NCBI GenBank assembly: GCA_030528325.1
Contig: JAUMZD010000016.1
Location: 1 to 64,000, forward strand
Direction of reading: 5' to 3'
From: Lautropia sp.
GTDB lineage: Bacteria; Pseudomonadota; Gammaproteobacteria; Burkholderiales; Burkholderiaceae_E
Length of the DNA stretch: 64,000 bases
Shown here: piece by piece, positions 1 through 64,000 of the stretch
Layout: every line of letters starts with the position of its first letter
How positions within the stretch are numbered: position 1 is the first letter of the stretch
The notes under the pieces: generated by a model
Database searches by the model: none
Told to the model about the DNA's origin: nothing
Seen by the model: only the letters and a program-made list of their open reading frames with translations
Made by a program: the position numbers and the translations under genes

Positions 1-392
1 CATTCTTCAAGGTGGGCTGCTGGGGTTCAAGGTGGGGCGCACCGGATGTTTACCGGCGGGATGGCCTCACCACTTTTTTGCCAGCGCCTCCGCCACGATC
101 TCGGCCTTGATCTTCTCCTCAACGTACATCTTGCGAAGCCGCGCGTTCTCCGCTTCCAGCTCCTTCATCCGCGCCATCAGGGAAGCATCCATGCCCCCGT
201 ACTTCGCCCGCCACTTGTAGAACGTCGCCATGCTGATGCCCAGCTCCCGGCACAGATCGGGCACCTTCAGCCCGGCCTCGGCCCGCTTGAGGGCATCCAT
301 GATCTGCGCATCGCTGAACTTCGACTTCTTCATAGAACTTCTCCTTGGAAAAATTCTACTTCTGATCTCGCCGGGTTTTTGGGGGGATTACC
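1..392 (-). mobile_element. IS3-family insertion sequence, partial (cut by window edge); inner end abuts a truncated copy of the AbiEii-like NTase gene
   Basis: The OrfA-like HTH transposase ORF at 67..333 is on the minus strand, so OrfB would lie below coordinate 67. Similarity to the intact locus at 5461..5530 (FLQEA...GGGT region) stops abruptly near 392. Confidence 0.5.
67..333 (-). CDS. IS3-family transposase OrfA (helix-turn-helix, leucine-zipper type)
   Basis: 88 aa beginning MKKSKFSDAQIMDALKRAEAG...ATFYKWRAKYGG. The coiled-coil KELEAENARLRK motif is typical of IS3/IS911 OrfA. Confidence 0.7.
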   Translation of the reverse strand: MKKSKFSDAQIMDALKRAEAGLKVPDLCRELGISMATFYKWRAKYGGMDASLMARMKELEAENARLRKMYVEEKIKAEIVAEALAKKW

Positions 393-700
393 CCTGAAGA
401 CAGGCCGTGTCGAAGGCTGCCAGTACACGGGCAAGGCGTTGGTGATGGAGCCTTTCAAACATTCATCACCCCATGGCCATATTCCTGCGTCAGTCACTCG
501 ATTAGTGCCTTTTCCCGTGCCTCCAGTTGCGCCTGATCGACATGCCGCCAGTTGGCTTCATAGAGTGAAAAGGCTTCGGCCTCGTCGATCCATCCATCCG
601 GATCCCGGTTCCAGGCCAGTAGGCAAAGCTGGGGGTAGCCGGTCAGGCGCAGTGACATGGGTTTGGCCGAGGTCGCGGCATGTGGGCTGTGAGATCGTTC
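393..700 (-). pseudogene. Remnant of a second NTase/small-partner module: 5' end of an AbiEii-like gene (~393..470) plus a truncated small-partner paralog (494..658, internal TGA)
   Basis: Reverse translation reads MFERLHHQRLARVLAAFDTA then breaks at the IS. The upstream ORF reads MSLRLTGYPQLCLLAWNRDPDGWIDEAEAF...REKALIE*; CGA changed to TGA relative to the copy at 5520..5759. Confidence 0.5.
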
Positions 701-1198
701 TGACTGCGGTGCTGGAAGGCGCGGTTCAGCGCTTCAAACAAGCGTTTTGCATTGACGGGGGAACGAAGCAGACGGGCTGATTCCATCAGGCCGAAAACCC
801 ATCGGCCGCGATCATGGTAGCCCAAGGCAAAGAGGAGTCTGCTACCCAAATCCCACGCCAGCAAGGCGCTGGGATTCTAGCAAGGTGTTTTTATGCATGA
901 GGTTTTTACGCATGGCGAAGCAGAAGAGATTGGGTGTGAATGCTCTTTTGTCATGCCTTTGTGACTGGTGTTTCGTGCGAGGAAATCCCCTATATCCTTG
1001 GTCCAAACCAATGTTCTGCCCTTCAGAGAAGGGAGGGGCGCAGCATTCTGTTATGGAATTTTTTCAGAAGGGAAATGTCCCGGTAATGAAAAGGGCCAGG
1101 GTTGCAGGATGCTTTTTTGGGGTGTTAGCTTCTGTCCACGCATCTGCTCTATGGCGGCTGCGTTGATGTTCCTCGGCAAGGAAAGGGTCTGGGTTCAT

Positions 1199-2098
1199 AT
1201 GGTGTTGAAATGGTGTGGATACGGCGTTCTTGTGGTTCTTCTGGCGCTGAGTGGCGTGACAGGGGAAGCTTGGGCCGATGATCTGCCCCTCACGGTGGAA
1301 GATCTGATCACGGACAAGGGAAAGTTCAAGCTTGATTTGTCTTTTGCCTATGCCAATCGTGATCATCAGGGGATCTCGACTGGGGAGCCAGTATTGGTTC
1401 AGACCGGAGCCACGTCGTTCGTGACTGTGCCCGGCAGGGTGGGAGAAAGCACGGGCAATACGGATGGCTATGTGCCTACGATCGGCTTGCGTTATGGCCT
1501 GAGCGCAAAGACTGAGGTCTATGCGCGCGCTAGCATGATGGCGAGTAGTGAGCGCGGGCAGGATGTAAACGGCGTTAGGGGCAGCAGTACTTCACAGTTC
1601 TCCGATTTCTGGACAGGTATCAACTACCAGTTCAAGGAAGATGACGACACGCCAGCCGTTCTGGGTTTTGCTGAGTTGGCGCTGAGTGAGCGTCGACGTG
1701 AAGACAATGTTCGGTTCAAGTCGGCGGTGCTTGGGGTTACGGCCTACAAGGCGATTGATCCCGTTGTCTTCTCTGTCACGAGTAGCTACCGCTTCGGTCG
1801 CTCTTCTCTGGTAGGCAGTGAAGCCTTCAAGCCGGGCAGTATGCTGCAGATCAATCCATCGGTCGCTCTGGCGGTCAATGACCGTGTCACGTTGAGCACA
1901 GGCGTGCAATGGCTGCGTCATTCGGCCGATGTCATCGAGGGGCAGCGTCAGAGCTACAGCCGTACCGGAACGGATCTGGTTCTGGGATTAGGCTATGGCT
2001 TTGGTCGTGGAAACACACTCCATGTCAGCTTCCGGCAAAAAGCGTCTGGACAGAGTGGCGCGGAGCTGAGAGCGGGTTGGCTATACACCTTCAGATAA
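1199..2098 (+). CDS. Predicted outer-membrane beta-barrel protein (about 300 aa, Sec signal peptide)
   Basis: Start moved to the ATG at 1199 (MVLKWCGYGVLVVLLALSGVTGEAWA signal peptide). Hydrophilic/hydrophobic residues alternate and the C-terminal strand ends ...AGWLYTF(R). A hairpin terminator follows. Confidence 0.45.
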   Translation: MVLKWCGYGVLVVLLALSGVTGEAWADDLPLTVEDLITDKGKFKLDLSFAYANRDHQGISTGEPVLVQTGATSFVTVPGRVGESTGNTDGYVPTIGLRYGLSAKTEVYARASMMASSERGQDVNGVRGSSTSQFSDFWTGINYQFKEDDDTPAVLGFAELALSERRREDNVRFKSAVLGVTAYKAIDPVVFSVTSSYRFGRSSLVGSEAFKPGSMLQINPSVALAVNDRVTLSTGVQWLRHSADVIEGQRQSYSRTGTDLVLGLGYGFGRGNTLHVSFRQKASGQSGAELRAGWLYTFR

Positions 2099-2099
2099 A

Positions 2100-2125
2100 A
2101 AATCCCTCCCGATAGGGAGGGTTGA
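2100..2125 (+). terminator. Rho-independent terminator-like hairpin
   Basis: tccctccc-gata-gggaggg followed by tt, immediately after the stop codon at 2096..2098. Confidence 0.5.
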
Positions 2126-2240
2126 GTGGGCTCGGCCCATTCAGAAGATGCTGGCAGTGTGGCAGCACGGCCAGCGAGTGCCTCGGGAGTTTGTCGAGGC
2201 TTGTCGTTGTTTGTTGGGGTACCCCCAAGGAGTTTAAATC

Positions 2241-2690
2241 ATGAAAGCAAAAAACGTCGTTATCGCTTTGGCCGCAACCGGTCTGATCTCATCGCATGCT
2301 TTTGCAGAGGAAGCAGCCATTGAAGGTACATCAGCCCCCCAGGTGCAGGCGGCGAGCTTTACGGAAGCAGATGCCTCGACTCTGTTCGAGAAGACTGGAG
2401 GGACGATGGAGTTGGCTTCTCTCTCTTCTGCCGAGATGAAGGAGACGGAGGGTGCGTATCTGGCGAACGCGGCAGGTGCTGCTATTGGTCTTGCTGGATA
2501 CGGTGCCTTTTGTACGATCGGCACCGGGTCATGCAGTGCCCTTGGAGCTATTTCAGCTGCAGCTATGGGCGCTATTAGCCCGGTTCGCGCGGTGACGCAG
2601 GCTGAGACTGCTGCAAGGGCAATTTGGGGTTTTAATGCATCGGTCGCAAATGGAACTGTCCTCGGCGTTGGCTCCCACTATGGTCACTGA
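2241..2690 (+). CDS. Secreted glycine/alanine-rich peptide precursor: Sec signal peptide, spacer, an internal double-glycine-type leader (MELASLSSAEMKETEGA), then a Gly-rich two-Cys core
   Basis: AAGGAG lies 8 nt upstream of the ATG. MKAKNVVIALAATGLISSHAFA is a classic signal peptide. Residues 56-72 match the LSxxELxxIxG(G/A) leader consensus. The core AAGAAIGLAGYGAFCTIGTGSCSALGAISAAAMGAIS resembles class II microcins. Confidence 0.55.
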   Translation: MKAKNVVIALAATGLISSHAFAEEAAIEGTSAPQVQAASFTEADASTLFEKTGGTMELASLSSAEMKETEGAYLANAAGAAIGLAGYGAFCTIGTGSCSALGAISAAAMGAISPVRAVTQAETAARAIWGFNASVANGTVLGVGSHYGH

Positions 2691-2800
2691 TTTCGTGCCA
2701 GCGCAGGGACAGCAGACTCTGTTTTGAATAAAAAATTTTCCTTAAGGAGAGGCTAAAGAGCCTCTCCCCAGACAAGGGCAATTTCTTGAGGGTTGACTTG

Positions 2801-3025
2801 ATGTACTTTCTTGCGTTCATACTGGGGGCTTCGATCGGTTTTGGTGTCTTGTATCAAAAGAGTTCAGCTCGAGGGTATTTAAAAACGCTAGTATTCTTGT
2901 TTAATATAATTTCCATTGTTTCTTATGCATCTTATTACAATATTTCAGAGTGGAAAGATTTGATTTTGTCTTTGATTTCAGTGTTTTCTGCTTATTTTTT
3001 TGTTGTCAAAATTTTTGGCAAGTGA
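2801..3025 (+). CDS. Small AT-rich two-TM membrane protein (immunity-protein-like)
   Basis: ATG at 2801 with GAGG 9 nt upstream (the track used an upstream TTG). Sequence MYFLAFILGASIGFGVLY...SYASYY...VFSAYFFVVKIFGK. Local GC content is far below the genome background. Confidence 0.4.
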   Translation: MYFLAFILGASIGFGVLYQKSSARGYLKTLVFLFNIISIVSYASYYNISEWKDLILSLISVFSAYFFVVKIFGK

Positions 3026-3112
3026 TAGGAGTAAAGGTTAGGATTTGCTGTAAATAAATGACAGCCCGTTTGGGTTCGTGTTGTTTTTTGAAGTTGAGTC
3101 CCTGAGGTTCTT

Positions 3113-3700
3113 ATGACCATTGTTTCTTCATCGCTGTCCGCGTTCATGCAGCGCGAGCAGCCGTTTTCAAAGTTTTCGTTTCCCCGCTGGCAATCGGTGC
3201 TGGCCATCACGCTGCTTGGAGTGCTGACGGGGCTTGATCCGCGTGTGTCGGCACCGCAGCCTGGCATGCCCGAAATGAGCGTGATGTCTCCGGGTCTTGC
3301 CATCGGATTTTCGCTGGTGATGGTCTGGGCATGTTTCCTTGTTTGTGTCGGCGTGGTGCGTTGGTGGGTGAAACGGAACGGTCGTTGGGATGGTGATGGC
3401 GACATCTTCAATCTGCTCGCGGCCGTGTGGTTGGTGCCGGATGCGCTGGCGGCGGGATTGACGATCCTTGGTCTGCCGCCGTTGGTGGGCATGGCGCTGT
3501 GGCTATATTCGGTGTGGGTAGCTGGTCATGCGCTGGATAGCGCTATTCCTCGGGTCTCCCTGGGGTATGCGATTTTGGGGGTGCTGATCAGTGTTGTATT
3601 GATGAGTCTCATCATGCTTGTGGCTTCGGTTGGTATGGGGCTGTTTCTGATGGGAGGAGTGCCTCCCGCGCCACCAGCTGCACCCTCCGGAGGTGGTTGA
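3113..3700 (+). CDS. Polytopic inner-membrane protein (Yip1-like, about 5 TM), translationally coupled to the downstream C39 gene
   Basis: Multiple hydrophobic segments and a Pro/Ala-rich C-terminus. Its stop TGA overlaps the ATG of the next gene (TGAATG at 3698..3703). Confidence 0.5.
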   Translation: MTIVSSSLSAFMQREQPFSKFSFPRWQSVLAITLLGVLTGLDPRVSAPQPGMPEMSVMSPGLAIGFSLVMVWACFLVCVGVVRWWVKRNGRWDGDGDIFNLLAAVWLVPDALAAGLTILGLPPLVGMALWLYSVWVAGHALDSAIPRVSLGYAILGVLISVVLMSLIMLVASVGMGLFLMGGVPPAPPAAPSGGG

Positions 3701-4624
3701 ATGAAGGGGAATCCTCTTTTGTGTTACGCCGTTCTTGCCGGAGAGGTGTCGATTGTATGGGTGATGGCTGGCGCCATGATGTCGCTGGCGCATGCCACGG
3801 AGCATCCGATAAAGGACGTGCCTGACACGCTGCACACGTCGTCAGCCGAATCGAAGATTGCCGGACAGAATGGTATGGGAGAAAAACCGGAGACGGGATC
3901 CAGGCATGAAGATGTCGGCCTTCAGAAAGAGGCCCGCCAGAAAGCGGAGGGCCAGCGTGCGAGGGAAGGAGGGCTCACCGACAACGGGGAAGGGGCGAAC
4001 AGGAAGTCTGGCGACCAGGGCGCATTGCTGTTGACGCAGAGTGCCGCAGGGCAGGTGAAGGTGAAAAGCTGGAAGACCTTGCGCGATGATGGCATCGTCA
4101 AACAGGATTTGGACTATTCCTGCGGCGCGGCTTCGGCGGCGACTCTGCTAAACAGCTTCTATGGTCAGAACGTTTCGGAGAAGCAGTTTCTGAAGACCAT
4201 GGGGGAGGAGGACGGCATGGCCAGTTTTGAAGACATGGCGCGAGCGATGCCTGCGTTCGGTTTCAAGGCAAGGGGGTTTGCAGCCAGTTGGGATCAGTTG
4301 ATCAAGCTGAAGCTTCCGGTCATTGTCTATGTCAAGTATCGCAAAGACGATCACTTCAGTGTGTTGCGAGGCATCAGTGGCAATACGGTCTGGCTTGCCG
4401 ATCCCAGCCTGGGCAATCGAACCTTCAGCAAGTCGCAGTTTCTTCAGATGTGGCAGACGCGGGATGACAAGAAAGCCCCAGAGCTGGCGGGCAAATTTCT
4501 GGCTGTGTTGCCAGCAAAGGAGGATATCGACCGCATGGACGCTTATTTTTCAAAAGCTCCTCGTCGTCAAAGCGGTGTCGCCGTTGAGCAGCTCAGCTTT
4601 CGGGGGGCTGCAGGGATACTCTGA
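3701..4624 (+). CDS. Free-standing peptidase C39 (bacteriocin-processing-type papain-like Cys protease) with an N-terminal signal peptide or anchor; not fused to an ABC transporter
   Basis: VKQDLDYSCGAASAATLLNSF (catalytic Cys context QxDxxDCGxA), DHFSVLRG (His), ADPSLGN (Asp). The N-terminus MKGNPLLCYAVLAGEVSIVWVMAGAMMSLAHA is hydrophobic. Confidence 0.7.
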   Translation: MKGNPLLCYAVLAGEVSIVWVMAGAMMSLAHATEHPIKDVPDTLHTSSAESKIAGQNGMGEKPETGSRHEDVGLQKEARQKAEGQRAREGGLTDNGEGANRKSGDQGALLLTQSAAGQVKVKSWKTLRDDGIVKQDLDYSCGAASAATLLNSFYGQNVSEKQFLKTMGEEDGMASFEDMARAMPAFGFKARGFAASWDQLIKLKLPVIVYVKYRKDDHFSVLRGISGNTVWLADPSLGNRTFSKSQFLQMWQTRDDKKAPELAGKFLAVLPAKEDIDRMDAYFSKAPRRQSGVAVEQLSFRGAAGIL

Positions 4625-4807
4625 ACAAGTCCACACTGATGCCGCATCCCCGGCACGGGCGCATGCTTGCGTTGGCATTTGTCGGCAATAGCACCACTAT
4701 TGACGACAAATGCCGCTTTGTCCTGCATCCCGTATCGGGACGCGTCGCCTCACGGGACTTGTTCAGCGTATTCTTGGCGGGGAGTCATGTCTCACCTAAA
4801 AATCTGT

Positions 4808-5527
4808 TCAGGTGTCAGGTGATAAAGGCGTTGCCATGCCGGAGGCACGGCGAGGGTCTGAGACAAGGGCCCGCGTAATGCAATCGCTCAGTTCAGGATC
4901 CATCTGCATCCGTTCAAGGCACTGTTTCAGCCAGTTGAGGTCGCGGATCATGCCGCAGGCATCGTGATAGGCTCGGGCGACATGCTGGCCGTAGGCTGAT
5001 TCGGCTTTTTCCCATGCCTGCGAAGGAATCTCTCCCCAGTGGGCGATCATCATGGCCAGGTCGATGATGTCCCGGTTCAATGTGGATCGATCCTGACCGC
5101 GATCGGCATTGGCCAGCAGCTTTTCAGCGTACATGTCTGCCCTGCAGAGCACCGGCACGCTGAGAACCTCATCAACGCTGCCTCCGATTCTGATTCTCCC
5201 TTCGTTGACGATCTCAAGCTTGATCGGAACGCCATCGATATCGATGACGGTGCGGATGCCATAGCGATCGGCCCGGATCTCGCGTCGGTATGACAGCGGG
5301 CTTTTGAGCAGGCGCCCGAGGCTTTGCTGGGTGATGGTGTTTCTCAGCAATCGGTAGCCTTCGGTCGACGCACACAGAAAATCGATATCGCGTGATTCCC
5401 TGTACTCCGACAGGGCCATGACGATGGCGGTCCCGCCGCCAAAATAGCAGTCCGCTTCCTGAAGAAAGGCCGTGTCGAAGGCAGCCAGCACACGAGCAAT
5501 GCGTTGGTGATGGAGTCTTTCAAACAT
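4808..5527 (-). CDS. Nucleotidyltransferase of the AbiEii/DUF1814 family (type IV TA-like toxin)
   Basis: YFGGGTAIVMALSEYRESRDIDFL matches the Pol-beta-type hG[GS]...DhD signature. Its start overlaps the stop of the upstream small gene by 8 nt. Confidence 0.65.
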   Translation of the reverse strand: MFERLHHQRIARVLAAFDTAFLQEADCYFGGGTAIVMALSEYRESRDIDFLCASTEGYRLLRNTITQQSLGRLLKSPLSYRREIRADRYGIRTVIDIDGVPIKLEIVNEGRIRIGGSVDEVLSVPVLCRADMYAEKLLANADRGQDRSTLNRDIIDLAMMIAHWGEIPSQAWEKAESAYGQHVARAYHDACGMIRDLNWLKQCLERMQMDPELSDCITRALVSDPRRASGMATPLSPDT

Positions 5528-5759
5528 TCATCACCCCATGGCCATATTCCTGCGTCAGTCGCTCGATCAGTGCCTTTTCCCGTGCCTCCAGTTGCGCCTG
5601 ATCGACATGCCGCCAGTTGGCTTCATAGAGTGCAAAGGCTTCGGCTTCGTCGATCCATTCATCCGGATCCCGGTTCCAGGCCAACAGGCAAAGCTGGGGG
5701 TAATCGCTCAGGTGCAAGGACATGGGTCTGGGAGCCTGGTGCGGTATGTGGATTGTCAT
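5520..5759 (-). CDS. Small conserved protein (79 aa), putative partner or antitoxin of the NTase; three paralogous copies in this window
   Basis: MTIHIPHQAPRPMSLHLSDYPQLCLLAWNRDPDEWIDEAEAFALYEANWRHVD...; overlaps the NTase start. Confidence 0.5.
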   Translation of the reverse strand: MTIHIPHQAPRPMSLHLSDYPQLCLLAWNRDPDEWIDEAEAFALYEANWRHVDQAQLEAREKALIERLTQEYGHGVMNV

Positions 5760-6063
5760 GACAGGCTTTGTTCCCAGGGATCGAGGAGGGTCAGTCCCAG
5801 CAGTGCAAAATCCCGGGTGTTCCGGGTTGCTACAGCCGCATCGTGTACAAGCGCAATGGCTGCGATCATGGCATCAGACTGACTGATGGGTCTCCCTTGC
5901 GCTTTCCGTGCGGCAACATTTCCGTGCCTCTCATCAGTTCTGCCCGGGTGATGTTGGTCGTATACAGTGATTGTCTCGGGTGCAAGCCGAACCACGAAAG
6001 GACATTCGTGTCAGGATTGGCGCGCAGTATCTCCGAAATGACGTTCGTGTCCAGGATGATCAT
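5756..6063 (-). pseudogene. vapC: vapC (PIN-domain toxin) split by a frameshift
   Basis: The N-terminal frame 5866..6063 reads MIILDTNVISEILRANPDTNVLSWF...ITRAELMRG. The C-terminal frame 5756..5995 reads ...GRPISQSDAMIAAIALVHDAAVATRNTRDFALLG...DPW. Together they make a full-length FitB/VapC. Confidence 0.55.
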
Positions 6064-6311
6064 GCCGATGGGGCCGGTGCCATGGGCAAGGCATCACGCT
6101 CAGGAATTTCCAGCTCGATACCGCCTACAGGCGCGACTCTTTTCCGGATGGCTTCAATCAACGTGGTACCGCTCTCAGATTCGCTGTTGTCGAGTGCTGC
6201 TTTCAGGATGGTTCGCGCTTCCTCTTCCATGGAGTGCCCGTGCAGGGCTGCCTGAAGCCGGAGACGGGTCTTTGTCTCATCTTCGAGGTTGCGGATGGTA
6301 ATGACTGCCAC
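6060..6311 (-). CDS. vapB: VapB/FitA-type antitoxin (plasmid-stability StbC-like)
   Basis: MAVITIRNLEDETKTRLRLQAALHGHSMEEEARTILKAAL...; 4-nt overlap with vapC. Confidence 0.6.
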   Translation of the reverse strand: MAVITIRNLEDETKTRLRLQAALHGHSMEEEARTILKAALDNSESESGTTLIEAIRKRVAPVGGIELEIPERDALPMAPAPSA

Positions 6312-6321
6312 AAGCTCACCT

Positions 6322-6567
6322 TCAATGTGCTGTCAATGACTGCATCGTAGGTACTGACGTCATTTGTGTCAATTGGCTGGTGACGGGCCGACGTGGAGGC
6401 CGCCAGTCGGGCAGAATCCCCTGTAGCTCTCCCTGATGTCCCGGATCGACATGTCGCCAGTTGGCTTCATAAAGTGCAAAGGCTTCGGCCTCGTCGATCC
6501 ATCCATCCGGATCCCGGTTCCAGGCCAGCAGGCAAAGCTGGGGATAATCGCTCAGGTGCAGTGGCAT
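6322..6567 (-). CDS. Third paralog of the small NTase-partner protein (N-terminal 45 aa conserved, C-terminus diverged)
   Basis: Internal Met at 6567: MPLHLSDYPQLCLLAWNRDPDGWIDEAEAFALYEANWRHVD.... The track ORF 6322..6897 is a read-through extension. Confidence 0.4.
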   Translation of the reverse strand: MPLHLSDYPQLCLLAWNRDPDGWIDEAEAFALYEANWRHVDPGHQGELQGILPDWRPPRRPVTSQLTQMTSVPTMQSLTAH

Positions 6568-6610
6568 GGTGGGGTTCAGCGCGCTCTCGGGGAGCGCCCC
6601 TTTCTCGATC

Positions 6611-8359
6611 TCACCCCTGCAGCGCCTGAATCTCCCGCCATCCCAGCCCGAACTTTCGTAGGTACTTGCGCAGGCGGTCGGTGTCGTTGACCGCGCTGCG
6701 CTGGGTGCGGGACTGGTCGAAGAGGGTTCGGCCAGCTTCGGCCAGGCTCCGGCTTTGCCGGCAGGTGGCGATGACGGCTTCCAGTTGCAGGCGGTCGAAG
6801 CGGTCGAGTCCCGCCAGTGTCCCGGCGGGCAGCAGCTGTTCCAGCAGCGCGGGGGCTGGCAGGTTGTCGGCTTTTGCGCTGGCGGGTTGTGCCTCACGCC
6901 GGGGGGAGGGGGTGAGCGGGGCCGTTTCTGTCATGTCCTGCCACAGCCATTGCAGCCGGGCGATCTCGGCTTCGACCAGATCCGTGGTGATGCGTCCGCC
7001 TTCGGCGAGCGTGGCCAATCGGGTGATACTGGCCGACAGGTCGCGGAAGTTGCCCCGCCAGGGGGCATCAGGGCTCTGGGCGAACTGCAGGTAACGGGTT
7101 TTGGCCTCACGATTGAAGTGAGCGGCCTTGCCGCCTTCGGTGGGCATTCGGGCCAGCAGGTGGTCGATGTTGGGCTCCAGATCTTCGGGGCGTTCGGCCA
7201 GCCCGGGCAGGTGCCAGCTCCAGAGATTGATGCGGGCGAAGAGATCTTCGCGGAAGCGCCCGGCGGCCACTTCATGGCGCAGGTCGCGGTTGGTGCCGGC
7301 CATCAGCTGGAAATCGCTGTGCACCTCATGATCACTGCCCATCGGCAGAAAGCGTTTTTCCTCGACGGCCTTCAGCAGCATGGCCTGCTCGTCCTGACCC
7401 AGTTCGGCGATCTCGTCCAGAAACAGCACGCCCTGATGAGCGCTGCGAAGCAGTCCGGCCCGTTCGCTGGCTGCACCGGTGAAGGCGCCTCGTTTGTGAC
7501 CGAACAGAGTGCTGCTGGCGGTGTCACCGTGCAGGGTGGCACAGTTCACCTCGATGAAGTCGCCCTGCACCTGATGGCGGGCCTTTTTCAGCTCGTACAG
7601 CCGCCGGGCCAGGTGGGATTTGCCGGCACCGGTGGGCCCGGTCAGCAGGATCGGGGCTTTGGAGCGCACGGCCACCTGCTCGATCTCGTCGATCAGCCGG
7701 TTGAAGCGCGGGTTTCGGGTCGGAATGCCGTTCTTCAGATAATCCTGCGCCTGCTGGCGGGCGTGCTCGAAGCGCTGGGCCAGCCCGTCGTATCGGGACA
7801 GGTCGAGGTCGATCAGCGTGTAGGTGCCGACAGAGGCTGCACCTTTGGCCCGGGGGCTGGCGCTGTTGTCGTGATGCCCGTCGTGCCGGACTGGCTCGCG
7901 CGGCCCCTGGGCCAAGGGCAGCGATGGTCGCTGGCGGGGCGGCGAGCTTTGCAGCAGCACGCCCGGGATGAAACGGGCCTCCACCATCAGGAACAGACAG
8001 ATCTGTGCCACATGGGTGCCGGTCGTGATGTGTACCCAGTAGTCTTCGCGCTCGGTATCGAAGTGTTGGCGCTTCGCCCAGTCGTAGAGGTTGGCGTATA
8101 CCTCGCCGAAGTCCCAGGGGTCGGCCAGCGGCATCGGAATCGGATTCACCTGCGTGTGGGGCGACACCTCTGCGATGTCGGCCACGACCGTCTCCAGCAG
8201 TGCCTGGTACTTCGGTGCGTGGAACAGTTCCAGGCGGTCGATCGGATGAGGCTGCTGGACCATCGATAGCGTGGGGCGCCATTTCTTCCAGCGCCCGGCG
8301 CGCAGGCCGCTATCGAGCTGGGTACCGAGATAGCCGATGATGACGGTGCGTTTGTTCAT
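6611..8359 (-). CDS. rtcR: RtcR, sigma-54-dependent transcriptional activator with an N-terminal CARF domain
   Basis: MNKRTVIIGYLGTQLD... (CARF-like N-terminus), Walker A LLTGPTGAGKSHLAR, the GAFTGA motif of sigma-54 activators (KRGAFTGAASER), and a C-terminal HTH. Start taken at the ATG at 8359. Confidence 0.8.
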   Translation of the reverse strand: MNKRTVIIGYLGTQLDSGLRAGRWKKWRPTLSMVQQPHPIDRLELFHAPKYQALLETVVADIAEVSPHTQVNPIPMPLADPWDFGEVYANLYDWAKRQHFDTEREDYWVHITTGTHVAQICLFLMVEARFIPGVLLQSSPPRQRPSLPLAQGPREPVRHDGHHDNSASPRAKGAASVGTYTLIDLDLSRYDGLAQRFEHARQQAQDYLKNGIPTRNPRFNRLIDEIEQVAVRSKAPILLTGPTGAGKSHLARRLYELKKARHQVQGDFIEVNCATLHGDTASSTLFGHKRGAFTGAASERAGLLRSAHQGVLFLDEIAELGQDEQAMLLKAVEEKRFLPMGSDHEVHSDFQLMAGTNRDLRHEVAAGRFREDLFARINLWSWHLPGLAERPEDLEPNIDHLLARMPTEGGKAAHFNREAKTRYLQFAQSPDAPWRGNFRDLSASITRLATLAEGGRITTDLVEAEIARLQWLWQDMTETAPLTPSPRREAQPASAKADNLPAPALLEQLLPAGTLAGLDRFDRLQLEAVIATCRQSRSLAEAGRTLFDQSRTQRSAVNDTDRLRKYLRKFGLGWREIQALQG

Positions 8360-8401
8360 GCTGGCGGGTGCTTGGGGTTCTGGTCTTGATCCAGTCAACC
8401 A

Positions 8402-8626
8402 CTACTGGAACAGGTGCGCCCGATACTGGCCGGGTGTGACCTCGTCAAAACCCAGCGATGGCAGATCCTGGAAAATCCGACGGTTGATCTCTTTCAGGTG
8501 CCAGGCGTCGAATTTCCCTTTGACAGGATTCAGTCTGAGTTCGACAAGACGAGCCCATGTATGTCTGGCTTCAAGTACCTGTCGCCGCCCTGATGTCAGG
8601 GCCGGGTTTGGGTGTCGATCTTTCAC
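8402..8626 (-). pseudogene. 5' fragment of a Fic/Doc-family toxin gene (stops before the HPFx[DE]GNGR core)
   Basis: ...AWHLKEINRRIFQDLPSLGFDEVTPGQYRAHLFQ* resembles the Fic helix preceding the active-site motif. The ORF ends 43 nt from the rtcR start. Confidence 0.4.
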
Positions 8627-8955
8627 TCGGCGCCTTTGACGAATTGTGCGAGATCTATCTCACCCCGAATGAAGCGCTGGGCGTGTTCTTCATCAGTGGG
8701 ACTCAGCTGGAAGCCTTCCAGTGCGACCGAAGCGCGAGCGTAGTTGATGGCCTCCTCGCGTTCCCTGCGGTTGTGATGCCCGATGGGGACGGAGATCGTC
8801 TGAGGTGTTTTTCTGGCGGCGGAACGCTGGACGTATTCACGCATGAAGTCGCGCAAAACCTGTGCGGCAGGGCGGTGCTCAAGCTCAGCAGCCTCGGCGA
8901 ACTGCGCGCGCAAGTCTGCTTCTACCCGGAATGTCATGGTGACAGCTTTGTTCAT
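8623..8955 (-). CDS. FicA/VbhA-type antitoxin with an N-terminal RHH-like segment
   Basis: MNKAVTMTFRVEADLRAQFAEAAELEHRPAAQVLRDFMREYV (RHH) and the inhibitory S/TxxxE(G/N) motif in ASVALEGFQLSPTDEEHAQRFIRGEIDL. The start could also be the upstream ATG at 9030. Confidence 0.5.
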   Translation of the reverse strand: MNKAVTMTFRVEADLRAQFAEAAELEHRPAAQVLRDFMREYVQRSAARKTPQTISVPIGHHNRREREEAINYARASVALEGFQLSPTDEEHAQRFIRGEIDLAQFVKGAE

Positions 8956-9074
8956 GGGGACTTGTCTGTGTGTGATGGATAGGCGAACGTAATTACATTG
9001 TAATGAAAGTGTCATGACACCAGAAGGCATCCAGCTTTGGACTCAGGCCCCTGCTGCCTTCTCTTCATCACTGG

Positions 9075-9140
9075 ACTCACGATTGTATATATCTGATTTT
9101 CTATCAATATATCTAAAATTCTAAAATTGTTCTGTGCCAC
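9075..9140 (-). promoter_or_regulatory. AT-rich repeat-containing promoter or IHF-like region upstream of the ficA-like gene
   Basis: cgattgtatatatctgattttctatcaatatatctaaaattctaaaattg: an AT-rich island in a GC-rich genome with repeated atatatct and aaaattct units. Confidence 0.3.
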
Positions 9141-9398
9141 TTAGGCTGTACCGGGCAGAAGGTCTCATGGCCAGGGCAGGGAATCATACGAGCTTCCGGG
9201 CGCTGTCTTGGATGCCCCCTGTGGACGCATCTTCCTGCTCCCTGGAGATCGCGGAGCCGTTGCCAACACTTTGAATCCATTGAGGGCTCTGCGGGATTGG
9301 CATCCTGCGCTGATTGCCCGGAGGGGCTTTGTCCGGCCTGAAAAATTCTCGGCACGCGCCCTTCATGTCGTCGTCATGATGCATCCCCAATGCCAGGT

Positions 9399-9414
9399 TG
9401 GCACGGGTCTTGCT
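9399..9414 (+). promoter_or_regulatory. Sigma-54 (-24/-12) promoter, perfect consensus, oriented toward the SPFH and rtcB genes
   Basis: TTGGCACG-ggtc-TTGCT matches TGGCACG-N4-TTGCW exactly. Confidence 0.55.
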
Positions 9415-9512
9415 TGGTAATGCTCATCAACCACGGCTGCCTGGCTGACAGCAACGCTTTCGGTTCGGCCACCAGAGCAGAGGGCTTGGGGTTCGGGTCA
9501 GACCTGCCCCAG

Positions 9513-9714
9513 CGGTGCCGGTGTCCATCGTCTTCATCGGTGAAGAACGATGTGGACGGTCGGCATGCCGCCAGGTAGTCGTGGGAGAGGTGGTGCGCAG
9601 GTTGGCGTGTGAGCGCATGGCCGGTTCAAGTCCGGCGGCACCACAGGTGGCTCTGCTCGGGTTGGAGCAACGTCCTGAAAAGACGTCTGGCAGGTTCGAT
9701 TCCTGTCTTTGTAC
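9513..9714 (+). ncRNA. Candidate Y-RNA-like / tRNA-like noncoding RNA (two tandem tRNA-mimic modules) downstream of the sigma-54 promoter
   Basis: Module 1 (9513..9643): a 7-bp acceptor-like stem cggtgcc/ggcacca, a long bulged helix (gtccatcgtcttc-atcggt-gaagaacgatgtggac) and a canonical T-arm gccgg-TTCAAGT-ccggc. Module 2 (9650..9706): D-arm GCTC-11nt-GAGC, an anticodon-like arm acgtc-CTGAAAA-gacgt, and T-arm gcagg-TTCGATT-cctgt, with no pairing acceptor stem. Confidence 0.3.
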
Positions 9715-10032
9715 GACGGGCCGAAAGGCTGGTCGCAATCAGAGCAAATCTGGCTGGACAGGCAGGTGTCCGGGCGCAGGCGATGTTCTCCGGCGGGATC
9801 GCTTCCCGAAGGAAATGCGCGTGCCGTCCCGGCCCTGCCACCGCATCAGCGGCCTTGCGTGTCATGAACGGGTCGTGGTGATGGGTCGGGTGAAGGTGGT
9901 GAGGTACTGCCGCCAGAGTCTGGCTGCACACCCTGATCCCCATGGCACCCGCCGCTGATGCGGGTCTGACCGGATTCGTCCGACCACAGCAGGAATTGTC
10001 CAATCAGATAACTCGGCAAATCAACAAATCAG

Positions 10033-10106
10033 CAGATCAACGGATCAACGGATCAGCGGATCAGTGAGCCAGCGAACCAATTGAGCAACGAATCCGCTGA
10101 TCAGGA
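10033..10106 (+). promoter_or_regulatory. Tandem GGATCA(A/G)C repeats plus an inverted repeat (ATCAGCGGAT...ATCCGCTGAT) immediately upstream of the SPFH gene
   Basis: cagATCAACGGATCAACGGATCAGCGGATCAGtgag ... gaATCCGCTGATCAgg, followed by the purine-rich RBS region ggaaaggaagagaaagaaaagga. Confidence 0.35.
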
Positions 10107-10133
10107 AAGGAAGAGAAAGAAAAGGATTCCATC

Positions 10134-11309
10134 ATGAAAACCTACGGCTGGAAAAGCTTTCAAGTCAGCAAGCATGAGCGCGCACTGCTGGTGCGCAATG
10201 GCGACGTGGAGCGTCTGCTGCCGGCTGGCCGGCATCGGGTGAAGGGCTGGGGGGATGTGCTGAGCGTCGCCCGCCTGTCGGGCTCTGAATCCGCGTTCGA
10301 TCATCCGCTGGCCGAACAGATTCTGGATGCCGGGCAGCGCGATGGCGCCGGCATGACGGATTGGTGGCAGCACCTGATCGCGGTGAGGCTGGCCGATGAC
10401 GAGGTGGGCCTGCTGATCGAGGACGATCTGCTGACGGCAGTCTTGCCGCCGGGCACGCGCCGGTTGTTCTGGAAAGCGCCGCGGCCGATTCGTGTCGAGA
10501 CCGTCTCGCTGTTGGCGGGTGTGCAGATGGCGCCGGCACTGGTGGCCAGGCTTCAACCGCTGATGGCCCGTGCCGGAACAGATGCCGTGGGCGGTGTCCT
10601 GCTGGTGCAGGTGCCGCAACACCATGCGGGTCTGCTGCGCGTCGATGGCGTATTGCAGCCGCTGCTGTCGACGGGCGTGCATGGATTCTGGCGCTTCGGC
10701 CCGGATGTCTCGATCGAGGTGGTGGATCTGCGCACGCAGACCACCGAGGTCGGCGGGCAGGAAATCCTGTCGCGGGACAAGGTGAGCCTGCGGCTGAACC
10801 TGCTCGCCGGCTGGCGCTATCAGGATGTGGCGCGGGCTTTTGCCCAATGGCCTCAGCCGGCGGATCAGGTGTATCGTGAGCTGCAATTCGCATTGCGTGC
10901 GGTGGTTGGCGCCCAGACGCTCGATGGGCTGCTGTCGGACAAGGCGCAGATGGATGCGGCGCTGATGGTCCAGGTGGGGCCGCGTCTGGCAGCACACGGT
11001 ATCGTTCTGGAGAGCGTCGGCGTGAAGGACATCATCCTGCCGGGCGAGATGCGTACGCTGCTGGCCAAGGTGGTCGAGGCCGAGAAAGCGGCGCAGGCCA
11101 ACCTGATCCGCCGACGGGAGGAAACCGCAGCCACGCGTTCACTCCTGAACACGGCCAAGGTGATGGAAGACAACCCGGTGGCGCTGCGGATGAAGGAACT
11201 GGAAACGCTGGAGCGGGTGGCCGAGCGCATCGACCGGATTTCGGTGGTCGGCGGGCTGGATCAGGTGCTGGATGGGCTGGTGAAGCTGCGTCCGGCGAAG
11301 AAGGGATGA
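10134..11309 (+). CDS. SPFH/band-7 (slipin-like) domain protein
   Basis: 391 aa with a central SPFH-like region and a C-terminal coiled-coil (EAEKAAQANLIRRREETAATR...ALRMKELETLERVAERIDRI). Confidence 0.65.
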   Translation: MKTYGWKSFQVSKHERALLVRNGDVERLLPAGRHRVKGWGDVLSVARLSGSESAFDHPLAEQILDAGQRDGAGMTDWWQHLIAVRLADDEVGLLIEDDLLTAVLPPGTRRLFWKAPRPIRVETVSLLAGVQMAPALVARLQPLMARAGTDAVGGVLLVQVPQHHAGLLRVDGVLQPLLSTGVHGFWRFGPDVSIEVVDLRTQTTEVGGQEILSRDKVSLRLNLLAGWRYQDVARAFAQWPQPADQVYRELQFALRAVVGAQTLDGLLSDKAQMDAALMVQVGPRLAAHGIVLESVGVKDIILPGEMRTLLAKVVEAEKAAQANLIRRREETAATRSLLNTAKVMEDNPVALRMKELETLERVAERIDRISVVGGLDQVLDGLVKLRPAKKG

Positions 11310-11466
11310 CACAGGCATGAATGAAGACCGGGGCCAGCGAGTGTGCTCCGCTTTGGCAGGTTGACAAAGCATGACGGTGAAAAGTATGAGCATGCGGGAA
11401 ATGGAAAACACTACGACAACGAAAAAAGCAACAGCAACAGCAATGGAGAGGGCAGTGGCGACGGCA

Positions 11467-12774
11467 ATGGAATCGGATACGGAAACAGCCACGACAACGA
11501 CGAGGACATCCGGGCAAGCATCGGGCCTGTCGACGGTATTTCCTCATGACGATTCGCTACCATATAATCAGATCACGAATGACGGAGCCGTCCCGGTGAA
11601 AATGTGGACGAAAGGCGTGCCGGTGGAGGATGAAGCCCGGCAGCAGCTGGAAAACGTCGCGCGGCTGCCGATCGTGTTCCGCCATGTGGCGGCCATGCCG
11701 GATGTGCATTACGGTATCGGGGCCACGGTGGGCTCCGTGATTCCCACCTTTCGGGCCATCATCCCGGCGGCCGTGGGGGTGGATATCGGTTGCGGGATGA
11801 TCGCCTGCAAGACGACGTTGCGCGCAGCCGATCTGCCTGACAATCTTGGCCCGTTGCGGGCTGCGATCGAGCAGGCCGTGCCGCATGGTATCTCGCCACG
11901 GCGTGCCGGGCGGGACAAGGGGTCGTGGGAAACGCCACCGCCAGAGACCGATGCGGCCTGGGCCGGGCTGGTGGATGAGTTCCGGCAGATCTGTGAAAAA
12001 TATCCCCGCCTGGAGAAGACCAACAACTACACGCAGCTGGGTACGCTGGGTACCGGCAACCATTTCATCGAGATCTGTCTGGATCAGGATGGGGTGGTCT
12101 GGATCATGCTGCACAGCGGTTCCCGCGGGGTGGGTAATGCCATCGGCACGCATTTCATCGAACTGGCGAAGCAGGATGCCGAGCAGCATCAGCGAAACCT
12201 GCCGGACAGGGATCTGGCCTATTTCGAGGAAGGCAGCCGTTATTTCGGGGATTATGTGAAGGCGGTGGGCTGGGCGCAGCGCTTTGCCCGGGCCAATCGG
12301 GAAGTGATGATGCAGCGGGTGATCGCTGCGATGAGAAGGATCATCACGAAGCCATTCCAGACACATCTGGAAGCGGTCAACTGTCATCACAACTACGTGC
12401 AGAAGGAACGGCATTTCGGTGAGGACGTGTTCGTGACCCGCAAGGGGGCCGTATCCGCGCGTGAAGGCGAGCTGGGTATCATCCCGGGCAGCATGGGGGC
12501 CCGCAGCTACATCGTGCGTGGGAAGGGCAATCCGGAGAGTTTCATGAGTTGCAGTCACGGTGCCGGGCGGCGGATGAGCCGCAACCAGGCGAAGAAGCGC
12601 TTCACGGTGGCCGACCAGATCCGGGCCACCGAAGGGGTGGAATGCCGCAAGGATGCCGAGGTGATCGATGAAATCCCGATGGCCTACAAGGACATCGACG
12701 CCGTGATGGCGGCACAGCGTGACCTCGTGGATGTGGTCTACACGCTGAAGCAGGTGGTGTGCGTGAAGGGATGA
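11467..12774 (+). CDS. rtcB: RtcB RNA ligase (3'-phosphate/5'-hydroxyl); true start uncertain
   Basis: AVPVKMWTKGVPVE, MPDVHYGIGATVGSVIPT, GTGNHFIEI, SMSCSHGAGRRMSR. The track ORF starts at 11371 with a low-complexity Thr/Ala-rich extension. The conserved RtcB sequence begins near 11560. Confidence 0.8.
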   Translation: MESDTETATTTTRTSGQASGLSTVFPHDDSLPYNQITNDGAVPVKMWTKGVPVEDEARQQLENVARLPIVFRHVAAMPDVHYGIGATVGSVIPTFRAIIPAAVGVDIGCGMIACKTTLRAADLPDNLGPLRAAIEQAVPHGISPRRAGRDKGSWETPPPETDAAWAGLVDEFRQICEKYPRLEKTNNYTQLGTLGTGNHFIEICLDQDGVVWIMLHSGSRGVGNAIGTHFIELAKQDAEQHQRNLPDRDLAYFEEGSRYFGDYVKAVGWAQRFARANREVMMQRVIAAMRRIITKPFQTHLEAVNCHHNYVQKERHFGEDVFVTRKGAVSAREGELGIIPGSMGARSYIVRGKGNPESFMSCSHGAGRRMSRNQAKKRFTVADQIRATEGVECRKDAEVIDEIPMAYKDIDAVMAAQRDLVDVVYTLKQVVCVKG

Positions 12775-12793
12775 CATCACGCTCAGGAGGATT

Positions 12794-12837
12794 GGGTGGC
12801 CGGTTTGCAGCCCGCGACTGTCCTGCCGCCCAAGCTC
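12794..12837 (+). repeat. Terminal-arm fragment of the MITE-like repeat family
   Basis: ggccggtttgcagcccgcgactgtcctgccgcccaagctc matches the arm of the element at 19014..19176. Confidence 0.5.
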
Positions 12838-12919
12838 TTCAGACGGCTCGGTGTTGATGGGGCGGCCGGGCCGTGCTACGATGCACATCGTTTGTAACAC
12901 GTCTTGCGAGGGCATCATC

Positions 12920-13207
12920 ATGGCCGACTCCACTTTTACCTTCCGGGTCGATGAAGCCTTGAAAGCGGAGTTTTCCACGGCCGCCAGGGCGCTTGACCGT
13001 AGCGGTGCGCAGCTGTTGCGTGACTTCATGCGGGAGTTCGTGCAGAAACAACAGGAGGCGGCTGCGCATGACGCCTGGTTCCGTCGTCAGGTTCAACGCG
13101 GTCTGGATTCGGCCGAGGCTGGCCGTCTGATTCCGGCGGCTGAGGTCGAGGCGAACTTTGCGGCCCGGCGGGCGGCCACGCGCCGTCGTCTTGAAGGTGT
13201 GGAGTGA
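12920..13207 (+). CDS. parD: ParD-like RHH antitoxin
   Basis: MADSTFTFRVDEALKAEFSTAARALDRSGAQLLRDFMREFV; 4-nt overlap with the downstream toxin gene. Confidence 0.6.
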   Translation: MADSTFTFRVDEALKAEFSTAARALDRSGAQLLRDFMREFVQKQQEAAAHDAWFRRQVQRGLDSAEAGRLIPAAEVEANFAARRAATRRRLEGVE

Positions 13208-13500
13208 TGCGTCTGTGCTGGACGCCTGAGGCCGTTCGAGACCGCGAGGACATCTATGCCCATGTCGAGGCAGACAATCCGATTGCAGCCCTGGCACTTG
13301 ATGAGCTGTTTTCGGAGAAGGCCCGGTATCTGACCGATCATCCCGGCCTGGGGCGGATGGGGCGGGTGGCCGGGACGCGGGAGCTGGTCGTTCATCGGAA
13401 CTACGTTCTGATCTATGACCTGGCAGGGGATCAGGTTCGCGTGTTGCGTGTGTTGCATGCGGCGCGTCAATGGCCGCCTGAGCATTCGTCGACGCCGTGA
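13204..13500 (+). CDS. parE: ParE/RelE-family toxin
   Basis: 98 aa: ...IYAHVEADNPIAALALDELFSEKARYLTDHPGLGR...RELVVHRNYVLIYDLAGDQVRVLRVLHAARQWP. Confidence 0.6.
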   Translation: MMRLCWTPEAVRDREDIYAHVEADNPIAALALDELFSEKARYLTDHPGLGRMGRVAGTRELVVHRNYVLIYDLAGDQVRVLRVLHAARQWPPEHSSTP

Positions 13501-13524
13501 GGCCGGGTGGAGAGGGCGGCTGGC

Positions 13525-13586
13525 CGTGATGGCCGCCCAGCGTGACCTCGTGGATGTGGTGTACACCCTGAAGCAGGTCGTGTGCA
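13525..13586 (+). repeat. Duplicated copy of the last ~62 nt of rtcB (original at 12701..12762)
   Basis: ccgtgatggc(c/g)gc(c/a)cagcgtgacctcgtggatgtggt(g/c)tacac(c/g)ctgaagcaggt(c/g)gtgtgc. The copy encodes AAQRDLVDVVYTLKQVVC. Confidence 0.7.
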
Positions 13587-13598
13587 TAACACGCTCTA
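13585..13598 (+). repeat. 14-bp direct repeat CATAACACGCTCTA (left copy) flanking the MoxR-vWA module
   Basis: Identical to 16666..16679. Confidence 0.6.
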
Positions 13599-13659
13599 AA
13601 GGGTGATTTACCCTGCAAGGGGTATTTCACCATTCAGCGAAAAGTTTTCCGGATGAACC

Positions 13660-14724
13660 ATGCAAGCCAGCATTTCCCTGTCTCCCTCCCAGCTTTCCGA
13701 GTTCCTGCTCAACGTTGCCACCGTGCGGCCGGTGTTCATCTGGGGGCCGCCGGGCATCGGCAAGTCGGCCCTGGTCACGCAGTTTGCCGAGAGTGTCGGT
13801 CTGCCGTGCGTCTCGTTGCTGGGCAGCCAGCTGGCGCCCGAAGACCTGATGGGCGTGCCGCAGATCCGTGATGGGGTGACGCGATTCTGCCCGCCGGCGA
13901 TGATCGCCCGTGAGGAGCCTTACTGCCTGTTTCTGGATGAGTTGAATGCCTGCTCGCAGGATGTACAGAAGGCCTTCTACAGCCTGATCCATGATCGCCG
14001 GGTGGGGGAATACACATTGCCCGAAGGCTCGATCGTGATCGGCGCCGGCAATCGGGCGCAGGATTCGGCCATCGTCAAGCCGATGTCGTCGGCGCTGATG
14101 AATCGCATGGTGCATGTTCATCTGCGGGTCTCGGCCAGCGAATGGCTGCAGTGGGCCACGTCGGCCGGCCTGCATCCACTGGTCATCGATTATCTGAGCC
14201 AGCGTCCCGATCATCTCTGGAGTCAGCCGCCCAGGCATGAAGAACCGTTCTCCACGCCACGTGCCTGGCACATGCTCAGTGATGCACTGCATGGGTTCGG
14301 GGAACAGCTGCCGCCCGTGATGATGGAGGCGCTGGCAGCAGGGTGTCTGACACCACAGCATGCTGCCCAGTTCCGGGCCTTTGGCAAGCTGGCCGGGGAT
14401 CGACACCGGCTCGATGCGATCATCAAGGGGGATGCCCGCTGGCCGCACGATCCGGCCGACCGCGACCTGCTGTATTTCCTGGTGCAGGCGTTCCGTGCCC
14501 GCCTGTTGAAGGTGCTGCCGGCCGAGAAGAATCTGGTCAGCGCCGAGGAGCAGGCTTTCGTTCACCGCAGCAAGGCCATGCTGAAAGAAATCGCGCAGAT
14601 CAGCCTGGAGATGGCGCAGATCGTGGTCGCGCAGGAGGCGGACGCGGCCTTGCCAGCCTGGTACATGGTGGAGGTCGTGCGTGACCTGCCCCGGCTGGTC
14701 GAGAAGAAAGCCGAGGCGAAGTGA
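13660..14724 (+). CDS. MoxR-family AAA+ ATPase (AAA_5 / CbbQ-NorQ-like)
   Basis: Walker A IWGPPGIGKSALV, Walker B CLFLDELN, and a sensor region. Translationally coupled (ATGA overlap) to the downstream vWA gene. Confidence 0.8.
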   Translation: MQASISLSPSQLSEFLLNVATVRPVFIWGPPGIGKSALVTQFAESVGLPCVSLLGSQLAPEDLMGVPQIRDGVTRFCPPAMIAREEPYCLFLDELNACSQDVQKAFYSLIHDRRVGEYTLPEGSIVIGAGNRAQDSAIVKPMSSALMNRMVHVHLRVSASEWLQWATSAGLHPLVIDYLSQRPDHLWSQPPRHEEPFSTPRAWHMLSDALHGFGEQLPPVMMEALAAGCLTPQHAAQFRAFGKLAGDRHRLDAIIKGDARWPHDPADRDLLYFLVQAFRARLLKVLPAEKNLVSAEEQAFVHRSKAMLKEIAQISLEMAQIVVAQEADAALPAWYMVEVVRDLPRLVEKKAEAK

Positions 14725-16595
14725 TGGGGCGAGCCGGTTCACGAGCCAGGGCGGCCACACCGGCCTCGCGGCATTACGAGGACGGGCTGCGTCTTTTGAG
14801 GACACATCCGGTTTTCGAGCCGCTGTATGAGCGCGTCCGCTGGGTGCGCAACACCTTCATCCATCGCAGCGCCCTCATCTGGCCGTCGGATGAATGGCCG
14901 GCCGATGCGTGGCTGTGGCTCGGCCGTGACGAGCATCTGTATGTTCACCCGAAGCGTCTGGCCGAGCCTGAGGTCTGGGCGCATGTGATGGCGCGTGGGC
15001 TGCTCTATCACGCGCTTGAACTGTGGCAGCCCGATCGCGGCAACTGGGAGGCCTGGAGTGCAGCCTGCGATGTGGTGACGGCCCGCTTCTTGCAGGGCAT
15101 CAAGTTCTACCGAAGCCCCGAGGGGATGACGCTGCCGGATGATCTGCCCGCCTGGGATGAGGCGCGCTGGTATCGGCAGTTCTGCGAGGATGGCGTGCCC
15201 GATTGGGCCGCAGCCCTGTCGCTGGCAGGCCGGACGAGGCCGACGATGCAGGCGCCGGGCGATTGGCCCGACAGGCGCGCCGATCCGTTTCGGGTCAGCT
15301 GGCCGGAGGCGTTTTCGGCGGGCATCGCCGAATCCGTCAGGCAGGCGGTGGAGGTCGTGGCCGGCCTGCGTTCTTCGTTAGGTAGCGAATTGATCGCTTC
15401 TTCGGGCCAGGGAGGGCGTGGCGAACTGCGAGCCCTCACCCGGCAGGCCAGGGACTGGTTCATCAGCAGTTTTCCGCTACTGGGCGCGATGGTCGCCTCT
15501 TTCGAGTTCGTCGAGGATGCCGGGTTGTGCCGGCGAGAAGATATCCTGGTGGCGGCGGTCGATGAAAGCCTGCGCACGATCTATCTGAATCCGGCCGTGG
15601 GGCTGGACGAGCAGGAAAGCCGTTTCGTCATTGCGCACGAAGTGCTGCATGTGGCACTCAGGCATCTGCCGCGCCGCCAGGGGCGTGACCCGTGGCTTTG
15701 GAACGTGGCCTGTGATTTCGTCATCAACGACTGGCTGATCCAGATGCAGGTCGGCACGCCGCCTGCCTTGGGGTTGTTGTTCGATGAGGGCTTGCGAGGC
15801 CTGTCGGCCGAAGAGATCTATGACCGGATCGCACGTGATCTGCGGCGCATGAGAAAACTGCGCACACTGGCCGGCGGGCAATGCGACATGCTGGAGCGCC
15901 GTCTTGATACCCGGCAGGTACCGTTCACCGATCTCGATGCCTTCTGCCGCGAGCAGCTTGGCAAGGGGTTGTTGCTGCATCAGCAGCAGGGGCGGGGTTA
16001 TCTGCCGGCCGGATTGATCGAGGAGATTAACGCGCTGCTGCAACCGCCCATCCCGTGGGAGGTGCAGCTGGCCCGATGGTTCGATCATCATTTTCCGCCG
16101 CTGGAAACCCGGCGCACCTATGCGCGATTGTCGCGGCGCCAGTCGGCCACACCCGACATTCCACGCCCCCATCTGGGGGTGGATGAAAGCCGGCGGGCGG
16201 GCCGAACCTTCGGCGTGGTGCTCGATTCTTCCGGCTCGATGTCCCGGCAGATGCTGGCACGCGCGCTGGGCGCCATCGCCAGCTATGCCGAGGCGAAGGA
16301 GGTCGCGGCGGTTCGAGTGGTGTTCTGCGATGCGCGACCCCATGATGCCGGTTATCTGGCGGCGCATGACATTGCCGGTCGGGTGCGGGTGCATGGGCGA
16401 GGTGGCACCGTGCTGCAACCGGGCATCGACCTGTTGCAGGATGCGGCGGATTTCCCGCCGGACGGGCCGATCCTGATCATCACCGATGGTCAGTGCGATG
16501 TGCTGAAGATCCGGCGCAGCCATGCTTTCCTGATGCCGCCGGGCGCAGGCTTGCCCTTCGTGCCACGGGGCGAGGTGTTCCGGATGACGGACTGA
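14721..16595 (+). CDS. vWA-domain protein with an N-terminal HExxH (DUF2201_N-like putative metallopeptidase) domain, partner of the MoxR ATPase
   Basis: FVIAHEVLHVALRHL (HExxH), a MIDAS-type vWA motif VVLDSSGSM, and ...ILIITDGQCD. Confidence 0.7.
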   Translation: MMGRAGSRARAATPASRHYEDGLRLLRTHPVFEPLYERVRWVRNTFIHRSALIWPSDEWPADAWLWLGRDEHLYVHPKRLAEPEVWAHVMARGLLYHALELWQPDRGNWEAWSAACDVVTARFLQGIKFYRSPEGMTLPDDLPAWDEARWYRQFCEDGVPDWAAALSLAGRTRPTMQAPGDWPDRRADPFRVSWPEAFSAGIAESVRQAVEVVAGLRSSLGSELIASSGQGGRGELRALTRQARDWFISSFPLLGAMVASFEFVEDAGLCRREDILVAAVDESLRTIYLNPAVGLDEQESRFVIAHEVLHVALRHLPRRQGRDPWLWNVACDFVINDWLIQMQVGTPPALGLLFDEGLRGLSAEEIYDRIARDLRRMRKLRTLAGGQCDMLERRLDTRQVPFTDLDAFCREQLGKGLLLHQQQGRGYLPAGLIEEINALLQPPIPWEVQLARWFDHHFPPLETRRTYARLSRRQSATPDIPRPHLGVDESRRAGRTFGVVLDSSGSMSRQMLARALGAIASYAEAKEVAAVRVVFCDARPHDAGYLAAHDIAGRVRVHGRGGTVLQPGIDLLQDAADFPPDGPILIITDGQCDVLKIRRSHAFLMPPGAGLPFVPRGEVFRMTD

Positions 16596-16665
16596 GCGGA
16601 TGGGATGGGGTCAGCCCGCAGGGACAGCCCCTCCGGACGTGCAGCTCCGCAGTGGCAAATAAGTT

Positions 16666-16679
16666 CATAACACGCTCTA
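16666..16679 (+). repeat. 14-bp direct repeat CATAACACGCTCTA (right copy)
   Basis: Identical to 13585..13598. Confidence 0.6.
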
Positions 16680-16774
16680 GAATCGGCGAATGATCCATGC
16701 ATCGGCCGATGTCGGCCCATTCGTCGATCCGGTTCGATGATTCCGATTTCCCGCATTCCAGGAGCTATCCATCC

Positions 16775-17836
16775 ATGACGCCACCCGACATCTCTGTCCG
16801 TTTTCCCTGCCTCTCTCTGACGGTGCTGGCGGCGGCGCTGGCAATGGGCGCCTGCACCACCACCCAGCAGGAGACCGATCTGTCTTCCAGCTCGGGCACG
16901 AAGGTGGCGCATCGCGCGCCGATCATCCAGAAAACCTCGATGCAGGATCAGGCTCCGGCTGAGGTCGCTGCGACTGGGACGGATGCGAGCCAGGCTGGTG
17001 CGAATCAGGCAGGTACGAATCAGGCGGAGCCTGCCAGGATCGTGCCATCCACTCAGGCTGTCGTGCCGGCCCGGATGAGTGCGGCCGCTCAGGCGCCGGC
17101 TGCCGCCAGTGGCGTCGCAGCGGGTACGGCACTGGCCGGCAAGGAGGTGTCCGCGGGCAAGGCGATGGATTCGGATAAGCAGATGGTTGCAGGCGGGCAA
17201 GCGACCACGCCAGCGCCGTTCCGCTTCTCGCGTGCCGAGATGGAAGACATTGCCAACCCAGAGAAGCTCTCGTGGCGCATTTTTTACGACAAGCCTTCCA
17301 GCGGGCCGGATGCCCGCTGGTTCGATGCGGTCAAGCGGGGGGACCTCGACACCGTGAAGCAGCTGCTGGCCGCAGGTCAGAACATCGAGGCGAAGGACAA
17401 TGCCTCGCTGGGGCAGACCGCGCTGGGTTGGGCGGCTTTCATCGGCTATGAAGACATCGTCGATCACCTGATCGCGCAAGGGGCCGATCTGAATGCGACC
17501 GACCGTGGCGATGTCTACAACGTGCTGAAATCGGCCGTGCTGGGCAAGAATGTCGACATCGTGAAAAAGATTCACGCGCTGCTGAAGGACCGCACCGATC
17601 TGAACGACCAGACGGTGGAAAGTGATGGTGAGACCCTGGTGATGGTGGCCGCCAGCAACAACCGGCTGGAGATCGTCAAGTACCTGATCTCGCAGGGTGC
17701 CGATCTGAACCTGGTGTCACAGCAGAAGAATCACAGTGCGCTGTCCTTCGCCTGTGCCCGCCATTACCCCGAGATGCAGCAACTGCTGATCTCTCACGGG
17801 GCCATCAACCACCGCACGGGCAAGCCGGGCTGCTGA
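16775..17836 (+). CDS. Ankyrin-repeat protein with a lipoprotein-type signal peptide
   Basis: AGGAG lies 10 nt upstream of the ATG at 16775. MTPPDISVRFPCLSLTVLAAALAMGAC, then ankyrin repeats (GQTALGWAAFIGYEDIVDHLIAQGADLNATD; NNRLEIVKYLISQGADLN). Confidence 0.6.
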   Translation: MTPPDISVRFPCLSLTVLAAALAMGACTTTQQETDLSSSSGTKVAHRAPIIQKTSMQDQAPAEVAATGTDASQAGANQAGTNQAEPARIVPSTQAVVPARMSAAAQAPAAASGVAAGTALAGKEVSAGKAMDSDKQMVAGGQATTPAPFRFSRAEMEDIANPEKLSWRIFYDKPSSGPDARWFDAVKRGDLDTVKQLLAAGQNIEAKDNASLGQTALGWAAFIGYEDIVDHLIAQGADLNATDRGDVYNVLKSAVLGKNVDIVKKIHALLKDRTDLNDQTVESDGETLVMVAASNNRLEIVKYLISQGADLNLVSQQKNHSALSFACARHYPEMQQLLISHGAINHRTGKPGC

Positions 17837-17862
17837 GGCGCCGGGTTGCCTGAGGGATGCAC

Positions 17863-18942
17863 TCAGTCCGGCGAGAGTCCCGCTTCGCTCACCAGCACCT
17901 TCAGCAGTTCTGCGGCGGGCAGGGCTCGTGCCAGCGGGGCGCCCTGGCCGGCCCAATGGGCGTTGTATTCCGTGCTGCCCTGTCGGGTGGCGGCGGCACT
18001 CAGCTGCTTCAGCACATCATAGGCGCGGGGGTAGGCCGCGGGTGAGGCGCCCTGGCTGCGCTCGATCTGCCGGATGAAGTCATTGAGCAATCCCCGGGCG
18101 GGGCGCCCCGACAGGGCAGCGGTCAGCCGGGTGTGCCGGGCACGGTCGCTCGCCAGTTGTGCCCGGTAGGCCGGGCTGGCCGAGGATTCCGGGCACAGGA
18201 TGAAGGCGGTGCCCATCTGCACGGCTGCTGCGCCGAGATCCAGTGCGGCGCGAATGCCCTGACCCGTCATGATTCCGCCGGCGGCCACGACCGGCAGGTG
18301 GGTATGGGCCAGCAGCTGCGAGAGCAGCACCGCTGTTGGCAGGCGTTTATCCCCGGCTGTCGGGTCGAAGATGCCCCGATGTCCGCCTGCTTCGATGCCT
18401 TGGGCGATGATGGCATCCAGCCCGGCCTTTTCGATGGCTTCGGCCTCATCGAGGCTGGTGGCCGAGGCCATCAGGAAGATGCCGGCTTCCTTCAGTCGCG
18501 CGAGGCAATGGGCATCCGGCAGACCGAAATGAAAGCTCAGCACCGTGGGACGGGCTTCCAGCATCAGCGCCTGCATGTCGGTGTCGGCGAGAAAGGAAGC
18601 ATAAATTTCCTTCAGCTGCCTCGGTGGTGAGGCGCCAAACTGGCTGAACATCGGTGCCAGACGCTCGACCCACGCGATATCGGCATCGGTGTCGGGCGCC
18701 GGTGGCTGATGGCAGAAGACGTTGAGGTTCAGCGGCTTTGCACCCATCGCCCTGGCTTCATCAATCATCTGCCGCGCCTGCGCCGGGCTGCTGGCCCCCA
18801 GTCCCAGTGAGCCGAGTCCACCTGACCGGCAGACCGCGGCGGCCAGTGCAGGGGTGGCAACCCCCGCCATCGGTGCCTGGATGATCGGGTGGCGGATGCC
18901 AAGTCGCTGGCGGAATCGGGCGGCGGCTGGGGTCATGTGCAC
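17863..18942 (-). CDS. Nitronate monooxygenase (2-nitropropane dioxygenase, FMN-dependent) family
   Basis: GIRHPIIQAPMAGVATPALAAAVCRSGGLGSLG and the glycine-rich FMN-binding segments. Confidence 0.75.
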   Translation of the reverse strand: MHMTPAAARFRQRLGIRHPIIQAPMAGVATPALAAAVCRSGGLGSLGLGASSPAQARQMIDEARAMGAKPLNLNVFCHQPPAPDTDADIAWVERLAPMFSQFGASPPRQLKEIYASFLADTDMQALMLEARPTVLSFHFGLPDAHCLARLKEAGIFLMASATSLDEAEAIEKAGLDAIIAQGIEAGGHRGIFDPTAGDKRLPTAVLLSQLLAHTHLPVVAAGGIMTGQGIRAALDLGAAAVQMGTAFILCPESSASPAYRAQLASDRARHTRLTAALSGRPARGLLNDFIRQIERSQGASPAAYPRAYDVLKQLSAAATRQGSTEYNAHWAGQGAPLARALPAAELLKVLVSEAGLSPD

Positions 18943-19013
18943 TCCGGGGGCTGCTGGTCTGACTTCCGTGGCGGCCCATTTTACGCCCGCTTCCTGCCCG
19001 ATGACTCGGGCTA

Positions 19014-19268
19014 GGAGCTTGGGCGTCAGGAATCGCGAAGGCGAAAATCGGCCCCGCCGAGCACAGTTTGTGCCCGATTCGCCGCCCCATAGCCGGCGCT
19101 ATGGGGCAAGAAGCGGGTGCAAAATGGGCCGGCGCGGCCGGTTTGCAGCCCGCGACTTTCCTGCCGCCCAAGCTCCTGGGAGCCTGAGAACCGGGCACAA
19201 AACGTGATCGGCGGGACTGATTTTTCCGTCGCGATTTTTACCGCCTTTCTACCGCCCAAAGGCCTGGG
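19014..19268 (+). repeat. MITE-like element: full copy (19014..19176, imperfect terminal inverted repeats GGAGCTTGGGCG...CGCCCAAGCTCC, central hairpin ccccatagc-cggcg-ctatgggg) followed by a degenerate half copy (19177..19268)
   Basis: Homologous copies or fragments at 12794, 21093, 25845, 39610 and 41764. Confidence 0.6.
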
Positions 19269-20202
19269 CCGGGGCGTCGGCAAAGCAGTGTTGCAGCAAG
19301 GCCAGGGTGACGCGAGTGCGAGCCGATTGCACCCGGTGCGACGTCACCGCATAAATGTTGACGGATGGCAGGGTCCAGTCGGGCAGCAGAACCTGCAGGC
19401 GCCCGTCTGCCACCAGCTGACGGATGTCTCCGGCCAGTTGCAGGGACAGGCCAAAACCGCCCAGGGTCAGGGCTCGCACGGCAGAAAGCTGGTCACAAGC
19501 CAGGCTGTCATCGATTTGCAGCAGATGGCTGTCCTGGCCGCGGTGCAGGCTCATGCGAATCGGCCGGGCATGCAGCCAGGGATGCTGCGTGAGTTGGGAT
19601 GGGTGCGTGATCGGAGCGTGTCCGGCCAGGTAGGCAGGGGCTGCGCAGATCTGCCATGGCCAGGAGGTCAGATGGCGGGCGATCAGGTCGGGGTCATCCA
19701 GGGCATGTTCGCCGCCACGTAGTGCAATGTCGATGGCCCCCTGCTGCAGATCGGTCAGCGTGTCACCCACCTGCAGGATGGGGCGGATGCCGGGGTATTC
19801 CTCGCGCAGGCGTCGAAGCGCCTGCTGAAAGGCGGGGGCATCGACCAGCCCGGACGCGATCGCCATGCGCAGTTCGCCGACGGCCTCCTCCTTCAGTGAC
19901 AGCAGTGTGGCCAGCGTGTCGGCCAGGCTCTGCTTCAGGCGCCGGCAGCTGGCCTCCAGGGCGCGTCCGGCATCGGTGGGGGTCAGGCGGCGGGTACTGC
20001 GATGCAGAAGGCGGACGCCGTGCAGACCTTCCAGGCGCGAGACGTGCTGGCTGACGGCTGAGGCGGTCATGCCCAGGGTGCGGGCGGCTGCGTGCATGCT
20101 GCCGTGTTCCAGCACGGCAGCAAAGACCAGCATGGGCCGGAGGTCGTCCAGCAGGGCACGGGAAGGGAGCCCGGATGCAGAAGGGGGTGGTGACGTGGAC
20201 AT
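19249..20202 (-). CDS. LysR-family transcriptional regulator
   Basis: An N-terminal HTH (LRPMLVFAAVLEHGSMHAAARTLGMTASAVSQHVSRLE) and a C-terminal co-inducer-binding domain. Confidence 0.75.
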   Translation of the reverse strand: MSTSPPPSASGLPSRALLDDLRPMLVFAAVLEHGSMHAAARTLGMTASAVSQHVSRLEGLHGVRLLHRSTRRLTPTDAGRALEASCRRLKQSLADTLATLLSLKEEAVGELRMAIASGLVDAPAFQQALRRLREEYPGIRPILQVGDTLTDLQQGAIDIALRGGEHALDDPDLIARHLTSWPWQICAAPAYLAGHAPITHPSQLTQHPWLHARPIRMSLHRGQDSHLLQIDDSLACDQLSAVRALTLGGFGLSLQLAGDIRQLVADGRLQVLLPDWTLPSVNIYAVTSHRVQSARTRVTLALLQHCFADAPAQAFGR

Positions 20203-20218
20203 GACGGTATCATTAAGT

Positions 20219-20230
20219 TTATCTACATAA
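20219..20230. promoter_or_regulatory. Candidate LysR box (TTATCTACATAA, T-N11-A-type dyad) in the divergent intergenic region
   Basis: An imperfect palindrome 17-28 nt upstream of the lysR start codon. Confidence 0.25.
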
Positions 20231-20436
20231 ATAATACAGTGAACGGGGGCTTATCCTGCTTGTGATGGGGGCATAGAATCAGTACAGCTTATCGGAAAGG
20301 GCGATTGCCACACATGTGGACGGCCTTCCAGGCTGATTTCATTCAAGGGATACGCTGGACAAGTCCCGTTTCGGGACTGTGGCATCCACGTGGACTTGTT
20401 CAGCGTATCCAAAGATCCATGACAAGGAAGAACATC

Positions 20437-21093
20437 ATGAAATACGCAGTGATCGGTGCAACAGGTTATGTGGGGCGTGCCGTCGTGGCTGAACTGGCCC
20501 GCCGTGGGCATCAGGTGGTGGCGTTTGTCCGTGATACCAGCAAGCCGCTGGACGGTGACGGTGTGCAGATGGAGGCGCTGGATGTGAGCAACCCTGTTTT
20601 TGCCGAGCGCCTGAAAGGCTTCGATGCCGTTGTCAGCGCCTTCAATCCCGGCTGGTCCAACCCCGACATCGCCGCAGACTTCACGCGCGGTTACGATGCC
20701 ATCCTGAGCACCGCCAGAGCGGCCGCCGTGCCTTATCTGCTGGTGGTGGGGGGCGCTGGCAGCCTGTACGTGGCACCGGGTGTGCAGCTGGTCGACACAC
20801 CGGATTTCCCGAAGGAGATCCACGCCGGAGCGGATGCGGCCCGCAAGCTGCTCGACACCCTCAGGCAGCAGCCGGATCTGAACTGGGCGATGGTGTCGCC
20901 GCCGGCTCTGCTGGGCGTGACTGGCGGGTACAGCGAGGCGCGCACCGGCCAGTATCGCCTGGGCAAGGACGAGCTGCTGATGGCTGGCGATGCACCGGCC
21001 GGCATCAGCGTGGCCGACCTGGCCATCGCCATCGCAGACGATGTCGAGAAGAAGGCGCACTTGCGTCAGCGCTTCACCGTGGCCAGTGCCTGA
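20437..21093 (+). CDS. NAD(P)-binding oxidoreductase (NmrA/atypical SDR-like)
   Basis: AAGGAAG RBS; MKYAVIGATGYVGRAVVAELARRGHQVVAFVRD has a Rossmann GxxGxxG. Confidence 0.6.
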   Translation: MKYAVIGATGYVGRAVVAELARRGHQVVAFVRDTSKPLDGDGVQMEALDVSNPVFAERLKGFDAVVSAFNPGWSNPDIAADFTRGYDAILSTARAAAVPYLLVVGGAGSLYVAPGVQLVDTPDFPKEIHAGADAARKLLDTLRQQPDLNWAMVSPPALLGVTGGYSEARTGQYRLGKDELLMAGDAPAGISVADLAIAIADDVEKKAHLRQRFTVASA

Positions 21094-21156
21094 GGAGTTT
21101 GGCCGACAGGAAAGTCGAGGGCTGCAAACCGGCCGCGCCGGCCCGTTTTGCACCCG
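21093..21156 (+). repeat. Solo terminal arm of the MITE-like family
   Basis: ggagtttggccgacaggaaagtcgagggctgcaaaccggccgcgccggcccgttttgcacccgc. Confidence 0.5.
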
Positions 21157-21167
21157 CATGCACCGGT

Positions 21168-22484
21168 TCAGGCTTGCGCGTCATGGCGCCCGATCAGCCA
21201 TGCCGAGCAGGCCGAGACGAGGCCTGCGAACATGACGTAGGCGCAGACGAGCCACGGTTCTCCGCCGGCCTGCTGGAGCAGGGCGGTGGCGATGATCGGC
21301 GTGATCCCCGAGGCGAAGATGCCCGAGAACTGGTAGACGAAGGAAATGCCGGTATATCGGACCCTGGCGTCGAACAGGTCGCAGAACAGGGCTGCTTCGG
21401 GGCCGTAGATGCTGGCATACAGGATGCCGAAGGGAATGATGATGGCCAGCCAGACGGTGAGGGTGCTGGCGCCTTCCTGCATCAGCCAGAAGGCCGGAAA
21501 GGCCGAGGCTGCCGTGATCACCGAGCCCCATGCAAAGACGCGGGTTCGGCCGAGCCGATCCGACAGGTGGCCGAAGAAGGGAATGGTGAAGACCATGACC
21601 AGGGCGGCCGCCATCACGCCCAGCAGCGCATCCGTGCGGGGCAGTTTCAGGGTCGTGGTCAGATAGGTGATCGAGAAGACACCGAAGATGTTGAAGAACA
21701 CGCCATCGATATAGCGGGCTCCCATGCCTTTCAGCGTGTTGCGGGGGTAGCGTCGCAACATGTCCATGAAAGGGATGCGGGCGGCGGCGTTCCTCTCCTT
21801 GACGTGCGTGAATTCGGGCGTTTCCTTGATGTTCAGCCGAATGTACATGCCCACGAAAACCATCGCTGCCGACAGCAGGAAGGCGATGCGCCATCCCCAG
21901 CTCATGAATTGTTCCTCGGTGAGCAGCAGCGACAGCAGGCCGACGATGCCCGAAGCCAGGCACAGGCCAAGCGCCAGACCGATTTGGGGCAGGGAAGCAT
22001 AGAAACCGCGCTGGTGCCTGGGCGCATATTCATAAGCCATCAGGACGGCACCGTCCCATTCGCCGCCGAGGCCGATGCCCTGTGCGACGCGAAGCAGCAG
22101 CAGGAGAATGGGCGCCCAGATGCCGATCCGATCATAGGTAGGCACCAGACCGATCAGGAAGGTCGAGACGCCCATGATCATCAGCGTCAGCACGAGCATG
22201 CTCTTGCGTCCGATCTTGTCGCCGAAATGTCCGAAGATCAGACCACCCAGGGGGCGGGTGATGAAACCGACCGCAAAGGTCGTGTAGGCCAGCATGGTGG
22301 CCACCAGCGGATCGCCCGCGGGGAAATAGCTTTTGGCAAAGACGATGCCGGCGACGACACCGTAGAGGAAGAAGTCATACCACTCGATGGTGGCGCCGAT
22401 CAGGGCGGAGGTGACGACGCGCCGCACGGCAGCAGGGGCCGGCACGCTGGCCGGGGCGGATGTGGGTGGGTGAGAGGTATTCAT
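21168..22484 (-). CDS. MFS transporter (metabolite:H+ symporter, ProP/KgtP-like)
   Basis: EWYDFFLYGVVAGIVFAKSYFP, 12 predicted TM helices, and GRKSMLVLTL motifs. Confidence 0.75.
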   Translation of the reverse strand: MNTSHPPTSAPASVPAPAAVRRVVTSALIGATIEWYDFFLYGVVAGIVFAKSYFPAGDPLVATMLAYTTFAVGFITRPLGGLIFGHFGDKIGRKSMLVLTLMIMGVSTFLIGLVPTYDRIGIWAPILLLLLRVAQGIGLGGEWDGAVLMAYEYAPRHQRGFYASLPQIGLALGLCLASGIVGLLSLLLTEEQFMSWGWRIAFLLSAAMVFVGMYIRLNIKETPEFTHVKERNAAARIPFMDMLRRYPRNTLKGMGARYIDGVFFNIFGVFSITYLTTTLKLPRTDALLGVMAAALVMVFTIPFFGHLSDRLGRTRVFAWGSVITAASAFPAFWLMQEGASTLTVWLAIIIPFGILYASIYGPEAALFCDLFDARVRYTGISFVYQFSGIFASGITPIIATALLQQAGGEPWLVCAYVMFAGLVSACSAWLIGRHDAQA

Positions 22485-22679
22485 GATGCTGTCTCACGAT
22501 GATCAGAGAAGTTGGGCTGAGGGGGTTCAAGATACTCAGAACGGGAAGTTGGTGATTGGGGGGCTTCCGAAGAAGCCGTGATGGGAATGAGTGAGCGTTC
22601 GGATCGGTGGACGTCCTGTGTCGTTCAGCACGGTGATCCATGGTCACTGAGGAGCTTGGGCGGCAGGCGAATGCTGCGT

Positions 22680-24314
22680 TCATGGTTTCAGGGCATCCTC
22701 CCGGATCATGTCGACGGCTTTCTCGGCCATCATCACCACGGGGGCGTTGGTGTTGCCCGAGACCAGCGTCGGCATGGCCGAGCAGTCGACGACGCGCAGG
22801 CCGCCGACGCCGCGCACGCGCAGGCGTTCGTCCAGCACGGCCATGGGATCCTGGCCCATCGCGCAGGTGCCGCTGGGATGGAAGATCGTCGCCCCATGCT
22901 GGCGGGCAAAATCCAGCAGCGCCTCGTCGTCCGTAGCTTCGGGGCCGGGGCGGTGTTCACGGGCCACGAAGGGGGCCATGCTGCGGCTCCGGGCGATGGC
23001 ACGAGCGGCCTTGATGGCCGCAATGGCCGTCTGCCGATCCGTCTCGGTCGACAGATAATTCGGCTGCATGGCGGGGGGCTGCATCGGGTCGTTCGATCGG
23101 ATGCGGACATGGCCTCGGGATTCGGGGCGCAGCTGACAGACCGACAGCGTGAAGCCGGAGAACGGATGCACCTTGCCGCCGGCCATGTCGGCCGAGAGTG
23201 TGGCGACATGGAACTGGATGTCGGGACGGGATGCTTGGGGATCCACCCGCATGAAGCAGCCGCCCTGGTTGATGCCGACGGCCAGCGGGCCTGAGCGTGT
23301 GCTGAGCCAGTCCCAGCCCATCCGGATACGCCCGGCAAGGCTTTTCAGCTGGTCATTGGTGGTGATGGGGCGACTGCATTCGTAGACCAGACGAAGCTGC
23401 AGATGGTCCTGAAGGTTTTCGCCCACGCCGGGGGCGTGATGCCGCACGGAGATGCCATGTGCCTGCAACAGGCTGGCGGGGCCAATACCGGAGAGCTGTA
23501 GCAATTGCGGCGACTGGATGGCGCCGGCCGCCAGCAGCACCTCGGCCCGGCAGCGCACCTCGTGTTCCTGCCCGCCCTGCCTGTAGCGCACGCCGGTGGC
23601 ACGTGTACCCTCGAACAGGATCTGCGTGACCTGTGCGTCGGTGAGCACCTGCAGGTTGGGGCGATGGCGCGCCGGCTTCAGATAGCCGGTGGCCGTGCTG
23701 CATCGCCACCCCCGCCAGGTGGTCAGCTGGTAATAGCCGGCACCTTCCTGCGAGGGGCCGTTGAAGTCTTCGTTGCGTGGCACGCCCAGCTCGCCGGTAC
23801 CGGCAATGAAGGCTTCGATCAGCGGATGCCGGGCACCGATGTCGGACACCTTCAGCGGGCCATCACTGCCATGAAAGGCACTGGCGCCCCGCTGGTTGTG
23901 TTCGCTGCGGATGAACCAGGGCAGCACATCGTTATAGGCCCAGCCCCGGTTGCCGAGTGCAGCCCAGTGGTCATAGTCCTCTCGCTGCCCCCGGATGTAG
24001 ATCAGGCCGTTGATGGCGCTGGAGCCGCCGAGTGTCTTGCCACGTGGCCAGTAGATGCGCCGGTCGTTCATGCCGGGATCGGGCTCGGTCTCGAAACGCC
24101 AGTTGTAGCGGTCGCTCCACATCGTCTTGCCATAGCCGATGGGCAGGTGCAGCCAGAGAGAACGGTCTGGTGGGCCTGCTTCGAGCAGTAGCACACGGGT
24201 CGCGGGATCCTCGCTCAGGCGCCCGGCAAGCACACAGCCCGCCGAGCCTGCGCCGATGATGATGTAGTCGTACGCTTCGGAGGCGGGTGTTGAGCGCATG
24301 GGCCTTCTCCTCAT
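22680..24314 (-). CDS. GMC-family FAD oxidoreductase (choline/alcohol dehydrogenase-like)
   Basis: YDYIIIGAGSAGCVLAGRLSED (FAD-binding GxGxxG), a GMC signature, and a C-terminal His active-site region. Confidence 0.8.
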   Translation of the reverse strand: MRRRPMRSTPASEAYDYIIIGAGSAGCVLAGRLSEDPATRVLLLEAGPPDRSLWLHLPIGYGKTMWSDRYNWRFETEPDPGMNDRRIYWPRGKTLGGSSAINGLIYIRGQREDYDHWAALGNRGWAYNDVLPWFIRSEHNQRGASAFHGSDGPLKVSDIGARHPLIEAFIAGTGELGVPRNEDFNGPSQEGAGYYQLTTWRGWRCSTATGYLKPARHRPNLQVLTDAQVTQILFEGTRATGVRYRQGGQEHEVRCRAEVLLAAGAIQSPQLLQLSGIGPASLLQAHGISVRHHAPGVGENLQDHLQLRLVYECSRPITTNDQLKSLAGRIRMGWDWLSTRSGPLAVGINQGGCFMRVDPQASRPDIQFHVATLSADMAGGKVHPFSGFTLSVCQLRPESRGHVRIRSNDPMQPPAMQPNYLSTETDRQTAIAAIKAARAIARSRSMAPFVAREHRPGPEATDDEALLDFARQHGATIFHPSGTCAMGQDPMAVLDERLRVRGVGGLRVVDCSAMPTLVSGNTNAPVVMMAEKAVDMIREDALKP

Positions 24315-24465
24315 TATCGGTTTCGATCAGTGAAACCCTGATTTCGTTTTTATTCTGAAGGCTTTTGGCTGCCGCGTCAGGAGGCTGGCCCATTGGGCCG
24401 TTTCAAGGCGTGGCGACGGCAGGCTCTGGTGTGGGATCAGGATCCGGAATCCGAATCCATCTGCT

Positions 24466-24918
24466 TCAGTCTGGTTCCGGGTGAGGCGGCACGGGCTTGC
24501 CATCCTGCTCGTCCTTGCGGTCGAACACCAGATCGTGTCCGAACACCAGCTGCAGCCACCCCGGATAGCTGTAGCCGGTGCCCAGGTGGTGATCGAGCAC
24601 GGCGCCCAGCCCGAAAATGAAGAAGGCATTGCCCGCCATTTCCGGGTTGCCACGCGAGATGGCACGGGCCGTGGCATCGGGATGGGCCGGATGCCGGCAC
24701 TGGATATGCAGATCATCGGCCGAGCGGTGTACCTGAACCGTGCTGTCCGATGAGGTTTCCAGCGTTTCACGTTCATTTTTCAGCGTGCATCGGGCATCGG
24801 ACACCGCCTGCCCATCGGCCAGCCGGGCTTGTAGCCGGAGATCCTGCCGGACGTCGTTGACCATCGAGGCGCAGCCGCCCAGTCCGGCAGCCAGCAGCAA
24901 GAGAGGGATGAGTCGCAT
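24466..24918 (-). CDS. Small lipoprotein, hypothetical
   Basis: MRLIPLLLLAAGLGGCAS lipobox; first gene after the TetR-type operator. Confidence 0.45.
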   Translation of the reverse strand: MRLIPLLLLAAGLGGCASMVNDVRQDLRLQARLADGQAVSDARCTLKNERETLETSSDSTVQVHRSADDLHIQCRHPAHPDATARAISRGNPEMAGNAFFIFGLGAVLDHHLGTGYSYPGWLQLVFGHDLVFDRKDEQDGKPVPPHPEPD

Positions 24919-24961
24919 GAGGGGCTCCTGTCATCTCCCGGGGGCAGGAGAGATATTCGGT

Positions 24962-24991
24962 TTCTACGGTGTAGAAATTCTACACCGTAGA
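24962..24991. promoter_or_regulatory. Two abutting 15-bp palindromes (TTCTACGGTGTAGAA / TTCTACACCGTAGA), candidate TetR-family operator
   Basis: Perfect dyad symmetry, located between the tetR stop and the lipoprotein-GMC-MFS genes. Confidence 0.45.
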
Positions 24992-25124
24992 GTTCCAGGC
25001 GGTGGCCTTCTGGACTGAAAAGTTGGGGGCAGGGCGCTGTGAGCGGTATGACTGATGATGGATTTCGTTCAGCTGCGTATGCCGGCGAAGGTGACCGTTG
25101 ATTCCGATGATCGTGACCACCATG

Positions 25125-25763
25125 TCAGCGGGGAGGTGAGATCACTGCGCGCTGCCAGCCCTCGATCAGGGCCCGAAGTCCGCGCTCGAACTGCGCATCG
25201 GGCTCGAAGGCATAGCCGGCGGCGAGTGCCTGCAGCAGGTGGGGGTGGCTGTCAGGCGTGATCGTCTGGAGCGCCTGGGTCACTTTGGCTTGATGCTGGT
25301 GCTGGCTGATTTCGCCCAGCACCTTGCCCACCGTGAAGGCCATCAGGCAATCGAGCAGGGGCATGGCTTCATGTGGCGGCAGCTCGGTGGCTTGCAGGCT
25401 GCGCAGGGTCTGTTCGATGAGGGCAAGCAGGGCCGGCGTGGTGGCCGGGCGTGTACCCATCAGCAGGGCCGCACGCGGGTGGGTCAGCAGGTGTGAACGT
25501 ACCTGCCGGAAGAGGGTGTGCAGATGGCGCTGCCAGTCTTTGCCCGGCTGTGGCGTCTTCTGTGCCGCGCCCTGCCAAAGCCGTTCCACGATGGCGTCGA
25601 ACACGGCGTCCTTGTTCGGCAGATGGTGGTAGATGGCCATCGGATCGACCCCCAGCTGTTTGCCCAGCGCCCGCATGCTGAACGCCTCGATGCCCACCTC
25701 GTCCACGAGGGTAAGGGCGGCCTGGGCGATGCGGTCACGGGTGAGGGGGGTGCGGGCGGACAT
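25125..25763 (-). CDS. TetR-family transcriptional regulator
   Basis: MSARTPLTRDRIAQAALTLVDEVGIEAFSMRALGKQLGVDPMAIYHHLPNKDAV. Start taken at the ATG at 25763; the longer track ORF runs into the MITE. Confidence 0.75.
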   Translation of the reverse strand: MSARTPLTRDRIAQAALTLVDEVGIEAFSMRALGKQLGVDPMAIYHHLPNKDAVFDAIVERLWQGAAQKTPQPGKDWQRHLHTLFRQVRSHLLTHPRAALLMGTRPATTPALLALIEQTLRSLQATELPPHEAMPLLDCLMAFTVGKVLGEISQHQHQAKVTQALQTITPDSHPHLLQALAAGYAFEPDAQFERGLRALIEGWQRAVISPPR

Positions 25764-25844
25764 GCGGCAAGCATAAGAAAAAAAAACGCCAGCAGCAAAG
25801 CCACTGGCGTGCGGTTCTTCTGCTCCCTGTTCCGGCCTTCGGTA

Positions 25845-25976
25845 TCGCGCCGGTGGCGCCGGCCCATTTTGCACCCGCTTCTTGCCCCATAGCACCCGCT
25901 ATGGGGCGGCGAATCGGGCACAAACTGTGCTCGGCGGGGCCGATTTTCGCCTTCGCGATTCCTACCGCCCAAGCTC
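25845..25976 (-). repeat. MITE-like element copy (reverse orientation, one terminal arm degraded)
   Basis: gcgccggcccattttgcacccgcttcttgccccatagcacccgctatggggcggcgaatcgggcacaaactgtgctcggcggggccgattttcgccttcgcgattcctaccgcccaagctcc. Confidence 0.55.
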
Positions 25977-26016
25977 CTAGGCAGGGGTGCGGGCCGTGAA
26001 GGATGGCGCTACAGGA

Positions 26017-26961
26017 TCAGGGCAGCTCCACCTCCATGTCGTCCTTCTTCTTGATGGGCTTGACCAGGTCCTCGCGCTTCAGGCCGAGGCGCATCAGGAT
26101 GGCGGCGGCCACGAAGATCGACGAATACACGCCGAAGAGGATGCCGATCGACAGCGCCAGGGCGAAGTAGAAGAGGGTGGGGCCGCCGAAGAACAGCATC
26201 GACAGCACCATCATCAGGGTCGAGGTGTGGGTGATGACGGTACGGGAGATGGTGGTGGTGATGGCATGATCGAGCACCTGGGCCGTCGTCATGTTCTTCG
26301 CCTGACGTTCGCGGAACTTCTCGCGAACCCGGTCGAAGATGATGACGGATTCGTTGACCGAATAACCCAGCACCGCCAGGATGGCGGCCAGTACCGAGAG
26401 CGAGAATTCCCACTGGAAGGCGGCAAAGAAGCCGAGGATGATCACCACGTCGTGCAGGTTGGCCACGATGCCCGCCACGCCGAATTTCCACTCGAAGCGG
26501 ATGGCGAGGTAGATGACGATGCCGATGATCACCATCAGCAGCGCCATGGCGCCACCGGTGGCCAGCTCCTTGCCCACCTGTGGGCCGACGAACTCGTTGC
26601 GTCGCAGCTCCACCTTCGGGTCGATCTGCTTCAGCGCGCCCACCACCTGTTCGGCCTGCTGGGCGGCCGAGACGCCTTCACGCAGCGGCAGGCGAACCAT
26701 CACGTCACGGGAGGTGCCGAAGTTCTGCACCTGCGGCTCGCCAAAGCCCAGCTCTTCGAGTTTGGCCCGGGTCTGTGTCAGATCGGCCGTGGTGCTGTAG
26801 TTGAACTCCATCACCGTACCGCCGGTGAATTCCACCGACAGGTTCAGGCCACGCGTCACCAGGAAGAAGACCGCCAGGATGAAGGCGGCGATCGAGATGC
26901 CGTTCAGCACGCCGGCGTGGCGCATGAACGGGATGTCACGTCGGATCTTGAATAATTCCAT
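26017..26961 (-). CDS. secF: Protein-export membrane protein SecF
   Basis: MELFKIRRDIPFMRHAGVLNGISIAAFILAVFFLVTRGLNLSVEFTGGT... Confidence 0.85.
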   Translation of the reverse strand: MELFKIRRDIPFMRHAGVLNGISIAAFILAVFFLVTRGLNLSVEFTGGTVMEFNYSTTADLTQTRAKLEELGFGEPQVQNFGTSRDVMVRLPLREGVSAAQQAEQVVGALKQIDPKVELRRNEFVGPQVGKELATGGAMALLMVIIGIVIYLAIRFEWKFGVAGIVANLHDVVIILGFFAAFQWEFSLSVLAAILAVLGYSVNESVIIFDRVREKFRERQAKNMTTAQVLDHAITTTISRTVITHTSTLMMVLSMLFFGGPTLFYFALALSIGILFGVYSSIFVAAAILMRLGLKREDLVKPIKKKDDMEVELP

Positions 26962-26978
26962 CGTCAGTTCACTCCGTT

Positions 26979-28850
26979 TCAGCGCTTGGCCGGTTGATCG
27001 GGTTTCCAGTCGCTCTGGCCGAGTGCCAGGCGCTTGATGCGCTTCTGGTGGCCGTACCAGAGGTTGACCAGCCCGCGGGAGACGAACACGGCCGAGAACA
27101 TCGAGGTCAGGATGCCCAGGCAGTGGACGACCGCGAAGCCCTTGATGGGGCCGGAGCCGAAGGCGAGCAGTGCCAGGCCGGCGATCAGCGTCGTGATGTT
27201 GGCGTCCAGAATCGTGGCCCAGGCACGGTCATAGCCGGCCGCGATGGCGGCATGCGGCGTGGCGCCGGCCCGAAGTTCTTCACGGATCCGCTCGTTGATC
27301 AGCACGTTCGCGTCGATGGCCATGCCGAGCGTCAGTGCGATGGCGGCCATGCCGGGCAGGGTCAGCGTGGCCTGCAGCAGGGACAGGACTGCCACCAGCA
27401 TCAGCAGGTTGAAGGCCAGCGCCACGGTCGAGAACAGGCCGAAGAGCGTGTAATAGACGATCATGAAGACCGCGATGGCGACGAAGCCCCAGGTGACCGA
27501 GGCAAAGCCCATCTGGATGTTCTCAGCCCCCAGGCTCGGGCCGATCGTGCGTTCCTCGATGATGTCCATCGGGGCGGCCAGCGCACCGGCACGCAGCAGC
27601 AGCGCCAGGTCGGTGGCGTTCTTCTGCGAGCCCATGCCGGTGATCTGGAAGCGGCTCCCCAGTTCGGACTGGATGGTGGCGACCGTCAGCACCTCGCCCT
27701 TGCCTTTCTCGAACAGCACCACGGCCATCGGCTTGTGGATGTTCTTGCGGGAGACTTCGCGCAGATGGCGGCCACCGGCCTCGTTCAGCGAGATGGCCAC
27801 GGCCGGCTGGTTGTTCTCGTCGAAGGCGGCCGAGGCGCTGGTGAGGTGCTGGCCGGTGAAGATCGGCTCACGCTTCAGCACCACGGGGGCGCCACGGCCC
27901 TGCCGGAACAGGTCGGAACCGAAGGGCACGACGGCATTCTCGTTGTTGAGTGCCCGTTGTGCCTCGGTACTGATGTCCACCAGGCGCGCCTCCAGCGTGG
28001 CCGTGCGGCCCAGGATGTCCTTGGCACGGGCCGTGTCCTGCACGCCCGGCAGCTGCACGACGATGCGGTCGGCGCCCTGACGCTGGATGACGGGCTCGGC
28101 CACGCCCAGCTCGTTGATCCGGTTGTTCAGCGTCGTGATGTTCTGCTGTACCGAATTGTCGAGGAAGGTGCGCATGGCGTTCTCGGTCATCACCAGAACC
28201 AGGCGCGAATCGGCGCCGGATCCGCGCGCCGTGATGCTGAGGTCGGTCTGGTTGTCGCGCAGCACGCCTTCGGCCCGGTCGCGGGTTGCCTCATCGGCAA
28301 AGGCGACGACCAGCTGGTTGCCGTTGCGCTGGATGGCGCCGTGGCGAACCTTGCGATCACGCAGCAGCGTGCGCACGTCCGAGATCGCGCTCTCGAGGCG
28401 CTTGTTCAGCGCCTCGGTGGTGTCGATCTGCATCAGGAAGTGGACGCCACCCCGCAGGTCGAGACCCAGATACATCGGCAGCGCACGCAGCTGCGTCAGC
28501 CACTCGGGTGAGCTGGACAGCAGGTTCAGCGCCGTGATGTAGACCGGGTCGCTGGGGTCGGGGTTGAAGGACTTCTCCAGCACATCGCGGGCGCGAAGCT
28601 GGGTGTCGGGCGTGTCGAAACGGATCTTGACCGAGTTGGCATCGCGCAGCACGCCGGTGTGCCTGATGCCAGCCACGTCCAGTGCGGCGAGCGCACGGTC
28701 TTCCGTCGCCTGGTCGACCTGAACGGTCGCCTTCTGGCTTGAAATCTGAACCGCTGGCGATTCGCCGTAGAAGTTGGGAAGGGTATAGATCAGGCTGAAG
28801 ATCAGTGCCAGCCCGATGACGGCGTACCGCCAGAACGGATATCGATTCAC
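26979..28850 (-). CDS. secD: Protein-export membrane protein SecD
   Basis: 623 aa: MNRYPFWRYAVIGLALIFSLIYTLPNFYGE..., a large periplasmic domain and a C-terminal 6-TM region. Confidence 0.85.
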   Translation of the reverse strand: MNRYPFWRYAVIGLALIFSLIYTLPNFYGESPAVQISSQKATVQVDQATEDRALAALDVAGIRHTGVLRDANSVKIRFDTPDTQLRARDVLEKSFNPDPSDPVYITALNLLSSSPEWLTQLRALPMYLGLDLRGGVHFLMQIDTTEALNKRLESAISDVRTLLRDRKVRHGAIQRNGNQLVVAFADEATRDRAEGVLRDNQTDLSITARGSGADSRLVLVMTENAMRTFLDNSVQQNITTLNNRINELGVAEPVIQRQGADRIVVQLPGVQDTARAKDILGRTATLEARLVDISTEAQRALNNENAVVPFGSDLFRQGRGAPVVLKREPIFTGQHLTSASAAFDENNQPAVAISLNEAGGRHLREVSRKNIHKPMAVVLFEKGKGEVLTVATIQSELGSRFQITGMGSQKNATDLALLLRAGALAAPMDIIEERTIGPSLGAENIQMGFASVTWGFVAIAVFMIVYYTLFGLFSTVALAFNLLMLVAVLSLLQATLTLPGMAAIALTLGMAIDANVLINERIREELRAGATPHAAIAAGYDRAWATILDANITTLIAGLALLAFGSGPIKGFAVVHCLGILTSMFSAVFVSRGLVNLWYGHQKRIKRLALGQSDWKPDQPAKR

Positions 28851-28852
28851 AC

Positions 28853-29197
28853 TCAGATGGCCTTGATGGTGCCCTTGGGCAGAAGGGTCTGGACTGCGGA
28901 TTTCTGGAAGTTCATGTTGACGGCGCTGCTGTCGCCCGAGGTGGCCACCTCGACGGTGACGTAGGCTTCGCCCACTTTCACCACGCGACCGACGATGCCG
29001 CCGGCGGTGATGACTTCATCACCTTTTTGCAGGGCGGCGAGCATGTTCCGGTGTTCCTTGGCCCGCTTCATCTGGGGACGGATCATCAGGAAGTACAGCA
29101 CCACGAACATCAGGATGATCGGCAGGAAGCCGAGCAGCTGATCCTGGCCGGTGGGGGCGCCGGCGGCTGCCTGTGCGTATGCGTTGGAAATGAACAC
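28853..29197 (-). CDS. yajC: Preprotein translocase subunit YajC
   Basis: LLGFLPIILMFVVLYFLMIRPQMKRAKEHRNMLAALQKGDEVITAGGIVGRVVKV. Confidence 0.75.
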   Translation of the reverse strand: MFISNAYAQAAAGAPTGQDQLLGFLPIILMFVVLYFLMIRPQMKRAKEHRNMLAALQKGDEVITAGGIVGRVVKVGEAYVTVEVATSGDSSAVNMNFQKSAVQTLLPKGTIKAI

Positions 29198-29498
29198 GTG
29201 AGAAACCCTCGTCGAATGATGGGAGAATGGGGCAGGGTCAAGCCCTGACGGTGAAGTACAGCGGGTGTGCCCAGAAACTGGGCACCAAACTGCCCATTAT
29301 AGCTGCCGCCTCCATGCCACGCCCCTTGCCAACGGCGGTGTCGTGGGGTTGGATGTCCCTGATGCGGCAGGCAGGAAAGCTTCGATCGCCCCCGCGATGA
29401 AGTCCTCGCCGAGTATGGCGGCAGGGGCGGGGGCTGGCGTGGTGGAAGGATCGGTGGCAGGCAGGGCAGGCTGGAAGTGAAACGGTGTGGCGAATCGC

Positions 29499-31788
<2,290 letters not shown>

Positions 31789-31891
31789 GGGGGATGGGCT
31801 GGGGTGATCGGGGCGTTGGCGTTGTCCTGCGGGCATGGTGCCAGGGGGCAGCAGAGGTGCGAGCCTTTGCACGGGGGGCGTCAGGGGCTGC

Positions 31892-32443
31892 TCATCCTTG
31901 CTTCGGTACGGTTGCCGGAAAGGGGGCTTGCGGCACGGGGCGTTGCATCAGGCAGGCGCCTTCGCCATAGCCCGCCAGCTTCTCTCGCAACCGGCGTGTC
32001 TCGTGGGGGCAGCCCGGTTGAACCGGTCTGAAGCCCTGTCGATGCCAGTAGCCATTGGCCCCGGCCAGCGACACGAGGCGGATGCTGCGCACCTGCAGAC
32101 GCTGGGCCGTGCGTTCGACCGCCTGTAGCAGCTGCCGGGCCACACCACGGCCCTGCCAGCGCGGGTTGACGGCGCAATCGTGGATGAACCAGTGCCGGCG
32201 TGCCGGGGGAAGTGCATTCAGCGTGGCGCCCAGCGCCGGCGGCAGGCCATCATCCCAAGGGTACGACACCAGATAGCCGGCTACCTGCCCGCCTTCCAGC
32301 ACCAGCTGGCAGCCTTCAGGCGCCAGTTGCTGGCGGTTGGCAAAGAATTCGATCGGCTCCAGAACCGGCAGGCCGGCATAGGCCTGTGCCTGCACCTCCA
32401 TGACGGCAGGCAGCCATGCCGTCTGCATCGGCACCAGAGCCAT
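31892..32443 (-). CDS. GNAT-family N-acetyltransferase
   Basis: Internal Met [22 protein letters not shown]...; acetyl-CoA motif [22 protein letters not shown]. The track ORF is extended upstream across the tRNA region. Confidence 0.5.
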
Positions 32444-32742
32444 GGGGGCCGGCCCTGAGTGCCCGGAAAGTCGGGCTGGGGTTCTGGTGGTGGGTGGTGT
32501 ACCGACCGCATGGCCAATGTCTGGGCTCGAGGTGGGATGAATCCTGGTTTCGGGCTGGTGGGGGACGGGCGCGGGCGGGCCGCGTCGATCGGACAGGAAT
32601 GACATGGAAACGGAAAATCCGGTTGTCGACAAAAGCCAACCCATTTGGCAAAGCAACCGGGAATGCGGCATAATGCAAAGCCCGACATGATCGCATGGAA
32701 GCTTGCTGCTGTGCCAGCCCATGTCGGCTTCAATCCTCAAAT

Positions 32743-32827
32743 GCCCGGGTGGTGAAACTGGTAGACGCAGGGGACTCAAAATCCCCCGCCGCGAGGCGTG
32801 TCGGTTCGAGTCCGACCCCGGGCACCA
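32743..32827 (+). tRNA. tRNA-Leu (anticodon CAA)
   Basis: GCCCGGG acceptor stem, long D-loop GGTGAAACTGGTAGA, anticodon loop CT-CAA-AA, a long variable arm, T-arm GGTTCGAGTCC, and 3' ...CCCGGGCACCA. Confidence 0.8.
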
Positions 32828-33165
32828 TCAATCCGGCCGATGACGTCGTGCATCGCGCCGTCATCAGGATCTCGACCCCTCGTCGATCGGTCGATGGTCT
32901 CAGCCGAGGCACACTGCCCGCAGCTTCCTCCGGTTGTCCCGCCGTCGTCCTGTTGCGCCTGCGCTGTTCTGCTCATCGGCCCCGTTTTCTTTCTGCCGAT
33001 GAGCCATCTGCACATCCGGGAGGCCACGCCGGCCGATACCGACCTGATCCTGCATTTTGTCCGCGAGCTGGCGCACTATGAAAAGGCGCTGGCTGAACGG
33101 GGGTTTTTTTAGTCTCAAGAAACTCATAAAATACGCTATGCGTATAACGTGTATTTGGAGGCGGG

Positions 33166-33396
33166 ATGCATAAACGAATGACGATCACGCTGGACGAGGC
33201 GGTCTATGAAGGGTTGTACCGTCGGGTAGGCAAGCGCCGCATGAGTCAGTTCATTGAGGATCTCATCCGTCCGCATGTGGTCGATACGGCGTTGGACGAT
33301 GGCTATCGTGCCATGGCCGCTGATATTGAACGTGAAGGTGAGGCTCAGGAATGGTGTGACGCTTTGATGGGGGACGTGGCAGATGCGTCGCGGTGA
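33166..33396 (+). CDS. Small antitoxin partnered with the downstream MazF/PemK-family toxin
   Basis: 76 aa MHKRMTITLDEAVYEGLYRRVGKRRMSQFIEDLIRPHV...; overlaps the toxin gene start by 14 nt. Confidence 0.5.
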   Translation: MHKRMTITLDEAVYEGLYRRVGKRRMSQFIEDLIRPHVVDTALDDGYRAMAADIEREGEAQEWCDALMGDVADASR

Positions 33397-33709
33397 AGTC
33401 TGGTGGGTGGCATTTGATCCGGCGGTGGGGAGTGAAATCCAGAAGACACGCCCGGCAGTAATCGTGAGTAATGATGCTGCCAATCGGCATCTGGCGCGTG
33501 TGGTGGTGGTGCCGGTGACCACTAACGTAGAAAGACAGTATCCGGGCGAGGCAATCGTGTCCGTCGCTGGAGAGCGACGTAAAGTAATGGCAGACCAGAT
33601 CATGGCCGCTGACAAGTCTCGGCTCAAGCAGTCCATCGCCACACTATCCAAGGCCGACATGTTGGCGGTAGAAGACGCGATCAAGCTCCATCTAGGTCTG
33701 CCCAGGTAG
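33383..33709 (+). CDS. MazF/PemK/Kid-family endoribonuclease toxin
   Basis: MRRGEVWWVAFDPAVGSEIQKTRPAVIVSNDAANRHLARVVVVPVTT. Confidence 0.7.
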   Translation: MRRGEVWWVAFDPAVGSEIQKTRPAVIVSNDAANRHLARVVVVPVTTNVERQYPGEAIVSVAGERRKVMADQIMAADKSRLKQSIATLSKADMLAVEDAIKLHLGLPR

Positions 33710-33888
33710 AGGGTGTCAGGCGACGCCCGCCCCCGTGGACAAGTTTTCATCCCTCGCACACAGAATTTCGGACACTCCCCTCAGCAGCAGTACGCCAGCG
33801 TCAGAGGTGATCGTGCCACCATCAAAGGCGGCCACCGCCTGCTTCCCGACGGTCCTTTCGACTACCAACGACTCTGCGCTACACTGTG

Positions 33889-36800
33889 TCAGCGCAGACG
33901 TTCTGCCAGCACCTCCACCGGATGCCGCAGCCGTTCTCCGGCCATCCGCTTGACCTGGCTGCGGCAGGAGTAGCCGGTGGCGAGCGCCTCGCCGCGTTCG
34001 GCGGCCGCCTCAATCTGCGCCTGCCACGACTGGCTGTAGATGGTCTTCGAGGTGTCCAGGTTGCGGCTTTCGTGCCCGTAGGTGCCTGCCATGCCACAGC
34101 AGCCGGTGGCGGGGGCATTCAGCGTCAGGCCGAACTGACGGAACAGCTTCACCCATTGCGCGGTGCTGTCCGGCGCATTGGTCTTTTCAGTGCAATGGCC
34201 CAGCAGGCGATAGATGGGTGAGGCCGGCATCCGGGCCTGAGGGCTGGCCGGCATGGCCGATGGGGTATCGCCCTGTCGGGGGGCTGCCGGGGGGTGCAAG
34301 GTTTCGGTCGGCGGGTGTGTGGCGGCTGAAGGCTGGGCAGGCTGCCGTGTGGCGGGCGCTGATGCCATGGCACCGCCCAGTGCCGCCTCGATGACGTCGC
34401 CCACCGTCAGCAGCCATTCCTGCGGCAGCATCACTTTGGGCACTTCGCCGATGCCGTCCACCTTCAGGTATTCCTGCCGGTAGATCAGCGTCATCGGTGG
34501 GTCGAGACCCACCAGCGGGATGCCGAAGCCGGCCAGCGCCTGAAGGCCACGGGCGTTTCGGATGGCGGCTCGCTCAAAGGCCGGCAGGAAACCCTGCACC
34601 TGGAGTGGCTTGCCGTTGGGACGTAGCGGTGCCAGCCAGACCTTGAAGCCCAGTCGCGCTGCCAGCTCGATCAGCGCGGCCAGTGGTGCGTTCTCGAAGT
34701 AACGGGTGAAGCTGTCCTGCACCAGGATCACGCTGCGGGCCCGCTCCCCGGCACTGAGGCCCGACAGGGCGGCCGGGGTGGCGGGCCGAACCTGCCACGT
34801 TTTCAGGATGGCACCGAAGTCGCTGCGATCGAGCAGGGGGCTGTCGACCATGCCGAGCCGTTCGGCCAGCAGCTTCTGGCCCCACCGGCTGCCCATCACG
34901 TGGTTGTAGAGGGCCGGCACTTTCGAGAGCAGCGGCATCGAGAATTCCAGTGAGCCGATCAGGTAATCGCGGGCAGGGCGCAGATAACGCTGGTGATAGA
35001 GCTGCAGGAAACGAGAGCGGAAATCCGGCACGTTGACCTTGATCGGGCACTGGCCGGCGCAGGATTTGCAGGCCAGACAGCCGCTCATGGCCTCATAGAC
35101 CTGGTGCGAAAAATCCGGTGTGCCCTGCCGGGCGGCGCGGGTGTTCTGCCAGCGTTGCCACAGGCTGCCGATGAAGGAGGGCGGGTTCTGGGCGGCCGCG
35201 AGGACATCGACCCCGGCACGTCCCTGCAGGCGTAGCCACTCGCGCATCATCGAGGCGCGGCCCTTGGGGGAGTGGATGCGATCCCGCGTGGCTTTCCAGG
35301 ACGGGCACATCGCGTCGTCCGGGTCGTAGTTGTAGCAGGCACCATTGCCGTTGCAGTGCATGGCCGAACCATAGCTTTGCCAGACCCGTTCATCGATCTG
35401 GCGGTCGTGCTCGCCGCGCGTGGGTACGCCGTCGATTTTCAGCAGCCGGGCCGGGCTCTGCCACGGGGTGGCGATCTTGCCGGGGTTCAGCTGGTTGTGG
35501 GGGTCGAAAGCGGCCTTGAGCTGTTGCAGGGTGGGGTACAGGTCCCCGAAATAGCTTTCGGCATATTCCGAGCGGACGCCTTTGCCATGTTCGCCCCACA
35601 GAAGCCCGCCGTGACGCTGGGCCAGGGCCGCCACCTGGTCGCTGATCGGGCGGATCAGCGCGGCCTGCTTCGGGTCTTTCATGTCCAGAGCCGGGCGCAC
35701 ATGCAGCACGCCGGCATCGACGTGACCGAACATGCCATAGCTCAATTGGTAGCTGTCCAGCAGTGCCCGGAACTCGGCGATGAAATCGGCCAGATTCTCG
35801 GGCGGGACGGCCGTGTCTTCGACGAAGGGCAGCGGGCGGGCTTCACCCTGCACGTTGCCCAGAAGCCCGACGGCCCGCTTGCGCATGGCGTAGACCCGCT
35901 TGACGGCATCGGAGCCGATGGCCAGCGTATGGCCCAGCCGTTCGACCGTGGTGTCCTGTTTCAGGTGTTCGATGAAATGCGCCACGCGGGCATCGACCTC
36001 GGCCGGGTCGTCACCACTGAACTCGACGAGGTTGATGCCCAGTGTCGGCCTGTCGGCCTGCGCCGGAAAATACTCGGCCACGCTGTTCCAGACGAAATCG
36101 TTCATCGCCAGCAGCAGCACCTTCGAGTCCACCGTCTCGATCGACAGCGGCTTCAGGGCGATCAGCGCCCGTGCGTCGCGCAGCGCGTCCATGAAGGCGG
36201 CATAGCGCACGTTGACCAGCACCGAGTACTTCGGGATCGGCAGCACGTTCAGGCGGGCTTCGACGATGAAGCCCAGCGAGCCCTCGGCGCCGCACAGCAC
36301 GCTGTTCAGGTTGAAGCGGCCATCCGGCTCGGTCAGGTGGGGCAGGTCATAGCCGGTCAGGCAGCGGTTGAGCTTCGGAAAGCACGCCCGGATCTGCTCG
36401 GCCTTGTCCTCGATGATGCGTCGCGCCGTGCGGTGGACCTTGCCGATGCGCCCTTCCTGCGCACAACGGGCGTCCAGCTCGGCGGTCGTCAGCGGGTGGC
36501 TGTCGAGGCGCTCGCCGCCCAGCAGCACGAAATCCAGCGCCAGCACATGATCGCGGGTCTTGCCGTAGGTGCAACTGCCCTGGCCGCTGGCGTCGGTGTT
36601 GATCATCCCGCCGATCGTTGCCCGGTTGGAGGTGGACAGCTCGGGCGCGAAGAAGAAACCATGCGGCTTCAGCGCGGCGTTGAGCTGGTCCTTGACCACA
36701 CCGGCCTGCACGCGAACCCAGCCTTCCTCGGCGTTGATCTCGAGGATCCGGTTCATGTGCCGGGACAGATCCATCACGATCCCGCTGGTGAGCGACTGCC

Positions 36801-37080
36801 CGTTGGTGCCGGTGCCCCCGCCCCGGGCCGTCACCGCCACGCCGCGATAGTCGGGTTTGGCCAGCAGCCGGGCGATCAGCTCGACATCGGCTGCGTGTTT
36901 CGGAAACACGGCGGCCTGGGGCTGGAACTGATAGATCGAATTGTCGGTGGAGAACAGCGTGCGGGTTGCGTAATCGTCCTGGATCTCGCCTTCGAAACCC
37001 AGGGCACGCGCCTCTGCCAGAAAGGCACGATAGATCAGGGGCAGGTTGTCGGCAGTCAGCGGCAGCGGGGCGATGGGCAT
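33889..37080 (-). CDS. YdiJ-like FAD-binding (GlcD-type) oxidoreductase fused to an Fe-S cluster domain
   Basis: FAD-binding PCMH domain (GVAVTARGGGTGTNGQSL), a C-terminal Cys-rich CCG/4Fe-4S region, about 1060 aa. Start at the ATG at 37080. Confidence 0.7.
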   Translation of the reverse strand: MPIAPLPLTADNLPLIYRAFLAEARALGFEGEIQDDYATRTLFSTDNSIYQFQPQAAVFPKHAADVELIARLLAKPDYRGVAVTARGGGTGTNGQSLTSGIVMDLSRHMNRILEINAEEGWVRVQAGVVKDQLNAALKPHGFFFAPELSTSNRATIGGMINTDASGQGSCTYGKTRDHVLALDFVLLGGERLDSHPLTTAELDARCAQEGRIGKVHRTARRIIEDKAEQIRACFPKLNRCLTGYDLPHLTEPDGRFNLNSVLCGAEGSLGFIVEARLNVLPIPKYSVLVNVRYAAFMDALRDARALIALKPLSIETVDSKVLLLAMNDFVWNSVAEYFPAQADRPTLGINLVEFSGDDPAEVDARVAHFIEHLKQDTTVERLGHTLAIGSDAVKRVYAMRKRAVGLLGNVQGEARPLPFVEDTAVPPENLADFIAEFRALLDSYQLSYGMFGHVDAGVLHVRPALDMKDPKQAALIRPISDQVAALAQRHGGLLWGEHGKGVRSEYAESYFGDLYPTLQQLKAAFDPHNQLNPGKIATPWQSPARLLKIDGVPTRGEHDRQIDERVWQSYGSAMHCNGNGACYNYDPDDAMCPSWKATRDRIHSPKGRASMMREWLRLQGRAGVDVLAAAQNPPSFIGSLWQRWQNTRAARQGTPDFSHQVYEAMSGCLACKSCAGQCPIKVNVPDFRSRFLQLYHQRYLRPARDYLIGSLEFSMPLLSKVPALYNHVMGSRWGQKLLAERLGMVDSPLLDRSDFGAILKTWQVRPATPAALSGLSAGERARSVILVQDSFTRYFENAPLAALIELAARLGFKVWLAPLRPNGKPLQVQGFLPAFERAAIRNARGLQALAGFGIPLVGLDPPMTLIYRQEYLKVDGIGEVPKVMLPQEWLLTVGDVIEAALGGAMASAPATRQPAQPSAATHPPTETLHPPAAPRQGDTPSAMPASPQARMPASPIYRLLGHCTEKTNAPDSTAQWVKLFRQFGLTLNAPATGCCGMAGTYGHESRNLDTSKTIYSQSWQAQIEAAAERGEALATGYSCRSQVKRMAGERLRHPVEVLAERLR

Positions 37081-37426
37081 GGGGCCTGGGTGTACGGCGT
37101 GGCAGGTCGTGCACGGGCGTGTGCCGTGCAGACGCGCGAACAAGGGGGGAGCGCGTCCGTGACACGCTCTGACAAACCTGACAGTATCCCCCCAACCTGC
37201 CCGGCTGGCAATTCAGCGGGGGCGGACATTTGATGACGGAAGGGCGTATGATTGGAGACATGTTTGGAGGACAGGATGGCACAGCTCACGTTATATCTGG
37301 ATGACGCGACCGAACAGCTGATGGAAGAGGCTATTTCGGCCAGCGGTGTGTCCAGAAGTCGATGGGGGGCCGAACTGATCCGTGAAAAACTGGCCCAGCA
37401 ATGGCCGGAGGAGGTTCTGGCGCACT

Positions 37427-38257
37427 TCAAGCTTTCAACGCCTTCGCATGCCAGGCCAGGTGCTCGCCGATGAAGCTGCTGATGAAGTAGTAGCTGTGGT
37501 CGTAACCGGGGCGCAGGTTCAGCACGAGCCTGTGGTCGTGGTCGTCACAGGCCTCGATCAGCAGCTCGGGCTTCAGCTGTTCCTTCAGGAAGCTGTCGTC
37601 TGCGCCCTGATCCACCAGCATCGGCAGGCGCTCCCGGGCCGAGGCCACCAGTGCGACCGTATCGTAGGCCTGCCAGCTGCTCTCGTCTTCTCCCAGATAG
37701 GCGGCAAAAGCCTTCTGCCCCCAAGGCACCTGCGAGGGCGCCACGATCGGGGAAAAGGCCGACACGCTCCGGTAACGGCCCGGGGTGCGAAGCGCCACCA
37801 TCAGGGCGCCATGCCCCCCCATCGAGTGCCCGCTGATCGCACGGGCTGCCGTCACGGGGAAGTGGGCCTCGACCAGGGCCGGCAGTTCCTCGACCACGTA
37901 GTCGTACATCCGGAAGTGACTCGACCACGGCGCTTGAGTGGCGTTCAGGTAGAAGCCTGCGCCCTGGCCCAGGTCATAGGCCGGATCATCGGGCACGCCG
38001 TCGCCGCGAGGGCTGGTGTCCGGGGCCACGATGATCACGCCATGCTCGGCGGCATGGGCCTGGGCGCCGGCTTTCGTGATGAAGTTCTGCTCGGTGCAGG
38101 TCAGGCCCGAGAGCCAGTACAGCACCGGGCATGGGCCCTCCTTCACCTGCGGCGGCAGATAGATGCCGAAGCGCATGGGCGTGCCGGTGCTCGTGCTGTC
38201 ATGTTCCCAGACTTCCTGCACACCGCCGAAACAGGCGTGTTGCTCGATTCTTTTCAT
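37427..38257 (-). CDS. fghA: S-formylglutathione hydrolase (esterase D)
   Basis: FGGVQEVWEHDSTSTGTPMRFGIYLPPQ, GHSMGGHGAL (serine hydrolase GxSxG). Start at the ATG at 38257. Confidence 0.8.
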   Translation of the reverse strand: MKRIEQHACFGGVQEVWEHDSTSTGTPMRFGIYLPPQVKEGPCPVLYWLSGLTCTEQNFITKAGAQAHAAEHGVIIVAPDTSPRGDGVPDDPAYDLGQGAGFYLNATQAPWSSHFRMYDYVVEELPALVEAHFPVTAARAISGHSMGGHGALMVALRTPGRYRSVSAFSPIVAPSQVPWGQKAFAAYLGEDESSWQAYDTVALVASARERLPMLVDQGADDSFLKEQLKPELLIEACDDHDHRLVLNLRPGYDHSYYFISSFIGEHLAWHAKALKA

Positions 38258-38345
38258 CTGCGATGGACTCCGTGGTCTGTCGGTGCTCATGGGGTGTCCG
38301 GATACCTGCTGCACTGTTCGGGCCGCTCAAGAACGGCTTCGTCGA

Positions 38346-39458
<1,113 letters not shown>

Positions 39459-39609
39459 TCAGCTCCAGAAACGGGGGCAGGGGGCGGAACCCGATCCGGC
39501 CTCGGAGGACGGGACGGATCCGAGCACCGCTCATTGTGGCATGGAAGACAGAAGCTTCCATCCAAAACCGCTGGCGACTGGGGGGCGTGTGCCGCTTCCG
39601 TCCGCCAGG

Positions 39610-39658
39610 GGCCGGCGGTGCCGGTTTTCGCCGTCGCGATTCCTACCGCCCAAGCTCC
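39610..39658 (+). repeat. MITE-like family fragment (one end)
   Basis: ggccggcggtgccggttttcgccgtcgcgattcctaccgcccaagctcc. Confidence 0.45.
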
Positions 39659-39677
39659 TGGGGCAAATGGACAGGGC

Positions 39678-41177
39678 TCAGCTGATCGCCAGCCGAAGCA
39701 GCCAGTAGACCAGGGCTGACAGCAGTGCCGAAGCTGGTACCGTCACGACCCAGGCGGCCGCCACCGTCACGAAGTGCGAGCGGCGGACGAGCTTGCGGCG
39801 AGTACGCTCCTCGGGGGCGACCACGAGCTTGCCCTTGCTGATGTTCAGCAGCCGTGCGCGGCGTGCCTCGTGCCATTCCCGAAAGAAGCCGACGCCGAAG
39901 ATGGCACCGACCGCGATGTGGGTCGAGCTGACCGGCAGGCCCAGCCATGAGGCAACGATCACGGTCACGGCGGCCGAGATGGCCACGCAGTAGGCACGCA
40001 TCGGATTCAGCTTCGTGATCTGGCTGCCGACCAGATGGATCAGCCGTGGACCGAAGAGCATCAGACCCATGCTGATGCCCAGCCCGCCGATGACCATGAC
40101 CCAGAAGGGGATGCTGACCTTCGAGCTGCCGATGTCGCCGGTCTCCACCGCATGGACGATGGCCGCCAGCGGGCCGATGGCGTTGGCCACATCATTGGCG
40201 CCATGCGCGAAGGAGAGCAGGGCAGCGGAGGCCACCAGCGGCAGGGAAAAGAGCTTGCGGATCGACTTCTTGCCGTTTTCCAGACCCTCGGACTGCTTGT
40301 GGATCAGGGGGACGGAAGCGAACCAGGCTGCGACACCGACGCCCAGACCGATCAGCACGGAGGCGCCCAGGCCGAGCTTGACGACCTTGGAGAAACCTTT
40401 CAGGGCGAGATAGGTACCGAAGGCGCCTGCCATGAAGCCGATCAGGATCGGCACCCAGCGGCGAGAGGCAGCGATCTTGTCTTCCTGATAGACGATCTTC
40501 GCCTTGATGAAGGCCAGAAAGCCCGCGGCGATCAGACCGCCCATCACGGGGGAGATCACCCAGCTGGCGGCGATGCGCCCGAGTCCGCTCCAGTTCACCA
40601 CATGGGATCCGGCTGCCATGATGCCGGCGCCGACCACGCCCCCGACGATGGCATGGGTGGTGGAAACGGGGGCGCCGATATAGGTAGCGGTGTTGAGCCA
40701 CAGCGCGGCCGCCAGCAGGGCGGCGAGCATGGTCAGGATGAAGGTGCGGGCATCGGCCACGGCGTCAGGCTGCACGATGCCGGATGCGATGGTGTTGACC
40801 ACGTCACCGCCGGCCAGCAGGGCGCCAGCCGTCTCACAGATGGCGGCGATGATCAGCGCACTGCCCAGTGTGAGGGCATTGGCCCCGACGGCCGGCCCCA
40901 TGTTGTTGGCCACGTCGTTGGCCCCGATGTTCAGCGCCATGTAGGCGCCGACCACGGTGGCCACCACGACGACGAAGGTGCCGGGCTGGATCCCCGTGAA
41001 ACCGAGGGCAGCAGCCCCCACCAGCACGATGAAGGCCAGCGCGATACCGGGCGCCACCAGCGGACGGGCCACGAAGGTGGAGGCTTGTTCGATGAAGCCG
41101 ACGCGCTTCAGGTCCTTGTCCAGCGTCTTCCATTTGGTGCGCTGGGGTTGATTGGGGGCGTTGGAGGGCGAGCTCAT
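39678..41177 (-). CDS. Inorganic phosphate transporter, PiT family
   Basis: Duplicated GANDVANxxGP motifs (NIGANDVANNMGPAVGA; HGANDVANAIGPLAAIV) and many TM helices. Confidence 0.8.
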   Translation of the reverse strand: MSSPSNAPNQPQRTKWKTLDKDLKRVGFIEQASTFVARPLVAPGIALAFIVLVGAAALGFTGIQPGTFVVVVATVVGAYMALNIGANDVANNMGPAVGANALTLGSALIIAAICETAGALLAGGDVVNTIASGIVQPDAVADARTFILTMLAALLAAALWLNTATYIGAPVSTTHAIVGGVVGAGIMAAGSHVVNWSGLGRIAASWVISPVMGGLIAAGFLAFIKAKIVYQEDKIAASRRWVPILIGFMAGAFGTYLALKGFSKVVKLGLGASVLIGLGVGVAAWFASVPLIHKQSEGLENGKKSIRKLFSLPLVASAALLSFAHGANDVANAIGPLAAIVHAVETGDIGSSKVSIPFWVMVIGGLGISMGLMLFGPRLIHLVGSQITKLNPMRAYCVAISAAVTVIVASWLGLPVSSTHIAVGAIFGVGFFREWHEARRARLLNISKGKLVVAPEERTRRKLVRRSHFVTVAAAWVVTVPASALLSALVYWLLRLAIS

Positions 41178-41251
41178 ACCGAGAGGCTTCTTTGGATGAA
41201 AATGATCGGGCCTTGTCTGTGGGCGCTGCCGATGCAGGGGCAGCGTCGTCG

Positions 41252-41755
41252 TCAGCTTGCAGCCACCTTGCGCAGCAGCGCCGCCAGTTCGGGCTGGTCG
41301 ACGATGGATGCTGCTTCAGCAAGTTTCCACCAGCGTCGCTCCCGTTGCCCGGCCTCGGGGTAATCGTCCGACAGGGTGGCCTGATCCATCTGGTAGACAC
41401 GGACTTCCACCTGTTGCACGAAGTTGTTCGCCCGTACCTGGGCATGCAGATAACGCCCGATGGACTCGGGGTGGATCCGGCCCTTGATGCCGGCCTCTTC
41501 CCAGGCTTCCTGCTCGGCCGAGCCGATCAGATCCAGTCCGGCGGCGGGCCAGCCCTTGGGCAGTATCCATCGCTTGGTCTTGTGGCGACGGCCACGGCTC
41601 GTCACCATCAGAACCTCACGATCCGCGCCTTCTCCCCGAAGGCAGAGAGCCGCCACCTGCAGGCGCCGTGGACGAAAACCGAGCAGATCACGAAAGATAC
41701 GGAAAATGGCCATGCAGAAGCTTTCTCTGGTCAGTACGGACGGAGAGGCGGCCAA
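41252..41755 (-). CDS. NUDIX hydrolase
   Basis: Nudix-box-like LPKGWPAAGLDLIGSAEQEAWEEAGIKG. The start may be the internal ATG at 41713. Confidence 0.55.
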   Translation of the reverse strand: MAASPSVLTRESFCMAIFRIFRDLLGFRPRRLQVAALCLRGEGADREVLMVTSRGRRHKTKRWILPKGWPAAGLDLIGSAEQEAWEEAGIKGRIHPESIGRYLHAQVRANNFVQQVEVRVYQMDQATLSDDYPEAGQRERRWWKLAEAASIVDQPELAALLRKVAAS

Positions 41756-41763
41756 GCGCTTGT

Positions 41764-41863
41764 GCGGCAGGAGTCACGACGGCGAAAACCGGCCCCGCCG
41801 GGCACAAAAAATGGGCCGGCGCGGCCGGTTTGCAGCCCGCGACTTTCCTGCTGCCCAGGCTCC
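41764..41863 (+). repeat. MITE-like element, internally deleted copy
   Basis: gcggcaggagtcacgacggcgaaaaccggccccgccgggcacaaaaaatgggccggcgcggccggtttgcagcccgcgactttcctgctgcccaggctcc. Confidence 0.55.
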
Positions 41864-42003
41864 CAGGCCACCTCATCATGAAAAGAATACCAGCATCCGG
41901 GCCGGAATGCCCGCAGATGGCCTTCCTGTATCGTCGGTTAGGCGTTTGGCCGGCCGGGAGGCCGACCGGTGGCGGGCAGGTGTGTCCCAACCTGCGGGGC
42001 GGC

Positions 42004-45000
42004 TCAGTGGCGCGTGCGGCTCACCGCCTGGCTGGCCGCATCCGTGCCCTGATGCAGCGGCCGTGCCGGCACGCCGCGCTTGCTCTCGAAGGAGAGGGCG
42101 GGCTGGCCGGTTTCCGTCTGCACGCTGGTGTTCTCACCCTGGGCCTGACGGGCCTTGACCTGCTCGATCACGGTGTTCGAGCAGCTGCCCTCGATGAAGT
42201 CGGCCCGGTGCAGCATGCCTTTCTTCGCGTCGATGAACAGGCTCTGGGCATCGCCTGCGCTCTGGGCGCTGCTGGTCACGAGCCGGCTCCTGCGGGGCAG
42301 GGTGCGGCCGTCGATCTTCAGCACATGGGTGCGTGGGCGCAGACCGCAGTGGCTGTACTTGCCGTGCGCATCCGTCACCATCCAGGTGCCGTTCTGCAGG
42401 TACAGGCGCACACCGGGGATGCCGAGTTCCTCGACATCCTTTTTGGCGTTGCCGTTGCAGTCGACGAAGACCTGACCGGCCACGCAGGCTTCCTCGCTGA
42501 AGATGCCGGCACGAACCTGCACCTTCCAGCGCGACTCGTTCGAGCAGGTCGAGGTGCCGGCCCCGTTGGGGGTCAGACATTCGACGTGCACGCGGTTCGT
42601 GCCATCGCCTTCCAGAGAGCCGACGCCCAGGCGCACGCGGTAGGTGATGATGACATCACCAGGCTGGTGCTGGCCGGGGGCCTTCAGGGACGGACTGCCC
42701 GAACCCTGCCCGTGAGAGGTGAAGTTGCCCGTGTGGAGGCTGCCGGTGCGGTTCCGTCCGTTCGTCGCACCCGGCTTTGCGGCAGCCGTTGCGTCTGTCC
42801 CGGTGCCCTCGATCCGGTCGAGCGTGAGCCGCAGTTCGCGCATGCCCTGTTGCCGGATCTCGACCAGTTGAGCCCCCTGCACGCGCACCGAGCCGGGCTC
42901 GAGCCGGAAGCCGGGCGGCAGCCGGTCGACGACCACCGGCGAGATGGCCGGGCCGGTGCCCTGGTTGCGGATGCGCAGCTGGTAGGTCACTAGATCCCCC
43001 AGCTCGGCGGCTTGGGTGTTGCCCCGTTTTTCGATCGTCAGGCGGGCTTCATCGGCGGGCACCGGGGTGTCGATACAGGCTTGGCTCGTCAGCGGAGCGG
43101 CATCGGGCGTGTCTGCCGAGTGGTTGCGCAGGCTGAGGCGGTTGAAGAGGCCCTTGCCTTCGGCGGCCTCGGTGCTTGCGCAGCGGTTGTTGGCCGTGCT
43201 GCTGCCGTAGGGCACGCGGATCTGGAAATCCATCAGGTAGAGATCCTCGGCGCCGATGGCAAGTGGCTGCTGCTCGGCCAGTGCCCAGCTGCCATCGTTG
43301 GCGGCGGTCACCGACAGGGGGCGGTCGTTCTTCAGGATGCGGGTGCCGATGATCTTCACGTCGGGGTCGAAGGCCGGGGTGTCGATCAGGGAATACAGGC
43401 CCGCGGCACCGGCCTCGTGCTTGACGCTCACGCGGTACTGTACCTGATAGTCACTGGGGGTTCCCGGTACCGGTTGAGGTTCGCCCACGACTTCCTTGAC
43501 CGCCTTCAGTGTGGCGGGAATGTCCTTCAGCTCGATGTGGCAGATGACGTTCTGATGATCGTGCAGCGTCAGCAGATCGTCTTCGAGTGTGCCTTCGGAG
43601 CAGACCCATTTGCCGGTGAGATAGCCTGGTAGTGAAGGCTTTTCCAGCCGGTAGGTACCCGGACGAACCGGGGCGACGGTGACGGGGCGCGTGCCGGTGA
43701 TGCCACTGATGGCGTGGTCGGGCCCCTGTGCACCCACCGTGGTGTCACGCGAGGTAGCGGTGCCGCCGTGGCTGTTGAGCACATCGAGCACGAGCGTCAG
43801 GCTGATGGGCTGGTCGGTGTTGCTGATCGTGCAGGTGGCGTGCTCTCCCTGGGCGAGGCTCAGCTGATGGCCGTCCAGGGTGCCGGCGTCGCACTCCCAG
43901 ACACTGGCCACATACTTGGGCAGCTCATCCTGCCGGAGCGCATAGGTGCCGGGCAGGACGGAAACACCCGTCACGGAGGCCTGCCCCGTGGTGCCAGACA
44001 TCGGGGTGGGGCCGTCGGCGTGCAGGACGAAGTGCTGGGGCGTGGCCTTGCCACCATGGCTGTTGGTCACGGTGGTGGTGAGCGTCAGACGGGCAGGCTC
44101 ATCATCGTAATGGATGGCGCAGACCGCATCGTCATCATGGCCCAGGTTCAGCGTGTACGGGGCAGGCGCTGCGCCGACCTCGGATTCTCCTGGTGTCGAG
44201 GCGTTGCTGGCTGCACCGTGCGGAACGGGTTGGCCGTTGACCGTGCACTGCCATGAACCCGCGCGATAGCCGGGCAGTGGCGTGGCGTTCAGCACATAGG
44301 GGCCCGTCGGCACCTGGATCAGCGTGACGGAGGGGGTACCGCTCGAGCCGTTCAGGGTGGAATCGCCCTGGCCGTTTCGGGCAGCGCTCAGCTGGATGTC
44401 CGAGACCGAACGCTGGCCACCATGGTCATTCGTCAAGGTGCTGACCAGTGTCAGACGTGGCGTGAGCCGGCTTTCGGTGAAGTGATAGCCCGTGGCCATG
44501 TCGCCGGTGCCGAGCGTGATCTGGGCAATGCTGCGGCCATCGGCCGAGACCTGTCCACCGGCGCTGCCGGCATGTGTCTTGCCCGGTTGCTTCGTCACCT
44601 CACTGACACGGGAAAGCGTGTAGGTGCCATCGAGCAGGCCGCCGAATGTCGTCAGCGGTGTGCCGCTGCAGTCTTCGCTGGTGTAGATCTGATGCTTCTG
44701 ATCCGGGGTGAAGGCAAAGTGGCCGTGCTCGTCGGTATGACGGGAGAGCGTGACGGGCTGCCCCTTGCTGTTGGTGCCGCTCAGGCGCACACACTGGCCG
44801 GGCAGGGCCGTGTCCTCGGTGTCGAAGACATTGTCCTGGGTGCCGTCCACGAAGACCCGCCCGGACAGGCCGCTCATCTGACGGACGATCCTGACGTGCA
44901 GGTCCGACTGGGATTCGACATACAGCAGCGGACTGCTCTCGTCAGGCGGGCGCGTGTCGACGTGATTGGCAAAGATGTTGCCATCATGCGACTTGAGCGG

Positions 45001-48000
45001 GTCGGATTGCAACGAGACTTTCACCTCATAAGGGATATTGGCCTGCAACAGACGCAGCGAGGGGCTGATACGGATGGCCGTGCTCTCACCGATGGCGGCG
45101 GGGCAGCCCTCCGTGCCGAATTCGCTCGCCAGACACCACCGGGTGCTCCCACCTGTCAGCGCATTGCTGGCGTCACGCGGGTCGTTGTGAATGTCCTTCG
45201 GGTTGCGGTTCGTGTAGTAGATCTTGGCCGTGGCATCCCGTGCGGGCGGGGTGATGGACACCAGCTGATAGGCGCCTGGCTCGAAAGAGGAGGCCGGGTG
45301 ACGTGCCGTGAACGACAGGGCCGGGCGTGATTCTCCATCTCCCACGAAAGGCAGCACATCGATCATGTCCGGCACGTTCGGTGCGCTGATTTCCTGCCCC
45401 ATGGATACGAAGGTCAGCGTGTAGTCGAAAGGATCCCCGGGTTCGATCCGTGTGCGGGAGGTGCTTTTTTCCAGCAGAAAACCCGGAGGGGTCTGCACGG
45501 TGGTGTTTTTGTACGCCCCTTTCTCGCAGACCACTTCCTGATTGTCGGTCAGACGTGTCATCACCCAGGTCTGGCTGCCGGCATGATATCGGCAGTCGCC
45601 TTCGTAGTCGTTGGCACCGCCGCTGATGGCAACCAGGTTCCTGACCTGCGAACCGTTGATGAGATGGTTGCTCAGGCGTGCCCGGAAAGTGATGGGGGGC
45701 AGTTTGGCGCCCTCGTCGCCATCGTGACCGAAATGCGGCAACTGGTCCGGGAAAGTCCAGGTCAGCGTCGTCATGCCGGTGTCGGGGGTGTTTTCCTGCA
45801 CGACGGGTTCCATCGGCTGGCCGCCGACGGTGGCGGTGCCTTCGAGGTAATAGGTGCCCTTGGGCAGCAGGTCCGTCACGGTGACCGTGTCGCGTAGCTG
45901 CGGATAGAGGGTGCTGTGGCGGGGCACGATCTCATAGGTCAGCACGCTGCCGGCCGGTACCGGCGTCTTCTCGTCGTTGGCCGCGGCTGGTTCGATGATC
46001 GTCTTGCTCACGCGTGACACCGTGCGCGTCGGGATCACCATCAGGTGGTCACGTTGTTTCGTGACATCCATCGGAAAGGAGGTGGAGGTGATTTCGGCGC
46101 GGTTCCTGACGATGGTGCCGTCGGGAATCTCATCACCGGCCCGCCGGGTGGCCGGGCTTGGCGACAAAACCTCGATCGTGCTGCCCCAGGTTCGTCTCAT
46201 GACCAGGCCGGGGATGTTCAGTACGGCAATGCCCTGTGGGTTGAGGCGATTCAGCTGGGCGCGCACATAGACCAGCTTGCCGGCTTCCTCGGCCTTTTGA
46301 GCCGTATCGAACCACTGGATGTCGGGGTTCTGGCAACTGGCCGATGAATACGCCGAGCTGCCATGAGACGAATACTGGCCGATGACTTCGTAAGGCGACC
46401 GCGAGGTGTCGGTCGATGCAAAGTAGGGGGAAGTGCCAGCGGGTGGGACACCATAGCTGTATTTGATGACGGCTTTCGGATCTTTCAGGTAGCCAGGCAG
46501 GATGCTTGCGGACAACCTGTTCACGTCGACGTCGAAAGCACTCCGGTCGAGAATGTCGCAAAGCAGCACCTCACTGATCTGCTGCGTCCCCGTGTTCGAA
46601 AATCGCAGGATGGATCGTACCGACTGCGTGGGCGCGATGTGATTGACGATTTCGTCACTCAGAATGGCAGGGTCTTTCGGGGCGTGTAGCGGTGCGGTGA
46701 CACCCGTGTCGGGAACGAAGGCTTTCTGGGCTTCTCCCTTGCCTTGTGCCTTGATGTCGTGAGAGGTCACGTGACGGTCGTGTTCAAGGTTGGGCTTCGG
46801 TTGCGCGATGGCCTGCCCGCTGATCGAGGTTCCCTGAATCTGTGCGAAGCGGAAAGGATGGTTCACCACGACGTTGTCCGGGTAGGTGGCCAGCTCCGTC
46901 CATAGCACCAGCACCTTGTTTGCCACCCAGAACTCATCAGCCGGCAGGGGCGAATTGGTACGTGACAATTGGGTGGGATAGTGCGCCAGCCGGGTGTCGA
47001 CACCCGACAGCGAGATCGTCACGGCGTTTCGTGTGGCGCCGGGCTTCACCTGGCAGTCCCCGCCATTGGCCACGGTATATTTATCCGGTGCCGGCGATGG
47101 GCCATGGTCGGTGACGCGGTTATAGGTGTTGACGCGACCGCCGCCGAACAGACCAGGGGCATCCTGGGCGAAATTCCGGCCGCTGCCGCAGCCATCGGCA
47201 TAGCTGCCTTTCGCATCAGGATCCCAATCCAGGACACGCACCGAATCGGGATAGCCGCTGATGTCCAGCGTGATCTCGACGGGCTGGTTGGGGTCGAGTT
47301 GCTCGACGCCTTTTTTCCCGCCCTTGTCCGGGTTCTGCGCAAAGAGACCGATCATCGGTCGGTGGAACACCCCGTCCTTCCGCTCGGGGCCCGGGCCCGG
47401 GCCGTTTTCCACCTGAACACCATAGGCAGCAGGCACGCCGTTGTGGCTCATCTGGACCTTCACGTCATAGAAGGGGGCTGCCGTGACTTTCAGGGCATCG
47501 GGCAATGTCGCAGGTGCCTTGCCTGCTGGCACCTTGTCGGACTTCACGTCGATGGCAGGGGTTTCAAACGTGGTGTCGTGACGGACGTCGCCCCGAACCG
47601 TTGCATTGAAAACCAGTGACCGGGTGCCGGAGCCCGTGAAGTCCTCCATCCTGCAGGTGATGATCTGTCCGTCGGCCGACAGCTGCGAGCCAGGCTGGCG
47701 ACACTGTGTCGGCATCGACCAGTCGGCAATGGGTTTGCCGTTTACCTGAGGCAGGGTCAGCTTGATGACGGGATTCGTGTCGGCACCGTTGGTGCTGACG
47801 GCCACCTCGTAACCCACTGCGTCATGGGTGCGCACGATGCCGTTCTTGGCGCCGGCATCGAAGCCCGGGCCTGTCCGGGTCGTGTTGAAGGTGGGAGTGC
47901 CATCATACTGAACCGAGTAGGTCACCTGATTGATCATGGCCTGGGCCGGCAGGCTCCAGCAGGTGGCGGCCAGCAATGGCAGCACCCAGCGGACAGGCTT

Positions 48001-48039
48001 GAAAGGGGCTTGAGTCGACGGGAAAGGCTGGACGCGCAT
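42004..48039 (-). CDS. Giant secreted repeat protein 1 (about 2010 aa): DUF11-like and prealbumin/SdrD-B-like tandem repeats, with a conserved ~250-aa C-terminal module
   Basis: Signal peptide MRVQPFPSTQAPFKPVRWVLPLLAATCWSLPAQA. About 90-aa repeats (LTLVSTLTNDHGG...; LTLTTTVTNSHGGKATP...), a DUF11-like motif GDLVTYQLRIRNQGTGPAISPVVVDRLPPGF, and the C-terminal VFVDCNGNAKKDVEELGIPGVRLYLQNGTWMVTDAHGKY. Confidence 0.75.
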   Translation of the reverse strand: MRVQPFPSTQAPFKPVRWVLPLLAATCWSLPAQAMINQVTYSVQYDGTPTFNTTRTGPGFDAGAKNGIVRTHDAVGYEVAVSTNGADTNPVIKLTLPQVNGKPIADWSMPTQCRQPGSQLSADGQIITCRMEDFTGSGTRSLVFNATVRGDVRHDTTFETPAIDVKSDKVPAGKAPATLPDALKVTAAPFYDVKVQMSHNGVPAAYGVQVENGPGPGPERKDGVFHRPMIGLFAQNPDKGGKKGVEQLDPNQPVEITLDISGYPDSVRVLDWDPDAKGSYADGCGSGRNFAQDAPGLFGGGRVNTYNRVTDHGPSPAPDKYTVANGGDCQVKPGATRNAVTISLSGVDTRLAHYPTQLSRTNSPLPADEFWVANKVLVLWTELATYPDNVVVNHPFRFAQIQGTSISGQAIAQPKPNLEHDRHVTSHDIKAQGKGEAQKAFVPDTGVTAPLHAPKDPAILSDEIVNHIAPTQSVRSILRFSNTGTQQISEVLLCDILDRSAFDVDVNRLSASILPGYLKDPKAVIKYSYGVPPAGTSPYFASTDTSRSPYEVIGQYSSHGSSAYSSASCQNPDIQWFDTAQKAEEAGKLVYVRAQLNRLNPQGIAVLNIPGLVMRRTWGSTIEVLSPSPATRRAGDEIPDGTIVRNRAEITSTSFPMDVTKQRDHLMVIPTRTVSRVSKTIIEPAAANDEKTPVPAGSVLTYEIVPRHSTLYPQLRDTVTVTDLLPKGTYYLEGTATVGGQPMEPVVQENTPDTGMTTLTWTFPDQLPHFGHDGDEGAKLPPITFRARLSNHLINGSQVRNLVAISGGANDYEGDCRYHAGSQTWVMTRLTDNQEVVCEKGAYKNTTVQTPPGFLLEKSTSRTRIEPGDPFDYTLTFVSMGQEISAPNVPDMIDVLPFVGDGESRPALSFTARHPASSFEPGAYQLVSITPPARDATAKIYYTNRNPKDIHNDPRDASNALTGGSTRWCLASEFGTEGCPAAIGESTAIRISPSLRLLQANIPYEVKVSLQSDPLKSHDGNIFANHVDTRPPDESSPLLYVESQSDLHVRIVRQMSGLSGRVFVDGTQDNVFDTEDTALPGQCVRLSGTNSKGQPVTLSRHTDEHGHFAFTPDQKHQIYTSEDCSGTPLTTFGGLLDGTYTLSRVSEVTKQPGKTHAGSAGGQVSADGRSIAQITLGTGDMATGYHFTESRLTPRLTLVSTLTNDHGGQRSVSDIQLSAARNGQGDSTLNGSSGTPSVTLIQVPTGPYVLNATPLPGYRAGSWQCTVNGQPVPHGAASNASTPGESEVGAAPAPYTLNLGHDDDAVCAIHYDDEPARLTLTTTVTNSHGGKATPQHFVLHADGPTPMSGTTGQASVTGVSVLPGTYALRQDELPKYVASVWECDAGTLDGHQLSLAQGEHATCTISNTDQPISLTLVLDVLNSHGGTATSRDTTVGAQGPDHAISGITGTRPVTVAPVRPGTYRLEKPSLPGYLTGKWVCSEGTLEDDLLTLHDHQNVICHIELKDIPATLKAVKEVVGEPQPVPGTPSDYQVQYRVSVKHEAGAAGLYSLIDTPAFDPDVKIIGTRILKNDRPLSVTAANDGSWALAEQQPLAIGAEDLYLMDFQIRVPYGSSTANNRCASTEAAEGKGLFNRLSLRNHSADTPDAAPLTSQACIDTPVPADEARLTIEKRGNTQAAELGDLVTYQLRIRNQGTGPAISPVVVDRLPPGFRLEPGSVRVQGAQLVEIRQQGMRELRLTLDRIEGTGTDATAAAKPGATNGRNRTGSLHTGNFTSHGQGSGSPSLKAPGQHQPGDVIITYRVRLGVGSLEGDGTNRVHVECLTPNGAGTSTCSNESRWKVQVRAGIFSEEACVAGQVFVDCNGNAKKDVEELGIPGVRLYLQNGTWMVTDAHGKYSHCGLRPRTHVLKIDGRTLPRRSRLVTSSAQSAGDAQSLFIDAKKGMLHRADFIEGSCSNTVIEQVKARQAQGENTSVQTETGQPALSFESKRGVPARPLHQGTDAASQAVSRTRH

Positions 48040-48164
48040 GGGGCAGGCTCTGTCAGGATGATGGTGGGAGGCGCTGCGCATCCGCTGCTCTGACCGTTTC
48101 GTGCCCGATGTCGGTCACGCGATGGACTGGCTGGATGGGGCATGCGCTACCTTTGCCCATTCTT

Positions 48165-51100
48165 CTATCGGCCCTGAAGGGAAGGCGGGGTGATGTGATG
48201 GCCGGGAGGCCGGGAATGATCAATGGCGGGAGGCGCGTCGTTTCCTGTGACATAGGCCCTTTCCATCACGCCCGTCTTGCTGTCGAAAGCCTGGCCTGTC
48301 TGCCCACGCTGTCCGGTCTTGTGCTGAACGGAGGTGTTGCTACCCTGGGCCTGGCGGGCCCTGACCTGCTCGATCACGGTGTTCGAGCAGCTGCCCTCGA
48401 TGAAGTCGGCCCGATGCAGCATGCCTTTCTTTGCATCGATGAACAGGCTTTGGGCATCGCCTGCGCTCTGGGCGCTGCTGGTCACGAGCCGGCTCCTGCG
48501 GGGCAGGGTGCGGGGGTCGATCTTCAGCACATGGGTGCGTGGGCGAAGGCCGCAGTGGCTGTACTTGCCGTGGGCGTCGGTCACCATCCAGGTGCCGTTC
48601 TGCAGGTACAGGCGCACACCGGGGATGCCAGGTTCATTGACATCCTTGATGGCGTTGCCATTGCAGTCGACATAGACCTGACCGGCCAGGCAGGTCTCCT
48701 CGCTGAAGATGCCGGCTCGAACCTGCACCTGCCAGCGCGATTCGTTCGAGCAGGCTTCGGCCGTCTGGCTGTCGGGCGAGGGAAGACAGTTCACCTGCGC
48801 ACGGTTGATGCCATCGCCTTCCATGGCACCGGTGCCCACGCGAACCCGATAGCTGATCACCACCTCGCCCTGCCGGGGCGCAGTCACCTGGCCGGGCGTC
48901 GATGGCCGGGCCTGATCCTGTCTGCCTGCATCCTGACTGCCCGCCTGCCCGATCCGGTCAAGTTCGATGCCGAACTGGTTTTGCGCCGTGCGCGTGACAC
49001 GCAGCAGTCGTGCGCCCTGCACCCTGACCGAAGCCGTGTCGAGCCGGAAGCCTGGCGGGAGCTGGTCGATCACCACCGGCGAGCGGGCAGGGCCATCGCC
49101 GAGGTTACGAATGTGCAGACGATAGCTCAGCCAGTCACCGATGTCGGCCGAACGTGTGGTGCTGCTCTTCTTCAGGCGCAGGGCGGCCCGATAGTGCGGC
49201 ACCGGGGTGTCGGCACAGGCGCTCGCCTCGATGAGGTGCCCGGCATCGGCCGCACGGTCGGCGGCCGGCCCGCCCAGCTGGTGTACCGACAGCCGTGCCA
49301 TGTGTGCCAGCCCGTGCCCGGGGCGCCCGCCCTCGCAGCGGTCGTTGGCGGTGTTGCTGCCCGGCGGGACACGAACCCGTACCCTCAGCAGATAGACATC
49401 CTGCCCGTCGATGCCGAGGGGATGGCGGCTGGCGAGCCGCCAGCGAGGTCGTCCTTCCACGGCGGGCAGTGTCGTGATGCCGATGGGCTGATCATCACGC
49501 CTGGCCTGCACCGAGACGATCCGTGCATCCTCATCGAAGCCGGGCTGGGTGACGAGATCATAGTAGCCATCTGCTCCGCCCTGGTGACTGACCTCGATCC
49601 GGTAATCGATGTCGTGTTCCTGGGGACTGCCCGGTACCGGGCGGATGCTGCCGCTCACCGTTTGCGTCAGCTGCATCTCGGCCGGTATCCGCTTGAAACT
49701 GATCCGGCAGCCCAGGTTCTCGGTCAGCCGCAGGCGGTTGCCTGGCAGCGCAAGAGGACGATTGTCGGCGCCGTGGCACATCAGTCGGCTGTGATAACCA
49801 CGGCGTACCGGTACCAGCAGTTCGTATTCCCGGTCGGGCCTCAGCCCTTCGCTGACGGCCTCGCCCGGACGCAGGCGAATCCGCTGCGCCGGGGCGTCGA
49901 CCGGAATCAGCTGAAGCACCATCGCATCGGCCTCAGGGGCCGGATGGGTCGTGCCATCGGCTTCTTCCACCATCACCCCATCCAGCGCCACGCGCAAGGG
50001 GGCGTCGGTGTGGCTGGTGCGGCAGGTGCCCACATCACCATGACCGAGGCTGATCGTCGGCTCGGGCATGGACGGCGACTCGGTGCGGCCGTCGGCACGC
50101 CGGATCTCGCACTGCCATGGCCCGGGCTGAAAATGTGCCACAGGCAGGCTGAGGAGCTGATAGCGTCCGGCTGGCAGGGCAACGCCGGTCACGCCGGGGG
50201 CCCCGCTGGCGCCGGAGAGCAGCGGCTCATCGTGGCCCAGAGGACGTGCCTGCAGGATGAAGTCTTCCGGCCTGGCCTGCCGGCCGTGACGGATGTCGAG
50301 CGTGCTGACGAGGGACAGGCGCGCGGGCTGGTCCTCGACGACGAGGCTGCAGCTGGCCTTGTCCCCATGGCTGAGGTGAAGGCTGTCGCCTTGCCGGTTC
50401 TGATCGTTGATCCGGCATTGCCAGGTGCCGGTCTGATAGCCGGGCGGGGCTTCATGGCTCAGGTGGTAGCGTCCTGCCGGCACTGGTCGGGCCGTGAGGC
50501 TCTGGCCGTCCCCTGTCCCGTCGAGGATCGGGGGCTGCCCGGGGGCATCCGCCGGCATCAGGCGCAGCCGGACGTGGGCGGGTGTGGCGGTTCCGCCATG
50601 ACGGTTCATGACCGTGGCACGCAGCGTCAGCTGTGGCGGCACCATCGATTCGGTGAAATGATAGCCATGGGCCGCGGTGCCGGCCGTCAGCACGATGTCC
50701 TCGATACGCTGCGTCTCGGCGCGGCCGCCGGCGGTGCCAGGGGACAGTTTGCCGGGCTGCCGGTGTTCGCCGGCCGTGTTCGCCGGGCGGCTCAGCGTGT
50801 AATGACCGGCCAGCAGGCCCACGAAATCTGGCAGCGGCGTGCCGGTGCAGCCATGACCCGGGTGAATCCTGTCCGGGGCGCCGGTCACGAAACCGAAGTG
50901 GCCCTGTGCATCCGTCAGGGTCGAATACCGGAGTGGGTGCCCGTTGTGGCTTTGCCCCGTGAGATCGATGCACTGGCCGCTGATCGGGGTGTCTTCGGCA
51001 TCGAGCCGGTTGTCCTGCTGAAGGTCGATGAAACTGCGTCCGCTCAGCGCAGCCGGCTGGAAACTGACCTCGACCACCTGTGTGCCCACCGAGCGAACGA

Positions 51101-54100
51101 AGGGCAGGGGGCTGGCGGGCTGGCTCGGGCCGGCGTTGACGTGGGTGGCAAAACGGCTGCCGTGGGCGGCGAGTGCCGGATCGGTCTGCCATTGCAGGCG
51201 AATGTCATAGGGCTGGTCGGGGGGCAGCAGGGGCAGTGCCGGGCGGATGCGCACCGCGGTGCTGTCGGCAAGGCTGGCCGGGCAGCCCGCCGAGCCGAAC
51301 TGGTGCGCGAGGCACCATCGCGTGCTGCCATCGGGCAGCCGGTTGCTGGCGTGTCGGGGGTCGGGGTGGATCTCGCGCGCCGGGTGGCGGGTGTAGAGCA
51401 CCTCGGCTGCCGGGTCGTTGGCCGGTGGTTGCACGCCCGTCAGCCGCAGTGCCCCCGGTGTGAAGCGGGAGGCCGGCTGGCGAGCCTGGAAGCCGGTGGC
51501 CGGGTTGTCTTCACCATCGCCCACGAAAGGCAGGATCTGGATCACCTCGGGCAGATCGGTGGCATGCACCGCCACGCCGTTGGCCTGAAAGCGGATCTGT
51601 GTCTCGAAGGCATCGCCCGCATCGATCCGGGGCTGGGGCGCCTGGTGTTCGAGCACGAAGCCCGAGGGCGTCAGCGTGCGCACCGTGACCGCCGAGGCTT
51701 TGGCGCAGCCGTCGTCAGCCAGCGTGATGGGGTCGGGCGTGCAATCGGCTTCGGTGTCGTGCGGGCCGCCGCTGATGGTGGCGAGGCTTCGCAGCAGACT
51801 GCCATTGCGAACGTGCTGTCCGACCCGGGACTCGAACTCGATGGGGGGCAGCAGGGCTTCATTTTTTGTGTTGGCGCCCAGGAAGGGCGTGCGTGAGGAC
51901 AAGGTCCAGAGCAGGGTGGTCTGGGCGCTGTCATGGGTGCCGGGGATGATCCGGGGCTCCGCTGGCTGTCCGTCCAGCGTGGCAGAACCGTTCACATACT
52001 GCAAGCCGGCGGGCAGCATGGTATGGATCGTCACCGTGCCGGGCGTGGGCAGCATGGTGCTGCTGTAACGGCCCTGCAACCGGTGACGCAGCGTGGTGCC
52101 GGCGGGCACCGGGGTCTGGTTCACGGCGCTGTCGGGGGAGACCCAGGTGTGCGTGAGGCGTGAGACCGTCTGCGTGTTGATGACACGCAGATGGTCGCGA
52201 TGGGCGGCCAGCCTGCCGGTGTCGGGCAGGGTGGTGGAGCCGATCTCGGCGCGGCCGCGGATGATCGTGTTGGCGGCGATCGGTGTGCCTTGCCGGCGGC
52301 TGCCCTGGCCGGCCGGCGTCTCCACCTGGATGTCGGCCGCCCAGGTGTCACGCAGGATCAGGCCGCGGATCTGGAGTCCGAAGCGGTGGTTCGGTTTCAG
52401 TTGCGGCAGAAAGCCCCGCACATACACCAGTCCATTGGAGCCCTGGGCGTGCTGTGCCTGGCTGAACCAGCTGATATCCGGGCCGTCGCAGCGGGCGCGA
52501 CTGTAGGCGGACTGGCCTTCGCTTGCGCGCAGGCCCGGCGGGTCGTATTCACTAGGCGCACTGTCGGTCGACGTGAAATGGGGTGAGGCGGCGTTCCGAA
52601 CCCCATACTGGATGCTGCCGCCATGCGATTGCCCTGTCAGCCTGGCGCTGAACCGGGGGCCGATCTCGAAGGCGGTGCGGTCGATGATCTCGCACAGATA
52701 GGCGTCGTCCTGAGCCGCCGTGCCATTGTTGAAATAATCAAGATCCACGCCTACCGTCTGGCCTGGCCGCATCTGGTTGACGACGCTGGCACCGGCGGAG
52801 GGATCGGCCTGCGTGGCTTTGGGGGGCGGCTGCGAGGCGTCCGGCACGAAGACGCGCGAGGTGGCCGAGGAGGCCCGTTTGGCGCGCACATAGCGCAGGC
52901 TGCCATCATGGCCGGGGTCGATCTGCAATGGCTGGCCGGTGACGGAGCGGCCGCTCACTTGGCTGACGCGCAGCAGGTGTTCGATCTCGACGTTGTCCGG
53001 GTAGTCGCTGAGTGGTGTCCACAACACGAGGGTCTTGTTGGCCACCCAGTATTCGCCGCGTGGAATGGGGCCGCCCGGGGTGCTGCTTTTCTCGGTGGGC
53101 ACATGGGCGAGCGACGTGTCGATGCCGGTGATCGAGACACGCACATGGTGGCGGTCGGCCGACAGGGTCTGGCAGTCGCCGCCGTTCGCGACCGAGGTGT
53201 TCCGGTTGCTGGCGCGGGGGCCGTGATCCTGCACGTAGGGCTCATGGATCATGTTCCCGACCCAGCGGCTGGGGCGACCGTTGTTGGGGCTCCCACAGCC
53301 GTCCCTGAAGGAACCGGTGGGCAAATCGTTGGCTGGCTGGCCGGCCGCATGGCGCCAGTCATCGAGCCGTACCGAGGGCGGAAAGCCGCTCGTGTCGACC
53401 TCGATCTCCACTGGATGTCGGGCATCGAGTTGTTCGGTACCGATCAGTCCGCCATGATGCGGGTTGCGCACGAGCAGCCCGAGCATGATCCGGTGGTAGA
53501 GGCCGTCTTCCCGGTTCGGCCCGCTGGTGGGGGCGGCGGCCGACCCATTTCGGGTGGGCAGGTGCAGCCGGACATCATAGAAAGGGGCAGCACTGACCGT
53601 GAGCGCTTGTGCCTGTATCGGCACGGCCTGGGGTGGCGAGCCGTTCGCCGGAACGATCTGTACCGTGGGTGGTGCGATCCGGTCGCCATGCCGGGCGCCG
53701 CGTGTCACCTGGGCTTCGAGATAATGGGTGGTGGTCTGGCCGGCGGCCACCGTGCCGAGCTGGCAGCTCAACGTCCGCCGGTCGTCCGACAGGCCAGAAT
53801 CCTGCCCGCCAGGACCGCGCTCGCAGAAGGTGGGCAGGTAGGCCCATGCCACGGGGGCTTGCCCGGCCGTGGCAGGTGGTAGCGTCAGCACGACACGGAG
53901 CGCCTGTTCGGTCTGCTCGGGTTGAAGGCTCAGCCGATACTGGAAGCGGTCGAAACTGCGAACGATCCCGTTGTGGGCGTTGCTGTCCAGGCCCGGGCCA
54001 TCCTGCGCATCGAAGGGACTGGCGCCGTCGCTGTGGTTGCTCAGGACGGCCCGCATGCCGGCAGATGCTTCGGTGGCAAATAGTGCGCTCAAGGCCAGCA

Positions 54101-54191
54101 TCGCACCGAGCAGATGCTGGCGGTGCCACCGGCCCGGAAGCCTGTGTCGGATGGCGGACAGCACGGGCGGGAAATGCATGGGCCGGTTCAT
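48165..54191 (-). CDS. Giant secreted repeat protein 2 (2008 aa), paralog of proteins 1 and 3
   Basis: MNRPMHFPPVLSAIRHRLPGRWHRQHLLGAMLALSALFATEASA, a similar repeat organisation, and the C-terminal module VYVDCNGNAIKDVNEPGIPGVRLYLQNGTWMVTDAHGKYSHCGLRPRTHVLKID. Confidence 0.75.
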   Translation of the reverse strand: MNRPMHFPPVLSAIRHRLPGRWHRQHLLGAMLALSALFATEASAGMRAVLSNHSDGASPFDAQDGPGLDSNAHNGIVRSFDRFQYRLSLQPEQTEQALRVVLTLPPATAGQAPVAWAYLPTFCERGPGGQDSGLSDDRRTLSCQLGTVAAGQTTTHYLEAQVTRGARHGDRIAPPTVQIVPANGSPPQAVPIQAQALTVSAAPFYDVRLHLPTRNGSAAAPTSGPNREDGLYHRIMLGLLVRNPHHGGLIGTEQLDARHPVEIEVDTSGFPPSVRLDDWRHAAGQPANDLPTGSFRDGCGSPNNGRPSRWVGNMIHEPYVQDHGPRASNRNTSVANGGDCQTLSADRHHVRVSITGIDTSLAHVPTEKSSTPGGPIPRGEYWVANKTLVLWTPLSDYPDNVEIEHLLRVSQVSGRSVTGQPLQIDPGHDGSLRYVRAKRASSATSRVFVPDASQPPPKATQADPSAGASVVNQMRPGQTVGVDLDYFNNGTAAQDDAYLCEIIDRTAFEIGPRFSARLTGQSHGGSIQYGVRNAASPHFTSTDSAPSEYDPPGLRASEGQSAYSRARCDGPDISWFSQAQHAQGSNGLVYVRGFLPQLKPNHRFGLQIRGLILRDTWAADIQVETPAGQGSRRQGTPIAANTIIRGRAEIGSTTLPDTGRLAAHRDHLRVINTQTVSRLTHTWVSPDSAVNQTPVPAGTTLRHRLQGRYSSTMLPTPGTVTIHTMLPAGLQYVNGSATLDGQPAEPRIIPGTHDSAQTTLLWTLSSRTPFLGANTKNEALLPPIEFESRVGQHVRNGSLLRSLATISGGPHDTEADCTPDPITLADDGCAKASAVTVRTLTPSGFVLEHQAPQPRIDAGDAFETQIRFQANGVAVHATDLPEVIQILPFVGDGEDNPATGFQARQPASRFTPGALRLTGVQPPANDPAAEVLYTRHPAREIHPDPRHASNRLPDGSTRWCLAHQFGSAGCPASLADSTAVRIRPALPLLPPDQPYDIRLQWQTDPALAAHGSRFATHVNAGPSQPASPLPFVRSVGTQVVEVSFQPAALSGRSFIDLQQDNRLDAEDTPISGQCIDLTGQSHNGHPLRYSTLTDAQGHFGFVTGAPDRIHPGHGCTGTPLPDFVGLLAGHYTLSRPANTAGEHRQPGKLSPGTAGGRAETQRIEDIVLTAGTAAHGYHFTESMVPPQLTLRATVMNRHGGTATPAHVRLRLMPADAPGQPPILDGTGDGQSLTARPVPAGRYHLSHEAPPGYQTGTWQCRINDQNRQGDSLHLSHGDKASCSLVVEDQPARLSLVSTLDIRHGRQARPEDFILQARPLGHDEPLLSGASGAPGVTGVALPAGRYQLLSLPVAHFQPGPWQCEIRRADGRTESPSMPEPTISLGHGDVGTCRTSHTDAPLRVALDGVMVEEADGTTHPAPEADAMVLQLIPVDAPAQRIRLRPGEAVSEGLRPDREYELLVPVRRGYHSRLMCHGADNRPLALPGNRLRLTENLGCRISFKRIPAEMQLTQTVSGSIRPVPGSPQEHDIDYRIEVSHQGGADGYYDLVTQPGFDEDARIVSVQARRDDQPIGITTLPAVEGRPRWRLASRHPLGIDGQDVYLLRVRVRVPPGSNTANDRCEGGRPGHGLAHMARLSVHQLGGPAADRAADAGHLIEASACADTPVPHYRAALRLKKSSTTRSADIGDWLSYRLHIRNLGDGPARSPVVIDQLPPGFRLDTASVRVQGARLLRVTRTAQNQFGIELDRIGQAGSQDAGRQDQARPSTPGQVTAPRQGEVVISYRVRVGTGAMEGDGINRAQVNCLPSPDSQTAEACSNESRWQVQVRAGIFSEETCLAGQVYVDCNGNAIKDVNEPGIPGVRLYLQNGTWMVTDAHGKYSHCGLRPRTHVLKIDPRTLPRRSRLVTSSAQSAGDAQSLFIDAKKGMLHRADFIEGSCSNTVIEQVRARQAQGSNTSVQHKTGQRGQTGQAFDSKTGVMERAYVTGNDAPPAIDHSRPPGHHITPPSLQGR

Positions 54192-54197
54192 GGCGCA

Positions 54198-54950
54198 TCA
54201 GTGCCGGGTATGGCCAATCCGCTGATTGGCGCTGTCGGTACCCTGCTGGCGGGGCCGTGCCGTCACGCCCGTCTTGCTGTCGAAGGACAGCGCGGGCTGA
54301 GCGGCTTCCGTCTGCACGCTGGTGTTCTCACCCTGGGCCTGACGGGCTTTCACCTGCTCGATCACGGTGTTCGAGCAGCTGCCCTCGATGAAGTCGGCCC
54401 GGTGCAGCATGCCTTTCTTCGCGTCGATGAACAGGCTCTGGGCATCGCCTGCGCTCTGGGCGCTGCTGGTCACGAGCCGGCTCCTGCGGGGCAGGGTGCG
54501 GCCGTCGATCTTCAGCACATGGGTGCGTGGGCGCAGACCGCAGTGGCTGTACTTGCCGTGCGCATCCGTCACCATCCAGGTGCCGTTCTGCAGGTACAGG
54601 CGCACACCGGGGATGCCGAGTTCCTCGACATCCTTTTTGGCGTTGCCGTTGCAGTCGACGAAGACCTGACCGGCCACGCAGGCTTCCTCGCTGAAGATGC
54701 CGGCACGAACCTGCACCTTCCAGCGCGACTCGTTCGAGCAGGTCGAGGTGCCGGCCCCGTTGGGGGTCAGACATTCGACGTGCACGCGGTTCGTGCCATC
54801 GCCTTCCAGAGAGCCGACGCCCAGGCGCACGCGGTAGGTGATGATGACATCACCAGGCTGGTGCTGGCCGGGGGCCTTCAGGGACGGGCTGCCCGAACCC
54901 TGCCCGTGAGGGGCGAAGGTACCCGTGTGGAGGCTGCCGGCGCGGTTCCG
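54198..54950 (-). repeat. About 0.75-kb near-identical direct repeat shared with 42004..42760 (3' ends of giant genes 3 and 1); a diverged copy lies at 48165..48900
   Basis: The antisense track ORFs 42134..42580 and 54328..54774 translate to identical 148-aa strings except for 2 residues. Confidence 0.7.

Positions 54951-64000: not shown

Follow-up and report, generated by a model that had tools for sequence, protein, structure and literature searches.

Putative remnants of IS5-family ends flank a MoxR/vWA-metallopeptidase gene pair in a predicted RNA-repair operon of Lautropia sp.

Gene content and control of the locus

The window, i.e., the whole 64,000-nucleotide stretch of Lautropia sp. 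DNA that was analysed, contains a predicted RtcR/sigma-54-controlled operon comprising a tRNA-like leader, a Band-7 gene, rtcB, a MoxR-type ATPase gene, a vWA-peptidase gene, and an ankyrin-repeat gene (Table 1). The rtcR gene, divergent from the operon, was located with the RtcR of the related locus L002, which carries the Pfam RtcR and Sigma54_activat domains. The TGGCAY-N5-TTGCW motif has a single match in the window, at a position kept in L001, L002, and L018. The tRNA-like element, labelled tRNA-Phe by ARAGORN, is also kept in these three loci, with five pairs changed on both sides. Its place ahead of Band-7 and rtcB genes, in that order, resembles that of the b7a-tRNA concept (10.1101/312249) and of the Band-7/b7a-tRNA/RtcB RNA-repair systems (Burroughs & Aravind 2016, as cited in 10.1101/312249). 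Band-7 likewise precedes rtcB in L001, L002, L005, L018, and Comamonadaceae loci. The divergent RtcR and the sigma-54 promoter are shared with rtcBA, which is under RtcR control in E. coli and Salmonella. In place of RtcA, RlaP, Hen1, and Ro60, all absent from the 64-kb window, the operon includes MoxR, vWA-peptidase, and ankyrin genes. The ankyrin protein, present in L001, L002, and L018 and deleted from L005 save for a 3′ remnant, appears to be a Lautropia-specific neighbour.

The Walker A (GPPGIGKS, residues 29-36) and Walker B (LFLDE, residues 90-94) motifs of MoxR are intact, and among solved structures it is matched best by the AAA domain of midasin (1.4e-11) and by NorQ. The DUF2201 protein exceeds the cut-offs of both the DUF2201_N and DUF2201 Pfam models. 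A 100% identical database protein of 623 aa (P0001) sets the true start of its ORF (14721-16595) at ATG 14724, so that start and MoxR stop overlap in the sequence TGATG. The gene coordinates, the overlap of the two genes, and the AAA_5, DUF2201_N (with HExxH), and VWA-like domains proposed in an earlier, sequence-only reading of this DNA were all upheld. HExxH and MIDAS residues are invariant. The vWA fold was confirmed, with structural likeness to Rea1-MIDAS and NorD, and was the one domain of the protein matched in fold searches; the protease call is putative, drawn from Pfam family membership, the HExxH motif, and a weak similarity to M78 and selecase. With Walker A/B, HExxH, and MIDAS kept, both proteins look catalytically competent.

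The HExxH domain, first taken as a novel addition to a MoxR-vWA pair, belongs instead to a fusion that defines Pfam DUF2201_N/DUF2201 and has been described in the MoxR plus metallopeptidase-vWA pair of jumbo phages (Iyer et al. 2021, PMC7824862). As in the window, COG3864 proteins ("predicted metal-dependent peptidase," DUF2201_N/DUF2201) have the HExxH peptidase domain fused to vWA/MIDAS and a MoxR-type AAA+ gene immediately upstream and overlapping; the vWA gene directly follows moxR in 82 of 85 loci, the window included. Compared with the phage pair, the subfamily of the window (~600-625 aa) carries at the N-terminus a second peptidase-domain copy, which lacks the catalytic Glu in the subfamily and the motif altogether in the window protein.

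Table 1. Features of the rtc locus in the window
Feature	Position	Strand	Evidence or remark
RtcR, sigma-54-dependent activator	6611..8398	-	tblastn with L002 RtcR, 77% identity over 481 aa
Predicted sigma-54 promoter TGGCACGGGTCTTGCT	9399..9414	+	Exact TGGCAY-N5-TTGCW match
tRNA-like leader element	9641..9714	+	Rfam tRNA model 27.4 bits, under gathering score 29
SPFH/Band-7 protein, first gene of operon	10134..11309	+	Pfam Band_7 78.2 bits
RtcB RNA ligase, 467 aa	11371..12774	+	Pfam RtcB 438 bits; match begins at residue 92
RelB-like antitoxin	12920-13207	+	Weak RelB antitoxin match
RelE/StbE-family toxin	13207-13500	+	Pfam ParE_toxin 64.8 bits; NCBIfam RelE_StbE TIGR02385 45.5 bits (cut-off 27.9)
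Displaced rtcB 3′ end (pseudo-tail) with putative IS scar	13523..13606	+	63 nt, 92% identical to 12700-12762
Left putative solo right-end IR remnant	13579..13598	+	GTGCATAACACGCTC plus TA; 17/20 vs IR consensus
MoxR-type AAA+ ATPase, AAA_5 (midasin/NorQ-like) subfamily, 354 aa	13660..14724	+	Pfam AAA_5 51.5 bits
DUF2201-family protein, 623 aa	14724..16595	+	DUF2201_N + DUF2201
Degenerate peptidase-domain copy, without HExxH	Residues about 24-180 of DUF2201 protein		
Active-looking Zn-peptidase domain	Residues about 242-476		HEVLH 305-309, nt 15636-15650
vWA/MIDAS domain	Residues about 483-623		DSSGS 501-505, nt 16224-16238
Right putative solo remnant, same IS end	16660..16679	+	TAAGTTCATAACACGCTC plus TA; 19/20 vs IR consensus
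Ankyrin-repeat protein, downstream of pair	16775..17836 (start may be 16697)	+	Pfam Ank_2 and Ank

Recurrence of the pair beside RNA-repair genes

The juxtaposition with RNA repair, at first regarded as unexplained, is a recurrent, conserved association: of 84 further loci, 19 have RtcB, RtcA, RlaP, Hen1, Ro60, or Band7 within 8 kb of the pair. The arrangements include Band7-RtcB-RlaP-MoxR-vWA-RtcA in Comamonadaceae, Ro60-RtcB-Fic-x-MoxR-vWA-RlaP-RtcA, Ro60-x-RtcB-RtcA-RlaP-RlaP-Hen1-MoxR-vWA, MoxR-vWA-RtcB, and a convergent RtcB-x-Band7.

In roughly three quarters of the loci that carry the pair, no RNA-repair gene is found over this distance, so the occurrence of the pair is wider than RNA repair. 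A general chaperone-protease or conflict module, present in rtc operons through incidental hitch-hiking, is the one alternative that keeps appreciable weight, though we consider it unlikely. It would fit the heterogeneous, mutually unrelated neighbours of the roughly 65 of 85 loci without an RNA-repair gene inside 8 kb, and the jumbo-phage single-peptidase relatives, proposed for virion assembly (PMC7824862) in contrast to the RNA-repair context of the window; the phage homologues align at residues 241-518 only, with about 30% identity. Against it, the pair sits between true repair genes within operons (RlaP, MoxR-vWA, RtcA; Hen1, MoxR-vWA), its RtcB partners fall into two distant subfamilies, 30-33% and 60-90% identical to the RtcB of the window, and its Ro60, RlaP, RtcA, Hen1, and Band7 partners occur in differing arrangements and phyla. 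The association is also far above the ~0.2% chance, a rough, uncomputed estimate, of meeting a single-copy gene in a random 16-kb genome stretch.

Origin of the 14-bp repeat and the RelBE insertion

The overlapping MoxR and DUF2201 genes lie between two exact + strand copies of CATAACACGCTCTA, at 13585-13598 and 16666-16679; no third copy was found in the 64-kb window when up to one mismatch was allowed. The sequence-only reading had correctly placed this direct repeat outside both genes and had taken the 3.1-kb block that it brackets for a discrete cassette. The cassette model is largely refuted by the comparison with relatives, in which the pair is present, in the same order and spacing, and the 14-mer is absent. 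L001, L002, and L018 have the order Band7-RtcB-MoxR-vWA-Ank and L005 the same minus Ank, while L006, the contig of which runs from inside Band7 to just past vWA, keeps Band7-RtcB-MoxR-vWA. As the pair occupies the same position in relatives without the 14-mer, it is older than the proposed IS insertions.

A mobile cassette with the 14-mers as its boundaries, whether site-specific or of the composite-transposon type, is accordingly very improbable. Two equally oriented IS ends around exactly both genes do have the geometry of a composite transposon, and across bacteria the pair behaves as a self-contained two-gene unit in very varied neighbourhoods, a few plasmids among them. However, the five related Lautropia loci carry the pair between rtcB and ank or NMO, the stretch from the left scar to the beginning of moxR has its homologue in the spacer between rtcB and moxR of L001, and amino-acid identity to L001 is unbroken throughout the locus (Band7, 87%; RtcB, 87%; MoxR, 93%; vWA, 88%). 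Moreover, the left scar is bordered by an rtcB tail and not by a duplicate of the right-hand target, and the Band7-RtcB-...-MoxR-vWA order reaches into the Comamonadaceae. MoxR and the DUF2201 vWA-metallopeptidase thus appear to be ancestral, co-oriented members of the RNA-repair operon.

The bare 14-mer pair, taken alone, is an ordinary repeat: the window contains 124 direct pairs of at least 14 bases after collapsing, 14 of them within 3.5 kb, and for a repeat pair common to two intergenic segments the expectation is 0.11 per window (P ~0.1). It nevertheless appears non-random, both copies fitting the terminal inverted repeat (IR) consensus of an IS5-family element, AAAGTKCATAACACGCTCTA, derived from full-length elements in metagenome contigs. 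The mobile-DNA origin suspected for the repeat is to this extent borne out. In a metagenome scan, the extended motif matched at least 120 contigs. Upstream of the motif, conserved classes of sequence recur, corresponding to a transposase C-terminus or an opposite-strand transposase N-terminus; beyond ..CACGCTC|TA, the matches are unrelated to each other. Of 30 inverted end pairs in these contigs, 27 span 813-932 bp, and several elements have perfect inverted ends with cTA|..|TAg flanks. The element, widespread and ~860 bp in size, has the ends GAGCGTGTTATG…CATAACACGCTC|TA (full consensus, GAGCGTGTTATG[AC]ACTTT ... AAAGT[TG]CATAACACGCTC) and targets CTAG-like sites, duplicating the central TA. 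Its ORF encodes DUF4096 and DDE_Tnp_1/_1_2 domains, and homologues of this ORF are annotated as IS5-family transposases, on plasmids.

The 14-mer is identical to the outermost 12 nt of the right IR of this family plus the duplicated TA, and we read both copies as solo remnants of this IR. At the right site, upstream of the ankyrin gene and in the same orientation as the left one, the window has ..CACGCTC|TAGAATCGGCG where L001 has ..GGTTC|TAGAATCGGCGG: homology to L001 restarts exactly at TAG, and L001 keeps an intact CTAG target precisely where the right copy ends, matching the CTAG insertion with TA duplication of the small IS5-family type (~0.85-0.9 kb, DUF4096 + DDE_Tnp_1). This CTAG overlaps a conserved TAGAAT box. 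The left remnant, which interrupts the rtcB tail remnant, is missing at the homologous place of L001, L002, and L005. In relatives, the canonical rtcB tail lacks a TA target, so that the left insertion would have to be placed in a hypothetical rtcB allele. Unlike IS5-family elements, the two sites are scars with 15-20 nt left at each, and no transposase fragment and no inverted partner end were found, be it in the window or in the Lautropia loci; the proposed IS history leans on 17-20 nt per site. An interpretation of the 14-mers as att sites or a target-site duplication was rejected, both being same-orientation solo IS5-family ends.

Two further explanations of the repeat have little to recommend them. 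Chance coincidence without common origin would agree with the abundance of 14-mer pairs in this GC-rich window and the ~0.1 chance that a window has one or more intergenic-intergenic pairs, but it is hardly compatible with extended matches of 17/20 and 19/20 to an independently derived consensus, a right copy that stops at a CTAG intact in L001, and a motif that terminates many elements elsewhere. A cis-regulatory site through which moxR-vWA and the ankyrin gene would share one regulator, e.g., the RelB antitoxin, is equally remote: genes do lie downstream of both copies, the right copy overlaps the TAGAAT box, and GTAACACGTCT upstream of relB resembles ATAACACGCTCT, but that likeness amounts to a 7-mer plus a gapped TCT, the 14-mer is non-palindromic, no sigma-70-like promoter was found across 12700-17000, relatives conserve neither site, and an IS-end origin explains the whole sequence.

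The real lineage-specific insertion at the rtcB-moxR junction appears to be the RelBE toxin-antitoxin module, left of the left 14-mer. L001, L002, and L005 have no such module between rtcB and moxR, the distance from rtcB stop to moxR start being 37-45 nt in L001 and L005 and 92 nt in L002. The duplicated rtcB tail that had been reported as joined to the left repeat copy was confirmed: 13523-13585 differs from 12700-12762 at five sites, all synonymous third-codon positions, and an RtcB tblastn query matches 13502-13588. Window positions 12805-13764 recur with 100% identity in an independent assembly, L085 (Logan SRR24915846), so the RelBE/rtcB-tail/14-mer/MoxR junction did not arise as an artefact of MAG assembly.

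Conjointly, these data suggest that two equally oriented IS copies once entered an already existing operon. One would have landed in the final codons of an rtcB allele and the second in the CTAG overlapping the TAGAAT box; both would then have been almost wholly deleted, leaving 15-20 nt of end plus TA. The RelBE module would have brought the second rtcB 3′ end from another allele.

A proposed role in RNA-protein clearance

The most likely role of the pair, as a midasin-like ATPase with a MIDAS adaptor-protease, would be the clearance of proteins from damaged RNA-protein complexes. To the joint reading of IS5 end scars, an ancestral MoxR/vWA pair, a RelBE insertion, and a pair acting in RNA-protein clearance we assign a probability of roughly 0.7. 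NorQ-NorD, CbbQ-CbbO, and midasin (Rea1/MDN1) are AAA_5 ATPases that work via a vWA/MIDAS adaptor; the ATPase of the window belongs to the same subfamily, and its vWA partner has a complete MIDAS motif and a structural likeness to Rea1-MIDAS and NorD. A functional parallel is offered by midasin, which remodels pre-60S ribonucleoprotein particles. The adaptors of these systems have no peptidase domain, unlike the window protein; NorB, Rubisco, and Rsa4/Ytm1 are the targets there. In DNA-protein crosslink repair, the AAA+ unfoldase Cdc48/p97 acts with a small HExxH metalloprotease, Wss1/SPRTN. This is offered as an analogy for the proposed mechanism; the nucleic acid here would be RNA.

In the mechanism that we propose, the AAA_5 ring would dock the vWA protein in NorQ-NorD/midasin fashion, the MIDAS site of the latter would capture an acidic residue of the target protein, and the tandem pseudo-peptidase/peptidase module would cut the target under ATPase pulling. 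In Rtc, Ro60, RlaP, and Hen1 operons the targets would probably be proteins on damaged RNA or ribosomes or, alternatively, the RNA-damaging toxins themselves. Removal of the target would open the broken ends to RtcB.

Origin of the 14-bp direct repeat

A search of the whole window returned exactly two copies of CATAACACGCTCTA, both on the forward strand. This bears out the direct repeat described in a sequence-only reading of the region and, by the gene coordinates, its placement immediately outside the MoxR (AAA_5) and DUF2201 HExxH/vWA genes (the latter hereafter the vWA gene). By itself the pair of repeats is not beyond chance level: a k-mer census, after collapsing, found 124 direct repeats of at least 14 bases in the window, 14 of them within 3.5 kb, and in a second-order Markov simulation the chance of at least one 14-mer common to two intergenic segments was about 10%. 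Pure chance, for a pair that is not rare per se, was dropped only once a match to the end of an insertion sequence (IS) emerged.

That match came from metagenome contigs, which were scanned with both window versions merged into one pattern, TKCATAACACGCTCTARARK; at least 120 contigs matched. Among the matches listed, the DNA upstream of the motif fell into a few conserved classes, i.e., an ORF 3′ end finishing ..GLHFLAFAILMLKRFVEL and stop, an opposite-strand ORF start, MARKPYPSDVTDDEW, and a recurrent block of about 70 nt, while the DNA beyond ..CACGCTC-TA differed from match to match. Inverted copies were paired, with 30 end pairs among the matches listed, 27 of which span 813-932 bp, mostly about 857-866 bp. 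The elements so delimited end in GAGCGTGTTATG[AC]ACTTT ... AAAGT[TG]CATAACACGCTC and are flanked as cTA/.../TAg, which indicates a CTAG-like target with duplication of the central TA. Their single ORF, of about 270 aa, carries DUF4096 and DDE_Tnp_1/DDE_Tnp_1_2 domains, and homologous proteins encoded on plasmids of Xanthomonas, Burkholderia, and Ralstonia bear the annotation IS5-family transposase. By these ends, flanks, and transposase ORF, the 14-mer is a piece of a small IS5-family insertion sequence: the outermost 12 nt of its right inverted repeat, followed by the TA that is duplicated on insertion. Compared with a terminal inverted repeat consensus built from 16 full-length elements, the right copy agrees at 19 of 20 positions (16660-16679) and the left copy at 17 of 20 (13579-13598).

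The right site is ..TTCATAACACGCTC/TAGAATCGGCG in the window and, at the corresponding place in L001, a related Lautropia contig, ..GGCGGTTC/TAGAATCGGCGG. The target is ..CACGCTC/TA/GAATCGG in the window and the undisturbed TTC-TA-GAATCGG in L001, whose homology picks up again exactly at the intact CTAG. At the left copy a TA directly follows the IS end, the rtcB tails of relatives lack it, and we infer that the original TA target lay in the rtcB tail. In the left join, ...GTCGT-GTGC-ATAACACGCTC-TA-AAGGGTGA, the GTGC belongs to rtcB tail and inverted repeat alike, as a microhomology-mediated deletion could have left it. A tblastn search with the transposase found no match in either the window (best E, 0.53) or the Lautropia loci, and no inverted partner of the 14-mer was found nearby at up to 3 mismatches, which makes both sites scars rather than elements. 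They are the solo right-end scars of two IS copies in the same orientation, since almost wholly deleted.

A REP-type repeat, which would have deprived the 14-mer of any specificity for the locus, was ruled out, as the 14-mer is not enriched within the window. A regulatory site or RelB operator was rejected too: its sole support was a 7-mer likeness upstream of relB; neither 14-mer site is conserved in relatives, and a promoter search in 12700-17000 found none.

The window contains other repeats. A REP-like repeat of about 45 nt (GGCCGGCGNGGCCGGTTTGCAGCCCGCGACTTTCCTGCCGCCCAAGCTC), unrelated to the 14-mer, is present in five copies, one of them directly 3′ of the rtcB stop. Two copies of CATCACGCTCAGGA, the second right after the rtcB stop, resemble the IS end CAT(AA)CACGCTC, perhaps as a third, degenerate scar and perhaps by chance. 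Upstream of RtcR, near small minus-strand ORFs, a stretch of about 100-240 nt is present in three copies at spacings of 5065 and 844 nt; these may be small addiction-type genes that have been duplicated. Farther downstream, large repeats at spacings of about 6.0-6.2 kb and 12.2 kb, including a 536-nt identical stretch, suggest three tandem paralogous large genes.

Coordinates of features in the window
Feature	Position (nt)	Strand
Three-copy sequence, about 100-240 nt	402-640; 5467-5705; 6455-6545	
CATCACGCTCAGGA	6092-6105; 12775-12788	
RtcR gene	6611-8398	minus
VbhA-antitoxin-domain ORF	8623-9030	minus
Sigma-54 promoter TGGCACGGGTCTTGCT	9399	
Leader region	9399-10130	
Second T-arm and CCA-like stretch GGCCGGTTCAAGTCCGGCGGCACCA	9620-9644	
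tRNA-like element	9641-9714	
N-terminal extension of RtcB	11371-11643	
12-mer TCGACGCCGTGA in rtcB; in RelE 3′ end	12694-12705; 13489-13500	
rtcB 3′ end matched by the duplicate	12700-12762	
Lineage-specific insertion	about 12763-13522	
REP-like repeat, about 45 nt	12798-12840; 19121-19180; 25953-25980; 39634-39662; 41808-41851	
RelBE module	12920-13500	
Duplicated rtcB tail	13523-13585	
14-mer, left copy	13585-13598	plus
MoxR gene	13660-14724	
vWA ORF	14721-16595	
14-mer, right copy	16666-16679	plus
Large repeats	about 42100-60300	
536-nt identical stretch	42158; 54352	

The rtcB/moxR junction and the operon in Lautropia relatives

The sequence-only reading took the repeats for the bounds of a 3.1-kb cassette that had brought the MoxR/vWA pair next to rtcB. 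Comparison with related contigs, reached through homologues of the vWA protein, refutes this: the relatives carry the pair, and the 14-mer is absent from the homologous places of all five even at 2 mismatches. From rtcB stop to moxR start there are 37-45 nt in L001 and L005 and 92 nt in L002. Along the locus, amino-acid identity to L001 stays even (Band7, 87%; RtcB, 87%; MoxR, 93%; vWA, 88%), and the spacer from the left scar to the moxR start has its homologue in that of L001. Taken together, the short gaps, the missing 14-mer, the even identity, and the homologous spacer indicate that the pair predates the IS insertions and belongs to the operon. An integron or integrase-type island is dismissed as well: at this place the relatives have no empty site but the genes themselves, lacking the repeats, and no recombinase gene was found between 9 and 19 kb of the window.

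Related Lautropia contigs, with identity to the window vWA protein
Contig	vWA identity	Gene order
L005	89%	Band7-RtcB-MoxR-vWA-NMO
L001	88%	Band7-RtcB-MoxR-vWA-Ank-TonB receptor-NMO
L018	83%	Band7-RtcB-toxin-antitoxin module-MoxR-vWA-Ank ... NMO
L002	79%	RtcR (divergent), Band7-RtcB-MoxR-vWA-Ank-TonB receptor
L006	72%	Band7 (cut by contig end)-RtcB-about 2.2 kb including toxin-antitoxin module-MoxR-vWA

The region downstream of the vWA gene is variable among the relatives (L005, 5740-5870; L001, 8564-10696; L002, 11351-13381). In L005 the ankyrin gene is deleted with only a 3′ remnant left, and a TonB-dependent receptor gene present in L001 and L002, and probably in L018 from its vWA-NMO spacing, is absent from the window.

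The duplicated rtcB tail that had been noticed beside the left copy is indeed there, a 63-nt duplicate preceding it that is 92% identical to the rtcB 3′ end. All five differences are synonymous third positions, marking the duplicate as a remnant of a different, once-functional rtcB allele and not a decaying local copy. Between rtcB and moxR lies a lineage-specific insertion of 0.8 kb, which brought the new rtcB 3′ end, displacing the old one, and which holds genes for a RelB-like antitoxin and a toxin of the RelE/StbE family along with a REP-like repeat. Scores for the toxin are 45.5 bits with TIGR02385 RelE_StbE (cut-off, 27.9) and 64.8 bits with ParE_toxin; the antitoxin is a weak RelB match (28.1 bits, under the cut-off of 50), and its stop overlaps the toxin start codon in a RelBE, type II toxin-antitoxin arrangement. 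An independent Logan contig of 960 nt (L085, from SRR24915846) is identical to window positions 12805-13764, so that the junction from RelBE through rtcB tail and 14-mer to moxR is not an assembly artefact; this contig breaks within the REP-like copy that follows the rtcB stop. A 12-mer, TCGACGCCGTGA, is common to the RelE 3′ end and rtcB, where the duplication begins. Homology-facilitated illegitimate recombination and an island remnant are both candidates for the origin of the RelBE insertion and tail duplication.

At the same junction, L018 carries an 86-aa ORF with a PIN-domain protein (6210-6911) and L006 a MazE/PrlF-like antitoxin with a PIN-domain protein (3343-3989). Three different toxin-antitoxin modules thus occupy one junction in three Lautropia lineages, all three toxins being of RNase-type families beside an RNA ligase gene. 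An insertion hotspot and a functional pairing are both conceivable. The three insertions form a small natural experiment on how RNA-cleaving toxins and RNA repair are linked.

Operon control and protein anatomy

The locus has the RtcR activator, predicted sigma-54 promoter, and RtcB ligase (Pfam RtcB, 438 bits) of an RtcR-controlled Rtc operon. The promoter is a textbook match, unique in the window and conserved in L001, L002, and L018. Unlike the Comamonadaceae rtc loci, where RtcA follows the vWA gene, the 64-kb window has no match to RtcA anywhere. The window RtcB has an N-terminal extension of about 91 residues ahead of the Pfam RtcB domain, and L001 and L002 also encode long forms, of 454 and 462 aa. 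An ORF with a VbhA-antitoxin domain separates RtcR from the operon promoter. In L007, a Pseudomonadota metagenome-assembled genome (MAG), RtcB and MoxR have a Fic-domain protein (4247-5695) between them; Fic/VbhA components may be a recurring feature around Rtc/MoxR-vWA operons.

A Band-7 gene (Band_7, 78.2 bits) adjoins RtcB; one is also reported from an rtc locus of Pseudomonas aeruginosa (PMC13086221). The operon leader of about 700 nt is conserved among the Lautropia loci and includes an element called as a tRNA by ARAGORN, which with the Rfam tRNA model scores 27.4 bits, just under the gathering score of 29 (homologues, 31.1 bits in L018 and 35.9 bits in L010, from Burkholderiales). Its anticodon-arm and T-arm helices are kept, with 5 pairs changed on both sides. 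The element fits the band-7-associated tRNA of RtcB systems whose prediction is attributed to Burroughs and Aravind 2016 in 10.1101/312249. Just 5′ of it is a second T-arm and CCA-like stretch, and the RNA encoded by the leader may be a composite, tRNA-like or Y-RNA-like. In L010 the YrlA model has a sub-threshold match at this place.

The domains assigned to the pair by the sequence-only reading all score above their Pfam cut-offs: AAA_5 for MoxR (51.5 bits; cut-off, 22), and DUF2201_N (91.1 bits; cut-off, 23.2) and VWA-like DUF2201 (32.4 bits; cut-off, 26.4) for the vWA protein. Translational coupling of the two genes likewise holds, as a stop/start overlap, TGATG; an identical database protein of 623 aa from a "Lautropia sp." MAG (P0001) places the real start of the vWA gene at ATG 14724. 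In MoxR, Walker A (GPPGIGKS, residues 29-36) and Walker B (LFLDE, 90-94) are both intact, and the closest solved structures are the midasin AAA domains and NorQ.

In the vWA protein (AF2 model, pLDDT 86.6), the HExxH motif occupies residues 305-309 of the central domain. H305, E306, and H309, along with H314, are invariant in 67 sequences, as are the MIDAS residues D501, S503, S505, T562, and D588, and the C-terminal domain was confirmed as a vWA fold. The peptidase domain shows weak similarity to Peptidase_M78 (E, 0.0034) and selecase MJ1213 (E, 0.25), and a fold search with it gave no match. The N-terminal 160 or so residues, unassigned by Pfam, repeat the peptidase domain in diverged form (hhalign probability, 98%; E, 1e-13); in this copy the family consensus lacks the catalytic Glu and the window protein the whole motif. 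Phage homologues align to residues 241-518 only. The pairing of MoxR with a metallopeptidase-vWA protein is already on record for jumbo phages (PMC7824862), so the peptidase-vWA domain fusion is itself known. Neither PADLOC nor NCBIfam has a model for the MoxR or the vWA protein.

Association with RNA repair and a proposed role

A scan with the vWA protein, limited to one genome per species, gave 80 loci from many phyla; with four fetched earlier these make 84, or 85 including the window. MoxR is directly upstream of the vWA gene in 82 of the 85, the window among them. Clustering of all ORFs in the 85 loci and Pfam scanning of the nearest neighbours revealed no universal third partner. The juxtaposition of the pair with RNA-repair genes, earlier called unexplained, is a recurrent association: such genes occur within 8 kb in 19 of the 84 other loci, in several arrangements. 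Comamonadaceae and other Burkholderiales (L009-L015, complete in five) have Band7-RtcB-RlaP-MoxR-vWA-RtcA, the L007 MAG has Ro60-RtcB-Fic-x-MoxR-vWA-RlaP-RtcA, and Nitrosospira (L032) has Ro60-x-RtcB-RtcA-RlaP-RlaP-Hen1-MoxR-vWA. In Solibacteraceae (L079) the order is MoxR-vWA-RtcB, with an RtcB of a distant subfamily. In Paenibacillaceae, Ro60 and RlaP lie upstream (L054, L067) and a convergent RtcB downstream (L054), with Band7 in L076.

The position of the pair between bona fide repair genes and beside two distant RtcB subfamilies argues, at the level of gene context, for a functional connection with RNA repair. Most loci with the pair have no RNA-repair neighbours within 8 kb, which marks it as a portable unit of two genes, recruited to repair operons but not restricted to them. 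A literature search, with the Burroughs and Aravind 2016 survey outside its coverage, found no paper tying the MoxR/vWA pair to RtcB.

The established behaviour of the AAA_5/vWA pairs NorQD, CbbQO, and midasin provides a model for how the pair might act. By analogy, the ATPase ring would engage the vWA adaptor, whose MIDAS site would hold a target protein, and the putative peptidase module could then cut the target so held. In repair operons, such targets may be the damaging toxins or else proteins bound to damaged RNA or ribosomes. We offer, as a tentative proposal to which we give roughly a one-in-five probability, that protein clearing within bacterial RNA repair is the dedicated task of the MoxR/DUF2201 pair, which would strip or degrade proteins stuck on damaged tRNA, rRNA, or ribosomes and let RtcB reseal the RNA; ribotoxins, stalled factors, and even RNA-protein crosslinks are candidate targets. 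If so, the pair would do for RNA what Cdc48-Wss1/SPRTN does in DNA-protein crosslink repair, and the repeated insertion of RNase-type toxin-antitoxin modules between rtcB and moxR would be a functional pairing of damage with repair.

The direct repeat itself is ordinary, two IS5-family end scars, and recognizing them as such disposes of a false cassette call. What lies between them belongs to a known family, in a context that deserves experimental attention: an AAA+/vWA-metalloprotease pair, conserved and widely distributed, recurs in operons with RtcB, RtcA, RlaP, Hen1, Ro60, and Band-7. This touches the question of how bacterial RNA-repair ligases reach broken RNA within ribonucleoprotein complexes, where a protein-handling step is missing; the pair is a concrete candidate for that step and can be tested.

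Follow-up and report, generated by a model that had tools for sequence, protein, structure and literature searches.

Probable gene conversion of a subterminal module shared by tandem giant adhesin genes in a Lautropia species

The sdrC-sdrD-sdrE genes of Staphylococcus lie in tandem and encode paralogous adhesins, which differ in their ligand-binding N-terminal regions, carry B (CnaB-like) repeats and have a conserved C-terminal anchoring region in common. That locus is Gram-positive and its products are anchored by the LPXTG/sortase route, unlike the Lautropia adhesins described here. For Gram-negative bacteria, little is understood of how Sec-exported fibrillar adhesins cross the outer membrane and become attached to it. 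In Helicobacter pylori, the 5′ and middle parts of babA/babB and homA/homB group by ortholog, whereas the 3′ segment groups by strain (review PMC3960876, citing Pride & Blaser 2002). The pattern is attributed to intragenomic gene conversion that depends on RecA; chimeric genes are known there, as is variation in copy number and locus. Gram-negative fibrillar adhesins of the CLIPPER (DUF11) class are exemplified by B9T28_05395 of Acinetobacter silvestris (PDB 9IFR; PMC12617251).

We analysed a stretch of 64,000 nt (the window) from a contig of a short-read, metagenome-assembled Lautropia genome. It carries three paralogous giant adhesin-like genes, g1, g2 and g3, next to the gene of an outer-membrane protein, g4 (Table 1). 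The order g4-g3-g2-g1 looks like a single operon, with a terminator-like hairpin as its probable end. Besides a signal peptide, the g4 protein carries an invasin/intimin-like Ig domain at residues ~76-187, and a large β-barrel of at least 32 long strands is predicted for it; this protein is our proposed partner of the three adhesins. The translations of g1-g3 begin with a hydrophobic segment that resembles a signal peptide and has AQA or ASA at its end. The g1 protein consists of a Sec-type signal peptide, an N-terminal half that gave no Pfam match, three SpaA_2 domains, CLIPPER/DUF11, SdrD_B and the tail. The nearest counterpart of g2 is gene C of L003, a related Lautropia locus, and g3 is the ortholog of L003 gene A.

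Table 1 Features of the adhesin locus in the window, with the homogenised segments of its paralogs.
Feature	Position	Strand	Description	Basis
g1	42004..48081	−	Giant adhesin-like gene, 2025 aa from longest ORF start	ORF list, translation, Pfam/NCBIfam, codon-position GC
g2	48165..54191	−	Middle paralog, 2008 aa, most divergent among g1-g3	ORF list, translation, Pfam, L003 comparison
g3	54198..60305	−	First paralog behind g4, 2035 aa	ORF list, translation, Pfam, L003 comparison
g4	60391..63906	−	Outer-membrane protein, 1171 aa	
Conversion tract, g1 copy	42112..42823	−	712 nt, 98.46% identical to g3, 11 mismatches	
Conversion tract, g3 copy	54306..55017	−	Counterpart of g1 42112..42823	
Exact core, g1 copy	42158..42693	−	536 nt; g3 counterpart 54352..54887	
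Divergent island	42824..42876	−	53 nt; g3 counterpart 55018..55070; encodes variable CLIPPER stretch	
Second near-identical segment	42877..42969	−	93 nt, 4 mismatches; g3 counterpart 55071..55163	
Putative older or partial conversion tract, g2	48336..48755	−	420 nt, 92.4% identical to g1 42130..42549	
C-terminal tail, non-homogenised	g1 42004..42111; g3 54198..54305	−	Predicted disordered	
Terminator-like GC hairpin, then T-run	41816..41828	−	~180 nt past g1 stop	Consensus match only

The CLIPPER class is defined by PF01345/TIGR01451 above the curated threshold, stalk domains and a long secreted protein. The adhesins score 35-37 bits for DUF11 (cut-off 24.6) and 45-72 bits for TIGR01451 (cut-off 24), with stalk domains at 86-186 bits (SpaA_2) and 37-54 bits (SdrD_B). 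They resemble the Acinetobacter silvestris protein in their giant size, signal peptide and stalk of CnaA/CnaB-type domains (CLIPPER, SpaA_2, SdrD_B). Contrary to that protein, which terminates in its own OmpA-like anchoring domain, they end in a conserved unit of CLIPPER, a CnaB domain, a helix and a tail, and presumably rely on the separate outer-membrane protein of about 1150 aa. An additional, separate OmpA-family gene occurs at the Lysobacteraceae/Stenotrophomonas loci L001, L019 and L029.

Whole-gene identity between g1 and g3 is 65%, against near-identity in the subterminal tract, whose core matches at every nucleotide when the genes are superposed without gaps at a shift of 12194 nt. 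When variable sites were permuted (n = 2000), the longest identical run reached 32 nt with the entire gene as input, or 63 nt with only the last 2.1 kb, where the genes are more alike. The earlier note had described near-identical ends in g1 and g3, 12 kb apart, with a diverged copy in g2 and paralogs diverged elsewhere; alignment of the three 3′ ends bears this out. It had also found the antisense translations of 42134..42580 and 54328..54774 identical apart from two residues: 2 of 447 nt and two residues indeed differ, but the translated frame is not that of the gene, which leaves the nucleotide result unaffected. The position at the very 3′ end did not hold. The tract is subterminal, since the final 108 nt before the stop codon are diverged (~70-78% identity).

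Between g1 and g3, dS is 0.014 in the tract and 0 in its 130-codon core, against 0.84-1.23 in the remaining gene, and third codon positions are 96-100% identical inside the tract versus 40-55% outside. A dS of about 0 in the tract against about 1 outside argues for gene conversion, which the earlier note had suggested as an alternative to strong constraint, and not for constraint alone. Strong purifying selection, if the C-terminal module is essential, could by itself hold the segments alike without any exchange, in line with the module being better conserved across genera than any other part of the family (43-50% amino-acid identity, 30 invariant columns among 47 sequences). Selection at the protein level, however, cannot fix synonymous sites; no sequence-specific DNA or RNA function of the tract was detected; and in the same segment the orthologs of another species differ by 13% of nucleotides, while the window paralogs are identical. 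We therefore regard selection alone as extremely improbable. In the tail, dS rises again to 0.59 (last 54 codons), and the sequence past the stop codons is unrelated. The exchange thus has two boundaries, as expected of a conversion tract.

The homogenised region is a mosaic: the tract is followed by a divergent island, encoding QGAQLVEIRQQGMRELRLTL in g1 and QNARAASITQGGSRELRIQL in g3, and then by a second near-identical segment. GC3 is slightly above background in the tract (0.85 versus 0.78). In g2, dS over its 420-nt stretch is 0.235, versus ~1.0-1.25 elsewhere, and identity to g1 falls to background past it; this looks like an earlier or shorter conversion event than the one between g1 and g3.

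L003 is the orthologous locus of another Lautropia species, with a shared NUDIX/PHO4 flank at 82-88% nucleotide identity. Its paralogs A and B carry an exact run of their own, independent of that in the window: it spans 527 nt at 89-615 nt before the stop, nearly matching the run of the window at 152-687 nt. In the N-terminal and middle parts, g3 and L003 A share 85-88% of amino acids, versus 49-73% among paralogs. Within the tract, paralogs of one genome are 100% (g1/g3) or 93% (L003 A/B; 100% in the core) identical in amino acids, versus 81-83% for orthologs between the window and L003.

The comparison was extended to a 402-nt core in 31 Lautropia copies, whose identity matrix groups by genome. 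Identity within a genome is 100/93% in the window, 95% in Meta-D_MAG_57, 98% in L. dentalis and 91-94% in S30M_Sa_78, and it is at most 87% between Lautropia genomes. Six Lautropia genomes other than that of the window, one of them an isolate, show this clustering. Because the segment clusters by genome and not by ortholog, it evolves in a concerted manner. Paralogs closer than orthologs within the segment, together with a dS collapse between two boundaries, are features of the bab-type pattern. As in H. pylori bab/hom, the genes are paralogous adhesins that follow orthology outside the segment and are most similar within the genome inside it. Unlike Bab and Hom, which possess their own C-terminal β-barrel and lie at dispersed loci, the Lautropia adhesins are encoded by tandem genes of ~6 kb with a separate barrel, g4. 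The homogenised part also differs, being in Lautropia a soluble module of CnaA/CnaB type that stops short of the extreme 3′ end.

The window belongs to a 68,866-nt contig of a metagenome-assembled genome and L003 to a SPAdes-style NODE contig, and assemblers tend to collapse exact repeats of ~530 nt; similar repeats could therefore have been merged into one graph edge that was written twice. Such a collapse requires copies that are nearly identical beforehand, and so could inflate the figure of exactly 100% for g1/g3 but not generate the underlying similarity. Moreover, identity fades gradually at the ends of the tract, through scattered mismatches and the mosaic island, and the g2 copy stayed distinct at 92%. 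A like pattern is present in five further genomes, including the isolate L. dentalis KCOM 2505, where a tract of ~2.1 kb on a 2.07-Mb contig retains mismatches at ~99% identity and likewise ends ~190 nt before the stop codon. An assembly artefact is thus quite unlikely. Sequences of the same species were not found: a metagenome scan gave at most 81% amino-acid identity, and the best genome match 84%.

Across Lautropia species the adhesin genes occur in one, two or three tandem copies, and their order varies, with types A-C-B in the window and A-B-C in L003. The window and L003 share the junction at which a tail meets the start of the C-type gene, but the N-terminal parts joined to it differ. 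The differing order and this junction imply that crossovers in or near the tract were probably part of the history of the locus. One reciprocal crossover, or a recent partial duplication by unequal crossing-over, might then have produced a chimeric gene with no conversion at all, all the more as the genes are tandem direct repeats. A single crossover, though, would leave all sequence past the breakpoint identical, at odds with the diverged tail and downstream region, and a simple model of excision and reintegration for the change of order predicts tail types that are not observed. We hold this account to be unlikely. In that model, a circle excised between the tracts and reintegrated into the C-type gene was considered as the cause of the L003 order; the predicted tail types mismatch. 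Deletion or duplication of the intervening 12 kb through the direct repeat, which the earlier note had raised, is mechanistically reasonable.

The tract covers residues ~1754-1990 of g1. Its product comprises the latter half of the terminal CLIPPER domain with a low-complexity insert, an SdrD_B/CnaB-like domain and the helix VIEQVKARQAQG. The AF2 model of the module (pLDDT 79) consists of a CnaA-like domain, a CnaB-like domain, the helix and a disordered tail; among PDB entries it matches Gram-positive pilins and the CLIPPER structure 9IFR best. Alignment across genera is possible only for the last ~345-360 aa of these adhesins. The constraint that the earlier note had raised for this module is real: it is the sole conserved region of these adhesins in Beta- and Gammaproteobacteria and always C-terminal. 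A profile search of 1.84 billion proteins placed it at the extreme C-terminus of giant proteins; the 32,316 matches of the alignment A1 profile are inflated by generic CLIPPER repeats and served solely for this placement, and the majority of database matches are C-terminal fragments. We also considered the module as an autonomous small gene, from the many matches of 150-380 aa such as a 373-aa ORF after a 2205-aa gene at L001. These lack signal peptides and start in mid-domain: they are fragments or split gene calls.

The tail bears a family-wide linear motif, [FL]x[SG]K...QQGTDxANQ. No LPXTG, PEP or transmembrane/hydrophobic C-terminal segment was found in the tails, which are hydrophilic (e.g. 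...GQPALSFESKRGVPARPLHQGTDAASQAVSRTRH), so that the combination of motif, hydrophobic helix and basic tail typical of sortase/LPXTG or exosortase/PEP-CTERM sorting signals is missing. Type V and type I secretion fit no better. For type V secretion, the adhesins show neither a barrel in the same polypeptide nor an N-terminal TPS domain with an Omp85/POTRA partner. For type I secretion of the RTX/LapA-like kind, the N-termini are Sec-like, RTX matches are absent and NUDIX, PHO4, ADH and esterase genes follow downstream; the window does not cover what precedes g4.

The module is almost always linked to the gene of an outer-membrane barrel of ~1150 aa: the adhesin gene is flanked directly by a g4 homolog, on its downstream side at 45 loci and on its upstream side at 13. 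The pairing occurs in Lautropia, Lysobacter, Stenotrophomonas, Xanthomonas, Pseudoxanthomonas, Collimonas, Undibacterium and Oxalicibacterium. The secretion or anchoring role suggested by the earlier note fits this near-universal linkage, and as to the role itself we infer from conservation and synteny that the module may be a cell-proximal docking or anchoring piece for g4. A broader proposal is tentative: the module could be the docking part of an undescribed two-component surface-display system, widespread in Beta- and Gammaproteobacteria and made of a giant CLIPPER adhesin and the ~1150-aa outer-membrane protein, in which gene conversion in Lautropia would keep up to three adhesins compatible with one partner as their binding regions become more diverse. 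In the docking reading, the invariant part of the adhesin would be the C-terminal CLIPPER, CnaB, helix and 'FESK...QQGTDSANQ' tail, and the partner barrel, with its intimin-like Ig domain and at least 32 strands, has no close structural relative. The tail is the strongest motif-bearing part and yet is not homogenised, which counts against docking. Between the window and L003, the outer-membrane protein is more conserved (same 90% cluster) than the module, which weakens an argument from strict co-adaptation. Homogenisation could also be a neutral by-product of the tandem arrangement combined with constraint.

Altogether, we favour, with a probability of roughly 85%, an operon of the barrel g4 and three fibrillar adhesins whose shared module is homogenised by gene conversion and would dock to g4. 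The adhesins, with stalks of SpaA_2, CLIPPER/DUF11 and SdrD_B and each with a predicted Sec signal peptide, would be displayed at the cell surface. Most of their length has diverged to synonymous saturation, while a subterminal segment of ~0.7 kb would be kept near-identical by repeated, presumably RecA-dependent, non-reciprocal homologous recombination among the tandem copies. Its latest event would have joined g1 with g3, after an earlier or shorter one in which g2 took part. Purifying selection on the module may retain enough identity to seed recombination, after which conversion would wipe out synonymous differences too; further spread of the tract would be blocked by the variable sequence of the N-terminal parts and of the tail. 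If docking holds, homogenisation would keep the three adhesins compatible with their single shared partner.

Conversion between adhesin paralogs is a textbook phenomenon, a well-known route in the evolution of adhesin families, and is no surprise to a specialist. The adhesin family found here is itself uncharacterised and its pairing with a large barrel so far unnamed: searches of the literature yielded neither an account of the pairing of adhesin and outer-membrane protein nor any work on Lautropia adhesins. The evolutionary signature marks ~240 of 2000 adhesin residues as the constant, system-specific part. The pairing of adhesin and barrel offers a testable candidate for how Sec-exported fibrillar adhesins cross and attach to the outer membrane of Gram-negative bacteria. 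Owing to the exact repeats, short-read assemblies fragment at these loci; the same repeats predict variation in the copy number and order of adhesins in Lautropia, an abundant oral commensal.

The giant genes form a minus-strand run, delimited by codon-position G+C, in a metagenome-assembled Lautropia sp. genome (window G+C ~64%). The outer-membrane protein gene g4 is followed by three paralogous adhesin-like genes, g3, g2 and g1, with gaps of 85 nt (g4-g3), 6 nt (g3-g2) and 83 nt (g2-g1). Beyond a terminator-like hairpin lie unrelated housekeeping genes (NUDIX, PHO4 phosphate transporter, S-(hydroxymethyl)glutathione dehydrogenase, esterase) and, farther along the same flank, queA, tgt and secDF. 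Exact-sequence matches identify SecF as MDO4682483.1 and g4 as MDO4682499.1, the latter annotated 'hypothetical protein'.

Coordinates of genes and features (window positions unless another locus is named)
Feature	Position	Strand	Remark
g4	60391..63906	-	1171 aa
g3	54198..60305	-	2035 aa
g2	48165..54191	-	2008 aa
g1	42004..48081	-	2025 aa
Terminator-like hairpin	41828..41816		after g1; consensus match only
g1/g3 tract	42112..42823 / 54306..55017		712 nt
Exact identity run	42158..42693 = 54352..54887		536 nt
Divergent island	42824..42876 / 55018..55070		53 nt, ~30 mismatches
Second near-identical stretch	42877..42969		93 nt
g2 segment similar to g1	48336..48755		420 nt
GTGTDATAAAKPGATNGRNRTGSLHTGNFTSHGQGSGSPSLKAPGQHQP insert	~42640..42790		g1 residues ~1765-1812; counterpart in g3
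Tail, g1	42004..42111	-	
Tail, g3	54198..54305	-	
Tail, g2	48165..~48330	-	
OmpA-family gene, L001	2129..3238		
OmpA-family gene, L019	571..1854		
OmpA-family gene, L029	128..1201		

The final ~1.4 kb of g1 and of g3 form an ungapped alignment, offset by 12194 nt. The tract is 98.46% identical (11 mismatches) and contains the exact run; identity over the whole genes is 65%. Shuffling the variable sites (n = 2000) gave a longest identical run of 32 nt with the whole gene as background, and of 63 nt with the more similar last 2.1 kb. The near-identity described in an earlier note is thus borne out, its two intervals differing at 2/447 nt; the 'two residues' it counted were read in a frame other than that of the gene, with no effect on the conclusion. 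It had placed the identity at the 3' end, whereas the tract proves subterminal: g1 and g3 diverge again over the final 108 nt, which code for the tail (the extreme C-terminus). The diverged g2 copy is likewise present, 92.4% identical to g1 and giving way to background. Since a divergent island separates the tract from a second near-identical stretch, the homogenised region is a mosaic; the island may be a patch that came from another donor or a loop that selection keeps distinct.

Synonymous sites distinguish the two causes put forward earlier, gene conversion and strong constraint. In a codon alignment of the three paralogs (Nei-Gojobori counting), dS between g1 and g3 is 1.23 over the first 1350 columns and 0.84 over the next 530, collapses to 0.014 in the tract and 0 in its 130-codon core, and returns to 0.59 in the tail (last 54 codons). 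Third-position identity is 96-100% in the tract against 40-55% elsewhere; for g1 and g2, dS is 0.235 in the core and 1.0-1.26 elsewhere. Constraint alone is rejected because synonymous sites are beyond the reach of protein-level selection, and a single crossover because it could not have left the downstream tail diverged. Given both the synonymous collapse and the diverged tail, the g1/g3 segment is, as far as its sequence tells, a gene-conversion tract with two boundaries.

A profile built on the module, the C-terminal part of the adhesins, was run against a single genome for each species, and the best 80 of the 454 relatives were examined as loci. Among these, tandem arrays are confined to Lautropia, other genera having one gene per locus. 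Locus L003, from a different Lautropia species (MAG S30M_Sa_16), is the orthologous chromosomal site because the flank past its third giant gene matches the NUDIX/PHO4 flank of the window (82-88% nt). Over N-terminal and middle parts, g3 pairs with its gene A (85-88% aa), g2 with gene C (68-77%) and g1 with gene B (66-68%). The tract reverses these relationships: g1 and g3 reach 100% identity and A and B 93% (core 100%), orthologs only 81-83%. A separate exact run, of 527 nt, is shared by A and B at 89-615 nt ahead of the stop; that of the window lies at 152-687 nt. A 402-nt core taken from 31 Lautropia copies clusters by genome, with identities of 100% and 93% within the window, 95% within Meta-D_MAG_57 (three contigs), 97-100% in L. 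dentalis KCOM 2505 and matching metagenome contigs, 91-94% within S30M_Sa_78 (three contigs) and 87-92% among three copies of S28M_Sa_6, but at most 87% between genomes. An assembly artefact might produce such identity; against a pure artefact speaks the L. dentalis isolate, which has the same pattern, with two tandem copies ~99% identical over ~2.1 kb and a tract that stops ~190 nt before the stop. Judged by these comparisons, the module segment is in concerted evolution, recurrently and independently in several Lautropia lineages.

Purifying selection on the constant module would maintain identical stretches of sufficient length for tandem copies to undergo homologous recombination. The segment would then be copied by non-reciprocal repair, which would erase synonymous differences too, with heterology in the variable CLIPPER loop, the upstream stalk and the tail setting the tract limits.

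The exact run, a perfect direct repeat 12.2 kb apart, also suffices as a substrate for deletion or duplication. Species differ in tandem copy number, with one (L008, L013), two (L007, L009, L014, L018) or three (window, L003). Gene order is g3(A)-g2(C)-g1(B) in the window (42004..60305) and A-B-C in L003 (3..16633); the junction from tail to C-type gene start is conserved, yet joined to different N-terminal parts. These differences suggest past exchanges in or near the tract. One simple model of gene-order change failed. Window and L003 are far less alike in the B-type pair (66-68% aa) than in the A-type pair (85-88% aa). An ancestral array with more genes, from which different members were lost, may underlie both the order and this divergence.

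Pfam and NCBIfam place two or three SpaA_2 copies, one CLIPPER/DUF11 and one SdrD_B near the C-terminus of the adhesins, and have no match in the N-terminal ~1300 aa of all three. The N-terminal two-thirds (g1: window 42004..47900), presumably the ligand-binding part, are at synonymous saturation between paralogs (dS ~1.2, dN ~0.55-0.66). CLIPPER, as DUF11 was lately renamed, is a CnaA-like stalk domain of fibrillar adhesins, Gram-negatives included, and is stabilised by an isopeptide bond (PMC12617251). Modelled with AlphaFold2 (47-sequence alignment, mean pLDDT 79), g1 residues 1661-2025 are predicted to form four parts: a CnaA-like sandwich that a disordered low-complexity insert breaks up, a CnaB/SdrD_B-like sandwich taking in ~60 residues past the Pfam SdrD_B match, a single helix VIEQVKARQAQG and a disordered tail. 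The top PDB matches of the model are the Gram-positive pilins and adhesins SSA1633, BcpA, UafA, EbpB and SpaD, and the CLIPPER structure 9IFR. The insert, ~45 aa rich in Gly, Ser, Thr and Ala, splits the terminal CLIPPER domain in both g1 and g3 and is largely missing from g2; it falls within the tract, and disorder is predicted for it (pLDDT below 50).

Across genera the domain content of the adhesins is wholly different (DUF7933 repeats in Collimonas; DUF7927, DUF7507 and SpaA_4 in Solilutibacter), and only the last 345-360 aa align, at 43-50% identity. Among 1.84 billion representative proteins searched, full-length module matches are the extreme C-terminus of 1,300-4,000-aa proteins. Nearly all database matches (P0001-P0120) are 125-381-aa fragments on short contigs, consistent with short-read assembly and gene calling failing on giant genes that carry repeats. 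A disordered tail motif, QPALxFESK…PQQGTDSANQ…R, is conserved from Lautropia to Xanthomonas: of the 95 tails compared across loci, 85 contain [FL]x[SG]K and 53 Q[GA]TDxA[NDQ]Q. LPXTG, PEP-CTERM and hydrophobic segments are all absent from the adhesin tail. Despite its conserved motif, the tail falls outside the conversion tract in each of the three genomes studied closely.

Homologs of g4 are present at 58 of 85 module-bearing loci. They begin 69-554 nt downstream of the module match at 45 (Collimonas, Oxalicibacterium, Undibacterium, most Stenotrophomonas, Pseudoxanthomonas and Xanthomonas loci, and others) and lie upstream at 13 (Lautropia, Lysobacter, other Lysobacteraceae); the remaining 27 are mostly short contigs or have a 10-kb flank not reaching past the giant gene(s). 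In L003 the outer-membrane protein gene is on the same contig. The family (L008, L013, L018, L027, L030, L040 and others) comprises large, unnamed outer-membrane proteins of ~1100-1250 aa, with >1600 homologs; they combine an N-terminal Ig domain of intimin/invasin type with a barrel predicted to have at least 32 strands, and their genes almost always neighbour a giant CLIPPER adhesin gene. For g4 there is no curated family match and no close solved structure. In a near relative (L087, 567..7831, Logan SRR24338666) the outer-membrane protein matches g4 at 93% (89% nt) and the adjacent first adhesin matches g3 at only 71% aa, so that the adhesin passenger evolves much faster than its presumed partner. 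At three Lysobacteraceae/Stenotrophomonas loci an OmpA-family (peptidoglycan-binding) gene stands between the outer-membrane protein and adhesin genes, and in a few homologs (P0191, P0200) an OmpA domain is fused to the outer-membrane protein C-terminus; both hint at a three-part anchoring apparatus.

Within every operon a single outer-membrane protein gene accompanies between one and three adhesin genes, and all the adhesins bear the module at the same end. From this arrangement we infer that the module is a cell-proximal docking or anchoring piece, in line with the secretion or anchoring role proposed earlier. Homogenisation would be at least tolerated, and perhaps favoured, as all adhesins would stay compatible with one partner.

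The closest precedent is the 3' segment of babA/babB and homA/homB in Helicobacter pylori, whose intrastrain similarity is attributed to concerted evolution via RecA-dependent gene conversion (PMC3960876). The Lautropia case agrees on every testable feature. Unlike bab/hom, its genes are in tandem, homogenisation affects a soluble CnaA/CnaB-type module instead of a barrel, the tract stops short of the extreme end, and both the protein family and its outer-membrane partner are uncharacterised. The earlier finding is correct and well explained, and ordinary as a phenomenon; the more interesting lead is the conserved pairing of adhesin and outer-membrane protein to which the tract points.
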